This document shows positions 1 to 64,000 of a DNA stretch of 64,000 bases, piece by piece. The notes below the pieces were generated by a model. That model was not told where the DNA came from. It did not search any database and saw only the letters and a program-made list of their open reading frames with translations. Source of the DNA: Phyllosticta citribraziliensis (taxonomy: Eukaryota); contig NW_027117338.1 in assembly GCF_038025025.1 (NCBI RefSeq), positions 2,604,001 through 2,668,000 of the forward strand, given 5' to 3'. Both the position numbers and the translations under genes were made by a program. How positions within the stretch are numbered: position 1 is the first letter of the stretch; every line of letters begins with the position of its first letter.

Positions 1-3000
1 TGCTCTGTCACACCCGAGTGACCCGTTAGGCCGGCACCAACCTTATCTTAAACGCGGTTTTCGTTCCTTCTTCCTGGGGTTGAGCTTTCTTTTTTTCCCT
101 CAATGTCCCGGAACCTCTTGCTTGATTCTTTTTTATTGTGGCTGGATGGCAGTCGTCCCCTCGTTCCGGTGCCATGACACGGGGACGGGGAAGCGCTCCG
201 CGGTCAGCGAATCGGTACCATCTGCGCGTCGTATGCGCGCACATGAGACAGAGAGATTGCAACCAACAGCAGTCACCCGCGCTGCCGCCGCATGAGATTC
301 CAATCTCTTCGATCCTCGTCGACTGACGAGGGGACTCATCAGCTCGCTTCCTCTCGGGATTCCCGATTCCGAATGCAAAGGCGTCGTCTTCCTTGCATCG
401 CTCTTGGTCAAAGCACTGTTGTGTAGGAAGGAGCCATGACATTCATGGCACCACTTTGACATTTTCTTTGCTTCTGTTGGTTTTCGTTTGTGTCACTTCT
501 CGCCGACTGCAATGGTCGTCCAGATCGCCAGTCCGCATCAATGACAATGTGCCACTTCAATCAATTGGAGACGTTATCGACTCGCGAGATTGGTGCTCAT
601 GCAACGGCTTGCCTTCGTGTGATGACCAGGCCAAGGTTCCTAGAATGACGCCCAACTTGCGCCTAGCACGGGTGGCTAAGCTTTTGATATTGTGATGGTC
701 TCGCAGTGAAGTCTCGATCGAGAAGCGAAGGCACGCATGTCGGGTTATTTTTGAGGCGCAACTGGTTTCTGGTTTCGGCCGCCGTTGTCGCGATGCTTTG
801 AAAGACGAGCATTGGAAGCATTCGACCGGCACTCTGGTTGGCTCGGCACTCGAACTTTGGCGCTGAGGAAAGCCCGGAATGGCTAGAGTCGCGGGGAAGA
901 GCCGCCTCATTGGCTGGCTTTTCCGCCGGCAGTCATGGAGCGAAGAGAAGTTACCGAAGAGGCTTGCTCGTAAGGATGGTGCCTGCGGGCCTGCCGAGCT
1001 GGGAACGCCTTGGTGCGTGGCCTGGTTCTCATCACGTCGTTCCTCCCGTGCGATTGGGCAGTCGTGTACGGCGACCAACGCCCATATCCTCAGTATTTTG
1101 GCATTGCCATGGCTGTCTTGTCAACAAGGGGGCTGTGCTGGTACGAATTAGTTGGCCAGATTGTCCCAAGATTGCAGCTGCAGTTGGGCCTCTTGTCACA
1201 TTTCCCACGTGGATGTACTCCCGTCCTTTACTCGTCTCGAGGCTCAGAGCTGAAGGTGCACCCCGCGCTGTTCCCGCTTTACTAACGGGAGGCTGTCGAG
1301 TCAGTAGCCAAGGTGTTCCGCTGGGCGCGATGAATAAACTTGTTTCGAGCTCGCCAAGGTGTATCGTTGGCGCAACGTCGTCTCCGCCAAGATGCGGAGA
1401 GTTGAGGAGTTCGGCACTTTGCAAGGCTCTGTGGGTCTTCTACGGTCGGCTTTGATGGAAAGTTCTTCTGGAAGAATTCAGCGCAGTGCGACAAGAGCAA
1501 CAGCATACCGCAAACCAAGTCCCGGGACAGTGCAACCCGGCGCCGCGTCAAACCGACATAAGCTTTATGCATGACGGAGCCAACAGCACAGGTGCTGAAT
1601 CCCAGCTAGTCCGCAGCAACGAGTGGTGCCCTTGCAGTATTGCCCAGGTCATGGTGAGAAATAGCCCAGCGCCAGGATGTCCCACTGGCAGCAATCTTTG
1701 TCACATTGAGGATGCATGGGGTTCAACGTCCAAGCGGATAACGAGATCCAAAGACGCGGAATTGTTGCGCGTTGTTCCAGTTTTTTGCTCTGCGGCTAAA
1801 ATCCAAGATGTCTGAAGTTGTTGGCGGAGCGTTCGGTTTACTTTCCGGCGATTCGTGCATGGTGACGGACAGCGCCTTGCCCTAGTCGCGATAGCAGGAG
1901 CCGGGTTTTTCGTTGGCTCGGAGGAGGGCCCGGACAATCGTTGCCTGTGGAACTGTGGATTGTGCTGCGACTGCTCCACTGCAAACCTCTAGGTAACAGA
2001 CGTTGGACACGACACCTGTGTCGCGGTCGTCGTGAGGTGCTTTCACTGGCGAAGGCGAGTTTCTAGGAGTCTATCTCTCGAGCATGGACAGTGGTGGCAC
2101 CAGCATAGACGTTTGAGCGATGAAAGGTGTCGTGGAGTTGTGTCGTCGTGACAGCGGGCGGGCGCAATCACCAGAAACAAGCTAGTCTCAAAATGGTAAC
2201 CGCTTCTACCTCACGTCTTCCCGCCAAATTTCCAAGAGCATCAAAGTCTTGAAGCAAGACTTGTGCTGGACTCAAGCACGGAAGCTGGATCTTTTTCTAC
2301 TATCAGAAGAACGATGCTTGCTAGAGAAAACAAGCAGTAGGGACCCGAGGTCTTGGGGGTTGACAACTTGACGCCGAAAAGGCAGCATGTAGCGGGCGAC
2401 ATTTGGATGAGGCCAAAAAAGACAACACCAAGAGAAGCGCGACGACAAGCCAGAACAAGATGACAACAGTCACAAGGGGCAAAAGGTTGAGCAACAGCAG
2501 CAAAAAAACCAAATCAGAGCAAAAGAGGGCAAAACTGTAAGCACAGCCGAAGCTGCTCATCACTGCCTTTTCCCTGGAAATCCATAACTCTTACTCGCTA
2601 GTCGGCCTTTAACTAAGCTTGATAGGGCAGATCAGACACACCTGTGAGGGCGTGGCTACAGAAAGCGCCACGACTGGGGGCACGCAGCTTTTTTGGTTTA
2701 TCCTTAACCCCAGGCATCCCCCGCCTGGACAGCTCGCATTCGAAGATGCTATGGCCCCTAACCCACCCAGCCATAGTAGCGCTTCGTAGTGTCATTGCTT
2801 TGGATGAAAGTAGACTCGCGGATTGAGTTGATATGCTGTCTTTGGCGCTGGATGTCTGCTGTTGCGCCCAACGTGCTGGCTGCGTTCATCATTGGACGCT
2901 GGATTTGATCGCCGCCTGGTGTCTTTGTCGCCCACTTCTTAATGCTGTGCCCGGCTGCCTTGGGTCACGATACTCGACGGCTTTGAGGTGTTGCGCTTGC

Positions 3001-4536
3001 TCTTACTTTACTTCCATCAGCGCGTTCCGCTTGGTGTTGCACTCGCCCACCCAAATCGCTGCTCCAACACTTCGAAATGCTGCACCCGTCAACCTTGACA
3101 ACACACCTCTTCGACGTCTATGGTGTTGTAGCTCCAACCCCCTTGCCATTGCCAACGCCAGATTTTCCTCAACTCGGTGTCGACACATGTAACTCCCCCA
3201 ACCGCGCCGCTTTGTCTCTTGATGTAGTGCTACCGGCACTGGCACCCAGCATGTTATTGATTCTTAAACATCCACCTCCCAAATAAACTGCTACATGACG
3301 ATCAGTATCGTAGCCAACATGCCTAGGCCATACGTACCTCGCCTTCCCAGCCCTCAATCTCAACGTCCCATCACCTGCCTCACCGCCAATGCGCACCATC
3401 TATCAATTCGCCGCTCATGAGATTGATTTCCCAATGCATGATTCCCCCATTGAATGATAACCTGACCCAAGAGACACAGAGCATGCCACACGAGGACCAT
3501 GAACAATGCGACTCCTGCGCCATTCGCCCGCTCACACCACAGCCGAACTTTGGCCCCATCACTTTTCCCGCAAACAACCTGGCAGCGAGATAGAGCTGCT
3601 GACGTCTCCCACGTATCCATCTGCAGCGTGTTCAGCATGAACAGCGGTCGTCCTCCTGTGAAGCTTGTAAACGCCAGCCAGCCAACCGCAGCGTCGGCGA
3701 ACAACACGGTCGACACGTTGTCCTCATGCCTCCGCTCTGCAAGTAGAAATATCCGTGGGTACGCAACAAACGCCTCACGCCGCTGTTTCTGGAGCGTGGC
3801 ACGTCGCTGTTCGCGTCGTGGCGTCGCCGCCAGGCGCTGTCGTCGGGCCCGACCTCAGCAAAAACCCACCCCTTCCACCTTCCACCTTCCACCACGCCGC
3901 CAACTCGCCAACGCAACGCAAAAATAGAGCAAAACAACAGCGCCCGCTCGCCACGTCGCAGATTCGAACACGCAACCTCGCGCAGAGCCTGGGGAACGCC
4001 GGCATGGCTGGTAGGACGAGGAAGTTGGTCGACCCAAGACTGCGTGTAGGTGTACCTCGCGATCCATGTGCACTCGGAGTGTGCCGGGCTTGTGTTTGTT
4101 CTTGTCGTCTTTGGCTGTCGGGCATTCGCATGTATGGTCTGTTTCCTAGGTGCCGCCTCGTTCGTTCAGCGATTGAGTTGTGGACATGGTAGATGCAATA
4201 TCTGGCGACTGTCAGCATTGAAGCAACTCATGCATTCGATAGCCCAACTGCAGAGACACGACGAGAAAACTGGAAAAGGATGGACAGTATCGAAGATTGC
4301 AACAGCTCCACAAGCACAAGCGATTCCACGGTTGCCGCGGCAAATCCAAGCATCCAATCAATCATCTCTACAACACTGAAAGAAAAGGGAGAAAGGGACT
4401 TCTTGATATTCCTAGCGCCCCTTGACCATCACCGCCGCCGTCGCCCCCGCCGTCCATCGCCATAACGCCATGCTCCAAGTAAGATGTTTTGCCGTATGCC
4501 ACAAGCGCCCCCTGTGCTCTCCACGCACACACTCTC

Positions 4537-5593
<1,057 letters not shown>

Positions 5594-6361
5594 GATTGTT
5601 GGCAAGCACGAAAGCTAAAAGCAATTGGAGCACTGATGAGCTTCGGGAAGGTACAAGGTCTGGGTCAGGTCGAAGCTCCAGCTGGAGGTCGGTGTCGCTG
5701 GTCAGGTCCCGCCGTCGGGTGCAGATTGCCCCGGCGATGTCCCGACGGGATCGGCAGCATCCTTGCATCTTTGTTTCTTCCAACCTCACTTGATCAATCA
5801 TCCAACGCTGATTGGAACTCTGGGACGCTGATGCCCTCTCTACCGGCACACATTTACCAGAAATCGCCCATAGTGAATAGTATCGAGCCTCAAACATTCG
5901 TGACAGTTTGACAGCTCATTTTAGAAACTTGAACGCCCGCCGTCTAAACTCCAAGTAAATGAGCCCTCTACAAATCCCTCAATACACTGTCCTCTTGTTA
6001 CGCAAGTGACCATGATGAAAGATTCACAGGCAGTCAAAAGCACACAAACAGAAGCAACAAAGCAATCTCATTCTGATTCCACCACCCCCCCAGCAGCAAG
6101 CCTCAGCAAGGAGCCAACCTGTCACTGGCTAATAGGCGACATAGAAATCATGATCGTGGAGCGGCCGTATCCCAATTTCAATCTCAACCCACGCCAATCG
6201 CTCCCATCCTATTAGGATAAAAAAGGAAATGGACAAAAAAAAAAAAATATAGACCGAGAAGAGGCGGTAGGGACAGAGGACTGCTAGTCCGCCTGGCTGA
6301 CTCCTGTGTGTACAAATAGGAAACTTGCACCCGTCTTGAGACACCCATCGGAGCCCCTCGT

Positions 6362-8015
6362 CTAGCAGCCAATCTCACCGAGCCTCGGCGCACCACCCTT
6401 CCAGTCGAAGCGCTCGTAGTACCTGAAGACCAGGTCGTAACCGTCGAGGTCGTGCACGATGCGGTCAACCCGCTTATAGCCCTCAATGTGGTCCATCCTG
6501 GCGCTGCGCTTCGCAGCCGAAGCCACTGTGTCATCGTTGACCGGCTTGGCCTCGAACAGCGTGACGCTGAAGCGGCCAGGCTTGAAGATGCCGACAACGT
6601 GCTCGACAATGTCGGCAGTCTCGCGGCCACTCTGGCGCGCAGGCACGTTGGTCTCAAACGATGCGTACGAGCAGTGAGGCTCTGGCGTCACGTGGACGGT
6701 GAAATAGTGAGTCGAATTGGTGCCGTTGGGACCGTCGGGAGCAGGGATGACGCCATTGGCAGAAAAGCCGCAAGGAGTAAAGAGGTAGGCGTCAATGCGA
6801 GCATCGGGGTACTTTGACGTAGGGTAAATGTCGGAGAGCCCGCAGTGGTCGGAGACGACCGTTCCAAGGCTGTGGCCCTCGGTGGTGAGCTCCTCGGGGA
6901 ACGTCAGGTCATCGTCGGACTCGTCCGAAGGGAAGCCGCTGTGATCGGAGGAGGTTTGCTCGAAGACGTCAAAGTTGTCGTGATGGTTCGAGCTACCATT
7001 GAGAAGGGTGCTTCCAGCCAGGCTGTTTTCCGCAGACCCCTCTTCTTCAATCACACCGAGACTCTTGATCGCACACTTGCGCGCCTCGCGAGCCTTTTGA
7101 AAGTACCGACCTTCCGCGACCGCACTCGCGTCCTCGAGATAGAACTGACGTGCATTCTGTTCATCGAGATCGGTCATGAGCACTTCCAAAGTCTCGTCCT
7201 GCGCCTCGTCTGAGCCTGAGCCAACCATCATCCCTTGTGGCACAGAGAGAAACTTGGTCTCGGTCTCAATCTGAGCAGGTTCCCCATCAGGGGTTGCAGG
7301 GGGAGTCAGGCGGGTTCCGGGCCCAGTAATGTAAAGGTACCAGTGTTCGCCGTTCATCTTGCCGATCATATAGGCACTGCCCCCAAGGAACATCTTGTCC
7401 AAGAACCTGACCTCATCGCGCCAGCTGCGGTGGGGGCCACGCTGTTGCTCTGGGTGCAAAAAGTTCTTGCGGCTGTAGAAGACGCGGTGAGGCGTAGCCG
7501 CAGCGGGCACTCCGTTGGGAAGATCGGCCGGGATGCCAGGAAATCCCGCACAGGTAATGGCGATTTCGAGCATGCGGGGAAGCCCGTAGAGCAAGGTCGT
7601 GGTGCCGCAAGTCTTAAGCACAACCTTGTGGGGCCAGACAAACATGCTCGACTCTGACAGGAGGTAGGCGTCCACGTCCTGGGACTCGACTATCGAAAGC
7701 ACCTTGCAGTTGACCAGATCCAGCATGGAGGTCCAGACATCGGCCGGGACCGCTTTCAAGCCGAGCGGTTGGGCAGAGGCCGGAAGCAGGTTAGCCGAAG
7801 GGCTGAACCAAACTTCGAGCAGCTTCTCAGGACCTGGATTGAGTTTGTGTTAGCCAACCGAAACCTGGAAAAGGGAATGCGGCACGCGAGCTCTTACCCT
7901 CAAAGGCATTGGAAGAGTCGAGGTCGACGGCAACTTCGCGATTGATGGTCAGATGCGGCGTTCCGCAGTACGAAGACGGAGACGCGGTATAGTGGTTGGG
8001 GATTTCGTTGACCAT
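6362..8015 (-). CDS. SPE2: S-adenosylmethionine decarboxylase proenzyme, 2 exons
   Basis: Intron 7897-7834 joins AFEG|PEKLLEVWF. Contains the YLLSESSMFV autocleavage/pyruvoyl site, KTCGTT, FTPCGFSANG and TVHVTPE..CSYASFE motifs. Confidence 0.96.
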
Positions 8016-8479
8016 TTCGTAAATTGTCAGAGTTGCAGACGAGCAAAAAGACCAGCTAGGAAGAATTCAGTCGATGTGGCTTTTGAGGCAGTGAAGCACA
8101 ATCTGCCACCCAGGCGAAGTGCGGATTCGCCTGAAAGGAGAAGGCCCACGGGGAAGCGGTGGACGGAACAGAAGTTGGCGGCTGCCAACACCAGTAGATG
8201 TAGATTTGAGAACGACCGTTGGAGGACGTTATGGAGGACGGGCGGAGAGGGGAATAAAAGAGGCCTTGCGCCGCGGAATGGCGACAGAATATGGTGGTCC
8301 CCGACCTGGCAGATACCGATACCCTGGACAAGTATCGGGTCCAGCAGACGAGGCAATCTGCTTAGAAAGGGTACAAAAAGTAGGTGGGGTGTGGAGGCGT
8401 GGGAGTAGAGGGTGTTATCTGGGCCTGGGGAGCATGAGCGTTTGAAGGACTTTGGGCGGGCACGCACGCGTGTCGGAAG

Positions 8480-8485
8480 TTTATA
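8480..8485 (-). promoter_or_regulatory. Candidate TATA box of SPE2
   Basis: TATAAA on the minus strand about 465 nt upstream of the SPE2 ATG, followed by pyrimidine-rich sequence. Confidence 0.4.
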
Positions 8486-8924
8486 CGTACTTCGCAGGCT
8501 TGGACAGGAAACGCAGTAGGTCCTCTTGACGCATGGACTTTGACAGGCGCTGGTGGTGCGGCGGGGTCTGCGTGGCTGGTTACAGCCTGGCAGCGAGAAG
8601 GGCACAGGAGACGAGTGTTTCTGCCAGCGTGACCGTTTGCAGGGACGCGACAGTCAGGGCGACGAAGGGTTCCCGCGTCAGTCAAAATTTGACTTGGTCG
8701 GACGCGGTGGGCGGCGTGGGAGTGGAGAGCGTTGGCCTGGGCGTGCAACGTCAGCGCCAGGCTGGGGGCACCGGACAGGCAGCGAGGACAGAGGGGGGCG
8801 GGAAGGGGAGCCGTACCTCTTCTTGCACAGTGTGTGTGTGTATGGTAAGGGGAGAAGCAGAGTTTTGAGGGATTTTGATTGAGCGAGAGAGCAGAGGGCG
8901 CGGGCTTCCAGTCGACAGTCGTGT

Positions 8925-8947
8925 GCCAGAGCCAGAGCCAGAGCCAG
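8925..8947. repeat. (GCCAGA)n microsatellite, about 3.8 units
   Basis: gccagagccagagccagagccag read directly from the sequence. Confidence 0.8.
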
Positions 8948-9330
8948 TGCAGGTGAGGATTTTCGGCTGGGTGAAGTGGGAGGTTAGCTAAGCAGCCGCC
9001 GCGACATGATTTGCTAGTGCTGATACAGCCTGCAACGTCGAGGAATGGGATTCGTCGCCCGGGCCAGTTTCGTACCGATACATGTACCAATCTGACGTCA
9101 GGCCGGCCGACCCTGGTCACCGCCTTCAGTTGGACGGTGCCAGGTACGATGCAGCGCCGCCGCTCCGATCCAACGTCTGGTGAAGCGGATACGCACAGCA
9201 TACATGATCCTCGGCCCTAAAACGCCCCCTTGTCCCACCGCAGGCTGTCCCATTCTATACCGTCACCTCGTTCTCTCCTCTGCTCTGCGTTTCCCCAGCA
9301 TTCTTCACCCCACACCAGCAACCTTGTCTC

Positions 9331-9356
9331 GACCACACTCGACCACACTCGACCAC
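9331..9356. repeat. 10-bp tandem repeat (GACCACACTC) x2.6
   Basis: gaccacactc gaccacactc gaccac. Confidence 0.75.
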
Positions 9357-10664
9357 CCACCTACAAAGCCCCGCCTCGACGACCATGCTGAACCACACAA
9401 TCCCCCGTGTCCGTCGGCCGGCTTCATCTCCGCTCTGCCTTGGAAACACCCGCCACTCGTCTACCGCTCCATTGACATGAAGCACACCCGGAAATCACGG
9501 CATCGGCAAGTCGGACTATCGCCGTAGAATCCAACACGGTGTCGAAACACCCTGCTCCTACATCCAAACGTGAAGACCAACCGAAGGACGAGTCACGACC
9601 ACACCAGCACACTGCCCCTGGTCCAAACGCCGCCTCTGTCTGAGCATCAATCATTTCGTCAGTCGCGTCCCGCAAGCCGACCGCACGCTTGCTTCCCTTG
9701 CGCGTTGCGGCTTTCCGTCCATGGCTGGCTGGCCAAGCCTCGACGCGGCTCTGCCACCAAAGCTTGGTATCGCGCTGCCGCGACCCACCAAAGCAGCCAG
9801 GGTCCGTCGAAACATTTGCCCTCAGCAGGTCCCCAAGATTGGAGAGAAACGAAAGGCAGCCCGAGTCTCAACAGCCGGCCATCATGCGCAGCAGACCTCA
9901 CGGCACCAGAGACATCATCACCTCGTCCCGAGCATCGCCATGCGTGTGAATGCTCACTAATGCTGTGTCGCCGTCGCGGTGCTGTGGCAGTTGGACAATG
10001 CATTTCAACACAATGGTGCTTGCAAATCCGTCCCTTTCTGAGATGAGATGTAGATGCGCCGGGAGTAAGAAGCCAAGCCTCACTGACCGTTGTTGCCGCG
10101 CGCCCGCTTTGTGCGTGCCAGACCTGTCTCACCACAAACCATATAATCAGGGCCCACTCAAATGCGGATTCGATACAGAGATGAAGCTGAACTCAGCCTC
10201 TGACTGCACGCTTTGGGTAGGTCCATCCGTGCTCTAAAGGTCTTGCGTTGCCATGTTGTGATTGGAGCAGACGTGGATCAAGTCGTTGGCCTTTGATGCA
10301 ACAGTAGCCATTCGCACCTCAATGCGGCGGATTGTGGGTCATACAATAGGCATTCTTTATTCTTTCCCCAAGGTATCAAGCGCCAGGTTTGCAACCATGC
10401 AATGCCGCCGCTGCACCACCACCACCACCGAGCACACATGTATGTACGTACAGTCCAAACAAAACTACCGCCAGGTGCGCCCAACTAGCAGCCGCGCCGC
10501 ACTCCAAACCTCATGCTCGAAAGAGTGCCATGTCCAACGGCTCAATCTGCTTGCATGCAAAAACGCCGGCCATGCTCTCGGTAACAAATATACAGCTCTA
10601 GAACAGGACCTCGTGCAAGCCAAAGCTTCACTGGCCAGCCTTTAATGCTTCCTCTCGCCAGCGC

Positions 10665-13578
10665 CTAGACGTCGCGAATTGGACCCGTACCACCTGAAGG
10701 GCTTCGCTGGCCGTTGGGACTGCCGCCTGCGCCCCGGAGGTTGAGACTGCCAATCCGCTGCCGTAGATTGTCACCAACCGCGTCGACTGCTCCACGCGGG
10801 GCCAGGAGCGACGGTGTTGGCGGCGCTGCTTCTTGCACTCTGAACAGCTTGATGCTTGTTCCATTCCAGACGCCAGCCATGCCTTTCGAAACGTTCATCT
10901 CGCTGCTGAATATGAAGCTCCAGAGCAGCGATTCATACCATCCAAGCGAGAGGGGCGACCATTCGAACAAGTGGACGCGAATGGGAGACGGTTCGATTCC
11001 TCGAACCTCGGTAGCGCGGATCGTCTCGAGCGCCGAGGCCGTGTCGATGGACGAGTCTAGGGGTATCACGGGAGAGAGTTGGGAAATGAGCGTCAGGATG
11101 GTGTGCAGGGGAAGATGCGGCAGCCAGCCTTCCAGCTATTGGACGTTAGCCAAGTCCCTCGAATATCATCAGGACCTCTTACCCATTCTGTCGTCGGAGA
11201 GAATTGTCCATTCGCAAGCATGGTAGCTGTGGCCAAGCTGCTCAAGCTTCCCGTGCTATTCTGTCTCGAAAATGTAGGTGTTCCGACGGGCATCTTTCCT
11301 CTGGCCTTCTCGGACATGCCTCGCAGCTGCAGTGGCACCGTCTCATCCGCAGACGAGCTCACCGATGCCGTTCTCGAATTGCTGCTAGACTGAATAGGCG
11401 ACTGGACAACATGAGGGGTGCGCGCTTCATTTTCGTCGCCAGAATCGTCGTCGTCTCCAATACTAAAGGCGCTATTCTCCTCGGGAACATTACTCAAGGT
11501 GGGGGTACGACTTGAAAGGGGACTCCTTAAGCTGTCCATTGAATTTTGGCGCGAGTTGCCTCTGGCAGATCCCGTCTCACCAGATCTGCCATCTTTGCGT
11601 TGCTGGTTGTGCCGCTCTATCTCGTCATATGCGCTTTCTAACGTGAAATCTGTCAAAGCTTGGAATTTTTTCCGAGAACGCAGAATGGCGTAAATGAGGT
11701 TCGTGTTTGCTGGATCTCGTCAGCAAAGATGGAATCGTCAATTCTTTTTCGTCTTACAAGAGTATTGGTGCTCGATGATGGAGTTCAGCGCTTCGAGCAG
11801 GGATTGAAGGAGGTTGTGGTTGGTCTCATTGGCAAGGAGAAAGCTGGGTGATGACATCGAGGCGTAGAGCTGGAGCAACTTGGAGGACGGCGCTCTTCCC
11901 AGATTCTCGACATAGGCTGCAACGTTGTTGATGATCGCAAGAAGCGCGGGATAGACAGCGTCCAGCTTGCCCTTGCCAGTGGTGAGGAGCGTATAGATTG
12001 ACGTGACAAGGTAGTCCGCGTAGGTACCGTGGAAGTTGGGGATGCGGATGCTCGGGGGAAGCGTTTCCTGTCCTTCAAACTTCTTGTTCAGGTTCTTTCC
12101 AAAGTTTGGCTCGGTGCTTAGAGTTTGCAGGATGAAGATGCACATTCTTGTCAGTCCCTGTCGTGACGGATCATTGCTTTGGTCAATGGCGTAAAACAGA
12201 ATCAGGACAACAAAATCATGTGCCCGATCTGTTTCAATGATGAATGACCGAAAGCGCTTGTTGCATTGCAGAGTCTCCCAGAACAGGATCAGCATCTCAG
12301 GAGCCCAATTCAATGATTTCTGGCTTCCGGGAAGATATGACGTGGTTGCTTGCAAGGGCTGATTCAGGATCCTCGTCATGCCATCGTGGAGAAATTGAAA
12401 GTCCTGTGGTCGATGCAGCCTGCCAAGGAAATGCCTAAAGAAATTCTTTGGCGGCGACCCATTGCCTGGCTCGGGTATAGGATACAGGACAAGAACTAGG
12501 AGAAGCTGGAGACAGTAGGTCACGAGGATCTGCTTTGGGTCTTTGTAAATGACGTGGTCGTATGGCACTCGCCAGCTCGCGGGATTGTACTTGAGGGTCT
12601 GTTGCGCATTAGTACACCCTCAGACCTCGTGGGACGCATTGAGAGACTGACTGTGTTGAGGAGCGAGCACAACAAGGAAAGTACGATTTGCTTGTCGGGG
12701 CAAGTTGTGATGTATGTTATCGCTTTGACTCCTTTGACAGGGAGAATGTCTGTTCCTTGTCAGATGGGTGCTGGGATGCGTCTTGAACGAGGACGTACTT
12801 GGCGACATGTACATGGATTTACTTGCAAAAGTGAGCAGCAGTCGCAGAATTTCCGTGCGATTGCTCTCGTATTCTTTGCTTGAGCCGACGGGCGTATTGC
12901 ACCCTACACCACTCTGCCATATAGCGTACATGACCTTTCCCTTGCCCGGCTGAGCCTTGGGAAGGGTAAAGTCTGCGAAAAAGAGCAGGTCGATAAGGGT
13001 GTCTATGAGCTCTTCTGCGAGCGGCTTCGCCTCTTCAAATTCGGAGGCCGGGTCTCGTTGCGCATCGTCGGCGTCGGGATTACTGTCGTCAAACAGGACT
13101 TCGGATCGATTGAGCTGGCCTCTTCTACTGCGCTTCCTGCGCGCGCCCCAAAAGAACTTGTCCTCCCAGGCGTCGAGATGGTCGGCCTCGTAGATGAAGG
13201 GCAGCAGGCGCGTCAGGATGCGTACGCAGTTCAGCGCATCGCGTTCGGGCGCGAGGTCGGGGTCGGGGAAGGAAGGGTGGTTGCGCAGGACGCAGAGCCG
13301 CGAGGTGACGGCAAGGATGAGGGTTTCCAGGTTTGCGACAGCGTTGTCGCGAGTGCGACGGATGTCGGAGGGCGAGAACAGACTGAAGACATCCTCTGCA
13401 GATTCTGGAAGCTCCCAAAACTGGAGGGGGCTCGAGAGTTAGCTTGCACGCGAGCACAAAGCACGAGGCGGCGGCGGCATACGCTGGTCCAGTACGCATC
13501 ATCAGCGGGGATGTCCTGTTGCTCCGAGAGGCGGATGATGCCTTGCTTGAAGACGAGCTTGGAGTCGGAGGCGCCCAT
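10665..13578 (-). CDS. HID1: HID1/Ecm30 (high-temperature-induced dauer formation, dymeclin-like) protein, about 6 exons
   Basis: N-terminus MGASDSKLVFKQGI (myristoylation-type), LNCVRILTRLLPFIYE, IWQSGVG, LHRPQDFQF, and C-terminal WYESLLW...VWNGTSIKLFRV. Five GT-AG introns with branch points. Confidence 0.9.
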
Positions 13579-14146
13579 GGTAGGCAAGAGGTCGGGGCTA
13601 AGTGGGCATCCGGTCGCGGGATGTTGTGCTCATGCCCATGGGGTGTGGGTGCGGGTGTGGGTGAAGAGAAGATGCAACGAAGGCGAGCACTGCAGGCTGA
13701 GGTGCGTCCGGTGTGGAGCCAGTTGAGGGTCGGGAGTGTGGGAGTGCGGCGTCACTGCTGCCAGCCAGCAGGGCAGGGCACCGCATGGATCCCGGCGGCC
13801 ACTCTCCGGCCCGGCTGCGCTAACGACGACCACCTACAATGACGGGTGCCGGTGCCTCGACGTCTCTCACCTACGTCTTCTCTCAACCACGGTTCTCGCT
13901 TTGCTCCACGCCATCTTGACGGGACCCCGACCACGAACCCACGCTCTGCGCCTGTTGGGAATGCCTCGATCGCCTACGTGAACCTCACTCCTCGCCGTCC
14001 GACCTCCGCCACCGTCCGCTCTCTGCCAAACTCGAGTCAGACTTTCACAACGATTACAATCCACACGATAATTCACAACAACTACCATCCACGCTCAGAG
14101 CCCACGTCCATCGCCCACTCCTTCAACAAAACACCGCTCTTTCAAC

Positions 14147-16582
14147 ATGTCCGCCAAGCGCAAGGCCTCGGTCTCCAAGGGTGGCCCGGCAAAGAGGGTG
14201 GCGTCTGGCATGAACACGCCCGTCAGCATGGGGAGCAGCGACGACGAGTACATGGAGGCTGGAGGGGCTCCATCTGAGGAGGGGAGCGAGGTTGAGGAAG
14301 TGCACGACCTGGTACAACGCTTCAGCATTAAAAAGAGGGCGGGCACGCAGAAGAGGGACACGGTCTCCAGCCTTTTCCTGGGCAAAGATTACTCGGACCT
14401 GGAGCTCAAGTTGGAGCACGCAGATCGGCCTTTGTGGGTGACTCCCGAGGGCAAGATCATTCTGGAGAGCTTTTCTCCCTATTTCAAGACCGCCGAGAGG
14501 TTCCTAATCAACATCGCGGAGCCCCAGTCTCGAGTGTCACTGATGCACGAATACTCCCTCACCGGCAACAGCTTGTTCGCTGCTGTTTCTGTCGGCCTTT
14601 CGACCAACGAAATCATCGGTCAATTAGAGAAGCTGTCAAAGACACCGCTGGCGGCTGAAGTGAAGGATTTCATCATCGAGTCGACAAAATCCTTTGGTAA
14701 AGTCAGACTCGTCCTGAAGCAGACCAAATACTTCATCGAGAGCTCGGACCCTGAGGTTCTTAGAACCTTACTTCAAGACTCGGTCATTGGACCCTGCAGA
14801 ATCGATACGACTGAGGGTCTAATGAAAGGCACCGCGGCGAAAAAAGGAGATCTTGTCATTCCCGGCACAAACATGGCTGCCGGCGCCAAGCAAGCTGTTG
14901 CGTCTCAACCCGCGCCCGAGGACTCGGACCAGATGATGACCGTTTTGCGGGAGGAGGATGACGAGGAAGAAGAAGATTCAGTCCACTCCTTTCAAATCGA
15001 CGGTCCTCAAGTCCAAACGGTCTCCAAACGTTGCCGTGCCATCGGGCTCCCCTTGACTGAGGAGTACGACTTCCGCAACGATTACGCCAACGCCAATCTG
15101 GACATCGACATCAAACCCAACGTCGAAATCCGACCGTACCAAGAGCAGGCTCTTACCAAAATGTTCGGCAACGGTCGTGCCAGAAGTGGCATCATCGTGC
15201 TTCCATGCGGAGCTGGCAAAACCTTGGTCGGCATCACTGCTGCTTGCACAGTACGCAAAGGCTGCATAGTCTTGTGCACAAGCACCATGTCTGTCCTCCA
15301 GTGGCGAGACGAGTTCATCAAATGGTCCAACATCAATCCAAGCGACATTGCCGTCTTCACGGCAGATCAGAAGGAGTACTTCTCTGGAAATGCAGGAGTG
15401 CTCATCTCCACCTACAACATGATTGCCATGAGCCGCGCGCGCTCCTACGATGCCCAGAAGGTCATGGACTTCATTACCTCGAGAGAGTGGGGCTTGATGG
15501 TCCTGGACGAGGTTCACGTGGTGCCTGCCGAAATGTTCAGTCGCGTCACCCACGCTGTCCCTTCACACGCGAAGCTTGGTCTTACCGCCACTCTACTCCG
15601 CGAGGACGACAAGATTGCGGATTTGAACTTCTTAATCGGACCCAAGCTCTACGAAGCGAATTGGCAAGAGTTGTCTGAGAATGGCTACATTGCTAGAGTC
15701 ATTTGCTCCGAGGTTTGGTGCCAGATGACGACGGAATTCTACGCCGAGTACCTCAAGACCAAAAACACCAACAAACGTTCCCTACTCTACACCATGAATC
15801 CTCGCAAGTTCCAGGCCGCGCAGTTCCTGATCGACTACCACGAAAGGAGAGGAGACAAGACGATTGTCTTTTCGGACAATGTGTACGCCCTGAAGGCATA
15901 CGCCACCAAACTCGGCAAGGCCTTCATCTATGGCGGCACATCGAACCAGGAGAGGCAAACTGTTCTGCAGAATTTCATGTACAACGAGGAGGTCAAGACA
16001 ATTTTCCTTTCCAAGATTGGCGACACTTCGCTCGACTTGCCGGAAGCGACCTGCCTCATTCAAATCTCTTCGCACTACGGATCTCGACGTCAAGAAGCCC
16101 AGCGGTTAGGGCGCATCCTGCGAGCCAAGCGGCGTAACGACGAAGGCTTCAACGCGTTCTTCTACTCACTCGTCTCCAAGGATACAACCGAGATGTACTA
16201 TTCGTCCAAGCGCCAGGCCTTCTTGGTCGATCAGGGCTATTCCTTCCGAGTCATCACTCGCCTCCAGGGCATTGAGACTCTTCCCAACTTGGTTTACAAC
16301 TCCCCGCAAGAGCGGCGAGAACTTCTTACCGCAGTCATGCTTCAAAACGATGTCGAAGGCCAGGTCGAAACAAACGAAGGAGACCTCTTCGACCGTCGCA
16401 AGGGCCCGAACAGGAAGGGCGTCCGTCGTACTGCAGGAACATTGAGCGAACTCAGTGGTGGTCAGGACATGGCATACGTCGAGTACAACAGAGAGAAGAA
16501 CAAGGAGCTTCGGGCGTCTGGAAACCAGCAGTTGAAGAAGTTGAAGCGGTCTTTAGCGAAGAGAAAGACCACCGTTATCTGA
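14147..16582 (+). CDS. SSL2: TFIIH DNA helicase/translocase XPB (Ssl2/Rad25), intronless
   Basis: 811-aa ORF with RSGIIVLPCGAGKT (Walker A), LDEVH, ATLLREDD (RED motif) and SHYGSRRQEAQRLGRILR. Confidence 0.97.
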   Translation: MSAKRKASVSKGGPAKRVASGMNTPVSMGSSDDEYMEAGGAPSEEGSEVEEVHDLVQRFSIKKRAGTQKRDTVSSLFLGKDYSDLELKLEHADRPLWVTPEGKIILESFSPYFKTAERFLINIAEPQSRVSLMHEYSLTGNSLFAAVSVGLSTNEIIGQLEKLSKTPLAAEVKDFIIESTKSFGKVRLVLKQTKYFIESSDPEVLRTLLQDSVIGPCRIDTTEGLMKGTAAKKGDLVIPGTNMAAGAKQAVASQPAPEDSDQMMTVLREEDDEEEEDSVHSFQIDGPQVQTVSKRCRAIGLPLTEEYDFRNDYANANLDIDIKPNVEIRPYQEQALTKMFGNGRARSGIIVLPCGAGKTLVGITAACTVRKGCIVLCTSTMSVLQWRDEFIKWSNINPSDIAVFTADQKEYFSGNAGVLISTYNMIAMSRARSYDAQKVMDFITSREWGLMVLDEVHVVPAEMFSRVTHAVPSHAKLGLTATLLREDDKIADLNFLIGPKLYEANWQELSENGYIARVICSEVWCQMTTEFYAEYLKTKNTNKRSLLYTMNPRKFQAAQFLIDYHERRGDKTIVFSDNVYALKAYATKLGKAFIYGGTSNQERQTVLQNFMYNEEVKTIFLSKIGDTSLDLPEATCLIQISSHYGSRRQEAQRLGRILRAKRRNDEGFNAFFYSLVSKDTTEMYYSSKRQAFLVDQGYSFRVITRLQGIETLPNLVYNSPQERRELLTAVMLQNDVEGQVETNEGDLFDRRKGPNRKGVRRTAGTLSELSGGQDMAYVEYNREKNKELRASGNQQLKKLKRSLAKRKTTVI

Positions 16583-17341
16583 TTTAAAGGATCATGGCCG
16601 CCAAAGGCCTCGACAAATTGACAATTTCAGTATCATAGCGACGGCGTAATGGGCGATTCTTGGTTGGGTGCTTAAATTTGGTCGGAATGGGGCGTTGAAC
16701 TCGGAGGCAGATGAATGCTTCATACCCATTCAAAGTTAGCATACAAAAACATCTGGGGCGTTCTGTCCTTCATCTTCAGTTTTCATTCATGACACATGGC
16801 TTGAAGGGTTTCCGGTTAGAGTGCTATTGCAGACTTGGATCTTCCTATGAAAGAAGATGGGTCGATTATTTGCCAAATTTTCAGTGTTTAGCTTTCACTT
16901 GGATTCACTTCGGACTATCTGTTTGGCGTCTAATCACCTTTCTGAGCCCACCTACCAAATCCACTTTTCGTCTCCATCTTCCCTTCACGCAACTGCATTC
17001 ACAACACCAGCCTGAATCATCGCATGCGGACGACGTCCAATCCCATTCCAACAGGGAGGAGTCAGATTTGACCATCACACCCATACGCCTACAACCCAGT
17101 GGTTCATCAAAGAAACACTGATATCGTCGTTCCGTCTTGCAACCTCTTACCGTCACAAGCCTGCGCCCATTGCAAAATTGTTCAAACAAACTTCAGGCGC
17201 CGTCTCAACTCCTCAAGCACCAACCCTCACGACGCGGTGACTCAACCAAGTATCTGCAGGGGCCGTCTCGTCCCAACTGGCTCCGGTCGGCTTTCACTTC
17301 AAACACCAAGTTTCTGTTCGCTACTGAGCCAGTGCTTCGAC

Positions 17342-19135
17342 ATGTCACCGACTTCCGACACGCCTTTCACCAGCAACTCGCCGATCGTGCGCAACATGGC
17401 TGCTCGGGCTTCGCAGTCCTTCGCCATGTCACCGACTTCCGACACGACTGTCGCCAGCAATTCGCCATTCGTGCGCAACTTGATCGCTCGGGCTTTGCGC
17501 CGAGCTCCTAGGATGGACGCATCCGCTTTCAACATCACCCCCAGCCAGCTCCCCGTCGCGGAAGAAAACAACGAGGCTTCAGAAGGGGCCTCCACGTCCA
17601 CCGGTCGCCTCTCAGGTAAGTCAACTCTCCCACCCCCTCACACACAGACTGCCCGTCGCCTCAATGTTTTGGAGGCTGACCGCACTCTTTCAGGCAATAC
17701 CCTCGGGTCCAACAGGAAGCGTCGCGCTTCGGCTCTCGAGGGCACCGCCGCCAACAGGCCGCAGCACTCCAATCGCACCCCAGCCCCAGTCGCGATCGAG
17801 AACGAACTTGAAGACTACGACGAAGAAGAGCGCAATGGCAGCATTGTAACTGGCTCGGGAACTCACGCGAATGAGCTCGAGGATTACAACGAAGAAGAGC
17901 GCAACGGTAGCGTCGTCGCCAGCCCGCCAATTCACACGAACGAGCTCGAGGATTACAACGAGACCCTCGGCAACAGCAGCAATGCGAGCCTCCCACCCAG
18001 CCCGAAGAAGCTCTGCACCGGCCTCAGCAACAAGGTCCTGGTCATTGATGGCGAAAAGTTCTTGTTGCCAGAGGGACGTGGCGATGTGGTGACGCTCGAG
18101 CACGATGAAGCCATGTTCGGACGTCTCGGTCACACGATGCGTCCCAAAGTCATCGTCATTGATGGTCAGAGGTTCCTCCTTCCACGCGGTGGAGGAGAGG
18201 TGGTGGCAATGGGACGGGATGAGCGCATGTGGATGGAAGAGGTGCAGCAGCGCGAGTTCGACTACGCTGGTGTCGAAGAGGGAGACCGCCAGCAGGAGCA
18301 AGAGACCGATACGGAGTTGGAAGATTGGATCAACAACTACCACTGCTACATGGACAGCCGCGATGGAGAAGGCCAGGTGCTTCAAGACGAGCAAGGACTG
18401 CAGAAGGAGCATGAAATTAACGACTTGGACCAATTCCGGTCAGAGGAGCCCGGAACCACGTACTTGCCCAACGTTGAAGAGGGGGAGCAGACAATGCAGA
18501 ACGACACCACTGGACCGTCTTCGGAGAACTCCTTGTGCATTTACTGCGGAGAGTACCACTTGTCAGAGCAGAGCGACTGTGAGGATTCCGAGTCGAACGC
18601 TTCTGAACCGGCTTCAGAGAACTCTTTGTGCCCACAATGCGGAGTATACCATCCGCCAGGACAGATGGAAAGTGATGCTTCCGATTCTGACACTACTGAA
18701 CCATTGGGGTACTTCTTGTGCAATAATTGCGGGGAATACCACCTTCTGTCAGAGGATGAAGAAGAATCCACGGAATCCGATGAACATGAAGATTCAAGTG
18801 TGTACGACAACCAAGACGCCAATTTCGAGGCTGACATCAACAATGACGAAGTCCCGCCCACCGATTCTGGCTACGACAGCGAGATGGACGAGGAGGACGA
18901 TTCCGACTCTTCCGATTCCTCTGACTCTGACTCCAGCTTGGGCTCCGACGAATCGGTCGACTGGGACTACGACTACGACAACGTCGGCGGTGGCAACACC
19001 AATGCGCAGGCCCCAGCCCTTGTCGTCGACGATCCCATCCTCTACGGACCTACGGACTTGCCCGAGGGTCATGTGCGCGGCGACATGATGTTTGTAATGA
19101 ACGGCGAGCTATGGGGCATCGACTTCAGAAACTAG
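17342..19135 (+). CDS. Hypothetical acidic, repeat-built protein with three CxxCGxYH motifs
   Basis: Frame open 17099-19135; first ATG at 17342 gives about 597 aa. Internal repeats preserve frame with mostly synonymous or conservative differences. No recognisable family. Confidence 0.7.
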   Translation: MSPTSDTPFTSNSPIVRNMAARASQSFAMSPTSDTTVASNSPFVRNLIARALRRAPRMDASAFNITPSQLPVAEENNEASEGASTSTGRLSGKSTLPPPHTQTARRLNVLEADRTLSGNTLGSNRKRRASALEGTAANRPQHSNRTPAPVAIENELEDYDEEERNGSIVTGSGTHANELEDYNEEERNGSVVASPPIHTNELEDYNETLGNSSNASLPPSPKKLCTGLSNKVLVIDGEKFLLPEGRGDVVTLEHDEAMFGRLGHTMRPKVIVIDGQRFLLPRGGGEVVAMGRDERMWMEEVQQREFDYAGVEEGDRQQEQETDTELEDWINNYHCYMDSRDGEGQVLQDEQGLQKEHEINDLDQFRSEEPGTTYLPNVEEGEQTMQNDTTGPSSENSLCIYCGEYHLSEQSDCEDSESNASEPASENSLCPQCGVYHPPGQMESDASDSDTTEPLGYFLCNNCGEYHLLSEDEEESTESDEHEDSSVYDNQDANFEADINNDEVPPTDSGYDSEMDEEDDSDSSDSSDSDSSLGSDESVDWDYDYDNVGGGNTNAQAPALVVDDPILYGPTDLPEGHVRGDMMFVMNGELWGIDFRN

Positions 19136-20574
19136 AGTGGCGATGCGTACGGATGACGACGACAATGTCGAAGCGCGAATGGCAAGGTATCGGATTGAGT
19201 GTGCTGTGGACAGGCAGTGTTGGGTACGCGACGATTGATGGAAAGGGATGATGGAACGGTACACGGAGAGGCTGGAAGAGGGGGTGATGAGGCTGGGTGG
19301 AAAAGGGAGGACTGTGGGAGGGGAATTTTGAGGAGGCGGCATGTCAGGTCCTCATCGCAGCATCATGTGTGTACGATGACGGCCGGGAGGATGAATTCGG
19401 TGTTCGGTTTTCCGAATTCCAACTGGGACAGTCTGGTCTGAGATTTCTTCTCGGGAGAGGATGCGATGGCGGCGGTTGATAGGCTCCGTGGTCTCCTCGC
19501 GGATAAGTCATTGTCAGCTGCTACTCGAATACAGAGGATTTGTGCCTCATTCATTTTGTCGTCTTCCAACCATCGGTCAAGACAGCGAGGTAGTGTGCTT
19601 TCTGCAAGTGAATTCGCTCAGCTGAATATACGTCACCGCGACATATCCCTCCCAGCTGACACGGGCACACCGAGACAGTCCTAACGAAGTGTGTCTGTTG
19701 GACTACACCCTCCGAGAACCGACGACCATGTTCCACGACTTTTGCGTCCGTACAACATCTTCAGGCAGCAGGGTCGGACACGGCTGAATTCTCCGCGTCC
19801 TCCGCCATGCTCGGCATTTTCGGTGCGCCAGACGGACGCTGCGAGGATCTGCATTCCTGTGACCGTTAAAACTGCACACATGGCAGCGAGCTCATAACTG
19901 GTACGTGGCGCAGCAAGCCACGCGCAAAAGCTGCAGGGTCTCAACGGAATTTCATGAGGTGTCAAAGTGGCTGGGAATGAGGAATGCAAAGACCGTTTGC
20001 TGCACTGAATGTGAAGTGCGGCACGGCAACGGCGCAACAAGAAATCCAAAAGCCTCAATATCGATCCATTGGATTCCAGCTGCCTGCAGGATTCGCCAAG
20101 ATACTTATCCTTCCCATCATTTCCATGTGTCCATGCCAAAAAGGGGTTTCCAATCCAGAGAGCTGCCTCCCTTGAACTCCACTTGAGATGAGGTGGTGCG
20201 AAGGCTCTCTTAAGGCCTCCGCGGTCTCATGACCCGTCCGAGTCTTTTCTGTGTAGACAAGGCGCCTGTGAGGCATTCTTGGTATGCAATGGTTTGAATG
20301 TTCGAGCTGGAAGATCCAAGCCGGCCATGAGGGTCGCACGTGAGGGCATAGATGTCGTCAACTCGGCAACAATACATCAAGGGAAACTCAATCTTGATAT
20401 CTTTGATGTGAAAGATGTCAGAACGGGATCATAGAGGACGGGGGTACAGGGACTGACCATCTGGCTACAAAGCCCATTTCCTCCTCAATCCCAGCCTTCT
20501 TACTACGACGCGATGAGTCGCAGAGCTTCTTGAAAGCAGACGGTCTTCTTGTGGCGACTTATCCATCGATGACC

Positions 20575-21880
20575 TTAAGTCAGGAGGTCGGCCACGTTCA
20601 TCGGCATCTCATCAATCTGAGTGGAGTAGTAGACTTGGACTGATTAGCAAAGTCCATTGCCAAAACAAGAAGAGAACAAGGCACTTACGCTCAATGTCAC
20701 GAAGAATGCGAACGTCTTCGCTCGTGACAAAGTTGATTGCGACACCCTTCCTTCCAAAACGGCCACTGCGGCCAATTCTGTGGATGTAGTTCTCACGATT
20801 GCTTGGCAGGTCGTAGTTGATGACGAGCGAGACTTGTTGGACGTCGATTCCGCGCGCCCAGACATCCGTGGAAATGAGCACGCGAGAGTTGCCCTGGCGG
20901 AAATCCTGCATAATGCTATCGCGCTCCTTCTGAGGCATCTCTCCGTGCATCGAAGACACGGTGAAGTTTGCCTCGCGCATTTTGTCCGTGAGCCAATCCA
21001 CCTTTCTGCGCGTGTTGCAGAAGATGACCGCTTGCGTAATCGTCAGGGTGTCGTAGAGGTCGCAAAGCGTGTCGAATTTCCACTCCTCCTTCTCAACAGC
21101 AATGAAGTATTGTTTCAAGCCTTCCAGGGTCAACTCGTCACGCTTGACCAGAATCCTGACCGGGTCTGTCATGAATTTGGTGGTCATGTCCAGAACATCG
21201 TACGGGAGAGTGGCCGAGACGACGACGACTTGGGTAGCCGGGGGAAGGTAGCGGTAAACATCGTAGATCTGCTCACGGAATCCGCGGTTCAGCAGCTCGT
21301 CTGCTTCGTCCAGGACCAGCATCTTGATGTGGCGAGTGCGCAGATTTCGGCGTCTAATCATATCTGCAACGCGACCAGGAGTTCCTGAAACGACATGCTG
21401 GCCGTAGTCCAATTTGCGAATATCTTCTCCAACATTGGTGCCACCAATGCACGCGTGGCACTGGACGTTCATATAGTCTCCCAAGGCCATGATGACAGAC
21501 TGGATCTGGGTTGCGAGTTCGCGAGTCGGAGACAGGACAAGGGCTACAAGACATTGTCAGCTAGACCACTATGCTGCGGGCTGTCATGGCTCACCTTGCG
21601 TTTCCCTCACAGCGGTGTCAATGACCTGAAGAATGCTGATGGAGAAAGTCGCCGTCTTTCCTGTTCCGGACTGGGCCTGGGCAATGGTGTCGCGGCCCTT
21701 GCAAATCTGGACGATTGCACGCGACTGGACAGCAGAGGGAGACTCGTAGCCATAGGCGTAGATGCCGCGAAGAAGGTTCTCCTTCAAGTGCATCGCCTCA
21801 AAGGTCGGCGCAACCGTCACCTCTTTGGAGGTGGAGAACTCCATCTTCTCATCCGCGCGCCTGTCGATTCCTTCCGCCAT
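20575..21880 (-). CDS. FAL1: DEAD-box RNA helicase eIF4A-III (exon junction complex core), 3 exons
   Basis: [28 protein letters not shown] and HRIGRSGR motifs, ending [18 protein letters not shown]. Introns 21594-21544 and 20688-20634. Confidence 0.96.
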
Positions 21881-22227
21881 GATTGCTGTATTGATGGAAG
21901 AGGGTCTTCTGGAAAGAGGTGCTGTCGAAAATTCCGCGCGTTGGTGGTGGACGTGTTTGCTCTCGATGACGCGCGGGCCAGTCGTGGTTGAAATTCCGGG
22001 GAGCAATCGGCTGAAATCCGGCAAGAACGCTCGAGCTCACGCCGCCCGCCACGCCCGGCGCGCATCGTCAAGATCTCATCACGACAATACATCTTCGCAG
22101 TCTCAACGCGCCAACACGTCTCCCCTTGCACTCCTTACGCCGATCGCTACCGCCGCAGCTCTCTGCCTCGACGGGACCTTGGCTTCAAGGACACATCTCA
22201 CTGCGTTGATACAACGCGCCATTCGTT

Positions 22228-23797
22228 ATGATCCTAGAAGAGCAGAGGCTCCTCCATGAGGACATTGAGCGCTTGGAGCAGGCCATTGCAGAGCGCACGT
22301 TGGAGGAACCCAAGAATGTAAGCAGCTCATACTTATTTGTCAACTTGAAGTAACCTCGAATGCTAAGGGACGATGCGCTAGATTCGAGAACGCCTCAACC
22401 GCGACCATCAGATTGCCAACTTTTTGAACCGCATTCAGCACCAGTCAACACGGCTTTTACAAATTTACGCAGACGACGATGGACAGCGCCTAAAGGAAAT
22501 CCAGACCATTTCAACAGGTGATCCGTTTGAAGAATTCTACAAGGAGTACTCTTCGATCAAGGACTTTCACAAGCGCTACCCGAACGAACCCGCCGAGAAC
22601 TTGGAGCGCGCATACAAGAGACGCGCACATGGCGAACCAGAGCCGATGAGGGTGGACGCCACCAAAATGTTCACTGGAGAAGAGGGATTCGGACGCTTCT
22701 TCGACTTGAATCTCCTGCACGAAACATATCTCAACCTGCCCGGCGTCAAAAACACGCGCCGGATCCCGTACCTTCAGTATCTTGAAATGTTCGACCAGTT
22801 CACGCCGCCTCAGTGTCCGCTCAAGAGACCTGACAAGCTGACAGATGCCTACTTCCAATACCTGACCAACCTGGCTGCGTATCTCGAAGACTTTATGAGG
22901 AAGATTAAGCCCTTGGAGGACCTGGACAGGCTCTTTTCAGAGTTTGACAAGGAATTCGAAAGCGCATGGGAAGCGGGCAGCATTCCGGGCTGGGAGAAGC
23001 AAGAAGCGAAGACTGGCGCGGCCGGACCTACCGAGGGCACAGGCTCGGGCTTTTGGTGTGCTGACTGCCAGAAAGAGTTTGGTAACGAAAACGTTTTCCA
23101 GCATCATTTTTCGAGTAAAAAGCACAAGAAGGCCGCTGCGGAAAACGCCAATGGAGGGGAGAACGGAGCTTCGAACGGCACGTCGGCACCAAAGGTGACG
23201 GGGCATTCAGTCAAGGAGAAGGCAGTCGCTGCGCGAGAATTCCGCATCAAGAAGCTTGCCGGAGCGATGCAGACGGAGCGCAGTGATACGCGCGTCAATG
23301 TGGAGCGCAGGATGGGGATGACGGAGCGGGAACGCCAGCAAGAGCTGGAAGCACTATTCAATGACGAAGAAGAGGTGGTCCAAGAAGCAGAAAACGAAGA
23401 GGGTGCCGAAGACAAGATTTACAACCCGCTCAAGCTGCCCATGGGATGGGACGGCAAGCCTATACCGTTCTGGTTGTACAAGCTGCACGGACTAGGCAAC
23501 GAGTTTCCGTGTGAGATTTGCGGAAACTTCGTCTACATGGGGCGACGGGCCTTTGACAAGCACTTCACCGAGGGCCGGCATCTTTACGGACTTCGGTGTC
23601 TGGGCATCACCAAGGACATGTCGCTATTCAGGGAGATCACGGGCATCGATGAGGCGCTCAAGCTGCACCAAAAGCTCGAGGCGGAGAAGAAGAAGTCGAA
23701 GCAGGCCATGGAAAACGTGGTGCAGATGGAGGACGCGCAGGGCAATGTGATGCCCGAAAAGGTCTACTACGACCTGCAAAAGCAGGGTCTACTCTGA
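22228..23797 (+). CDS. PRP9: U2 snRNP SF3a subunit 3 (Prp9/Sap61), 2 exons
   Basis: MILEEQRLLHEDIERLEQA; intron 22318-22381; YNPLKLPMGWDGKPIPFWLYKLHGL, CEICGN..YMGRRAFDKHF zinc finger, and YYDLQKQGLL C-terminus. Confidence 0.96.
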
Positions 23798-24995
23798 AAT
23801 GCCCCTTGGGCAGACACACACCATTCCGATTCCAGAATCAGCTTGTAGCTGGGGAGACTGTATCGAATTTCTTGCGCACTCGGATTTCATGGGCGAAGCT
23901 CGATACGTGCATTATCAATGTGGGATTTTGGCGTTTCGCGGATCACAGGCGGCCAAGGGGGAAGAAAGGTGGTTGAATTCAAAAAAAATGAGACAGTTTG
24001 CGGCGAAGGCTCGAAGTGAGGTTGATCATGGTGACAGGGCGGGGTGGGTGTCGCAGAGGAGGGAATACAAGGCCGACAGCGGAGTCCGGGTTCTGGAGGA
24101 TACAGAGAGGTGGTGTTAGAACAGAGGATGCGGTGCACACCCATTGCGGCAGGTGGAGGTTTTGAGGTCAGGGCTGGCTGCAAGGTTTGCCCTGACTGTT
24201 TCAGCGCAAGCATCAAGCTTTTTCCCAGTGGAGATCCGAATTCCGGACGTTTATCGGAACGGGTATGTCCCCAGTGATCGGCATTAAGCCGAGGGGTGAC
24301 TTTTTGGGGGGCCGTGTGTGGAGAAGGGGTGAGGTCAGACGTCGTGTAGCCAGTGCAAGAGGCTCCTGTCTCATGGCGGTGAGCCAACGGTTTTGGACAA
24401 AAGATGACTTTTCATGCAGAGCGCAAGTCGTCATTCCTTGCATCGACGGTTCCTGGGTCGAAATGCTTCTTTCTCTGCGGTTTCGCCTCGCGCGTGGGTC
24501 CGCGGTTACAAGCAAACGAGGTCGCGGCAGTCTTTATAGCAGGCTTTCACAACCACTTGAGCTCCGAGGATAGGCTCTCGTCGAACGCAGGCACTGCTGA
24601 GGATCTCCGGACGGACGCCAGGACTAATGAGCCAGAACCTGGAATTGGAGCCACAAGATTTCCTGCCAAGTGGTACGAGGGTGAGGGGCCCAATAGCATG
24701 AAAGTCGCTGGCGGATGCACAATTTCTACGTCCCGGCCAAAGGGCATGGCGCCCAACTCGTGGCACGGCCGCGCATGAAGGAGGAACACAGCAGCGTCTC
24801 CTGTTACCGCGTCTTTGGAATGGCGGCGCGCATTCTCGTCGACGCAGCCCGCGTTTGAGCACAGTTTCTATTTGAGAGACGAAGTCATGATTGCCCGCTT
24901 ATCATGCATGGGTCGATGGAGTGCTGAGCGAAAGCCGGGTGAGTGACGGACCAGAGAGATTTTGAGGCAGCCAGCTAAGCTGCAGCCACAACTAT

Positions 24996-26042
24996 TCAAT
25001 ACGGATCAAAAAACTTTTGGACCAAAGAGCTATTGCTTCCCCCAAACTCATTCAGCACGAGCTGCAGCAGAATTCGCGCCTTTTGCGGATTGTAGTTGCC
25101 CGAGTTCAAATAGCTGTACTCGCCAAGGGTCAAATTGTCCTTTCCCGGCGCAACATAGCTCGACCCCGTCCGGCTGGACCTCATGATTGGAACTCCCGAC
25201 TCTGTCCAGTACTTTGCAATCTCTTTCCACGTGGTCGGGAGTGATCCGTCACCAGTACACGCGACCACGATTCCTTTGGCACCATTGGAGATGGAATTAT
25301 TGACAAGCGTGACGTCCGAGTCAATGTGGCCGTATAAAATGTCGACTTTCGGGAGAGAGTCGACCCCGGAAATGTCAAAGAAGGGCTTCTTGTACGCTCT
25401 CGCTGGATAGTAGTAAAAGACGGGAGTCTTGTCGTTAAACACTCCCAAATATCCTTGCTCTACTGCCTTAAACGTGTCCACGGAGCGCGTGTTGGTCTTG
25501 GTGGTGTATACAGCAGAGCCGATCCGATCATTCAGCGTCATCATGACGCCGCGGTTGATAGCAGTTTTTGAAGACGCCAACGCTACTGCTTCATAAATGT
25601 TGAAGGGGCCGTCGGCACTTAAGGCTGTTGATGGTCTCATTGCTGCCACCATGGCAACTGGCGCAGACATGTCGTAAGTAACATCCAGGAAAAAGGCAGA
25701 CTCCTCCAGCGTATCCGTCCCGTGAGTAATAACGATGCCCTCGGCGCTGCCATTGGAGATGAGGGTCGTGACTAATTTTGAAAGCCGCAGGAGTAGAGAA
25801 GTATTCATGTTTTCACTCCCAATGTTGGAGAATTGGACGCCATTGATTTGGGCAAGGTCCTTGACTTCAGGAACCGCGTCGATCAGAGCGTCGACCGCCA
25901 ATTCCGAATCTTTGTAATTGGTCGTCGAAGTGGAGGATTTTTGGACTCCTGCGATTGTCCCGCCAGTTGCGATGATGGTGACATGGGGCAAATCGGCAGC
26001 AGAGGCACAAAATGCTGCGAAAAGGAGAATTGTGAGTTTCAT
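24996..26042 (-). CDS. Secreted type II L-asparaginase/glutaminase (Asp3-like), intronless
   Basis: Signal peptide MKLTILLFAAFCASA; catalytic motifs ATGGTIAG, ITHGTDTLEES, AMRPSTALSADGPFN, TKTNT and YNPQKARILLQL; several N-X-S/T sequons. Confidence 0.95.
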   Translation of the reverse strand: MKLTILLFAAFCASAADLPHVTIIATGGTIAGVQKSSTSTTNYKDSELAVDALIDAVPEVKDLAQINGVQFSNIGSENMNTSLLLRLSKLVTTLISNGSAEGIVITHGTDTLEESAFFLDVTYDMSAPVAMVAAMRPSTALSADGPFNIYEAVALASSKTAINRGVMMTLNDRIGSAVYTTKTNTRSVDTFKAVEQGYLGVFNDKTPVFYYYPARAYKKPFFDISGVDSLPKVDILYGHIDSDVTLVNNSISNGAKGIVVACTGDGSLPTTWKEIAKYWTESGVPIMRSSRTGSSYVAPGKDNLTLGEYSYLNSGNYNPQKARILLQLVLNEFGGSNSSLVQKFFDPY

Positions 26043-26086
26043 TTTTAAACGACAATATGGCGCTCCCGCTTCCAGTGTCCAGCAGA

Positions 26087-26383
26087 TTTATAAACCGTCG
26101 ACCTTGGTATCTCCCCAAGCTCGTATTGTGTAGAACATCCAAGCCGTTGGAGTTCTACTGCGCATGCGACTTTTTGCGGAGGTTCAAGTCCGTTATCAGC
26201 GGCAGCCCCGTTTAAACTCGGGGTTGCAGGGACACCCGCAGACTACACAAGGCTTGTCCACCCTTATCTCTACGACGCTCCCCAATTTTGAGAGATGTTT
26301 CCCCGGTGTCAATGTTTCCCTGTCGACGTCAGGCTCTTGAATGTGTAAACAACGGGCACTATCTACGCTTGAAGCGCTTATCG
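26087..26383 (-). promoter_or_regulatory. Asparaginase promoter: TATA box plus four HGATAR (AreA/Nit2-type) sites
   Basis: TTTATAAA at 26087-26094. Minus-strand TGATAA 26193-26198, AGATAA 26264-26269, AGATAG 26359-26364, CGATAA 26378-26383. Confidence 0.55.
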
Positions 26384-26644
26384 CAACCGGCATCCATCTC
26401 ATCGATCCGGCGAATGATCTCATCTCCGTTCGAGGAGAATACACGACTCTTGGCCAATCGATCTGAGGTCTGCAGCGCCGGGAAACTGAACGTCCGGCTT
26501 CTGAACTCATCTGATCACTCGCGTGGCGCATCCACTCTTGTTCGCCAAGGACAGACACGGCTTCCCCGCACATCGATTCGATCGAACGGCAATCATCCTG
26601 TCGAATACCCATCCACCTTTGGAAGGCTTACCGGCTCAAGAATC

Positions 26645-28641
26645 ATGCCGCAACAGCAAGCAAGAAAGATCTCGTAGGTTTGGCCACTGCAGTACCAAAG
26701 CTTGCTAATGACCCAATCAGCTGCAAGCGATGTCAGATCCGCAAGGTACGAGATCATTCCTTGCATGACCCGCGAATAATCCCTGCTAATGGTTTCCAGT
26801 TGAAATGCTCACGAACAGACCCATGCAAGTCGTGCCTGGCCGCCGGGCAGTATTGCGAATTTCGCGACAATGACGCCAAACGCCGTCCAGTCTCCCACGA
26901 ATACGTCATGGCGCTGGAGAACAGGATTGCCTGGTTTGAAAACTTTGTTGGAAGGTTGAAACGAGCATCATCAGCCGACCGAGATGCAATGTTGGAGGAG
27001 ATGTCGCTTCATGACCATTTACAGCCAGCCCATGATGTGGACACGTCGAAAACCACCCGACTGTGGACGCCCAGCCTGCGCATGGAGTTTGGCGGGTCAC
27101 TGATTTACCACGGACCCACGAGTATCTATCAAATGAACGAAATGGACGACTTTCCAGTCCCGGCGCCCTCCGCTGAAGCTACCCGCTTGATATGCGTTGC
27201 TCAACATTTTGGCATTCAAGAAAGCTGGATTGAGCAAGGTCTTCAAGACTTTTTCAGATGGCAATATCCGAACTGTATGTTCATCTACCGAGAAGCGTTT
27301 ATTCGAGACCACTGCGGTAATCGGTATGGTGGTCGGTACTGGTCGCTGCCACTTCTTTACTCCATGTGCGCGCTTGGAATACGAAACTCGGACGTTGAAA
27401 ATGCTGAAGATATGAGCGAAAGGTTCTTTGCGGCTGCCGAGTCAATCTCTATGGTCTCTGGTCTTGACAAGCCTTGCCTCACGACTGTTCAAGCGTTTCT
27501 CTGCATGGCCTTTTTCGAAGTCGGACGCGGAAATCTTTCCAAAGGATGGAATCTTTCAGGTATGTGGCGACTACGTGTCAGAGACGAGTCTGACCGCATC
27601 AGGAATCGCCTTTCGAATGAGTCAAGATCTGGGTTTGCAGCGCGACCCAAACCACTGGATTTCCAAAGATCCTTCCCTCACCAGTTCTGAAGATGTACAA
27701 ATCCGCCGTCGGATATACTGGGGAGCATATCTGTCAGACAAGTACTATCTGAAGGGCAAGAATCCGGCTAATCGTGTGAAGACTGATCAGTCTGTTCTTG
27801 GGAAGACCAGTCTCCCTTCACGAAGATGATGGAATGGTCGAGCCGATGGACAAATTACCGTGAGCATTTGCGGAATGGAATGTATCGACTCGGGCTGACG
27901 AATCAGCGACTTTCCGGAAATGGCGCCTTGGCTGCCCACGGGTCTTGAGCAATTCCAAAATGAGACTGAACCAACTGCAGTACCGCAACTCCTGCCCTCC
28001 TTCCAAAGCCTGGTCGAATTGGCCAAAATAATTCAACGTATGCTCACCAGCTACTTTGCGGCGGATGAGAAGAGCGCGGATGGTCAAAGTGCGAGCCAAA
28101 GTCAGATGTTCCTTGACTCGTTGAATTTGGACCTCCACCGGTGGCAAGAGTCTCTCCCAGACCCGCTGAAATGGAACAAGTGGGAGCCCACGACGGCATA
28201 CTTGTATCCCCACGTGGCAGTACTTCAGTGAGTTTCCCTTTCCACTTTTCCGCATTTGCTGACATTCTCAGCCTTATCTTAAACAGCGCCCGCCTTCGCT
28301 TGAACCTCGACGTCGCGGTGTCAAACAGCTCAACTGCGGCAAGCTCCAGATCCATGTGCCTTTCATCGATCGAAAACATCATTGCCTTGATACGAAAGTA
28401 CAGGGCGCAACACGGACTCAACAAGGCTTCACTCATTTTTGTGTATGGAATCGTGCAAGCAGCGACTGGAATCACTGTGCTCGAACAAACCGCACCTTGC
28501 GCTTCAACTCCACTACCAAGCACCTCGCAGCTGAACTTTTTGATACAGTCTCTGGAAGAGTGCTCTGCGACTTGGGGTCTGGCCACACAAGCAAAGAAGC
28601 GACTGGTTGTGGCTGCAGAAGCAATGACTCTGATGATTTGA
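26645..28641 (+). CDS. Zn2Cys6 transcription factor with fungal-specific middle homology region (NirA/Cha4/Tea1-like), 7 exons
   Basis: Spliced zinc cluster CKRCQIRKLKCSRTDPCKSCLAAGQYC; TTVQAF, GWNLSGIAFRMSQDLGL and RRRIYWGAYLSDKLISLFLGRP. Introns 26674-26720, 26746-26799, 27560-27602, 27742-27781, 27860-27907, 28228-28271. Confidence 0.9.
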
Positions 28642-28676
28642 ATCTATGGACAATTCTACCACAGACGACGCTCACT

Positions 28677-29915
28677 CTATCTCTGCAAACCCTTGTCGAG
28701 ACCCAGTTGCAAGACGTCAGCCAGCCGCTCGACATCCTCCAAGTTGTTGTAGAAAGAAAACGACACGCGAATCCCTAGACGGTAGTGCTGCACATAAATC
28801 CCGTGCTCTCGGAGATGGCTCTCCCAACCCGATTCCAACAAGCCCAGAATGTACAGATGCGGCGCGTGTCTTTCTCTGGATACGGGGCCGACGATTTCGA
28901 TCCCGAGCTGGTCGCACTTGCGTCGGAGGTCCTCTCCAAGGAAATAAAGATAGTCCTCGACCTTTTCCGGACCCATGGTATCAAGAAAGAAGGAGAGCGA
29001 TGCGTGGGCGGCGGACGCGGCGACGAAGGAAAGATTGAGATGCTCGTAACGACGTGCCGTGGGATGGTAGATGATTCGGTCTGACGGCGCCATGAGGTCT
29101 GCCCGCACGTTGGACACGGCGCCGTACCCGACGATTGGTGGATTGGGTCTCAAGGACCGCAAAGTCAAGGGCTCGACATACAGACATGCAAAACCAATTG
29201 GGCAGTTCAATCCTTTGTGGAGACTGAAGGATGCAGCAGACACACCAAGAGCTTGCACGTCGACAGCTGCAAACCCGACCTGCTGGGTCATGTCGACCAA
29301 GACGTGGATTCCTTGAGGTCTGAATGTGTCGCAGATGTCTTTGACGTTGTTCCTTTGGCCTGAATGAAACATGATGGAAGAAATTCCAATCGCTCTGGTC
29401 CGGTCGTCGACGTACGGGGCAAACGTAGACGCGTCGGCAAAACACTCTTCCCCTGACACTTGTCGGACCTCGAGACCAGCCGAACGCATGGAAAGCCATC
29501 CGTACGCGTGGTTGGGATGTTCCGTGTCGAGTATGACAACATTGTCGCCAGGAGCAAAGTCCATGGACTTGATGAAGTAGTTGAGGCCTTCTGTCGTGTC
29601 GCGGGTAAAGGCAATGTTTTCTGGCTGGGTGTTGATGTAACGCCCAACGAGTCCGCGGACCTGCTCCGTCCTTTCTTGCCATTTGGACTTTGGAGTTGGC
29701 GAGTTCGTGGCCTCATCAAGGAATAGATCGATTGCGTCGCGGATGAGGGTGTTGCATGGAGGAGCAAATGAAGAGTTGAGGTAGGTAACTCCTGGCTGAT
29801 TGACCAGAGGGACTAGCTTGCGGAATTGACTGAATAACGAAGGCAGGTCGGATTTGTGATCGCCATTCGAAAGAGGAAGCATTTTGGGATGAAGAGTCTT
29901 GGTTTGAACCGACAT
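28677..29915 (-). CDS. PLP-dependent class V aminotransferase-fold enzyme (cysteine desulfurase/CefD-like), intronless
   Basis: YLNSSFAPP, FTRDTTEGLN, EHPN, VDMTQQVG, SLHKGL (PLP lysine) and IRVSFSFYN. Start taken at M41 of the 452-aa ORF; the exact start is uncertain. Confidence 0.88.
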   Translation of the reverse strand: MSVQTKTLHPKMLPLSNGDHKSDLPSLFSQFRKLVPLVNQPGVTYLNSSFAPPCNTLIRDAIDLFLDEATNSPTPKSKWQERTEQVRGLVGRYINTQPENIAFTRDTTEGLNYFIKSMDFAPGDNVVILDTEHPNHAYGWLSMRSAGLEVRQVSGEECFADASTFAPYVDDRTRAIGISSIMFHSGQRNNVKDICDTFRPQGIHVLVDMTQQVGFAAVDVQALGVSAASFSLHKGLNCPIGFACLYVEPLTLRSLRPNPPIVGYGAVSNVRADLMAPSDRIIYHPTARRYEHLNLSFVAASAAHASLSFFLDTMGPEKVEDYLYFLGEDLRRKCDQLGIEIVGPVSRERHAPHLYILGLLESGWESHLREHGIYVQHYRLGIRVSFSFYNNLEDVERLADVLQLGLDKGLQR

Positions 29916-30355
29916 GCTAAGTTGCAGGTTGGAGGGCGATGTGATTAAATCGGACTCTCCCACGGCGAATCGACCTGAATTTGTAGTCTCAGCCCATGGA
30001 GTTTTCTTCCAACTTTGAGCACGAAAATATTTCATGGCCTGCCATGATGCTCAAATCCCGAGAAGGGCAAGTGGGGCATGGAGGGCCAACCCCGAAGTGC
30101 CCTATCGGATTTGCACATGGAGCGGCCCGCACATGAGGCGCTCCAACTCCGCACCCGTCACTCGCGGACTTCAACCTCCGTCGCTCATCAACGTGTCATT
30201 TCTCGCTCAAACTTCACCAGAGGCTCAAGATCACGAGATAATGTCAAGGTTGTCGCCTCCGCCGCAACTCCGCAGAAATGCGATAAGGTTGGGACGATAT
30301 TAATACCAGCGCGACAGCAGCACGCCACCGTTCCAACTCAACTTCTATTCCCACC

Positions 30356-32098
30356 ATGGACCGACACTCCACAGAGGCGACTGTCAAAGACCCTTCGACG
30401 GACGAGACTCGAATCTGTTCAGATGGCGTTGAAATCGGACAGGTCCAAACGAGGGACAGTCTTCACCGCGACTTCAAGTCTCGACATGTCTCCATGATTG
30501 CTGTCGCCGGCGCCATTGGCACGGGACTGATCATTGGATCCGGCACCGGACTTGTCAGAGGAGGCCCAGCGAGTCTGTTCATTGCCTACTCCATCATTGG
30601 TGCTGCCGTCTACTTCCTCATGACGGCGCTGGGAGAAATGGCAACGATGCTCCCAATGGACAAGGGGTTTTCCGGCTATGCCACACGATTTGTTGATCCT
30701 GCACTGGGGTGCGTAAACCAGTCGATCATGAGGGCAAAGCGCTGACATGACCAGGTATGCCACCGGCTGGAACTACTTTTTCAAATACGCCATTGTGCTG
30801 CCAAACAATCTGACTGCCGCCGGCATCATCATTCAGTACTGGAGACCAGATCTCAACGTGGCAATATTCATTGCATCCTTTACGGTAGTCATTGTGCTCA
30901 TCAACGTACGTCGTTCGACCTTCCGCCAACAGCACTGACGATTGCAGGTTTTGAATGTTTCCTTCTTCGGAGAAGCTGAATTTTGGATGTCGACCGTCAA
31001 GCTCATGGTCATGATCATGCTCATTCTTGCCTGTCTGATCATTTCACTGGGCGGGTCTCCGTCGGGCGATCGTATTGGATTCCGATACTGGAAGAATTCC
31101 GGCGCCTTTCAAGAATACCTCACAGACGGCTCGACCGGACGATTCCTCGGATTTTGGGCGTGCATGGTACAGGCCTGCTTTGCATACACCGGGACAGAAG
31201 TTGTCGGTGCTGCATTTGGCGAGACACCCAACCCAAGGAAGAACGTCCCCAAGGCTATCCGACAGACCCTGTGGCGTATTACATTCTTCTACGTCCTTGG
31301 CGTCTTCATCCTCGGAATGGCAGTCCCCAGCGACAATCCCAGGTTGATTGGAGGGACCAAGACGAAGGTGGGGGCTGCGGCCTCTCCTTTCGTGATTGCC
31401 ATCAGCCTGGCTGGAATAAAAGTGCTACCCGACATTTGCAACGCGTGCCTCCTCGTCTTTGTCCTCAGCGCGGCAAACTCGGATATATACATTGGCTCTC
31501 GCACGCTGTATGGACTCGCAAAAGACCACCAAGCACCACAAATACTCTACCGGACTTTGAAAAACGGAGTCCCAATCTTTGGCGTAGTCATGTCGTTGCT
31601 GTTCACATCCCTGGGCTACATGAATGTCTCCAAGTCGTCGTCCACCGTCTTTGGGTACTTCGTCTCTCTTGTCACAGTTTTTGGCACGCTCAACTGGCTT
31701 TCAGTCCTTCTCTCGTATTTGCAGTTCACCAGAGGAATGAGGGCTCAAGGTATTAGCAGAAAGATCATGCCGTATCGCGGTCCACTCCAGCCGTACGGAG
31801 CGTACTTTGCGTTGGTCATTACGATCCTGGTCACCTTTTTTAATGGTAAGATCCTGCCTCGGTAGCCGTGCAATTCGCTGACTGCCTAGGTTACAATGCT
31901 TTCATGCCAGAGTTTGCGCTGAGCAAGTTTTTGACGTGCTACATTGGCATCATTGTGTACTTGTTTAATATTTTCTTTTGGAAGTTTTTCAAAAAGACGA
32001 AGATGGTCGACTTGACGGCCATGGATCTGTACAGCGGCAGAACGGCTGACTGCGACCTGGAAAGCTCCAGCGCAAGGTGGCCGTGGTTGAAGAGGTAG
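30356..32098 (+). CDS. Amino acid permease (APC/YAT family, Dip5-like), 4 exons
   Basis: RHVSMIAVAGAIGTGLIIGSG, FGEAEFW, IGFRYW, FAYTGTEVVG and ASPFVIAI. Introns 30709-30754, 30906-30947, 31846-31889. Confidence 0.94.
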
Positions 32099-33959
32099 CG
32101 GAAACCCATTTCGATTCGCTCGTTGTTCATGAGAGGCCGTGAAAATCGTCAATGAAACATGATTCGCCAATCTTTTGACACTTATTGCTGTACGATTTCT
32201 TTCGACAAAGCGCGTCGCCTGTCTCCTTTGCTCAGCATCTGCAAAAGTCAACATCCTATCCGCCATTCCGAATCTCTGGGTAAGTCTCACATTTTCTCCC
32301 TTCAGGACTAGTCCTGACGAGCGCGGCCCCTGTCTTTGGACGTTGACCCCCAGCGGGAGCGAAGTGGAGTTTCAGTATTACGGTCTCACTTTGCAGGTGC
32401 GAGATGGTTTCCAGTTCATCAAAACGTCGGCGGCACTGTAGCCAATCAGCGTGGAAAGAGCCAAAGACGTTCCAGACACGTGATCTCCTGTAATGTTCCC
32501 CGCAGCACGTGATCTTCAGGCAACACCTACAGGTCCGGGCAGGTATGGTACGTACTGGTACTGGAAGGCACTAAGTAAGCCAGCATACCTACTATTTCAG
32601 GCAATTGACTCTCAGCTCAATTCTGCTCCCTCCGCCGGGTTTCTTCATCAACGGCGTGTCTCCCGCTGTCGACGTTCCACATATTTCGTCGGTAATCTTG
32701 GCGGGAGGCAGTGGAAGCGAGAGAGCGGCCGCGCGGCCAGGGGTATCTTCTCTGGCCATGGAACTCATCTCTCTCTTGTCCAACGACATGTAACGACAAG
32801 CCAACGGCGACCAGGGCGCGGTACGAAGCTTTGGCGGAGACAGCGAGACGTGAAACGGGCCGCGCGAGGTACAGTGCATGACATTTACATATGTACATGC
32901 GTCTGCGGCGTCGCCCGCATGCATACCGACGGCGACCACCAAAGGGTTTTTTCGTCTTGCCAGCCGACGGCGGCCGAGATGACGATCGCGTCAGGAGTCG
33001 TCCGTGTGGTGGGACGCTCGGCAACGGAGCGAGCGAAGGGACCGGCTGATGGGCCGGACGGAAGAGGCTGAGCAGTGAGCACCCAGGCACGGCATCATCA
33101 ACACCACAAGGACAGACGAATGATGGGCGTGTTTCCCTCCGGGCGCTGCTGGGCCGACCAGGGCTTGGGGCTAGCGGCCAAGCTGCCGAGCGGTGGTGCA
33201 AGCCGATTGGTAGAATGCTCAGCGTTTCACACCGGCCATCATCACGCAGATACAAACGCCAAAGCGCTGGGCCAGGAATGGGCAATTCGTGTATCAGGGA
33301 GATTTCCAGTGGAGATCCGTCCCGTCTCAGGCCAACGTGTAGCCCCAGTCGTGCTTTTTCCTTGACCCCATTCCGAATCATCATATCCCTATCCCAAACC
33401 ACCTCCCCTTGCTTCACGCCGCCCTCCACTCGCTCCTTTTGCCGTCGTGTCTTGACTCTCGCTCCCCGCCCCCTCCAACCTTCGCTTTTCCTCGTCCGTT
33501 CCGTTGCATTCATTCTCTCGCCGACGACACGGCGCCTTTGGATCCTTTCTCCCCCCGGCTTCCTGGACTTCGACACGAGCGTCGACGCCATCTCCGATAC
33601 ACTGTCCCTCCCCGGTGGATACAGCACGGGCATTGTTCAATCAAATCTAAAGGAGTAGGACTGTGCCGGCTGCAGCTTGGGTTTAAAGGAGCTTTTCCTG
33701 CTGTAGGGCTGACCGAGACCTCTCCAACTTCACCTGTCACGAGTCCGAATTAACACTGTCACAAGCAGGACCGCTGCGCTTCTACGCCTGCCTGCCATCC
33801 TGTGATAGTCCGTGCCTCCGTGACCGTCCGTTTTTCTTCAACTTGGCGCATCGCCCGCCATCCACTCTTTTACACCGACACTCGCTCGTTTGACCTCAAC
33901 CTCGCCGTCGCGCCGCCGTCTTTCATTCGCTACCTCAACACCATTACCCTCTCGCCGCT

Positions 33960-35538
33960 ATGAAGTATCACCTCGCATCCGGCGCCCTCGCCGCCCTCTC
34001 TCTGGCGGGCACCGCCAATGCCTTTTGGCGCATGCCTTGCCGTGGCCGCACCGCCCTTGAGCGCGTCGACCCCATCGTCGACCCTGGCAAGATTTCAAGC
34101 CACGCCCACTCCGTCCAGGGTAGCGGCGCTTTTGCTGAGTCGGTCACCTTTGATGACTTACGCTCCTCCAACTGCACTTCGTGCCAAGTCACTCAGGACA
34201 TGTCGGCGTACTGGTAAGCTTCGCCCAATGCTTCTGAGAGACTTCAAGCGCTGACACTTCGCGACAGGGTTCCTTCACTGCATTTCATGTACGCCAACGG
34301 AACCACTGTCCTTGTCCAACAAGATGGCGGCATGCTTGCGTAAGTAGGACACCGTCTGGCAAGCAAACCTCAAGCTGAACCCTCTCAAGCTACTACCTCC
34401 TGTACGGCGACGACCCCAAGGCCTTCCCACCCGGATTCCGCATGCTTGCTGGTGACCCGTTCCAGCGCAACTTCACCGGACTTGCTGTCCCAGACCCCGC
34501 AAAGCCGTGGACTGGCAAGGATGTCACCCAGGATGCCCTGAGGCTCAAGGCGCTCGGCTTCAACTGCCTTCACTACTCGGTCAACCCGCCCGAGGGCACT
34601 CTCTACCGTCACTTCCTGCCCGACAAGGACTTCCTCGATGAGAACTGCTCGGACGGCCTGCGTCTCGAGCTCATGTTCCCATCCTGCTGGAACGGCAAGG
34701 ACCTCGACTCGGACGACCACAAGAGCCATATGGCCTACCCTGACCAGGTCATCACCGGCGACTGCCCCAGCGGCTACGAGACGCGCCTCGTCTCGCTTCT
34801 CTACGAGGTGATCTGGAACACCCAGGCCTTCAAGGGTGTCGACGGCCAGTTCGTCCTGTCCAACGGTGACCCGACCGGTAAGCTCTTTGGTGACACTCTC
34901 AAGTTGAACAACATTAACGCCGCCTAGGTCACGGCTACCACGGTGACTTCATTACCGGCTGGGACGAGGATTTCCTCCAGAGTGCCATCAACACCTGCAC
35001 TTCCGAGAGCGGTGAAATCGAGGACTGCCCTCTCTTCAACATCCAGAGCGAGGCCGACACGCAACTCTGCAAGGCCGAGGTTCCTGAGGCCCTGGCAGAT
35101 GACAATTGCGAGGGCCCTAACCCCACTGGCATTTGTGGCGGCGTTCAAGTCCAGTACGGTCCCGCGTACGCCACCATGGGCTCATCCAACTCGAGCGCAA
35201 CTGCCACTACCGCCCCGTCCTACACTGGAAGCACTCCTCTGGTGCCGACGCTCTCGTACCAGACCAGCCAGAGGAGCTTTGCCAGCGACAAGTACGGCGG
35301 CGGTGTCACCATCGAGGCCGTCACCGGCGTCACTCCTGCGCCTTCGCCCACGCCCGTGACCACTGAACTGATCGGCACTACCACCTTCACGAGCGCCGGC
35401 GCCGTCTACGAGGTCGCCATTGAAGAAGTCGACGTCTACGTTACCGAGACTGCTACTGCCACGGCTGCAGCCAAGCACAAGCGCCACCTGCAGCGCCACC
35501 ATGCCAACCGCCGTGAGCACGGTCTGCTTGCCCAGTAA
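33960..35538 (+). CDS. Secreted DUF1996 domain protein, 4 exons
   Basis: Signal peptide; FWRMPC...RVDPIVDPG..SSHAH, CTSCQVTQDMSAYW, AFPPGFRMLAGD, LMFPSCWNG and GYHGDFITGW. Introns about 34214-34267, 34340-34389, 34878-34927. Confidence 0.9.
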
Positions 35539-36809
35539 GTGCGTGGATTTCGACCTTCTCTGCCTTTGAGCGCGTCTGCATATCAGGGACGGTGTCCAGG
35601 GCGCCTGCGGGGTTCTTTTACGTGCGACGAGGGCGGTTTCTTCCGGGGTCCTTTTCTTCTTCTTGCATTTGCCGTTGGCTTTCTTTTCTGGTTTCTGAAA
35701 ATATCCAAGCGTGAGGGCCTGGCTGAGCCCGCCTGGCGAAGCTCTTTTCTGTGTACAATATTAGTTGCAGCGTCGCTGCGGTACGTAGCCCTGCGCGTCT
35801 TCGCGGCGCCCTCTATCATGATGAAGACGGCTGTCGATACCAATGAGCAGCGCAGAAGGAGTGATGAGAGACGGATGGATGCAGTCAAAATTAGCTTCAC
35901 AGGGTCCCGTCAAGTTCAGGGTCCAGGTCCAGACGGGACGGGCGATGCCGATGCCGGCGGTGCGTGGTGGCGCGCCTCGAGACAAGCCTCCCCGCCTATC
36001 CATGACCGCCACACGCCCATGCGACAGATCACCTACTGCACTCCAACTGCCACCAGGCTTGGCTGCCGCACTCGGTTTGTGCCTACTTACTAATGGCCTT
36101 TTGCTGACTCCGTTCTGCATCCACGCGTCCAACCACTACATACCACCACCATGTGGCTGCCTGACGGCCAGAGAGTGGACCAGGTGACGTAGACTGCCGT
36201 GGCGATTGCAAACACCGAGCCTTTTCTATATCATGTCTTTTTTCTCCGACTGCTTCGTCCGCTTGCTTCTCTTACCCTCCATTTCTCCTCCCGTCGTTCC
36301 AAGACCACGCAAACCGTCGAGCCGCCTCGTCTTGCTTAGTTTCTGCTTACGCCCCTCTTCTCTAGGCAGGACCGCCGGCCAACTGCAGCAAACAGGGGTC
36401 GATTGGAACTTGGGAAGCTTCGACTCTGTCCAGCCTTTTGCCTCGCCGCATGCACCGGAAGCTTTGCGCCTAAACACCACACCGGCTGAGGCTGAATAAT
36501 TAAAATCCCGAAACCAAGGCAACCCGTTTCCCCAGCCCTCGACCATCCCAGCAACTCGACGCACCGGTTTTTGGGGGCCGTTTCCCAATTGTGTCGGTCA
36601 GACAGTCATTCAGCCCTGCGGTCAATCCCTGCAAGGCTGTGGCATGAGGCGCTAGGAAGACGTTTGCCCGCATCATCTCCACCGCTTTTGGGAGACCGAC
36701 CCACTCCAAGAGTATTGGGCACTAGGCAGCAACTGCTGGCTCATCGTTGTGTGTCTCGTTGTACCACAACACAAAGGCGGCCTCGAGGAGCCTCCAACCC
36801 GGGGTGAGA

Positions 36810-36816
36810 TATAAAA
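36810..36816 (+). promoter_or_regulatory. Candidate TATA box of the BCS1-like gene
   Basis: TATAAAA about 85 nt upstream of ATG 36899. Confidence 0.45.
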
Positions 36817-36898
36817 GTTTGGATCTTCAGCCCGTTTCATTTGGTCGACGCCGAGTCCATTCCATTCTCTCTGCCAGTTCTTTTCCTCCCCAGGCATC

Positions 36899-38734
36899 AT
36901 GGGCAGGATGGACTTTAAGAAGGTCTTTAAGGCCTTGGACTCCCCTGATGGAAACGGGAATGGTACGCAGATGAGTCTCGCCGAGCTCCCCAGTAATCTT
37001 CTCGAGGCCTTCATCCCCGGCTACAGCCTGATCTCGAGATTCGTTCTACTCAATTTTGGGTTCGACGTGGGCATTGTCGTCTCGCTCGGCGTGTTGACTT
37101 GGGCGCTATTTACTTCGGTGCAATACCTGTTCTACCTGGGCTACGGCATATTTGCCAATCATTACATGTCCAGTGTCTACATCGACGACGAGGATGATCT
37201 CTTCCACAAGATTCTCACGTGGGTTGCCAAGCAGCGCATGTCGAAACGCTCCCGTTCGATCAAGGCCGTGAGTCGCAACTCAGGGTCTGGGACCGAGTAC
37301 GAACGAGACCAGAATTCGGCGCTGGACGAGCACGGAATCTTCAACTTTAGCAAGTGGAGCGCCAACATCCCGCCTCGGTATGAGCCATACTATGGGGTGC
37401 ACCATTTCTGGCATCAGGGGCGACTTTTCGTCTTTGATCGATCCCGTCGAGAGGTGCAGCAGACGACAGGCTACATGGCCGCAAAAGATGAGGAGCTTGT
37501 CAAGCTTTCCTGCATCGGCCGTTCAACAGCCCCTATCAGGAATCTGCTGGCTCACATCAAGACTTGGTCCCTCGAGACGGAGACGGCATTGACGAGTATA
37601 CGACGCCCTTCCAACCACGAGCGAGCGAGGTACGCTGGCGTCTGGGACCGTCTTCGTTCCAAGCCTTCTCGTCCCATTGATACTGTGGCACTCGACCCCG
37701 AGCAAAAGAAGCGCATCATCGCCGACATCAACGAATACCTCCATCCCGCCAGCCCGCGGTGGTATGCACGGAGAGGAATCCCGCATCGACGCGGCTACTT
37801 GTTCCACGGCGCTCCAGGCGTCGGCAAAACCAGCCTGGCGTACGCGCTCGCGGGCGTCTTCGGGCTCGAAATCTTCTGCATCTCGCTCCTGGATCCCAGC
37901 CTGACGGAATCGACACTGAATCGCCTCTTTGCCAATCTCCCGCACCGCTGCATCGTACTCCTGGAAGATATCGACTCGGCTGGTCTTACGCGCGACGACA
38001 AAAGTGACGCACCGCTGTCGAACACGCCGTCGACGAAGAAGGAGAAGGGAGAGCTCAGCGCCGAAACCATTGCCAACGCCATCAAGTCGGCGACGGCGGC
38101 CAGCAATCGCAAGGGGCCCAAGCACGGCGATGCATCGGGCGAGCAGGGCGGCATTTCGCTGTCGGGCCTGCTCAACGCGATTGACGGCGTCGCTGCTCAC
38201 GAGGGCCGCGTCCTCATCATGACGACTAATCATCCGGAGAAGCTCGACGATGCTCTCATCCGTCCTGGACGCGTGGATCTGCAGGTGGAGTTTACGCTTG
38301 CGACCAAGGAACAGATTCACGACATATTTGTGCGCATGTACGGGCCGGATGGCGACGAGCCTGCTACTACCGACGGCTCTGCTGCCACCACCAATAGCAA
38401 GAAGACTGCAAACGGAAAGCCAGCAACGGCCTCTTCTCCCACCGATCTCAAGCCCAAGCCCACCACCGCTGCAAACCCCGCGGCCAGCACGCAACCGCCA
38501 TCAAGCACCCACTCGACCCCCTGGGCCCCCGAGCTCCCCGCCGCAGAGCTCCAATCCATGGCACGCACCTTTGCGGCCAAGCTGCCCGAAGGCAAGCTGT
38601 CGCCGGCCGAGGTGCAAAACTTTTTGCTTGCGCGCAAAAAGAACCCCACCCAGGCGCTCGACAATGTGGATGTGTGGTGTGCCGCGCTGCTCGAGGCCAA
38701 GGAGAAGAAGACCAAGGTCTTGAAGGTGCAGTAG
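36899..38734 (+). CDS. BCS1-like AAA ATPase, intronless
   Basis: N-terminal TM and BCS1_N-like region; WYARRGIPHRRGYLFHGAPGVGKTS, IVLLEDID, SLSGLLNAIDGV and MTTNHPEKLDDALIRPGRVD. Confidence 0.92.
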   Translation: MGRMDFKKVFKALDSPDGNGNGTQMSLAELPSNLLEAFIPGYSLISRFVLLNFGFDVGIVVSLGVLTWALFTSVQYLFYLGYGIFANHYMSSVYIDDEDDLFHKILTWVAKQRMSKRSRSIKAVSRNSGSGTEYERDQNSALDEHGIFNFSKWSANIPPRYEPYYGVHHFWHQGRLFVFDRSRREVQQTTGYMAAKDEELVKLSCIGRSTAPIRNLLAHIKTWSLETETALTSIRRPSNHERARYAGVWDRLRSKPSRPIDTVALDPEQKKRIIADINEYLHPASPRWYARRGIPHRRGYLFHGAPGVGKTSLAYALAGVFGLEIFCISLLDPSLTESTLNRLFANLPHRCIVLLEDIDSAGLTRDDKSDAPLSNTPSTKKEKGELSAETIANAIKSATAASNRKGPKHGDASGEQGGISLSGLLNAIDGVAAHEGRVLIMTTNHPEKLDDALIRPGRVDLQVEFTLATKEQIHDIFVRMYGPDGDEPATTDGSAATTNSKKTANGKPATASSPTDLKPKPTTAANPAASTQPPSSTHSTPWAPELPAAELQSMARTFAAKLPEGKLSPAEVQNFLLARKKNPTQALDNVDVWCAALLEAKEKKTKVLKVQ

Positions 38735-39195
38735 TGGCGCTGACGTCGGTGAGCTTAGAAGGCATGTGCGGAAAGGTGAGGGTCATCTTCTAGACGGCAT
38801 AGCGAGTCAGGATATTTGGCGTTTGGGCGGGAAGATATGGGCACTGCATGGTGTGGCAGCAGGCATGATGTTGTAGAGTGGATGATGGTCGTTAATCTAC
38901 ATAATTCGTATTCTCTAATCATCCACCACCTCCCGTCTTTTCGGTAACATCAATCTAAAATTCGAATGCTCGTAGAAAGTGTCCGAAGACATGATAACCT
39001 CCGTTACTGCAGCCGACTCCAGGGGGCATTCGTTCATCGGCTGCGGCATCTTGATCCGGAAACTTTCGTTTTCTCCGACACCCCTTCATGTGTCCAAATT
39101 ACTCGAAGTGCGCTGTCTTTTCTTTCTAAATCTAAACGCAACTTAACAAGCCGAGTTGTCCACCTCTTCGCGTGACGACCCGACAGGAACCTGCC

Positions 39196-41296
39196 TCAAG
39201 GAGTGCTCGCTCTCCCACTCGAACTCTCCCCTATCTCCTCCTCATGCACATTCGCGCTCACCGGCCTCTTCAGTCCCGGTGCCACCGACTCTCCTTCATC
39301 CCCACGATGGTCCTTGAGCCAGCGAGCTCTCGACGTGCGAGGCAAAGTGTCCCTGAGAGCGCCAGCAACAATGTCGCCCTCAAAGAGCAAATGAATGCTC
39401 TCCAGCGGCACATTTTTGGTCTCCGGTACAAGGAACAGCGCGTACACGCACATCAGAATGCAGCACGTGCCGAAGAGCAGGTACGTGCCGTATGTGATGC
39501 GGTCGAGCAGGATGGGCGTGAGCTTGGCGATGACGAAGTTGAAGAGCCATTGCGTCATCAGTGATGCCGCCATGATGAAGGAGCGCACTGTGGGCGCGTT
39601 AGAAATGTGCTGCTTTTGCGCTCGATTGTGTCTTTGGGAGGGGAGAGTGGGTAGGCACAATGACTAACCGTGGTTGGGCGAGCATTCGGAACACAAGATG
39701 AAGGGGACGGGTCCCCAGCCCCCTGAGTAGAATACGACAAACAGGTAAACGCAGACTATGGCGAAAATGTTGTTCCCAGTCAACGAATTCTGACCTGGGT
39801 GGACAGCCTGATTGATTCCGATGTAGTACATGGAAAAGGCCTGGCCAAGTCCTCCGACGATGAGCGACCACTAGATGACGCATTAGTTTTGCGCTGCTGT
39901 TTCTGGGTGCGCATGTTGGATGTGAAGTATTTTCGCGCCTCCCCGTACTCTTCGGTGTGTGTTTGGTGCAAATCCATCATATTAGGCCATGGAGATTTGG
40001 TGATGTTGGTCAAAGGCCTTCCAGGAATTGTGTGCACAGGGACCAATCAATTTGAGGGTAAAAGGAGCGTACCTTTCGCCCAGCTTGCTCAACACCAATA
40101 GCTAACGCAAGTCCTGTGAAGACCACTTTGACAACGCCATAGATTCCGGTGGCGAACAGGGTAGCGTCTGCGCTGCCAAGTCCGATGTTCTTGAAAATCT
40201 GCGGACTGTAGTAATTCTGTTCCTTCTATTAGCAAACCAGGTTCCAGATGTGGGTACTCAAGCACTGACAATGCTATTCGTGCCGGTTGCCTGTTGCCAG
40301 AACATGAGAGATACGGCCAAGCAAGTCCGGAACAGGGTGCTCTTGCTTTCACACAAGGCCGCCCGCATCTGCGCGAACAGTGACAACTTGTCGCGACCAC
40401 GAAAGTCGGCAAGAATCTGCTCGTATTCGAGCTCGACGCTGGCGTCGTCTTCGTCCCGGCCTCGGACAAAGGCGAGCGCCTTTTTGGCCTCTGCGAACCG
40501 GTCCTTTTCAACCAGCCACCGCGGAGACTCGTTTTCGAAGATCATTCCCACGAGGAGGAAGAGTCCAGGCAGCATCTGGAGCGCGAACGGTATGCGCCAT
40601 GCTGCTGAATCTGTCGGGTCTTTTCTGTCTTTTGAGATACCGTAGTTGACAAAGTAGGCTACCATGATCCCAGTTACGTTGAAGAGTTGCATGCTGGTGT
40701 CCGGTCAACACTGTCACTTTACGTCTGATTCAGGGCTTGGTCACTTACGTCCCAATACACCTGCCTCTGATCTCTTTGTTGGCGTTTTCGCCAATGTACG
40801 CTGGGACGATTGCTGAAATGAGTCCAACGCCAAAGCCTCCGATGAATCGTCCAACGTAGAGCTGAGCCAAACTAGTCGTCCCTATGGCACAGCATGTCTG
40901 GATCACCGAGCCGATCAGGAAAACAAGGTCCGCAAGGATAAGTGACCATCTCCGGCCGCTAATCTTGTGTCAGCTCAACGACGACAACAGTGTCTCCAAG
41001 AAGAATACGTACACTTTATCGCTCAGCCAGAAAGACGCGGCGGCGCCAAAAAAGCAACCGCCTTGTAGCACGGAAACAATGTTTCCTTGCAAATTGTCAA
41101 AGTCTTTGCTGTCTGGATCCAAACCAAACGACTGCTGAAACGCCTTCATGGTGAGCACGCCGCCAATCAGCCCGGTGTCCCAGCCGAAGAGCATGCCGCC
41201 AAACGAGGCGATAGCAGTAAGCGTATATGCGCGACGATATTCCTTGATGTCATGCCATGCCGCAGCCAAACGGCCGCGAGGGGTCCCGGCGCCCAT
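39196..41296 (-). CDS. MFS sugar-porter family transporter (quinate permease-like), about 6 exons
   Basis: FGGMLFGWDTG, GRFIGGFGVG, ESPRWL, QQATGTNSINYYSP, GWGPVP...SE and VPETKNVPLE. GT-AG introns, including one of about 200 nt. Confidence 0.92.
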
Positions 41297-41993
41297 GATG
41301 TTGATGTATCCGGATCGTTCAGGAAAAGCCGGCCGTCGTCGACGAGGCCTTCCTAGCAGGGCGACGGCGGCGTCAAATATCACGGACATGCTGAGTGACC
41401 ATGACCCCCACGGCCTGCTGTCGGTGATGGAAACAGGAAATGTGACCTCAGTCTAGTGCCGGGGGCACGAGCCGGGGTCGAGCTTGACGCGGGTTGTTTC
41501 TGTCCGGGGTGCGGGGTCGGCCCGCCATTGGTGGAGGAACAAGCCTGGAGACATGGCGATCCCCCCACAGCGTCTGGAGTACGACGATGCATGGAGAGAG
41601 TTCGGGGTTAGGCGGGCCCTCACATGTCACCTCATGTTGGAAGCGAAGGCGCGATGCAGTCGGGGTTTGGCGATGCGTCTGCTTTGAAATTCCAGTCTCT
41701 ACAAGGAACCCGGTCGTGGTCTATATGTTGAAAATGATGGACAGCGACTGACGTTGAGACATCTATCCATCTTCACATGAGCCAGAGCTAACTCTAAACA
41801 GTCTCTAGCCGAAAGGAGAAATAAAAGGCGTGGCATTCTCTGCTCACCGGCTTGGTGCCAATTTGGGCCCACCGCCTCTGCCTTAGACCCACTCGCAAGA
41901 TATCCGCGTCAGCCTCCAACATGCAAAAGGGCCGTCGGTGCTCGATCAAATGCCGACCAATGCCGACCGGCACATGTTCGTGGTCACTGAAAT

Positions 41994-43780
41994 CTAAATG
42001 TACTTGTATGGGTTCATGATGCCCTTCTGTCAAGTTGTCAGCAAAATCCTTCGCAATGCTACCTGGCAAACTTACGGGATCAAAGAGATCCTTGATTTGC
42101 TTCATGAGCTTGATCATGGTCTCGCTCCGGCTGTATCCAATGTATGGCTTCTTTGTCACACCCAGACCGTGCTCAGCACTGATGCTGCCATTCCTCTTGG
42201 CTACCCACTCGTACACAAAAGGCTCGAGCTCCTTCTCGACGCGCTTGTCGAAGCTTCGAGTCGGGACGTTCAAGTGGAGGTTGCCGTCTCCCATGTGTCC
42301 ATACCCAACGACATCCACAACAGGGTATTCATCCGTGTCGCCAATGAGGCCAGCCTTTGTCAAGCGCTCTCGAGTGTCGTCGACAAGCTGGTAAAGCTCG
42401 TCGAGCGGAATGGATAGATCGTACTTGTACACGCCTCCCCAGTGGCCAAGACACTCTGTGATTCCTTCACGGCATGACCAGAGTTCTGCTACTTGAGTTT
42501 GGTCCTGAGCCAGGACTCCGTCCTGCACAATCTCCTCGCCCATGACGTGTTCCAAGAAGCTGGACAGCTTGTCGCTGTCGTGATCCGAGTTTGAGCCCTT
42601 GGTTTCAATCAGGCAGTAAAATGGGTACTCCCCCTCCAGAGGCAACTTCTTGTCGACAGCCTTTTGCATGATCTTTTGCGATCGGCCATCCATGAGCTCA
42701 AACGCAGACAAAATCTCCGAGAGCTGGCTCCTGGCTTCACGGAATGCCAATTGGCACTTCTCGTAGCTTTCCAGTCCAAAGTAGGCCACGTTGACTGCCG
42801 GCGACTGCTGTGGGCACATGATTGATACTGCCGTGATGACACCCAAAGTACCCTCGCCGCCAATGAGCAGCTGCTTCAAGTCGTAGCCAGTGTTGTTTTT
42901 GCGCAGCTTGGAGAGGTCATCGAAGACGGTGCCATCGGGAAGGACGGCCTCCAGGCCCAGCACAGTGCCGTGCAAGCTGCCATATCTGAGAAGTCTCAGA
43001 CCACCCGCATTGGTCGCCACATTTCCGCCAATGTGACAAGAACCCTTTGCGCCGAGATCCAACGGGAAGACGTAGCCCTTTTCTTGCAAAAAGTTGTCTG
43101 CCACCTCCAGTATCACTCCGGCGTCGGCCACGAGAATACCAGACGTTTCATCAAAGGACCGTATCTGGTTCATCCTGGACATGTTCAAAACAATCTCGTC
43201 GAACACGGGCACAGAGCCACCGACCAAGCCCGTGTTGCCTCCCTGGGGCACAACTGCCAGCGAGTTGTCGTTGCAGTACTTGAGGATCTTGCTCACTTCC
43301 TCCGTCGACCCGGGCTTGAGAACTAGCTTGGTGTGGCCTCGGAATTTGCGCATCCAGTCGCTGTTGAACGGTTCGAGATCCTCGGCGACATCGGCCGTAA
43401 CTCCGTCGATGACTGCGGATTCGGAGCCCAGCAATTCCTTGAAGTACTTGACGTGGTCTGGAGTGATGTCGGCAAAGTTTGGGTTGCGCTTCAATTGAGG
43501 ATACCTGCATGTTTCTTAGCACATCTATCTACTCGGTCAATTTTGGCTTTGTCTGGGGAACGCAATACGATTCGGTGGTAAACTTGATAGTCTTGGGACT
43601 GGCAGTCTTGCCTTTGACTCCGCCCTGGGCATCTGGCTGATGAGGCTCACTTGTCGCAGAGGTGGTACCGGTCCAGCGAGCTTGAGTGGCGGGGCGTAGT
43701 CGAGCCACTCGGTGGATGGGGGCGTTTGAGCACCTTGCTCTGCGTAGCGCGGAGCCTGCTATTCTTGCGCTGGAAGCCAT
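41994..43780 (-). CDS. DLD2: Mitochondrial FAD-linked D-2-hydroxyglutarate/D-lactate dehydrogenase, 3 exons
   Basis: Arg-rich presequence; VPQGGNTGLVGGS, DLGAKGSCHIGGNVATNAGG, LRKNNTGYDLK, GHMGDGNLH and SISAEHGLG. Last intron 42075-42027 gives FDPKGIMNPYKYI. Confidence 0.94.
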
Positions 43781-44116
43781 AATGTGTTAGACCAAAAAAC
43801 CGCCCAAAAGCAAAGACAAGAATGGAGACAGCGAAGAAAAGATGCGAGCAATTGGCGACAGCGGGGTGCGGAGAAACGGCGAGAGACCGAGGCGTCGCGA
43901 TTGCGACAGAAAAGATGCCATGGAGCTTTGACCGCCTTTGGCGTTCCGCGGTGCAGGCAGGCAGCGCCAGACGACGCGGCTGGAGCTCTCCGCCAACAAC
44001 TCTACCTTCATATCCGTTCGATCTCCGACTACTACCTCCTCAACCCCGCCTTTTGCTCTAGTACCTCTAGAGCATCGCCTTGACACCCGTTAGACGAAAA
44101 TCACCGACCTACCGGA

Positions 44117-45030
44117 ATGGCTTCTGGCTACGACAGAGCGTTGTCCGGTAAGCTTCGCCTCAAGACCACCAGCGCTCGGCCCTAGCTAATAGCTCTCCAC
44201 CAGTCTTCAGCCCCGACGGACACGTCTTCCAGGTCGAATATGCCCTCGAAGCCGTCAAGCGCGGTACCTGTGCTGTGGCTGTCAAGGGCAAGGACGTCGT
44301 CGTCCTCGGATGCGAGAAGCGCTCTGCCATGAAGCTCCAGGACACCCGCATCACGCCCTCCAAGATTTGCCTTGTGGACAACCACGTCGCCCTCGCCTTT
44401 GCTGGCCTCAACGCTGATGCGCGTATTCTCGTCGACAAGGCCCGGTTAGAAGCACAGTCACACCGTCTTACCGTGGAGGACCCTGTCTCGATAGAATACA
44501 TCACCAAGTACGTCGCCGGAGTTCAGCAGCGGTACACTCAGAGCGGCGGTGTCAGGCCCTTTGGCATCAGCACCCTCATCGTGGGCTTTGACCCCAACGA
44601 CAAGACACCACGTCTGTACCAGACGGAGCCCTCGGGCATCTACTCTGCATGGTAGGCCGTTCCACATGAGATGATCCAGGCAAACTGCTCACCCCCGCAT
44701 AGGAAGGCAAACGCGATTGGAAGGTCGAGCAAGACGGTCAGGGAGTTCCTCGAGCGCAACCACAAGGATGACATGGACAGGGAGGAGACGATCAAGCTTA
44801 CCGTCAAATCGTTGCTCGAGGTTGTTCAAACGGGTGCCAAGAACATTGAAATTGCAATCATGGCTCCCGGCAAGGCGCTCGAGCTGCTGCCAGTGGAGGA
44901 CATTGAGAAGTACGTCGAGAGCATCAACACGGAGAAGCAGGAGGAGGCGGCTACGAGGAGAGGAGGCAGAACCCCTGGCACTGGCACCGCGGCCATCTTG
45001 ACGCGTGCCCCTGGCGAGGGCAGCTCTTGA
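44117..45030 (+). CDS. PRE6: 20S proteasome subunit alpha-4, 3 exons
   Basis: [42 protein letters not shown] and [18 protein letters not shown]. Introns 44148-44203 and 44652-44702. Confidence 0.96.
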
Positions 45031-45275
45031 TCTGGCAGCTCCCATGTGGGTTGAAAGCAGAGACGGCGCATTGCATTGGGAGTCCAGGAGACGTGAGGGG
45101 GGCAAGACTTGCTCAAAATGCACGGTACTCGGATACTGGTAGAAATAAACACCAAGGCCCTTTGAACGGATTCCGCGTGGTTTTGCGATTATCAAACCGT
45201 AGACTGCTAATGTCTTGATATCTCCAAATGAGTAACGCCATGCCATGCAATGTATGTAGTCGATCACCCCGCCGT

Positions 45276-45767
45276 TTATCCCAGCCGGTCCGACACGTTG
45301 ATATCCCATATGGACCTGATGTCGTGTCTCTCGACGCGTTCGTCCTTGAGCATTCTGCGTAGAAAGTCAGCGGGGGCGCCGTTTGCGCGGGCAGATGCGT
45401 CGTCCTCACCTGGCATCCTTTCTCACGTCCTCGCCCTCAACCTCGAGCCGGGGTTCAGGGACCTTGGCCTCGATGACAAAGTGGTTGTCGCAATGGGGGC
45501 AGTACTCGTCGCTGTCCTCAAACTCCTCGGCGTTCTTGCGGAAGCACTTCTTGCACTTTTTGCAGGCAAAGACCATCTCGGTGGTCTTGAGGAGGTCGTG
45601 GTCCTGGGACTCGGCGTGGCACTCGGCGCAGTCGAACCACTTGCGGCAGCAGGCGCTGCGGATGGCAACCTGGGCGTTGAGGATGTGCTTGCTGCAGACA
45701 GACAGGGTCAGCGGCGTTGCAGGCGCACGAGGACGAGAGCAAGGACGAGGGTGGCGGCGTACCACAT
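45276..45767 (-). CDS. Small CHY zinc-finger protein, 3 exons
   Basis: MC|KHILNAQVAIRSACCRKWFDCAECH...FACKKCKKCF...YCPHCDNHF. The first coding exon is ATGTG. Confidence 0.88.
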
Positions 45768-46484
45768 GGCGGTCGCGAGGAGCGGGTTCTTGTTGGGCGG
45801 TGTTGGTGTCGTGCCGTGGGGAGGTTCAGATGCAGACTGGATGCAGGAGGACCTGATGGCTCAAAGGCGGCGAGTCAGGGCGGCGTGCGAATTAAGATGA
45901 CATCGTGTCTGGGGAAAACCAAGCCCAGCACCAGCACCTCACCCACCTGCACTGCACTGCACTGCTGCCCCATCGCCTCTCAACCTCACCTCGTCACCAC
46001 TACAGTACCTCTCATCCGACAACCACCACTGCTCCTCGACCGCCCTTCTGCATGGCCCGCCACGCCTGCGCAACCACGTCCATCTCTGCTCGCCGCCCCC
46101 GTCCTCCGCACGCCCGCCTCACCGTCCTCTCCCGCGCCCGTTGCTCCACCCGCTCGCAGGGGGCCTGTCCTGCTGCTGCTGCTGCAAGCCCCTCCATCCC
46201 CGGCTGAACCTCCAGCCAGCGCCGCATGTCCATGGCACTTTGCTCTCACTCCGCGTAGCACCAAGTCGTCCCCAACCTCCGCCGCCCTTTGCTCTCGCTC
46301 CTCGTCCCGACAGAGCTTCCCGCGCTGGGTATGCTGTGGGACCTGGTTCGTTTAAGCTTAATACCACTTGGCCCATAAATCGCCTCATAATCGGCGCTCC
46401 GCCGCTAGCTGCGAGGGAGTGGCATGAAGCCGTGGTCTAGAGATTGCCAGGGTTGCAGTGCTTTGATTTGTTGCATTCGCGGCC

Positions 46485-49400
46485 ATGGACAAAAGCTCAG
46501 GGAAGGAGAGCACTGATGGCTCCTCCATCGTACGTCTACATCCCGTTTGCCCATGGAGCTCAAGTTGACAACCATTCCGCAGAAGCCCGTTTCGTCCCTG
46601 CGCAGCCACTTCGAGAAGATGCTGAACGACCAATCCGCGTCAGACAACAATCCTGATCCCAGACCCCCACGGCTGTCGCGTCCGAGCTTGGGCAACATTT
46701 TCGACAAGGCAGAAGAGCCCCGATCCCGCAACGATGGACGCATCTCCTTAGACCTGCCGCGCCCCAATGCCAACGGCATCAGGAGCACCTCGCCAAAAGG
46801 CATCTACGCGCCTCAACGCACTCCGGAGACGAGGGCAGTGGAGACTAGGAACAATGCTCAGAGGCCGATTTCCATGTACCAGCTTTCACCACAAAGCTCT
46901 CCGCCGAGATCCCCAACGAGGTCGCCGCCGCTCGTTACAGTCAACTCGCCTGGGTCGCCCGCTAAGCTCGTCGACTCCCAAGCGGCTTCTCCGACTTTTC
47001 GAATCTCTCCTCAGCCCACTTCCTCTTCTGTGTCACAGTCGGGGTCACCCCCTAGCAATGGCCTTAGGAATTTCCCCGTGCAAAGTAGAGCCACAACGCC
47101 CGCAATGGAAGCACGCCAAGTGCCGTTTCTGCAGGCTTCGGGCAGGCCAACACCGAGTCCGGATCCCGTGAAGCCACCCACGTTGATACCAGACCGAGAT
47201 CTCGGTGGTCGAAGTCCATCCGTTGCCTCAAGCTCCGGCATTCCGCCACCCATAAATCGCGCCGGAAAGCCAAAGCTGCCAACGAAACCGGCATCCTTCT
47301 CGTCAGGCGGCGTGACGAGAGCATCTTTGGTCCCAGAAGGCGGAAATATATCAGCGGAGGAACGCATATCCCCGTTTAGCACACCTCCAAGTAGCGACGA
47401 AAGTGGTTTCCGATCTCCATCTCCTCCAACCTCGCATCCCCAGGCTCCCCAAGCCGTTTCTTCAAGTGCTCCTGCACCCAAGCGCGAGAGCTTCTTGCAT
47501 CAGCCGCCATATGCACGCCAGCGCCCGGAGCACAAATTCAAAGCCACTTCCAACGACTTTGGCTCATTATCAAACCGCAGCGATGCCCACATATCAGCTG
47601 GGGAGGGAAGCGACTCACAGAGCGAACGCCCAGGTCTGCCGCCGAGACGGGGTGGTGACATTCGGAAATCGAAGCCTCCTCCGCCAGAACCGCCTCCTGC
47701 TAGAAGGTCCATGGATACCACGAGGACGTCTTCCGCATTCGATTACCATAGATCATCATCCGTGAATGCACCACCAAGGCGCACCCTGACCGTGGGGTCT
47801 ACGTCCTCATCACCAGCACCCAACGGTCAACACGCTGTGGCTCAAAAGCAACAAATTCCCATGACTGGCTCCAAACAGATCCAGTCACAGAGATTCAGCG
47901 CATTGTATTCGAACGACTCTGACGATGCGGAAGGCACCGCCGAAAAGCCGGCCTTGACCTTGACAGAGTACCCGGACCCATCGCAAGCCAATCGAAGGCC
48001 GCCGGTTTTTAGACAACGGCCCAGGGAGATCGAAATCGGATATGACACGAAGCTCTTCGCCGTCTGCGGCGAGTTTGTTTGCACGGCTGGCTACCTTACC
48101 CGTGCATGGAATCTGGTGACAGGCGAGCTGCTCTTAAACACAAGTCTGGGGGAGACTTCAAAAATGACTGCCGTTTGCTTCCGACCCTCAACCGATGTCG
48201 GAAAGGAGGGTAGCATGGTGTGGTTAGGCAACGAAAAGGGGGAATTGTTCGAGCTAGACATTCCCACGGGAACCATCACGGCCGATAAGAGGAACGCGCA
48301 CTCGGGCAAAATTGTCAAGATTTACCGCTATGCGGCGGAGATGTGGACCCTGGACGAAGACGGAAAGGTGGCGATATGGCCACCTGACGAATCTGGGTCT
48401 CCTACTTTACAACAAACCCCCAGCAGTTTCCGAGTCCCAAAGAATCAAACGTGCTCAATAGTGGTTGGGAACAAGCTGTGGGTGGCCACCGGCAAAGATA
48501 TCCGCGTTTTCGAGCGCAACACGGATTTCGCTGGCTTTACCCAGGTTCTCACCCAGCCGCTGACAAACGCCAACGCTGGAGAGGTCACATCTGCCGCCAT
48601 GATACCCAGCCAACCGGATCGAGTGTACTTTGGGCACAACGACGGCAAGGTTACGGTCTATTCTCGAAAGGACTACAGCTGTTACGGCACCATCAACGTG
48701 AGCGTCTACAAGATTAGTTGTCTGGCGGGGGCTGGTGATCATCTATGGGCCGGTTACAACACGGGCATGATATATGTCTATGACACAACGACAACCCCTT
48801 GGAAGGTGAAGAAGGACTGGCACGCCCATCAAAACACAATTTTTGGCATCATGACCGACCGGACTAGTCTGTGGAAGATGGACCGTCTACAAGTCGTATC
48901 GCTGGGTGCTGACAACGTCATAAAGCTGTGGGACGGCTTAATGAAAGACGACTGGATCGAGTCGAATATGCAAGAGCATGACGTGGACTTCTGCGAGTTT
49001 CGAGAAATCACAGCGACGGTCATGACGTGGAACGCAGGAGCCTCGAAGCCCACAAGTCTGAAGATCAATCAGCAAGATGGAAACTTCTTCCGGGAATTGT
49101 TGAGGCCCGACGAACCTTCCGATATTTATGTGTTTGGATTTCAGGAGCTGGTCGACTTGGAAGACAAGAAGGTCACAGCCAGTGAGTAATGATCTGACTT
49201 GCAGAAAATATTGGATGCTGACAAGCCCCTGTAGAAAGCTTCTTCAAAAGCAGCAAAAAGAAGGACGCCTCGGAACAAGAGCATATGAGCCGTCAATATC
49301 GGGCATGGCGAGATCACCTCACCAGATGCCTTGATGACTATTTGCCAGGCGAGCGGTATACTCTCCTGCACACAGCCAACCTTGTAGGCCTTTTCACGTG

Positions 49401-50339
49401 CATCTATGTCAAGGAGTCGGAGCGGCTCCGCATACGGGATATAAATGCCGCTGAAGTCAAGCTCGGTATGCATGGGCTGCACGGCAACAAGGTGAGAAAG
49501 AAGAACCTCTGATCCGGCCGCAAAATCCATTTACTGACGACGACTAGGGAGCGCTAATAGTCCGGTTTCTGCTCGACGACAGTTCGTTGTGTTTTATCAA
49601 TTGCCATCTCGCTGCTGGTCAGACTCAGACGGCCCATCGCAACAACGATGCTGCAGCCATCATTCAGACACCCTCGCTCCCGGCGCAGACGGACCCAGAA
49701 GAGCGCGCCTACAATTTCATGCCCGGAGGAGACGGGTCGATGATCCTTGACCACGAAATCTGCATTCTGAATGGAGATTTGAACTACCGCATCGACACAA
49801 TGACACGCGACGCCGTGATCAAGTGCATCAACGAGGGTAACCTCACACGACTCCTCGAACGCGACCAGCTTCTCCTCTCCAAGAGACGGCACCCGGGCTT
49901 TCGATTACGGCCGTTCAATGAGTGCCCGATTACTTTTGCGCCAACATACAAGTACGACGTAGGAACAGACTCCTATGACACTAGCGAGAAGAAGCGGTCG
50001 CCAGCGTGGTGTGATCGTCTGCTGTACCGTGGAGTAGGGCGCATCAAGCAAACCGAGTATCGCAGGCACGAGGTTCGCGTGTCGGACCACCGGCCAGTCA
50101 GTGGCAGGTTCAAGATCCGGATCAAGACGGTCGTCGAGAGGAGACGCCTAAGAGTGCGGGAAGAAAGCGAGCTGAGGTTCGACGCGACGAAGCAGCGAAT
50201 AGCGACGGACATCAAGTGAGTAGAGTTATGGGGGATATGGCAGCATTCGATTTGGTACTGACAGTGAGCCAGGCTCGATTACCTAGTCAACGTGTTTGGG
50301 TTGTCCAACAAGGACGCGCTGAAGCTCTTGAAGCTGTAG
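46485..50339 (+). CDS. Inositol polyphosphate 5-phosphatase with Pro-rich N-terminus and WD40-like region, about 5 exons
   Basis: MTWNAG, YVFGFQELVDL, GNKGA, FINCHLAAG, GDLNYRI and PTYKYD...PAWCDRLL. Introns about 46530-46582, 49182-49234, 49492-49547, 50216-50272. Confidence 0.93.
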
Positions 50340-50844
50340 GGAGAGAAGGGATGTGTCGTCTCTATGCTCATTAAGGCCGTAAGGCGGTACCTGGGCCTGG
50401 CTTTTTGCGGTCGTTCTCGGGCGTTGGCATGCAGACGCGCGGAAATGGGGTGGGACAGCGTGTACAGGCGTCACGGTGTTTCTCAAACAGTAGATGCATG
50501 TGCGTGACCAGGCGTCGCGTGCTTCGAGGTGGCCCAGATCTGAGCAGCTGTGGAGATCTGGGACCCGGTCGTTCTATGATGGAGAATGACGTCAGGCAGT
50601 GCGATCAGGGCAGATTCCCATGCCCCCGACTGCAATTGCCATGCAACCAAGGGATCAATTGATGCACCTTTTGGCCCTCGGATTCTTACGTCTTTCTTGG
50701 TCGATCTTTTTTAACATTTCTCTGTGCCGCTAGCTTGGTCCGTCAATGGTCCGCCACTCTCGATCAAATCCTCTGCGCTCTCAACGCTTCATTGCCACCA
50801 CACACCGGCACTCCACCTGTTGACTCTTCACTGTTACAGCTACA

Positions 50845-51586
50845 ATGCACAAATACCAGTCTCGTGGTGATGAGACCACTGGCTTGAGCGAGTGGAAGAA
50901 GCGGGCGCCGTACAGAATCCACGAACCAAACGAACACTTCGAGGTCAAGTACGAGGCCAACTGCCACTGCGGCCGCGTCCACTACCAGCTCAATCGCGCC
51001 CAACCTCTCGACTCGAAGCTGTGCCATTGCACCACTTGTCAGACTCAGCACGGTACATGTTCACGCGCCTTTCGCGAGGGAGCTTGGGTTGCTAACTTGA
51101 TGCCCGTCCTCAGCTGCTCCCTTCCAATGGGCCGCCATTTTCCACAAGGAAGACATCAACTTTGTCAATGGACACCACGACCTCGAGTGGTACGATCCGA
51201 CCGCCAAGTCTATCGAACACAAGCTCCCGTGCAAAGTCCGCTGCTCCTACTGCCATTCGCCCATCATGGACGAAGGCCGCAACATGATACTTCTGTTTCC
51301 TAGTTTGATACATTTCAAAACGGTCGAGGATAGGCTGAACTTCAAGCCTAGATGCCACATGTTCTACAACCAACGCGTCATCGACGTAGGTAGATCGTGA
51401 TTTACGCGATTGCCGTCGTTCGGGTATGGCTAACATGAGCAGATTCCGGACGGGCTGCCCAAGTGGGATGGCCTCAAAGACGATGGCAATTTGATTGAGG
51501 ACAGTCCGCCCGAATTGATTCGCGAGGTCGAGCGCAAGCGGGAGGAGGAAGGCGAGGAGAGGCTCCAGAAGGGCGAGAATGCATAG
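50845..51586 (+). CDS. GFA/CENP-V (Mss4-like) zinc protein, 3 exons
   Basis: CHCGRV, CHCTTCQ and CSYCHSP zinc ligands; CHMFY...DIPDGLPKW. Introns about 51053-51113 and 51387-51443. Confidence 0.88.
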
Positions 51587-51912
51587 GCGATGATGGGCAC
51601 GAAAGGATTTGGTAGAGTGACGACACTGACGGACACGAAAAGCAAATGTACTGTAGTTGATGAATGAAATGACAAAGTCTCAGTTGGTAGTCTCGGGTCG
51701 GCCAGGTGCGGCGGGGTTAGGGGAGTGAGGGAGGCAGGCAAGGTCCCGCGGGGACCTGAGTGACGCGATGCCGACCGACTGGGCAGTTCCCGGACCCGTC
51801 ACGTCGCGTCCGCCTCGAACTGGTTGCCGCGTGCCAAACACCATCTCCCCGTCCAAGTGACAACTATGGCAGCACGCTCTTTTCCAGGCCTTTCGGACGT
51901 GGCAATCGTGTA

Positions 51913-54900
51913 ATGGCAAGGCCGGCGAAGCCCAAGTCCATCAAGCGACCGCGCGACTATTCACCATCTCCATCAACAACATCGCCCAAACGACAGAAAC
52001 GACGGGGCCGAGGTAGACCACCCAAACGCGTCGATCCCTCCACTGCCCCAGACAAATTCTTTCCCGCGAGGGCCATACTCGACGAGGATACGTTCGCCAG
52101 GAAGTACTTGGTCGATTGGGAAGGCTTGGACCCTACCACCGGCGAGCCTTTTGAACCAACCTGGGAACACTACGAATTCTGCACCGAGGACTTGATCGAC
52201 GAGTGGGAGCAGCAACAATATCAAGCCGAGCATCTTCATTCTGGCACCGACAGCGACCAGGAAAGCCTCTGTGCGCCCAGCTCTCAAGGGCCCATCCGTT
52301 TTCAGAGGAACCGCATCAACAGACTGAGCTCGAGCTCGAGCCCACCTTTATCCGAGCCCCCGGACGTGATCCCCGTCGGAAGAAGCCCCGTAGTCATCCC
52401 CTCTCGTTTGACAACATCTCAACTGCTCGAATACCAATATATCTCGTCTCAAGAGCTGAGTGCTCTGTGTGTTCCAGAATCCTCTCAATTGAACGGCTCT
52501 GGCAAAAGCATCGGCCATCAAAGCCAGGCGGGCGACGTCTTCCATAGCACCTGTGGTACTCAAGCATCCTCTACTGTCTGGGAAACGCCAGCCAGGCCTC
52601 GCCGCTTCAGTACAACTGCCTTCGTCTCCGACTCACAGTCTTGGGGCGTACCGTCCGACCACATACCATCAACTCAACCAAGTCTTGGTGACGTAGGCAC
52701 TGCAGACAGGGTAAGTAATCAAAGTGATATTCGGATTCATCGAATGGTCCTGCACAGGACCAGCCGGCTCTTCATGTCCTATGTTCACCTTTTGCCCTCG
52801 GCACTCCATGCTCTCCGCTTTTGACTCTGTTTCCTGCCTTGCTTGCATCCAAACCCGACCCACACAGAGTTGGCAGCACCCGAGCTAATCAGCTTACAGA
52901 GGACAACATCGGGCTCACAGCTTAGTTGTCCCTTTGCCGCAGCCGACTCTGGACACTCTCTTCAGCATTGCTTGTTGAATTCGTCAGCTGTCATTCCCGA
53001 AACTCAACTCTTGGCCACAACTCAAGAATCCAACGCTTTGGTATCGTCTGGCTCCAAGGCAGCGCCCTCACCTGGCCTCCCATCTACTCAAAAAGACATC
53101 CAAGACTTTGCTGGGCGACCGTCGAATACTGAGGAAGCCTCAGCGGCAGCCCGTGGAATTTCAACCGTTGGACGACATTCTGAAAACGACGAACGCCAAC
53201 TTCAACAAGACACCATTAGCAGCTCACACACATTTGGACCAGTTTCACCCTTGGTAACTTCTGTCCAAGATCAGAGGAACAACCAAAGGTCCACGGCTCC
53301 GGTCGTCTTTCCTGACGTCAACCTCGAGGGTTCTACCGAAAGGCACATTCTAGTCTCATCGCCCACACTCGACAGCACTGATACGCGATCACAGCCTCAT
53401 CTTAGTCTTGATTTCCAGAACGAGGGCTGGTGCCAAACTACTGGAGCTTCTCAGCGGGAACTTGGTGGAACATTCACTCAACGGCCTACTTACGCTCAAG
53501 AGCAGATTCCGGCAATAAAGGGCTGCCAATCTGGGAAGGTCACTCACCAAGCCCATCAAACGCCGACTCTGTCCAATATAAACAAGTCGGACAAACTTCG
53601 TGGAGTTGGGAGGTCTTGCGCGAGTTCTTGTGCAACGGCCTCGCAAAAGCCCGAGGGAACTCCGAGGCCTAATCCCTCGGTCACCAACCTTACCCAGTCC
53701 TCAGAAATCGAGACACGCTTCTCAACATTTGAACCCGAGGTCGACTTGAACGATCCGCGCCCATCATTGATTGCCCCTTCTGTGACAGAACTGCCTGGCA
53801 CTTTCCCATCAATTCTCTACGACCCAACGCCCCCTCTTCAACAAAGCCGCTCGGACTTGGAGACCTACGCCACAAGCCTGCCCCATTCAGGCGCACAAGC
53901 TTCTCCATCAACTATTGCTCTGACAGAAAGCATAATTCCGAAAGCCTCGCCAAGCTCCTCTCTCAGGCGCTCTCAGTACCTTTCAGGTGTTCAAAGCCAC
54001 CAGGCCATTCCAGAGGATAGCGCCAGCCAAAGGAACCCAATTCCATCGACGATATCGCGACGGGCTAGAAGCCTGACTAGGTCGGCAGATCCTTGGAACG
54101 AGTCATCAGTCTTCTCTTCTGGGTTGGAGCTTATCCGACGAAGAACTTTGAACGGATTCGGGGACAGACCGTCACAAAGTCGCCTCTCAACAAACAGATC
54201 TGCATCTTATTCAGCAATCATGAGTTGTTCACCCTCTCGCCCTTCTGCACAAGAAGGGCAGGGTATTCTAGACTCGCGTGATATTGACACGACACAGTCT
54301 GAATCCACACATCAGCATGATTCAACTGGAGATACAGACATGCCAGATGTTGAAGGTGCAATGCCAACCGGAGATGATGGCTGCGAAGACGGTGATCTCG
54401 AAGCGTTGGTAGCCACGCCCTACACTGCTCAACGAGAGTATCTAGTCGGCCTCTCGATGGAAGGTGTCCAAGGAAACCAGTACAGGACCACAATGAACTT
54501 TGAGAGCAAGAAAATCGTCGCATTTACCGAAGGCGACAGCCAAGAGGCGGAGTCTATGGCAAAAGAGGCAGAGCAGCTTCTCACGGATGTACGCAACATC
54601 CTCACTCACGTCGACCTTCACTTCCGATCCGCCGATGCTCTGACCCAGCACGAGAACTCGGATACCGAAGCAGCAGAGTGGTCCAAGAATGCAGCTGCGA
54701 AGTTCCGATTTCTGGGACATCTGTTTGAGCGCCTCCGCTGGGAGCAACGGCATATCGTGCTGATTTCGAGACCCGGTGAGATCCAAAATATAGTGGAGAC
54801 TTTTGTCAGAGGCAGCAAGATCCAGTACGCTGCTGACAACAGTGGCGACGATGACCTGGCTGGATTCAAGATCCAGGCCGACTGGCCACATGGGAAGCTG

Positions 54901-56354
54901 CTTGTCACAATCCTGAACTCCGAGTCTGACGTCTCTGAGCACGACTCCGCGGACCTCATGATTTCGCTCGATCCCACTTTGGATTTGGACACGTTTCCAA
55001 TTTTGCGCATCAGGGAAGCAATGAATTCCTCCTTAGTACTTCCCGTCATCACACCCATCATCACGAATTCTCTGGAACACATCGATCGCTGCATCCCACC
55101 GACAATCAAGGGCGTCCGTCGTATGCAGCTTCTGGTGAGATTCATGGCGGAGTTAAGAAACCGAGCTGGACGCGTCGATGAAGGTTCAATGGTCGACCGT
55201 GCTGCAGAAGCTGTCGCGCAAGCCCTGGTCGCAGAGGAAGCGACTGACGAGGAGGGAAGGAAGGGTTTTGATGTCTTGACTACTGTCGGTTCGGTTGCGG
55301 ACCTTGTTAATACCCAGGGCGGCTCTATATCGCCGCTGTCCATCTCTTCTGCGAATCCTCAAAGCACCTCGGAGACCCCGGGGCCTTCTAAGAGGCAGTT
55401 GGTAAGTTTAATACATGGTGATGCCAAGTCAACTACTAACACAGCCTCAGGAGGATGGAGACGAGGGGCCTGCAAAGCGCGTGAAAACGTGAGTCATTCT
55501 GAGAGAAATTGAATTGGTTTCCTTCGCAATGGCGCAAAGATACTGACGCCAGCTGTAGGGACGAGACCAAGTCCAACATGAAGTCAAAGCATCAGTCTCT
55601 CCGTGAAGACCTGGCGTACACAAAACATCGCCTTGAGGAATTCGAAAGAGCACTGGAAGAGTGTCAAGCGACGAATGAGGATCAGAAGGACGTCATCCTG
55701 GGCCTCCGTCAAGAGCTTTCGGACAACAAGGCCGAGGTCGCCAAGGCGTCGGAACGCATCGAGAAGCAAACCGACATCATCTCCAAACTCAAAGAAGATA
55801 AGGTCACTCTCGAGGAATCGCTCGCCGAGGCCCGCACCGCCCTCGAAACTTCCGCCATCCCGGAGATCGCGCAGCAAGAGCGCGTGCGGCGGGAGCGCGA
55901 TGAAGCCCTCAAGAGCGTGGAGAAGCTCAAACGCGCGCAGGAGAATCAGAGCCGGGAAATGGACTTTATCCGCGAGCAGTACCAGTCGGCGTCGAGCTCG
56001 GCGGCCGAGTGCTCGGCCGAGAAGAACAGTCTCACGCAGCGAGTGCGCGACCTGGAGCGCATGGTTGCCAGCGAGGTGGAGCGGGCCAAAAAGCTCAGTA
56101 TGAGCTCGGCCAACAAGGCCTGGCGAGACGAGGTCGATAAGCTGCAGGCGCAGCTCAGAGACCGCGACGACATGATTCGGCGCCAGAGTGAGGAACTCAA
56201 GACTATGCGGCCCAGGCAAGGCGTGGGGACCCGTGCGGGTAGTGTCCCTAGGAGCCCGAGGATCATGGGTGGTGGTCCGGGAAGTCGAGGCGGTAGCCCT
56301 GCGCCGAGTGGGCTTGGTGGAAGGGTCGAGAGGCTGAGGAACCTGAATGCGTGA
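51913..56354 (+). CDS. Chromatin protein: AT-hook, chromodomain, disordered linker, HDA2/3-like domain and coiled coil, about 4 exons
   Basis: RGRGRPPK; AILDE...KYLVDWEG...EPTWE...DLIDEWE; REYLVGLSM...THVDL...AKFRFLGHLF; heptad-rich C-terminus. Introns 52711-52899, 55402-55450, 55489-55558. Confidence 0.78.
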
Positions 56355-56870
56355 GGTGTGATAGACAAGGTTCGGGTTCCATTCAGGAGGAGTTGACTGG
56401 GTCGTTTGCTTGCATTCGCCGCGCTTGGAGGGTAGGCACCGAACTCACATGCAGCAGAATGGCGATTGGGAAACTAGATTCTAGGGCGTTGGCCGCTTTG
56501 CTATCGGAAATGGAGTACCTTTGGCGCTTCCATATCACTTTTCGGATATTCTTCCTTTGCCGCACCACATTCTGTACGACGCAGAATCCATGCATCCGTT
56601 CATTAGCTCATCTGTCATAGTGGGTGTCGGAAGAGATCAGACTCCCACAGTCTAGCTGCGGCGATGAAGGACTGCTTCTTCAGCATAAACATAGAGGTAC
56701 ATAAATGCTCCCTGAGCACGTGCGTCACAGCGAATGAATGCCCCTTAAGGGCAATCATGGAATTGAATGAATGCTCCCTAGGACGCACTTATATTGCCCG
56801 GAGGTCTAATTTCTTTTTTCGACACCCACTGTGCTCTCTATTCTAAGCCACCGCCCTCCAACAGCGCCAC

Positions 56871-57626
56871 CTAAAACGTCTTAAGAGGTGCGGGAGCCTC
56901 CTTCATCAAGGTAGGGACCACACCCATCGTCTCGCCGCTCTCCGCCTTTTCAATGGTAGCTTTGTACGCAGGCCTCTCACCGACACGCGCCAAAAAGGCC
57001 AGGATACCGTCGTAGCCCTCGAGAGAAAACGGGCAAAACAGGCGCATGGTAGTAACGTCAAACGCACACATGATGTCAGCGGCCGTGAACTCGTCGCCAG
57101 CCAACCAGGTGCTCTGGCGCAGGCGGTCGTCGAGCATCTTGAGCGCCAGGTCGACGCGGGCCTGGAGGGCCTGGACGATGGGGTTTTCGGACGCGACGAC
57201 GCCGGCGAAGCGCATGAACATGGGCGTCTGGATCGTCGGCTGCAGCGTGCCAATGCCCCAGTGGAACCAGAAGATGTAGTCGGTGTAGTTGGGCGCGCTG
57301 GGCGGGACCGACAGCCGCCCCGATGCGTGCTTCGTCATGAGGTACTCCATGATGGCGGCCGACTCGGACATGCAGAGCGCTCCGTCTTGCATCACGGGCG
57401 CGGTGCCGGCTGGGGAACTGCGCGTTGAATTGCCCTCTTAGCTGTCGTTGTTCGGTTTTCATCATCGGGGTCGCGTGACGAACATGGCTTTCAGTTCCGG
57501 CGGCGCAAGGAGCGTTTGTCTGTCGCGCTGGTAGATTTTGAGTTCGTATGGGACACCGAGCTCTTCGGCGAGCCATACTACTCGCTCGGATTGCGATCTC
57601 TGCAGGTGGTGGATGGTGATGGTCAT
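56871..57626 (-). CDS. Glutathione S-transferase (Gtt1-like), 2 exons
   Basis: MTITIHHLQRSQSERVVWLAEELG...LAPPELKA|ISPAGTAPV...SESAAIMEYL and WLAGDEFTAADIM. Confidence 0.93.
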
Positions 57627-57935
57627 TTTGATGACTGTCGATTGGATTCAAGTTGCGTGATGCACGGGGGCGACTACATGGTGGGCAGTACTGGAATATT
57701 TGTAGTCGGAACAAGGGGGAGCCATGGCCATGAATGCTCCCAGGTCGAATCGGGTGGATGGAGGCGACAAACACCACCAGGCGCGTCATCGACTGCCGGG
57801 TACTTTGTTGCCGAGTCCGTTGTGGGGTTGCTTATGTAAATATGGCCCACATCAGACGAGCTGGACTGCTGGAGATGCCGGTGATAAGTACGGAATAGCG
57901 TAGAAGCTAAGAACGGTCGAGCCCTTTCTCATAGA

Positions 57936-58674
57936 CTAATTCTTGCCCGGGGGAGGTGGTGGAGGAGGACCTGAGGTCTTTGTGGGAGTCCTCTTGAAAA
58001 CGTTGGCAAACGGCGCCAGGAAGACGCGCGCGAACCACGGAGTCGCCCATATGCTGAGCAACAGTCGAGCAGGTAGTAGAGCTTTGGTGATTGCCCAAGC
58101 CGTCCCAATTTCCACGAGGAGCTTCATGGTGCCTCCTCGCGGGGCCAAGTCTCTTTCTCCGCCTTCGTGCCTGAGTTCCTGCTCCGCTTCCGCCTCCGCC
58201 TCTTCCTCGATCCAGCCCTTCTTCCGGAAGTACCGCCCAAAGCGCTCGACGCCCTGCTGGACCCATACACCCTCCGCAAGAGAGGATGGCAGCCAGTTGC
58301 CGTAATGGAAGGTCGCAGCAAGACCGACCAGGGGAACAATGGCCGTTATCTCATGCAGAATGAGAAACGCAGTCACATGAGTGAGGGGAGCTGAGCGAAG
58401 CGGTAGGAGATAGGCCTGAAGTCCCCGGGGCACTGGAAGCGTCGTTTTAGAAGCCACATTTCACGCATGATGATTTTAACAGCTCACAATGATGTTTGCG
58501 AGTGGATGGAGATGACTTACGGCGGGAGATGATACGATCCAGGCGCGACTGCTTACGCGCGGCCGCGGATGCGGATGCGGACTCTGACGGTTTCGTGGAA
58601 TGTGCGCATCGCTGCCGCAGAGAATTTCGAATTGGTCGCAAGTTTCGCAATGGGGAAAGCTTCGACTTCAGCAT
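57936..58674 (-). CDS. MRX11: Mitochondrial FLILHELTA-family (Mrx11-like) protein, 2 exons
   Basis: Presequence-like N-terminus; signature AFLILHEITAIVPL; AWAITKALLPAR. Confidence 0.82.
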
Positions 58675-58978
58675 TTTTGTTTGTGTTGTGGAAAAGTACA
58701 TGGACGAAGCAGGCTGATGCTTGTGTTTTGGCCGCAAAGGGAGGGGGCGTCTTGGCAGCTCGCCGGCAAAAAAACACCTCAGCACTAAGCCCCCTCGCCC
58801 CCCCTACTCCCCAAGTTTCTAAGCCAAATTTACATGCCATTCTGCTTCCTCGCCTCGAATACGTCCCCATGCTATGCGACCTAGTAATGAACTGGGGCAT
58901 GGGGCATTGTTCGCTGACATGAGAGCAGGCAAACTGCTAACCCGGCGCCATCAAACCTTCAAATCAAATTTTGCCGCC

Positions 58979-61134
58979 TCATTCCTCCAGCAGCAAGTTC
59001 CAAAGCGCTTCAGGGTCAATGTAATCGTGGTGGATTACATTGACCAGCCAGTAATCGTCGAGAATGTGCTTCAACAGCTGTGCCGTAGCCGAACGTGGCG
59101 GGTAGATGTGTCGCCACTCCCTCCAAATGCCAAAGGCTTCTTCAAGCCATGCCTTGAAGGACACAGCCTCTATTATCGTTGGCGTCACGATTTCCTTGCC
59201 CGCAAACGAGCCCCAGGTGACGGGATTGACAGACTCCGTGTCCGACGCCGCAAAATCACCTGCGTAGTTCCCTGCAAAATAGCTTACGTCTGAATGTTGA
59301 TCCAACTTGGCTTGCAGCTTCTGCCAGTCTGCATTGGGAAGGAAAAACTCCACAAAAGGCTAGAAACAGTCAGCGTGATAAGATTTAGAATACGTGTGAG
59401 CATCGCACCTTTTGAAAGACGTATCCATTCTTCGGTCCCCAGCCATATACGGGATCTGTGCTCTTGACGCCGTTCACGGCCGGCTGACTAGCCACGGACC
59501 ACCATCCTTTGCCGATGAGCTTCAGGAGCTGATCTCGGATGGTGTTGGTCTCTTCGTTGAGGTCTTCTTCGCTCCATGGAATCGCCTCCAGTTCGCCGGT
59601 GATGTGGCGCCGGAAGATTTCAGAAATGTCCTCGGACGAGACGGGATACTTCCACAGCTTGATGGCTTGCGGGATGGAGACATGCAACGACACGCCGTAG
59701 CCGTCAATTTCACCGTAAGCTGTCAATGTGTTAGCAAGCTGTGGCACACGCGCAGAATGTGCCGCTCTCATGGTTCTGTCAAGAATTACCTGGCGATCTC
59801 GCATCTCCCCATCTTCCGTTGGGAAAGTCGTCCCACGTTGCCTCACGGCCCAAAGAGCCCTCCCCTTCAGAGATAGCAAGGGTGTTAGCCCTTGTCATGA
59901 CCTTGTCTTGGGGAATGCCAGCTTCGTCTTCCAGGGCCTCGTAGCTCTTGTTGCTGGACATGGACGCCCGTTCCACCACCACCCGGTTGTGAGGCGTCGA
60001 GTTGGCCGAGGAGAGTTTTCTTCTGTGCTCCTGCTGCACTCGCAGCGAATCAGGCGGCGAATCTCCATTCGGCGCAATGTCTTCAAGAGTGATTGCCTCT
60101 TCGACGTCCTTTTCGGGAGTCGAAGGAGGTATCAACTGGCATCGCTCAACAACATGTGCCACGGCCTTTTCCAGATTCAGCGTATAGAAATGAAATCCTC
60201 TGCGGCCTGTCGAATCTTTTTCCCGAATAGCTCCAATGATTTCGCTAATGATGTCGACACCGACACTCTTCACAGCCTCATCGTCGCCCTTCACTTGGTC
60301 CAGGCGCGAAAGCATGTCGGGTGGAAGTTTGGCGTGGCTCAATTTGGTGGTGCGCCTCAAAATCTGGTAGCTTTGGATTGGCATGAGACCAGGGATTATG
60401 GGAATGGTTTTGAAGACGCCCGAAGGGTGGCTGCGTAGCGTCTCTTCGAAGCGCTCATAGGCATGAACATCGAAGAAGAGTTGAGTCATGATGAAGTCGG
60501 CGCCAGCCCTTGTCTTCTCTACCAGATAAGGAAGATCGAAGTTGGGATCCTGGTGCTCTGGATGCGACTGGTCCGAGTGACCTTCTGGGTATGCCGCGAC
60601 ACCAATGCAAAAGTAATCCCCGTACTGTTTGCGAATGTACCTGACCAAGTCAATGGCCCAGACAAAGTCGTTGTTGGAGTCGTTGACCGCGTCGACCTTT
60701 TCCGCCTGTCCACCTTCGCGATATTCTTCACTCCTCGGAGGGTCGCCGCGCAGGGCTAGAATGTTGCGAATTCCCAAGGCTTTGGCCTGCTCGAGTGCCT
60801 CGTCTACTAATGAGCGACTCATGTTTGTGCAGGTAAGATGCAGGCATGTCGTGAGGTTCAGTTGGCGCTGGCATATTTCGGCGAGTTCGAGAGACTTGGA
60901 AGCAGTGCTACCGCCAGCACCCCAGGTGACGGTCACGAAGAGCGGTCGCAGCGCCGTTGCCATGCGCTCAAGGCGGGTTTGGAGATTGGCGAAGCCCTTG
61001 GAGGTGGGTTAGCTGAGCAGGCGGACAACGGGTGACGGGCAGCAAACCATCTGGGTCTTCGGCGGGAAGAACTCGAGAGAAAAGTAGTTGGCATCTTTGG
61101 ACAAGGCATTGATCTTGTCTGTGATCTTGTCCAT
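58979..61134 (-). CDS. MET12: Methylenetetrahydrofolate reductase (Met12-type paralog), 4 exons
   Basis: FSLEFFPPKT, FVTVTWGAGG, CLHLTCTN, NILALRGDPP, FIMTQLFFD, HFYTLNLE, WDDFPNGRWGDARSPAYG and NPVTWGSF. Confidence 0.93.
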
Positions 61135-61447
61135 GACGGGATTGTACCAGTCCGATGCTGGTGTCGTTGGAGCAGTCGGGCCATCGCGGTGGGTGGTGTT
61201 CTATTTCTCGGGGCGGCGGCGTGGGGCTCTCGCCGCCGACAATCATTGACAATCGGATGCCGTGCTAGTGACGAATCGTCCCTCGGCACTGCTACAAGCT
61301 CTTTATTGCCGACCGCATGCAAAACAACAATGGTTTTTTTTTTCTCTCTAATGACGAGATGATGTGTCTAGCCTAGTACACGCGCGTTGCCTTTTCCCTT
61401 TTTTTGCATGTCCGCGTTCCAATGCGGTGCCAATCAAGCTCCCAGCC

Positions 61448-62538
61448 CTACGAGGCCTGTCCGGAGCCTCCCCGACTTGCGTCCTTTTGTCTGTACAGGA
61501 AATATTGAACAAAAACGCCAGCATCGAGCAGCAAAGTGCCAAAGCTGCCCAGCAGCCAGCTCAGATTTACAAGAATGTATCTGCTGTAAATGCTCCCCGC
61601 TTCTCCTGGCAGACATTGCCCATTGTTTCCGCGGCAGTGCGGCTCATAGGCAAGAATCGAGATGACATAAGTCAAATTTCCAAGACAAGCAAATATGAAG
61701 AAGAGCATGCTAATGCCATCGGTGCTCTGGCGTTTGTAGTTGAGGTACAGCTGTGGCAAGCGGGACCCAAGATACAAAACGCAGCAGATGTAACCACCGA
61801 TCTGACCTGGAATGTTGAAGTGCAGCGTGTCCGAGTCGTTGGCAGCGGTGCCGCTTGATTGCGGTTTATAAGTGAAATACCAGCCCAGGAAGCCAGCGAG
61901 GCAGACCAAAACGACAGCCGCCAAATTGAAAAGCACAGCTTTTACGGCCGAAGAAGGACCCGACGTAGCGGCAGCCGGCGGCGGATGATCAACAAGAGGC
62001 GTGGCGGGGGAGAGGTGTGTTCCGTCGGTCAGCAGCCGCTCGGTGAAGGAGTGGAATGATGAACGTCGGCCGCCCTCAACATGCTCGATGCCATGTCTCT
62101 CGTCAGAGCGAGGAAGAAGATGCGATGTCTCGGTGGGGTCTCTCGGCGGTTCTTCGTCGTCGCGTTCTTTGACCGTGTCGCTCAGTGTAAAGCCCTTGTA
62201 GTAGAAGCATTGAGCCAGCAAAACGATGTCGGCGAGCGTGTAGTAAACGGCCAAGATGATCTGGGCTTGCGTTAGTCGGCGACTTGGATTGCGCGTCGGC
62301 GAATGAAAATTACCATTGTTGGCAACACGCGTTGCAGGACAGCTCCGATGATGTTGAAGACATCTCCGGCCAGCCAAACCACGATGAAAACCACCGACAG
62401 GCCCTCTGCGGAGCTGCGCCGGAAGTTCTCAATGATTTGGGGCGAAAAGACGACTACCCAGCAGGCAATGGATATCGAGCCCATGATGCCGCTGAGGGCG
62501 GCGACATCGAGAGTGATGGCCTGCGACGGTGGAAACAT
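61448..62538 (-). CDS. PQ-loop vacuolar cationic amino-acid exporter (Ypq-like), 2 exons
   Basis: Two PQ loops: WVVVFSPQIIENFRRSSAEGLS and SRLPQLYLNYKRQSTDGIS. Intron about 62313-62262. Confidence 0.92.
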
Positions 62539-62932
62539 GGTCGGGCGACGAGGGCTCTTGGGCGAGCAGATGAGTCGCGAGTCTAGGGCGGTTGAAAAGA
62601 GCGACGATGCGATGGCGCCCTGGTTGTTGAGAAGTGGGCGCCGAAGGACAAGGTTGGGAGAGGAGTCATCATGTTAACGGCCTTCACTGACCTGACGGCG
62701 CTTGGTTTCTTCAGGCACATGGGTGCCACGGACCGATACCGGCGTCAGACGTCAGACCCTTGGCCATGTACCCCTGACGAAAATCCGGGGTTGGAGCAAG
62801 CCCACAGAGCAGAGCCTCACATGCGCCTGCCGTGCCGTCACACCACAAAACCCTCTAGTCGCTTTATTCTCTAATATGTATTGTTGGAAGATAATTGCAC
62901 CCCCAGATGCCATGGAATCACTCGTCTTGCGT

Positions 62933-64000
62933 CTACAGGTTGTTGTCCTTTTTGAACTTGTCCCATGCCTCGTTCAGCGTCGCGAACACCGACGCGCTGA
63001 TCATCTTTTGCTCGGTTGTCGCATTCTGCGGGATCTGTACACATTGCTGTTAGCTACCTCTCAAAGGCACCGTGTTTCCGAGACTGACCTTATCTGGGTG
63101 GACCTTTGCAATGGCCTTCATGTATACAACCTTGACCTTGTTTGGCATGATCAAGTCTTGCATGCCGACCTTTTTCCATCCGGCATCAGCCCACAAAACG
63201 CTGTCGAGCGAACCAAGCAGTGCCCGCAAATTGTCCGCCTTCCCTCCTTTCCATGCCACGAGCTTGGCCTCCACTTGATCGGATAATGCAAACTTCTCGT
63301 CGTCTTCCTTCTCGGCCGCCTGGTTTGCCTCGCGCAGCTTTTTGACGGCTTGCGCCGAGGCTGCTGTCGAGACTGCCGGTTTCGCACTCCTCGCTGGGGG
63401 CTTCTTGGCCGCCACCGACGGCTTTGGTGTGTTCGTCCTGCTTTGTGGCACACTGCCCTTCCCGGCTGCCTTTTCACAACGATTACGTCCCTGGATGCTG
63501 ACAGCGCCACCGATGCCTGCCTCGACTGCCTCTTTCCACGAGTTGGCGGCCTCGTTCCACTTCTCCATGTGCTCCAGTCCTTCAGCCTTCCTCATCAAGG
63601 CTTTGCCAAAGAATTCCTTCATGTCCTTGTCTGCTTCAGTTCCGCCCATGACGATCTTCTCGTTCTCTCCGCGCGAGGGCCCAATGATGGAAAGAGCGGC
63701 ATCCGCGTCCGCGACTGCCGCTTTGGGGTCACCGACCTTGATGTTTGTCAAAGCGCGATTACAGAGCGCCACGATTCTCGTAGGGTGCGTGGACGGCACC
63801 GGCCCCAGGGCGTCGGAGTAGGCCACAAGTGCCGCGGCATAGTCTCCCCGTTTGAACGCATCTGTACCCTTTTGCCTATGTGATGCAGATGCCGAGAGAG
63901 CCGATGGAGAAATTGCCGGCACTTGGCGCGGCGGTGCTTTTGGGCGCACAGGTGTCGGTGCTCTGACCGCAGACGGAGGCGCAGGCGAGGCCTTGGGCGA
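62933..64000 (-). CDS. SWA2: Auxilin-like clathrin-uncoating co-chaperone (TPR plus J-domain), 5' end outside the window
   Basis: TPR motifs (KGTDAFKRGDY), NLRALLGSL and YMKAIAKVHPDK|IPQ...LNEAWDKF J-domain. Intron about 63088-63035. Confidence 0.9.

Follow-up and report, generated by a model that had tools for sequence, protein, structure and literature searches.

Results

Four genes in two divergent pairs

The window that we analysed, a 64-kb stretch of DNA from the citrus-leaf fungus Phyllosticta citribraziliensis, carries at 24996-32098 four intact genes in the positions first proposed for them (Table 1). Their coordinates and strands bear out the two divergent pairs of the original prediction, asparaginase with regulator and pyridoxal phosphate (PLP) enzyme with permease, and the surroundings are as unrelated as it had claimed: an eIF4A-like helicase gene and an SF3a60/Prp9 gene on one side, a DUF1996 gene and a BCS1-like ATPase gene on the other. 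The PLP enzyme gene is convergent with the regulator gene, 35 bp separating the two stop codons. Spliced RNA-derived Logan contigs from three runs match the intron models, containing joints for five of the six regulator introns (26673>26721, 26745>26800, 27559>27603, 27859>27907 and 28227>28272) and for all three permease introns; contig support for regulator intron 4 consists only of one piece ending at 27741. The same four genes are covered by spliced contigs in a second, related organism.

Table 1. Genes, promoters and promoter elements of the locus (exons from in silico splicing for the regulator)
Feature	Position	Strand	Description
Asparaginase gene	24996..26042	-	single exon, 348 aa; PF00710, PF17763, TIGR00520
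Asparaginase/regulator divergent promoter	26043..26644	.	between both start codons; element copy 1, 4 HGATAR sites
CGG-N10-CCG element copy 1, CGGAGGTTCAAGTCCG	26177..26192	+	135 bp upstream of asparaginase ATG, 453 bp upstream of regulator ATG
Zn2Cys6 transcription factor gene	26645..28641	+	7 exons (26645-26673, 26721-26745, 26800-27559, 27603-27741, 27791-27859, 27907-28227, 28272-28641), 570 aa; PF04082
Class V (SufS-fold) PLP enzyme gene	28677..29915	-	single exon, 412 aa; PF00266; alternative ATGs at 30035 and 29882
PLP enzyme/permease divergent promoter	29916..30355	.	element copy 2, 3 HGATAR sites
CGG-N10-CCG element copy 2, CGGAGGTTGAAGTCCG (minus strand)	30165..30180	-	250 bp upstream of PLP enzyme ATG, 176 bp upstream of permease ATG
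YAT-family amino-acid permease gene	30356..32098	+	4 exons (30356-30708, 30755-30905, 30948-31845, 31890-32098), 536 aa; PF00324

A promoter element common to both pairs

The regulator matches PF04082 (score 9.2e-14), and its six-cysteine cluster is interrupted by intron 2. A 16-bp CGG-N10-CCG element is present once in each divergent promoter, and the two copies are identical at 15 of 16 positions. Allowing up to two mismatches, the element has two matches in the whole 64 kb, against 0.13 expected, and the window holds 18 CGG-N10-CCG sites in total. Of 300 shuffles, 3 gave a 15/16 match between two promoters, as did 3 of the 234 pairs formed from real window segments; the element was picked post hoc, and the chance level should be read as about 0.01 and not lower. 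As the form of the element fits the Zn2Cys6 type, the local factor is a candidate to bind it and may co-regulate the genes.

The asparaginase is of a bacterial type

The asparaginase is recognized by PF00710 (3.8e-54), PF17763 (5.5e-25) and the NCBIfam model TIGR00520, "type II asparaginase" (373.5 bits, cut-off 314.3). Its closest solved structures are Erwinia/Dickeya asparaginases (E 1e-85), with which the TGGTIAG and HGTDT motifs align, and a hydrophobic, signal-like N-terminus precedes the position that aligns with the first residue of the mature Erwinia asparaginase, suggesting that the protein is secreted. Among the 120 best matches, the nearest named relatives are bacterial and only five other named fungal species are represented, the enzyme grouping with proteobacterial Erwinia/Pseudomonas-type asparaginases at 46-55% identity. 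In a phylogenetic tree, a single clade unites the six fungal sequences, and the remaining 13 organism-named sequences are all bacterial. Being patchy, intronless, Erwinia/Pseudomonas-like and present in few fungi, the gene probably came from bacteria and probably joined a permease/PLP core. Contigs of equal size carry the asparaginase and permease homologues of Elsinoe fawcettii (P0126 and P0263, the latter 67% identical; 797,681 bp) and the asparaginase and PLP enzyme of P. capitalensis (P0122 and P0001; 1,571,495 bp). Among the matches listed for Fusarium lateritium, the asparaginase (ACHAPJ_005246) is not close to the permease match (ACHAPJ_011797).

A SufS-fold enzyme lacking the desulfurase cysteine and a putative acidic-amino-acid permease

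The PLP enzyme matches PF00266 (3.5e-29), and its predicted structure (pLDDT 84) has SufS (5b7s) as best Foldseek match (TM 0.77). Its nearest solved and NCBIfam relatives are SufS, CsdA, C-DES, EgtE, PvdN and kynureninase. Identity to the group II cysteine desulfurases SufS/CsdB and to CsdA, C-DES and kynureninase is only 19-23%, and what it has in common with them is the fold, an S-x-H-K motif with the PLP lysine, an aspartate binding the pyridine nitrogen, and a C-terminal arginine. The enzyme differs from SufS in lacking the catalytic-cysteine stretch, with a gap opposite the target's "ghhca", and its NCBIfam desulfurase scores fall far under the cut-offs (91 bits versus 475). SufS, CsdA, C-DES and kynureninase cleave a C-beta substituent. 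Because SufS, CsdA and kynureninase act in this way, the most likely reaction of this uncharacterized, presumably cytosolic family, judged from distant relatives, is cleavage of a C-beta substituent to yield alanine, similar to that of an aspartate 4-decarboxylase or a desulfinase; transamination is an alternative chemistry.

The permease is represented in the database by a P. citribraziliensis protein of 536 aa that is 100% identical to it over exon 3. Seventeen of the 120 listed relatives carry the source name "dicarboxylic amino acid permease", including relatives at 66-73% identity in several species, and from these source names the protein would be a Dip5-like importer of acidic amino acids.

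The permease and the PLP enzyme are linked in other fungi

Dozens of Pezizomycotina have the PLP family and the permease. In Neonectria punicea, the permease (QQX98_004570; P0243, 73%) and PLP homologue (QQX98_004571; P0020, 61%) have consecutive locus tags on one contig of 181,815 bp. Taking all species in which a PLP match and a permease match of 66% identity or more bear the same species name, we found both homologues on equal-sized contigs in five of five, the others being Colletotrichum asianum (365,469), Dactylonectria macrodidyma (3,629,350), C. karsti (722,723) and N. ditissima (215,155). This linkage spans Sordariomycetes and Dothideomycetes. Permease matches of 63% identity or less are unlinked to the PLP gene, as judged by locus tags in F. 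nematophilum (_010317 vs _005642), F. ambrosium (_009548 vs _005139), F. piperis (_004307 vs _002188), Capronia coronata (_00643 vs _07634), F. phalaenopsidis (_00025 vs _12949) and Clonostachys chloroleuca (_001554 vs _007888), and by contigs of different size in Aspergillus mulundensis, Thozetella, Xylariales PMI_506, D. estremocensis and A. pseudoustus. The 120 listed PLP matches include none from Fusarium lateritium, Neopestalotiopsis clavispora or Elsinoe. Co-location in other genomes is seen for the PLP enzyme and permease. The four-gene set is not general: the 120 best asparaginase matches contain just five other named fungal species with this type of enzyme.

Most sampled bacterial relatives of the PLP enzyme lie beside uptake systems

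Bacterial relatives are 33-39% identical to the fungal PLP enzymes and have long motifs in common with them. Our sample of genomic contexts comprised eight PLP family genes in seven loci. Five of the eight adjoin an uptake system. In L001 and for the first L002 copy this is an ABC system for polar amino acids; for the second L002 copy and in L003 and L007 it is an SDF symporter resembling DctA/GltP. The other three, in L004, L005 and L006, have no amino-acid transporter beside them. A GntR/FCD regulator adjoins four of the eight, and the L001 gene also adjoins an aspartate ammonia-lyase gene (NF008909, 721 bits, cut-off 510).

Discussion

We propose, at roughly even odds, that the locus is a small cluster for the utilization of asparagine and aspartate (acidic amino acids) in P. 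citribraziliensis, whose conserved core is the divergent pair of a permease and a SufS-fold PLP enzyme without the desulfurase cysteine. The secreted type II asparaginase would convert extracellular asparagine, and probably glutamine, to aspartate and ammonium; the permease would take up the acidic product, and the PLP enzyme would transform it in the cell. The cluster-encoded Zn2Cys6 factor would activate both divergent promoters through the 16-bp element, and the bacterial-type asparaginase would have joined an older permease/PLP module. The substrates named here are those we infer for the cluster. The original prediction of functional coherence is strengthened by the PLP-permease linkage, the dicarboxylic-permease names, the bacterial uptake contexts and the common promoter element. 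As for functional linkage of all four genes, other fungi and the bacterial contexts support it for the PLP-permease pair, and wide conservation of the four-gene set did not emerge.

A rival reading is a smaller unit, of PLP enzyme and permease only, with the asparaginase and Zn2Cys6 genes as accidental neighbours and the factor regulating other genes. Conserved linkage is documented for this pair only, the history of the asparaginase is a separate one, patchy and bacterial-like, and Zn2Cys6 genes are abundant in Pezizomycotina. However, the only two matches to the element in the 64 kb fall one in each divergent promoter, the Elsinoe fawcettii asparaginase and permease homologues are on equal-sized contigs, and a dicarboxylic-amino-acid permease would be expected to carry the asparaginase product, so that we regard the smaller unit as unlikely. 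A neighbourhood of four unrelated nitrogen-metabolism genes thrown together by chance would draw on the large size of the amino-acid permease, Zn2Cys6 and PLP enzyme families in these fungi, but it is highly improbable, given the parallel bacterial contexts of the PLP family. Grouping beyond chance is indicated because the PLP-permease linkage recurs in other fungi, across two classes, and the 16-bp element is common to both promoters.

Other readings change the chemistry. The permease might import cysteine sulfinate or cysteate for sulphur scavenging or detoxification, with the PLP enzyme as a cysteine-less desulfinase yielding alanine and sulfite and the asparaginase unrelated. CsdA, deposited as "cysteine sulfinate desulfinase" (4lw2), matches the family profile (E 2.4e-18), desulfination is independent of the active-site cysteine, and acidic-amino-acid carriers accept such analogues. 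Yet neither the window nor the neighbourhoods of the eight bacterial genes showed any sulphur gene, be it a sulfite exporter, a sulfite oxidase or another, and the aspartase neighbour in L001 and the asparaginase neighbour here point to aspartate itself, which makes a role in sulphur metabolism quite improbable. The original prediction had given as one example D-asparagine, deamidated outside, imported as D-aspartate and turned into L-aspartate by a CefD-like PLP epimerase or racemase. Certain class V enzymes are epimerases, the family member in L007 has an alanine racemase and an Asp/Glu racemase as neighbours, together with an SDF symporter, and an aspartase after the PLP gene in L001 would suit an L-aspartate product. 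But the L007 racemases are proteins distinct from the PLP enzyme, which therefore need not racemize, and a sign of D-specificity is absent from the asparaginase sequence. The 68 to 75 solved relatives and the NCBIfam matches of the PLP enzyme include no epimerase or racemase; with SufS/CsdA/C-DES and kynureninase as relatives, and the cysteine loop absent, the CefD analogy lacks support and the D-route becomes very unlikely.

Returning to the proposed asparagine/aspartate cluster, its asparaginase would resemble ASP3, the cell-wall asparaginase II of Saccharomyces cerevisiae, as a secreted type II enzyme of foreign origin with a role in nitrogen scavenging. In contrast to the present gene, ASP3 is not known to lie beside a permease, PLP enzyme or regulator gene, and the proteobacterial type and sparse fungal distribution of the Phyllosticta enzyme also set it apart. 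Transfers of an L-asparaginase gene from bacteria to fungi are reported for Colletotrichum (HGT7, PMC4320630) and Verticillium dahliae (HGT-25, PMC6430987), and these, as far as the available text of both reports goes, have in common with the present case a bacterial-type asparaginase in plant-associated Pezizomycotina; that text describes no linked cluster for either. Because neither genus is among the named matches of the present enzyme (120 best), these may be separate acquisitions.

The whole is probably a plausible further example of a known and ordinary class, the fungal nutrient/catabolic clusters. Like the prn proline-utilization cluster of Aspergillus nidulans, it has a few adjacent genes, divergent promoters, a dedicated permease, catabolic enzymes and an in-cluster Zn2Cys6 factor, with candidate CGG-type sites in common promoters as in prn-type clusters. 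It differs in being directed at asparagine and aspartate rather than proline, in its enzyme families and in regulation that we infer only, and in having one secreted bacterial-type enzyme and an intracellular enzyme of an uncharacterized family. Compared with the bacterial loci, the fungal cluster has eukaryotic gene structures, a proton-coupled YAT permease rather than an ABC or SDF system, and a Zn2Cys6 rather than a GntR/IclR regulator. Its order of events would nevertheless parallel the bacterial logic of periplasmic asparaginase (ansB), acidic-amino-acid transporter and aspartase (aspA), in which the amide is removed outside the membrane and the acidic product is then taken up and converted inside. 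The PLP family of the window is itself found in such bacterial loci, L001 having the PLP enzyme together with aspartase and a polar-amino-acid ABC system.

A putative three-layered asparagine/aspartate cluster

We read the four genes at 24996-32098, with as much doubt as conviction, as an asparagine/aspartate utilisation cluster built in three layers: a conserved core of permease and PLP enzyme, a Zn2Cys6 activator encoded in the block, for which there is a candidate operator, and a secreted asparaginase of bacterial type that was recruited. The window is fungal, with a GC content of about 0.55 and short GT..AG introns, and the genes around the block are housekeeping or unrelated, namely an eIF4A-like DEAD-box helicase and SF3a60/Prp9 on one flank and a DUF1996 protein, a BCS1-like AAA ATPase, a sugar transporter and an FAD-linked oxidase on the other. 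Pfam matches, gene models and flanks bear out the coordinates and gene calls of the original prediction, which had taken the block for a self-regulated nitrogen-scavenging cluster leading, for example, from D-Asn through D-Asp to L-Asp. The interpretation is borne out in part: the reading as a cluster has gained the linkage of PLP enzyme and permease in other fungi, and for the asparaginase it has hints of a shared contig only.

Features of the four-gene block, in window coordinates
Feature	Position	Strand	Description
Asparaginase CDS	24996-26042	-	single exon, 348 aa; PF00710 3.8e-54, PF17763 5.5e-25
Asparaginase/regulator promoter	26043-26644		holds copy 1 of the shared element
Shared element, copy 1	26177-26192		CGGAGGTTCAAGTCCG
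Zn2Cys6 factor (regulator)	26645-28641	+	7 exons, 570 aa; PF04082 9.2e-14
Class V PLP enzyme	28677-29915	-	single exon, 412 aa; PF00266 3.5e-29
PLP/permease promoter	29916-30355		holds copy 2 of the shared element
Shared element, copy 2	30165-30180	opposite to copy 1	CGGAGGTTGAAGTCCG
YAT-family permease	30356-32098	+	4 exons, 536 aa; PF00324

The PLP enzyme has further candidate ATGs at 30035 and 29882. GC falls to its lowest values in the window, 0.512-0.526 versus 0.53-0.60 elsewhere, in the three 2-kb bins between 26001 and 32000 that cover regulator, PLP enzyme and permease. Outside the block, an open frame of 687 aa at 17072-19132 (+) has no Pfam match at E 1e-5.

Asparagine is one of the main forms in which plants transport nitrogen, and P. 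citribraziliensis is an endophyte. For a fungus living in leaves, a module that deamidates asparagine outside the hypha and then provides uptake and conversion would therefore be a simple nutritional trait. Fungal clusters of such architecture are well known, and this one would not overturn current ideas. A published description of a cluster combining asparaginase, Zn2Cys6 factor and amino-acid permease, or asparaginase, dicarboxylic permease and class V aminotransferase, did not turn up in literature searches. The main text of a comparative genomics paper on Phyllosticta makes no mention of asparaginase, permease, aminotransferase or nitrogen (PMC9073689), and PMC5545021 has the gene names in GO tables only. 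According to PMC3160796 and PMC9073689, the Phyllosticta found on citrus comprise endophytes as well as pathogens.

A PLP enzyme-permease pair conserved among fungi

The permease matches PF00324 over its transmembrane core (1.8e-20 in exon 1, 5.1e-78 in exon 3), and exon 3 alone scores 340 bits against TIGR00913 and matches a database protein of 536 aa from P. citribraziliensis at 100% identity. Its sole solved relative is a lysine-specific permease. Of its 120 listed relatives, 17 carry the source name 'dicarboxylic amino acid permease', and it is a candidate Dip5/AgtA-type transporter. The top relatives, 66-73% identical over exon 3, belong to Colletotrichum, Neonectria, Cytospora, Diaporthe, Dactylonectria, Clonostachys, Capronia, Dendryphion and Elsinoe. 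For the PLP enzyme, 279 relatives were found at E ≤1e-5, and every organism-labelled row among the 120 listed is from Pezizomycotina. The closest of those listed come from P. capitalensis (84%) and Neofusicoccum parvum (70%), and at 54-64% there are many from Fusarium, Colletotrichum, Diaporthe, Ilyonectria, Aspergillus, Penicillium and Capronia. The source names of these relatives are inconsistent, ranging over 'cysteine desulfurase', 'selenocysteine lyase' and 'class IV aminotransferase'.

The two genes are linked in other fungi. In Neonectria punicea, the permease (QQX98_004570) and the PLP enzyme (QQX98_004571) have consecutive locus tags on a contig of 181,815 bp, and in all five species with both a permease at least 66% identical and a PLP enzyme among the listed matches (N. 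punicea, C. asianum, D. macrodidyma, C. karsti and N. ditissima), the two proteins are encoded on contigs of equal size. Contig sizes also agree in Lasiosphaeria hispida, where the permease is 63% identical, but there the contig measures 6.5 Mb. Other permease matches at or below 63%, taken to be the general paralogue, are unlinked to the PLP gene, with locus tags far apart in six species and differing contig sizes in five. Thus, consecutive tags and equal-size contigs indicate that the PLP-permease pair is a conserved unit across two fungal classes, and the pairing would place a widespread, misleadingly annotated PLP family in the context of acidic amino acids.

Chemistry and bacterial relatives of the PLP enzyme

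By sequence, the best solved relatives of the PLP enzyme are SufS/CsdB (E ~1e-16 when searched with the one sequence and as low as 7e-25 when searched with the family profile), followed by C-DES, CsdA and kynureninase, the last over the full length (E 4.5e-11 for the human enzyme with the family profile). An AlphaFold model (pLDDT 84, pTM 0.83, low confidence at residues 261-293) superposes best on SufS-type structures in Foldseek at TM 0.77 and 19-23% identity, a result that only repeats the sequence likeness. The PLP lysine (H-K-G-L), the D-x-T-Q aspartate and a C-terminal arginine are invariant in the family. A profile alignment to 7tlr opens a 13-residue gap in the family opposite the 'ghhca' stretch of the target, the same SufS catalytic-cysteine stretch is absent from the PLP enzyme in the alignment to 5b7s, and no cysteine is invariant among 20 fungal members or among nine mixed fungal and bacterial members. 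The highest NCBIfam desulfurase score is 91.2 bits, for TIGR01979, versus a cut-off of 475, and bacterial relatives reach 122 and 134 bits. With the cysteine stretch deleted, no invariant cysteine and scores far under the family cut-offs, the enzyme is not a cysteine desulfurase of the SufS, NifS or IscS kind. By score it does not qualify as a kynureninase either: the fungal protein has no match to TIGR01814, a model with a cut-off of 246 bits for which bacterial relatives reach 28 and 35. No epimerase such as CefD is among the PDB and NCBIfam matches, either of which libraries may hold none. The chemistry common to SufS, CsdA, C-DES and kynureninase is cleavage of a C-beta substituent via a ketimine, leaving alanine. 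By analogy, the PLP enzyme might act on an aspartate-like substrate by 4-decarboxylation or desulfination, and transamination is conceivable too.

Relatives outside fungi bear on the substrate. A metagenome scan with the PLP family yielded 93 pattern matches, among them one relative on a bacterial contig (L001) and no fungal contig, and a scan of bacterial genomes yielded 61 pattern matches and 10 loci, six of them full-length (L002-L007). Together with a second Pseudomonas copy, these make eight family genes. The bacterial proteins are full-length, 33-39% identical to the fungal ones and have long family motifs in common with them.

Gene neighbourhoods of the bacterial relatives
Locus	Source	Neighbourhood
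L001	metagenome contig	GntR/FCD, polar-amino-acid ABC transporter, PLP gene, aspartate ammonia-lyase
L002, copy 1	Pseudomonas	IclR, SBP_bac_3, two permeases, ATPase, PLP gene
L002, copy 2	Pseudomonas	DctA/GltP-like SDF symporter adjoining PLP gene
L003	Amycolatopsis	M28 peptidase, SDF symporter, GntR/FCD, PLP gene
L004	Lentzea	no telling neighbours
L005	Streptomyces	M20 dipeptidase, GntR/FCD, PLP gene, then contig end
L006	Pseudonocardia	GntR/FCD, PLP gene, enoyl-CoA hydratase
L007	Korobacteraceae	alanine racemase, second class V gene, Asp/Glu racemase, SDF symporter, PLP gene, threonine-aldolase-like gene

Five of the eight PLP genes adjoin a transport system that takes up polar or acidic amino acids or dicarboxylates, a GntR/FCD gene neighbours four, and an aspartase neighbours one (NF008909, 721 bits versus a cut-off of 510). 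These uptake contexts match the fungal pairing with a permease that many sources name as dicarboxylic, and suggest that the substrate is aspartate, glutamate or something closely analogous. Bacteria carry the family only sparsely: in genome samples, only the starting genome matched (1/400, from 401 drawn with one unscored, 1/401 and 1/301), counts that are a floor given that four to six candidates were scored per genome.

Two of these loci have features of their own. The Pseudomonas copies, at 8001-9149 (+) and 14055-15203 (-) of their locus, share 94% identity and lie about 5 kb from each other, one following a polar-amino-acid ABC transporter and the other preceding a DctA/GltP-like symporter. 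The Korobacteraceae locus, at 3151-9810, holds an alanine racemase, two class V PLP genes, an Asp/Glu racemase, an SDF symporter and a GntG/threonine-aldolase-like gene, and it resembles a catabolic island for amino acids, possibly D-amino acids. Small open frames downstream of the PLP gene in L001 and L002 are unrelated to each other and to the window, and look non-coding.

A bolder proposal, which we consider improbable, is that this uncharacterised, cysteine-less, SufS-like family of Pezizomycotina and a few bacteria performs a new class V, kynureninase-like C-beta/C-gamma cleavage of imported Asp or Asn to alanine, either by 4-decarboxylation of Asp or by conversion of Asn to alanine and carbamate. 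An old permease/enzyme module would then have captured a bacterial asparaginase in Phyllosticta, under one Zn2Cys6 operator, giving a chimeric, partly horizontally assembled pathway by which an endophyte could tap host asparagine.

A bacterial-type asparaginase

The asparaginase matches TIGR00520 over its full length with 373.5 bits, above the cut-off of 314.3, which places it in type II. Its closest solved relatives are Erwinia/Dickeya enzymes (E ~1e-85), and in the alignment to the Erwinia enzyme the catalytic threonines (TGGTIAG, HGTDT) and the lysine of the second triad are unchanged. About 17 hydrophobic residues precede the position aligned to residue 3 of the mature Erwinia chain, a signal-like N-terminus, read by alignment alone, that makes the protein a candidate for secretion.

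Among the best 120 of 7,993 matches, six rows are fungal, one being the protein of the window itself and the others coming from P. capitalensis (86% identity), P. citrichinensis (67%), Fusarium lateritium (62%), Neopestalotiopsis clavispora (61%) and Elsinoe fawcettii (58%). All 13 other organism-labelled rows of this set are bacterial, at 46-52% identity, and represent Pseudomonas, Burkholderiaceae, Xylophilus, Pectobacterium, Cupriavidus, Klebsiella, Pantoea, Leminorella, Vibrio and Saezia; 101 rows have no organism label. In a maximum-likelihood tree of the 120 sequences, the six fungal asparaginases form one clade (SH-aLRT 98), sister to three sequences without an organism label and apart from every named bacterium. 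Being unrooted and lacking canonical fungal asparaginases, this tree shows that the fungal group arose once and does not identify the donor. The gene is intronless and its distribution patchy, and an old transfer from bacteria to fungi is therefore its likely origin, with later loss or spread from fungus to fungus as processes that would explain the present pattern. Transfers of bacterial asparaginases have been reported for Colletotrichum (PMC4320630) and Verticillium dahliae (PMC6430987), and the gene studied here would be a further likely case of a bacterial enzyme recruited by fungi.

Two observations hint at linkage with the core: asparaginase and permease homologues of Elsinoe lie on contigs of equal size, as do asparaginase and PLP homologues of P. 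capitalensis. The separate history of the asparaginase marks it as an addition to the PLP/permease module, not as part of the conserved core.

The regulator and a candidate operator

Near its N-terminus, the spliced model of the regulator has a C-X2-C-X6-C-X5-C-X2-C-X6-C cluster, with intron 2 confirmed by contigs, and the fungal-specific middle homology domain follows from its PF04082 match. No solved relative was found in the PDB. Atlas look-ups for the block gave generic names only, apart from one lead to NirA, a cluster automatically named 'nirA (fragment)' at rank 2 with a score of 0.94.

Each of the two divergent promoters holds one copy of a 16-bp element, CGGAGGTT-S-AAGTCCG, the copies being identical at 15 of 16 positions and differing at the centre; no exact k-mer of 10 or longer is common to both promoters. 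At up to two mismatches, the element has two matches in the 64 kb versus 0.13 expected, a number reached in 0 of 100 shuffles. Since the pattern was drawn from the data, the fair test is how often any 16-mer is shared at 15/16 between two such promoters; 300 shuffles gave 3 such cases, and 234 pairs of actual segments from the window likewise gave 3. The window has only 18 sites of the form CGG-N10-CCG. Inverted CGG...CCG half-sites are typical of Gal4-type factors, and the element is a candidate site for the local Zn2Cys6 factor, giving this orphan regulator a concrete candidate operator. The shared element is the one piece of evidence that ties the asparaginase and regulator to the PLP/permease pair, and it is what makes co-regulation by the cluster-encoded factor a candidate mechanism.

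Spliced transcripts across the block

Five public sequencing runs cover part of the stretch, their kind guessed or unknown and none recorded as RNA; contigs of four were compared over 22000-36000. Those of X1 and X2 (organism A) are near-identical to the window, and those of X3 (organism B) are roughly 96-97% identical over the listed pieces. Contigs of all three runs skip GT..AG introns at the coordinates of the models, with joints at 26673>26721, 26745>26800, 27559>27603, 27859>27907 and 28227>28272 in the regulator, where evidence for intron 4 is limited to one piece ending at 27741, and at 30708>30755, 30905>30948 and 31845>31890, all three expected, in the permease. Because they skip introns, the contigs derive from spliced RNA, and the gene models hold. 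The contigs of organism B span Prp9 to asparaginase, regulator and PLP gene, and permease, which means that all four genes are also present and transcribed in a sister species. The depth of contigs does not rank the genes and says nothing on co-expression, and the gap in X2 over the 5' halves of the asparaginase region and of the regulator is uninformative.

A 2,030-nt contig of organism C (X5, record 17), about 84% identical, carries PLP and permease pieces 243 nt apart that are 1,298 nt apart in the window (28911-29711 and 31009-31699), and it represents a pair that is shortened or rearranged in this organism, or else an artefact of assembly. Immediately downstream of the permease stop codon, X1 and X2 contigs share a CT..AC joint at 32239-32290, a minus-strand intron; no convincing open frame or Pfam match was found over 32100-33890, and the joint suggests a spliced, probably non-coding, convergent RNA overlapping the 3' end of the permease. 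Within the minus-strand asparaginase CDS, an X1 contig skips a canonical 75-nt plus-strand intron at 25722-25796 (GTGAGT ... ACTAAT ... CAG) and extends into the regulator exons. An RNA of this kind, crossing the asparaginase gene, would be either an antisense transcript that undergoes splicing or the regulator mRNA with a long 5' leader.
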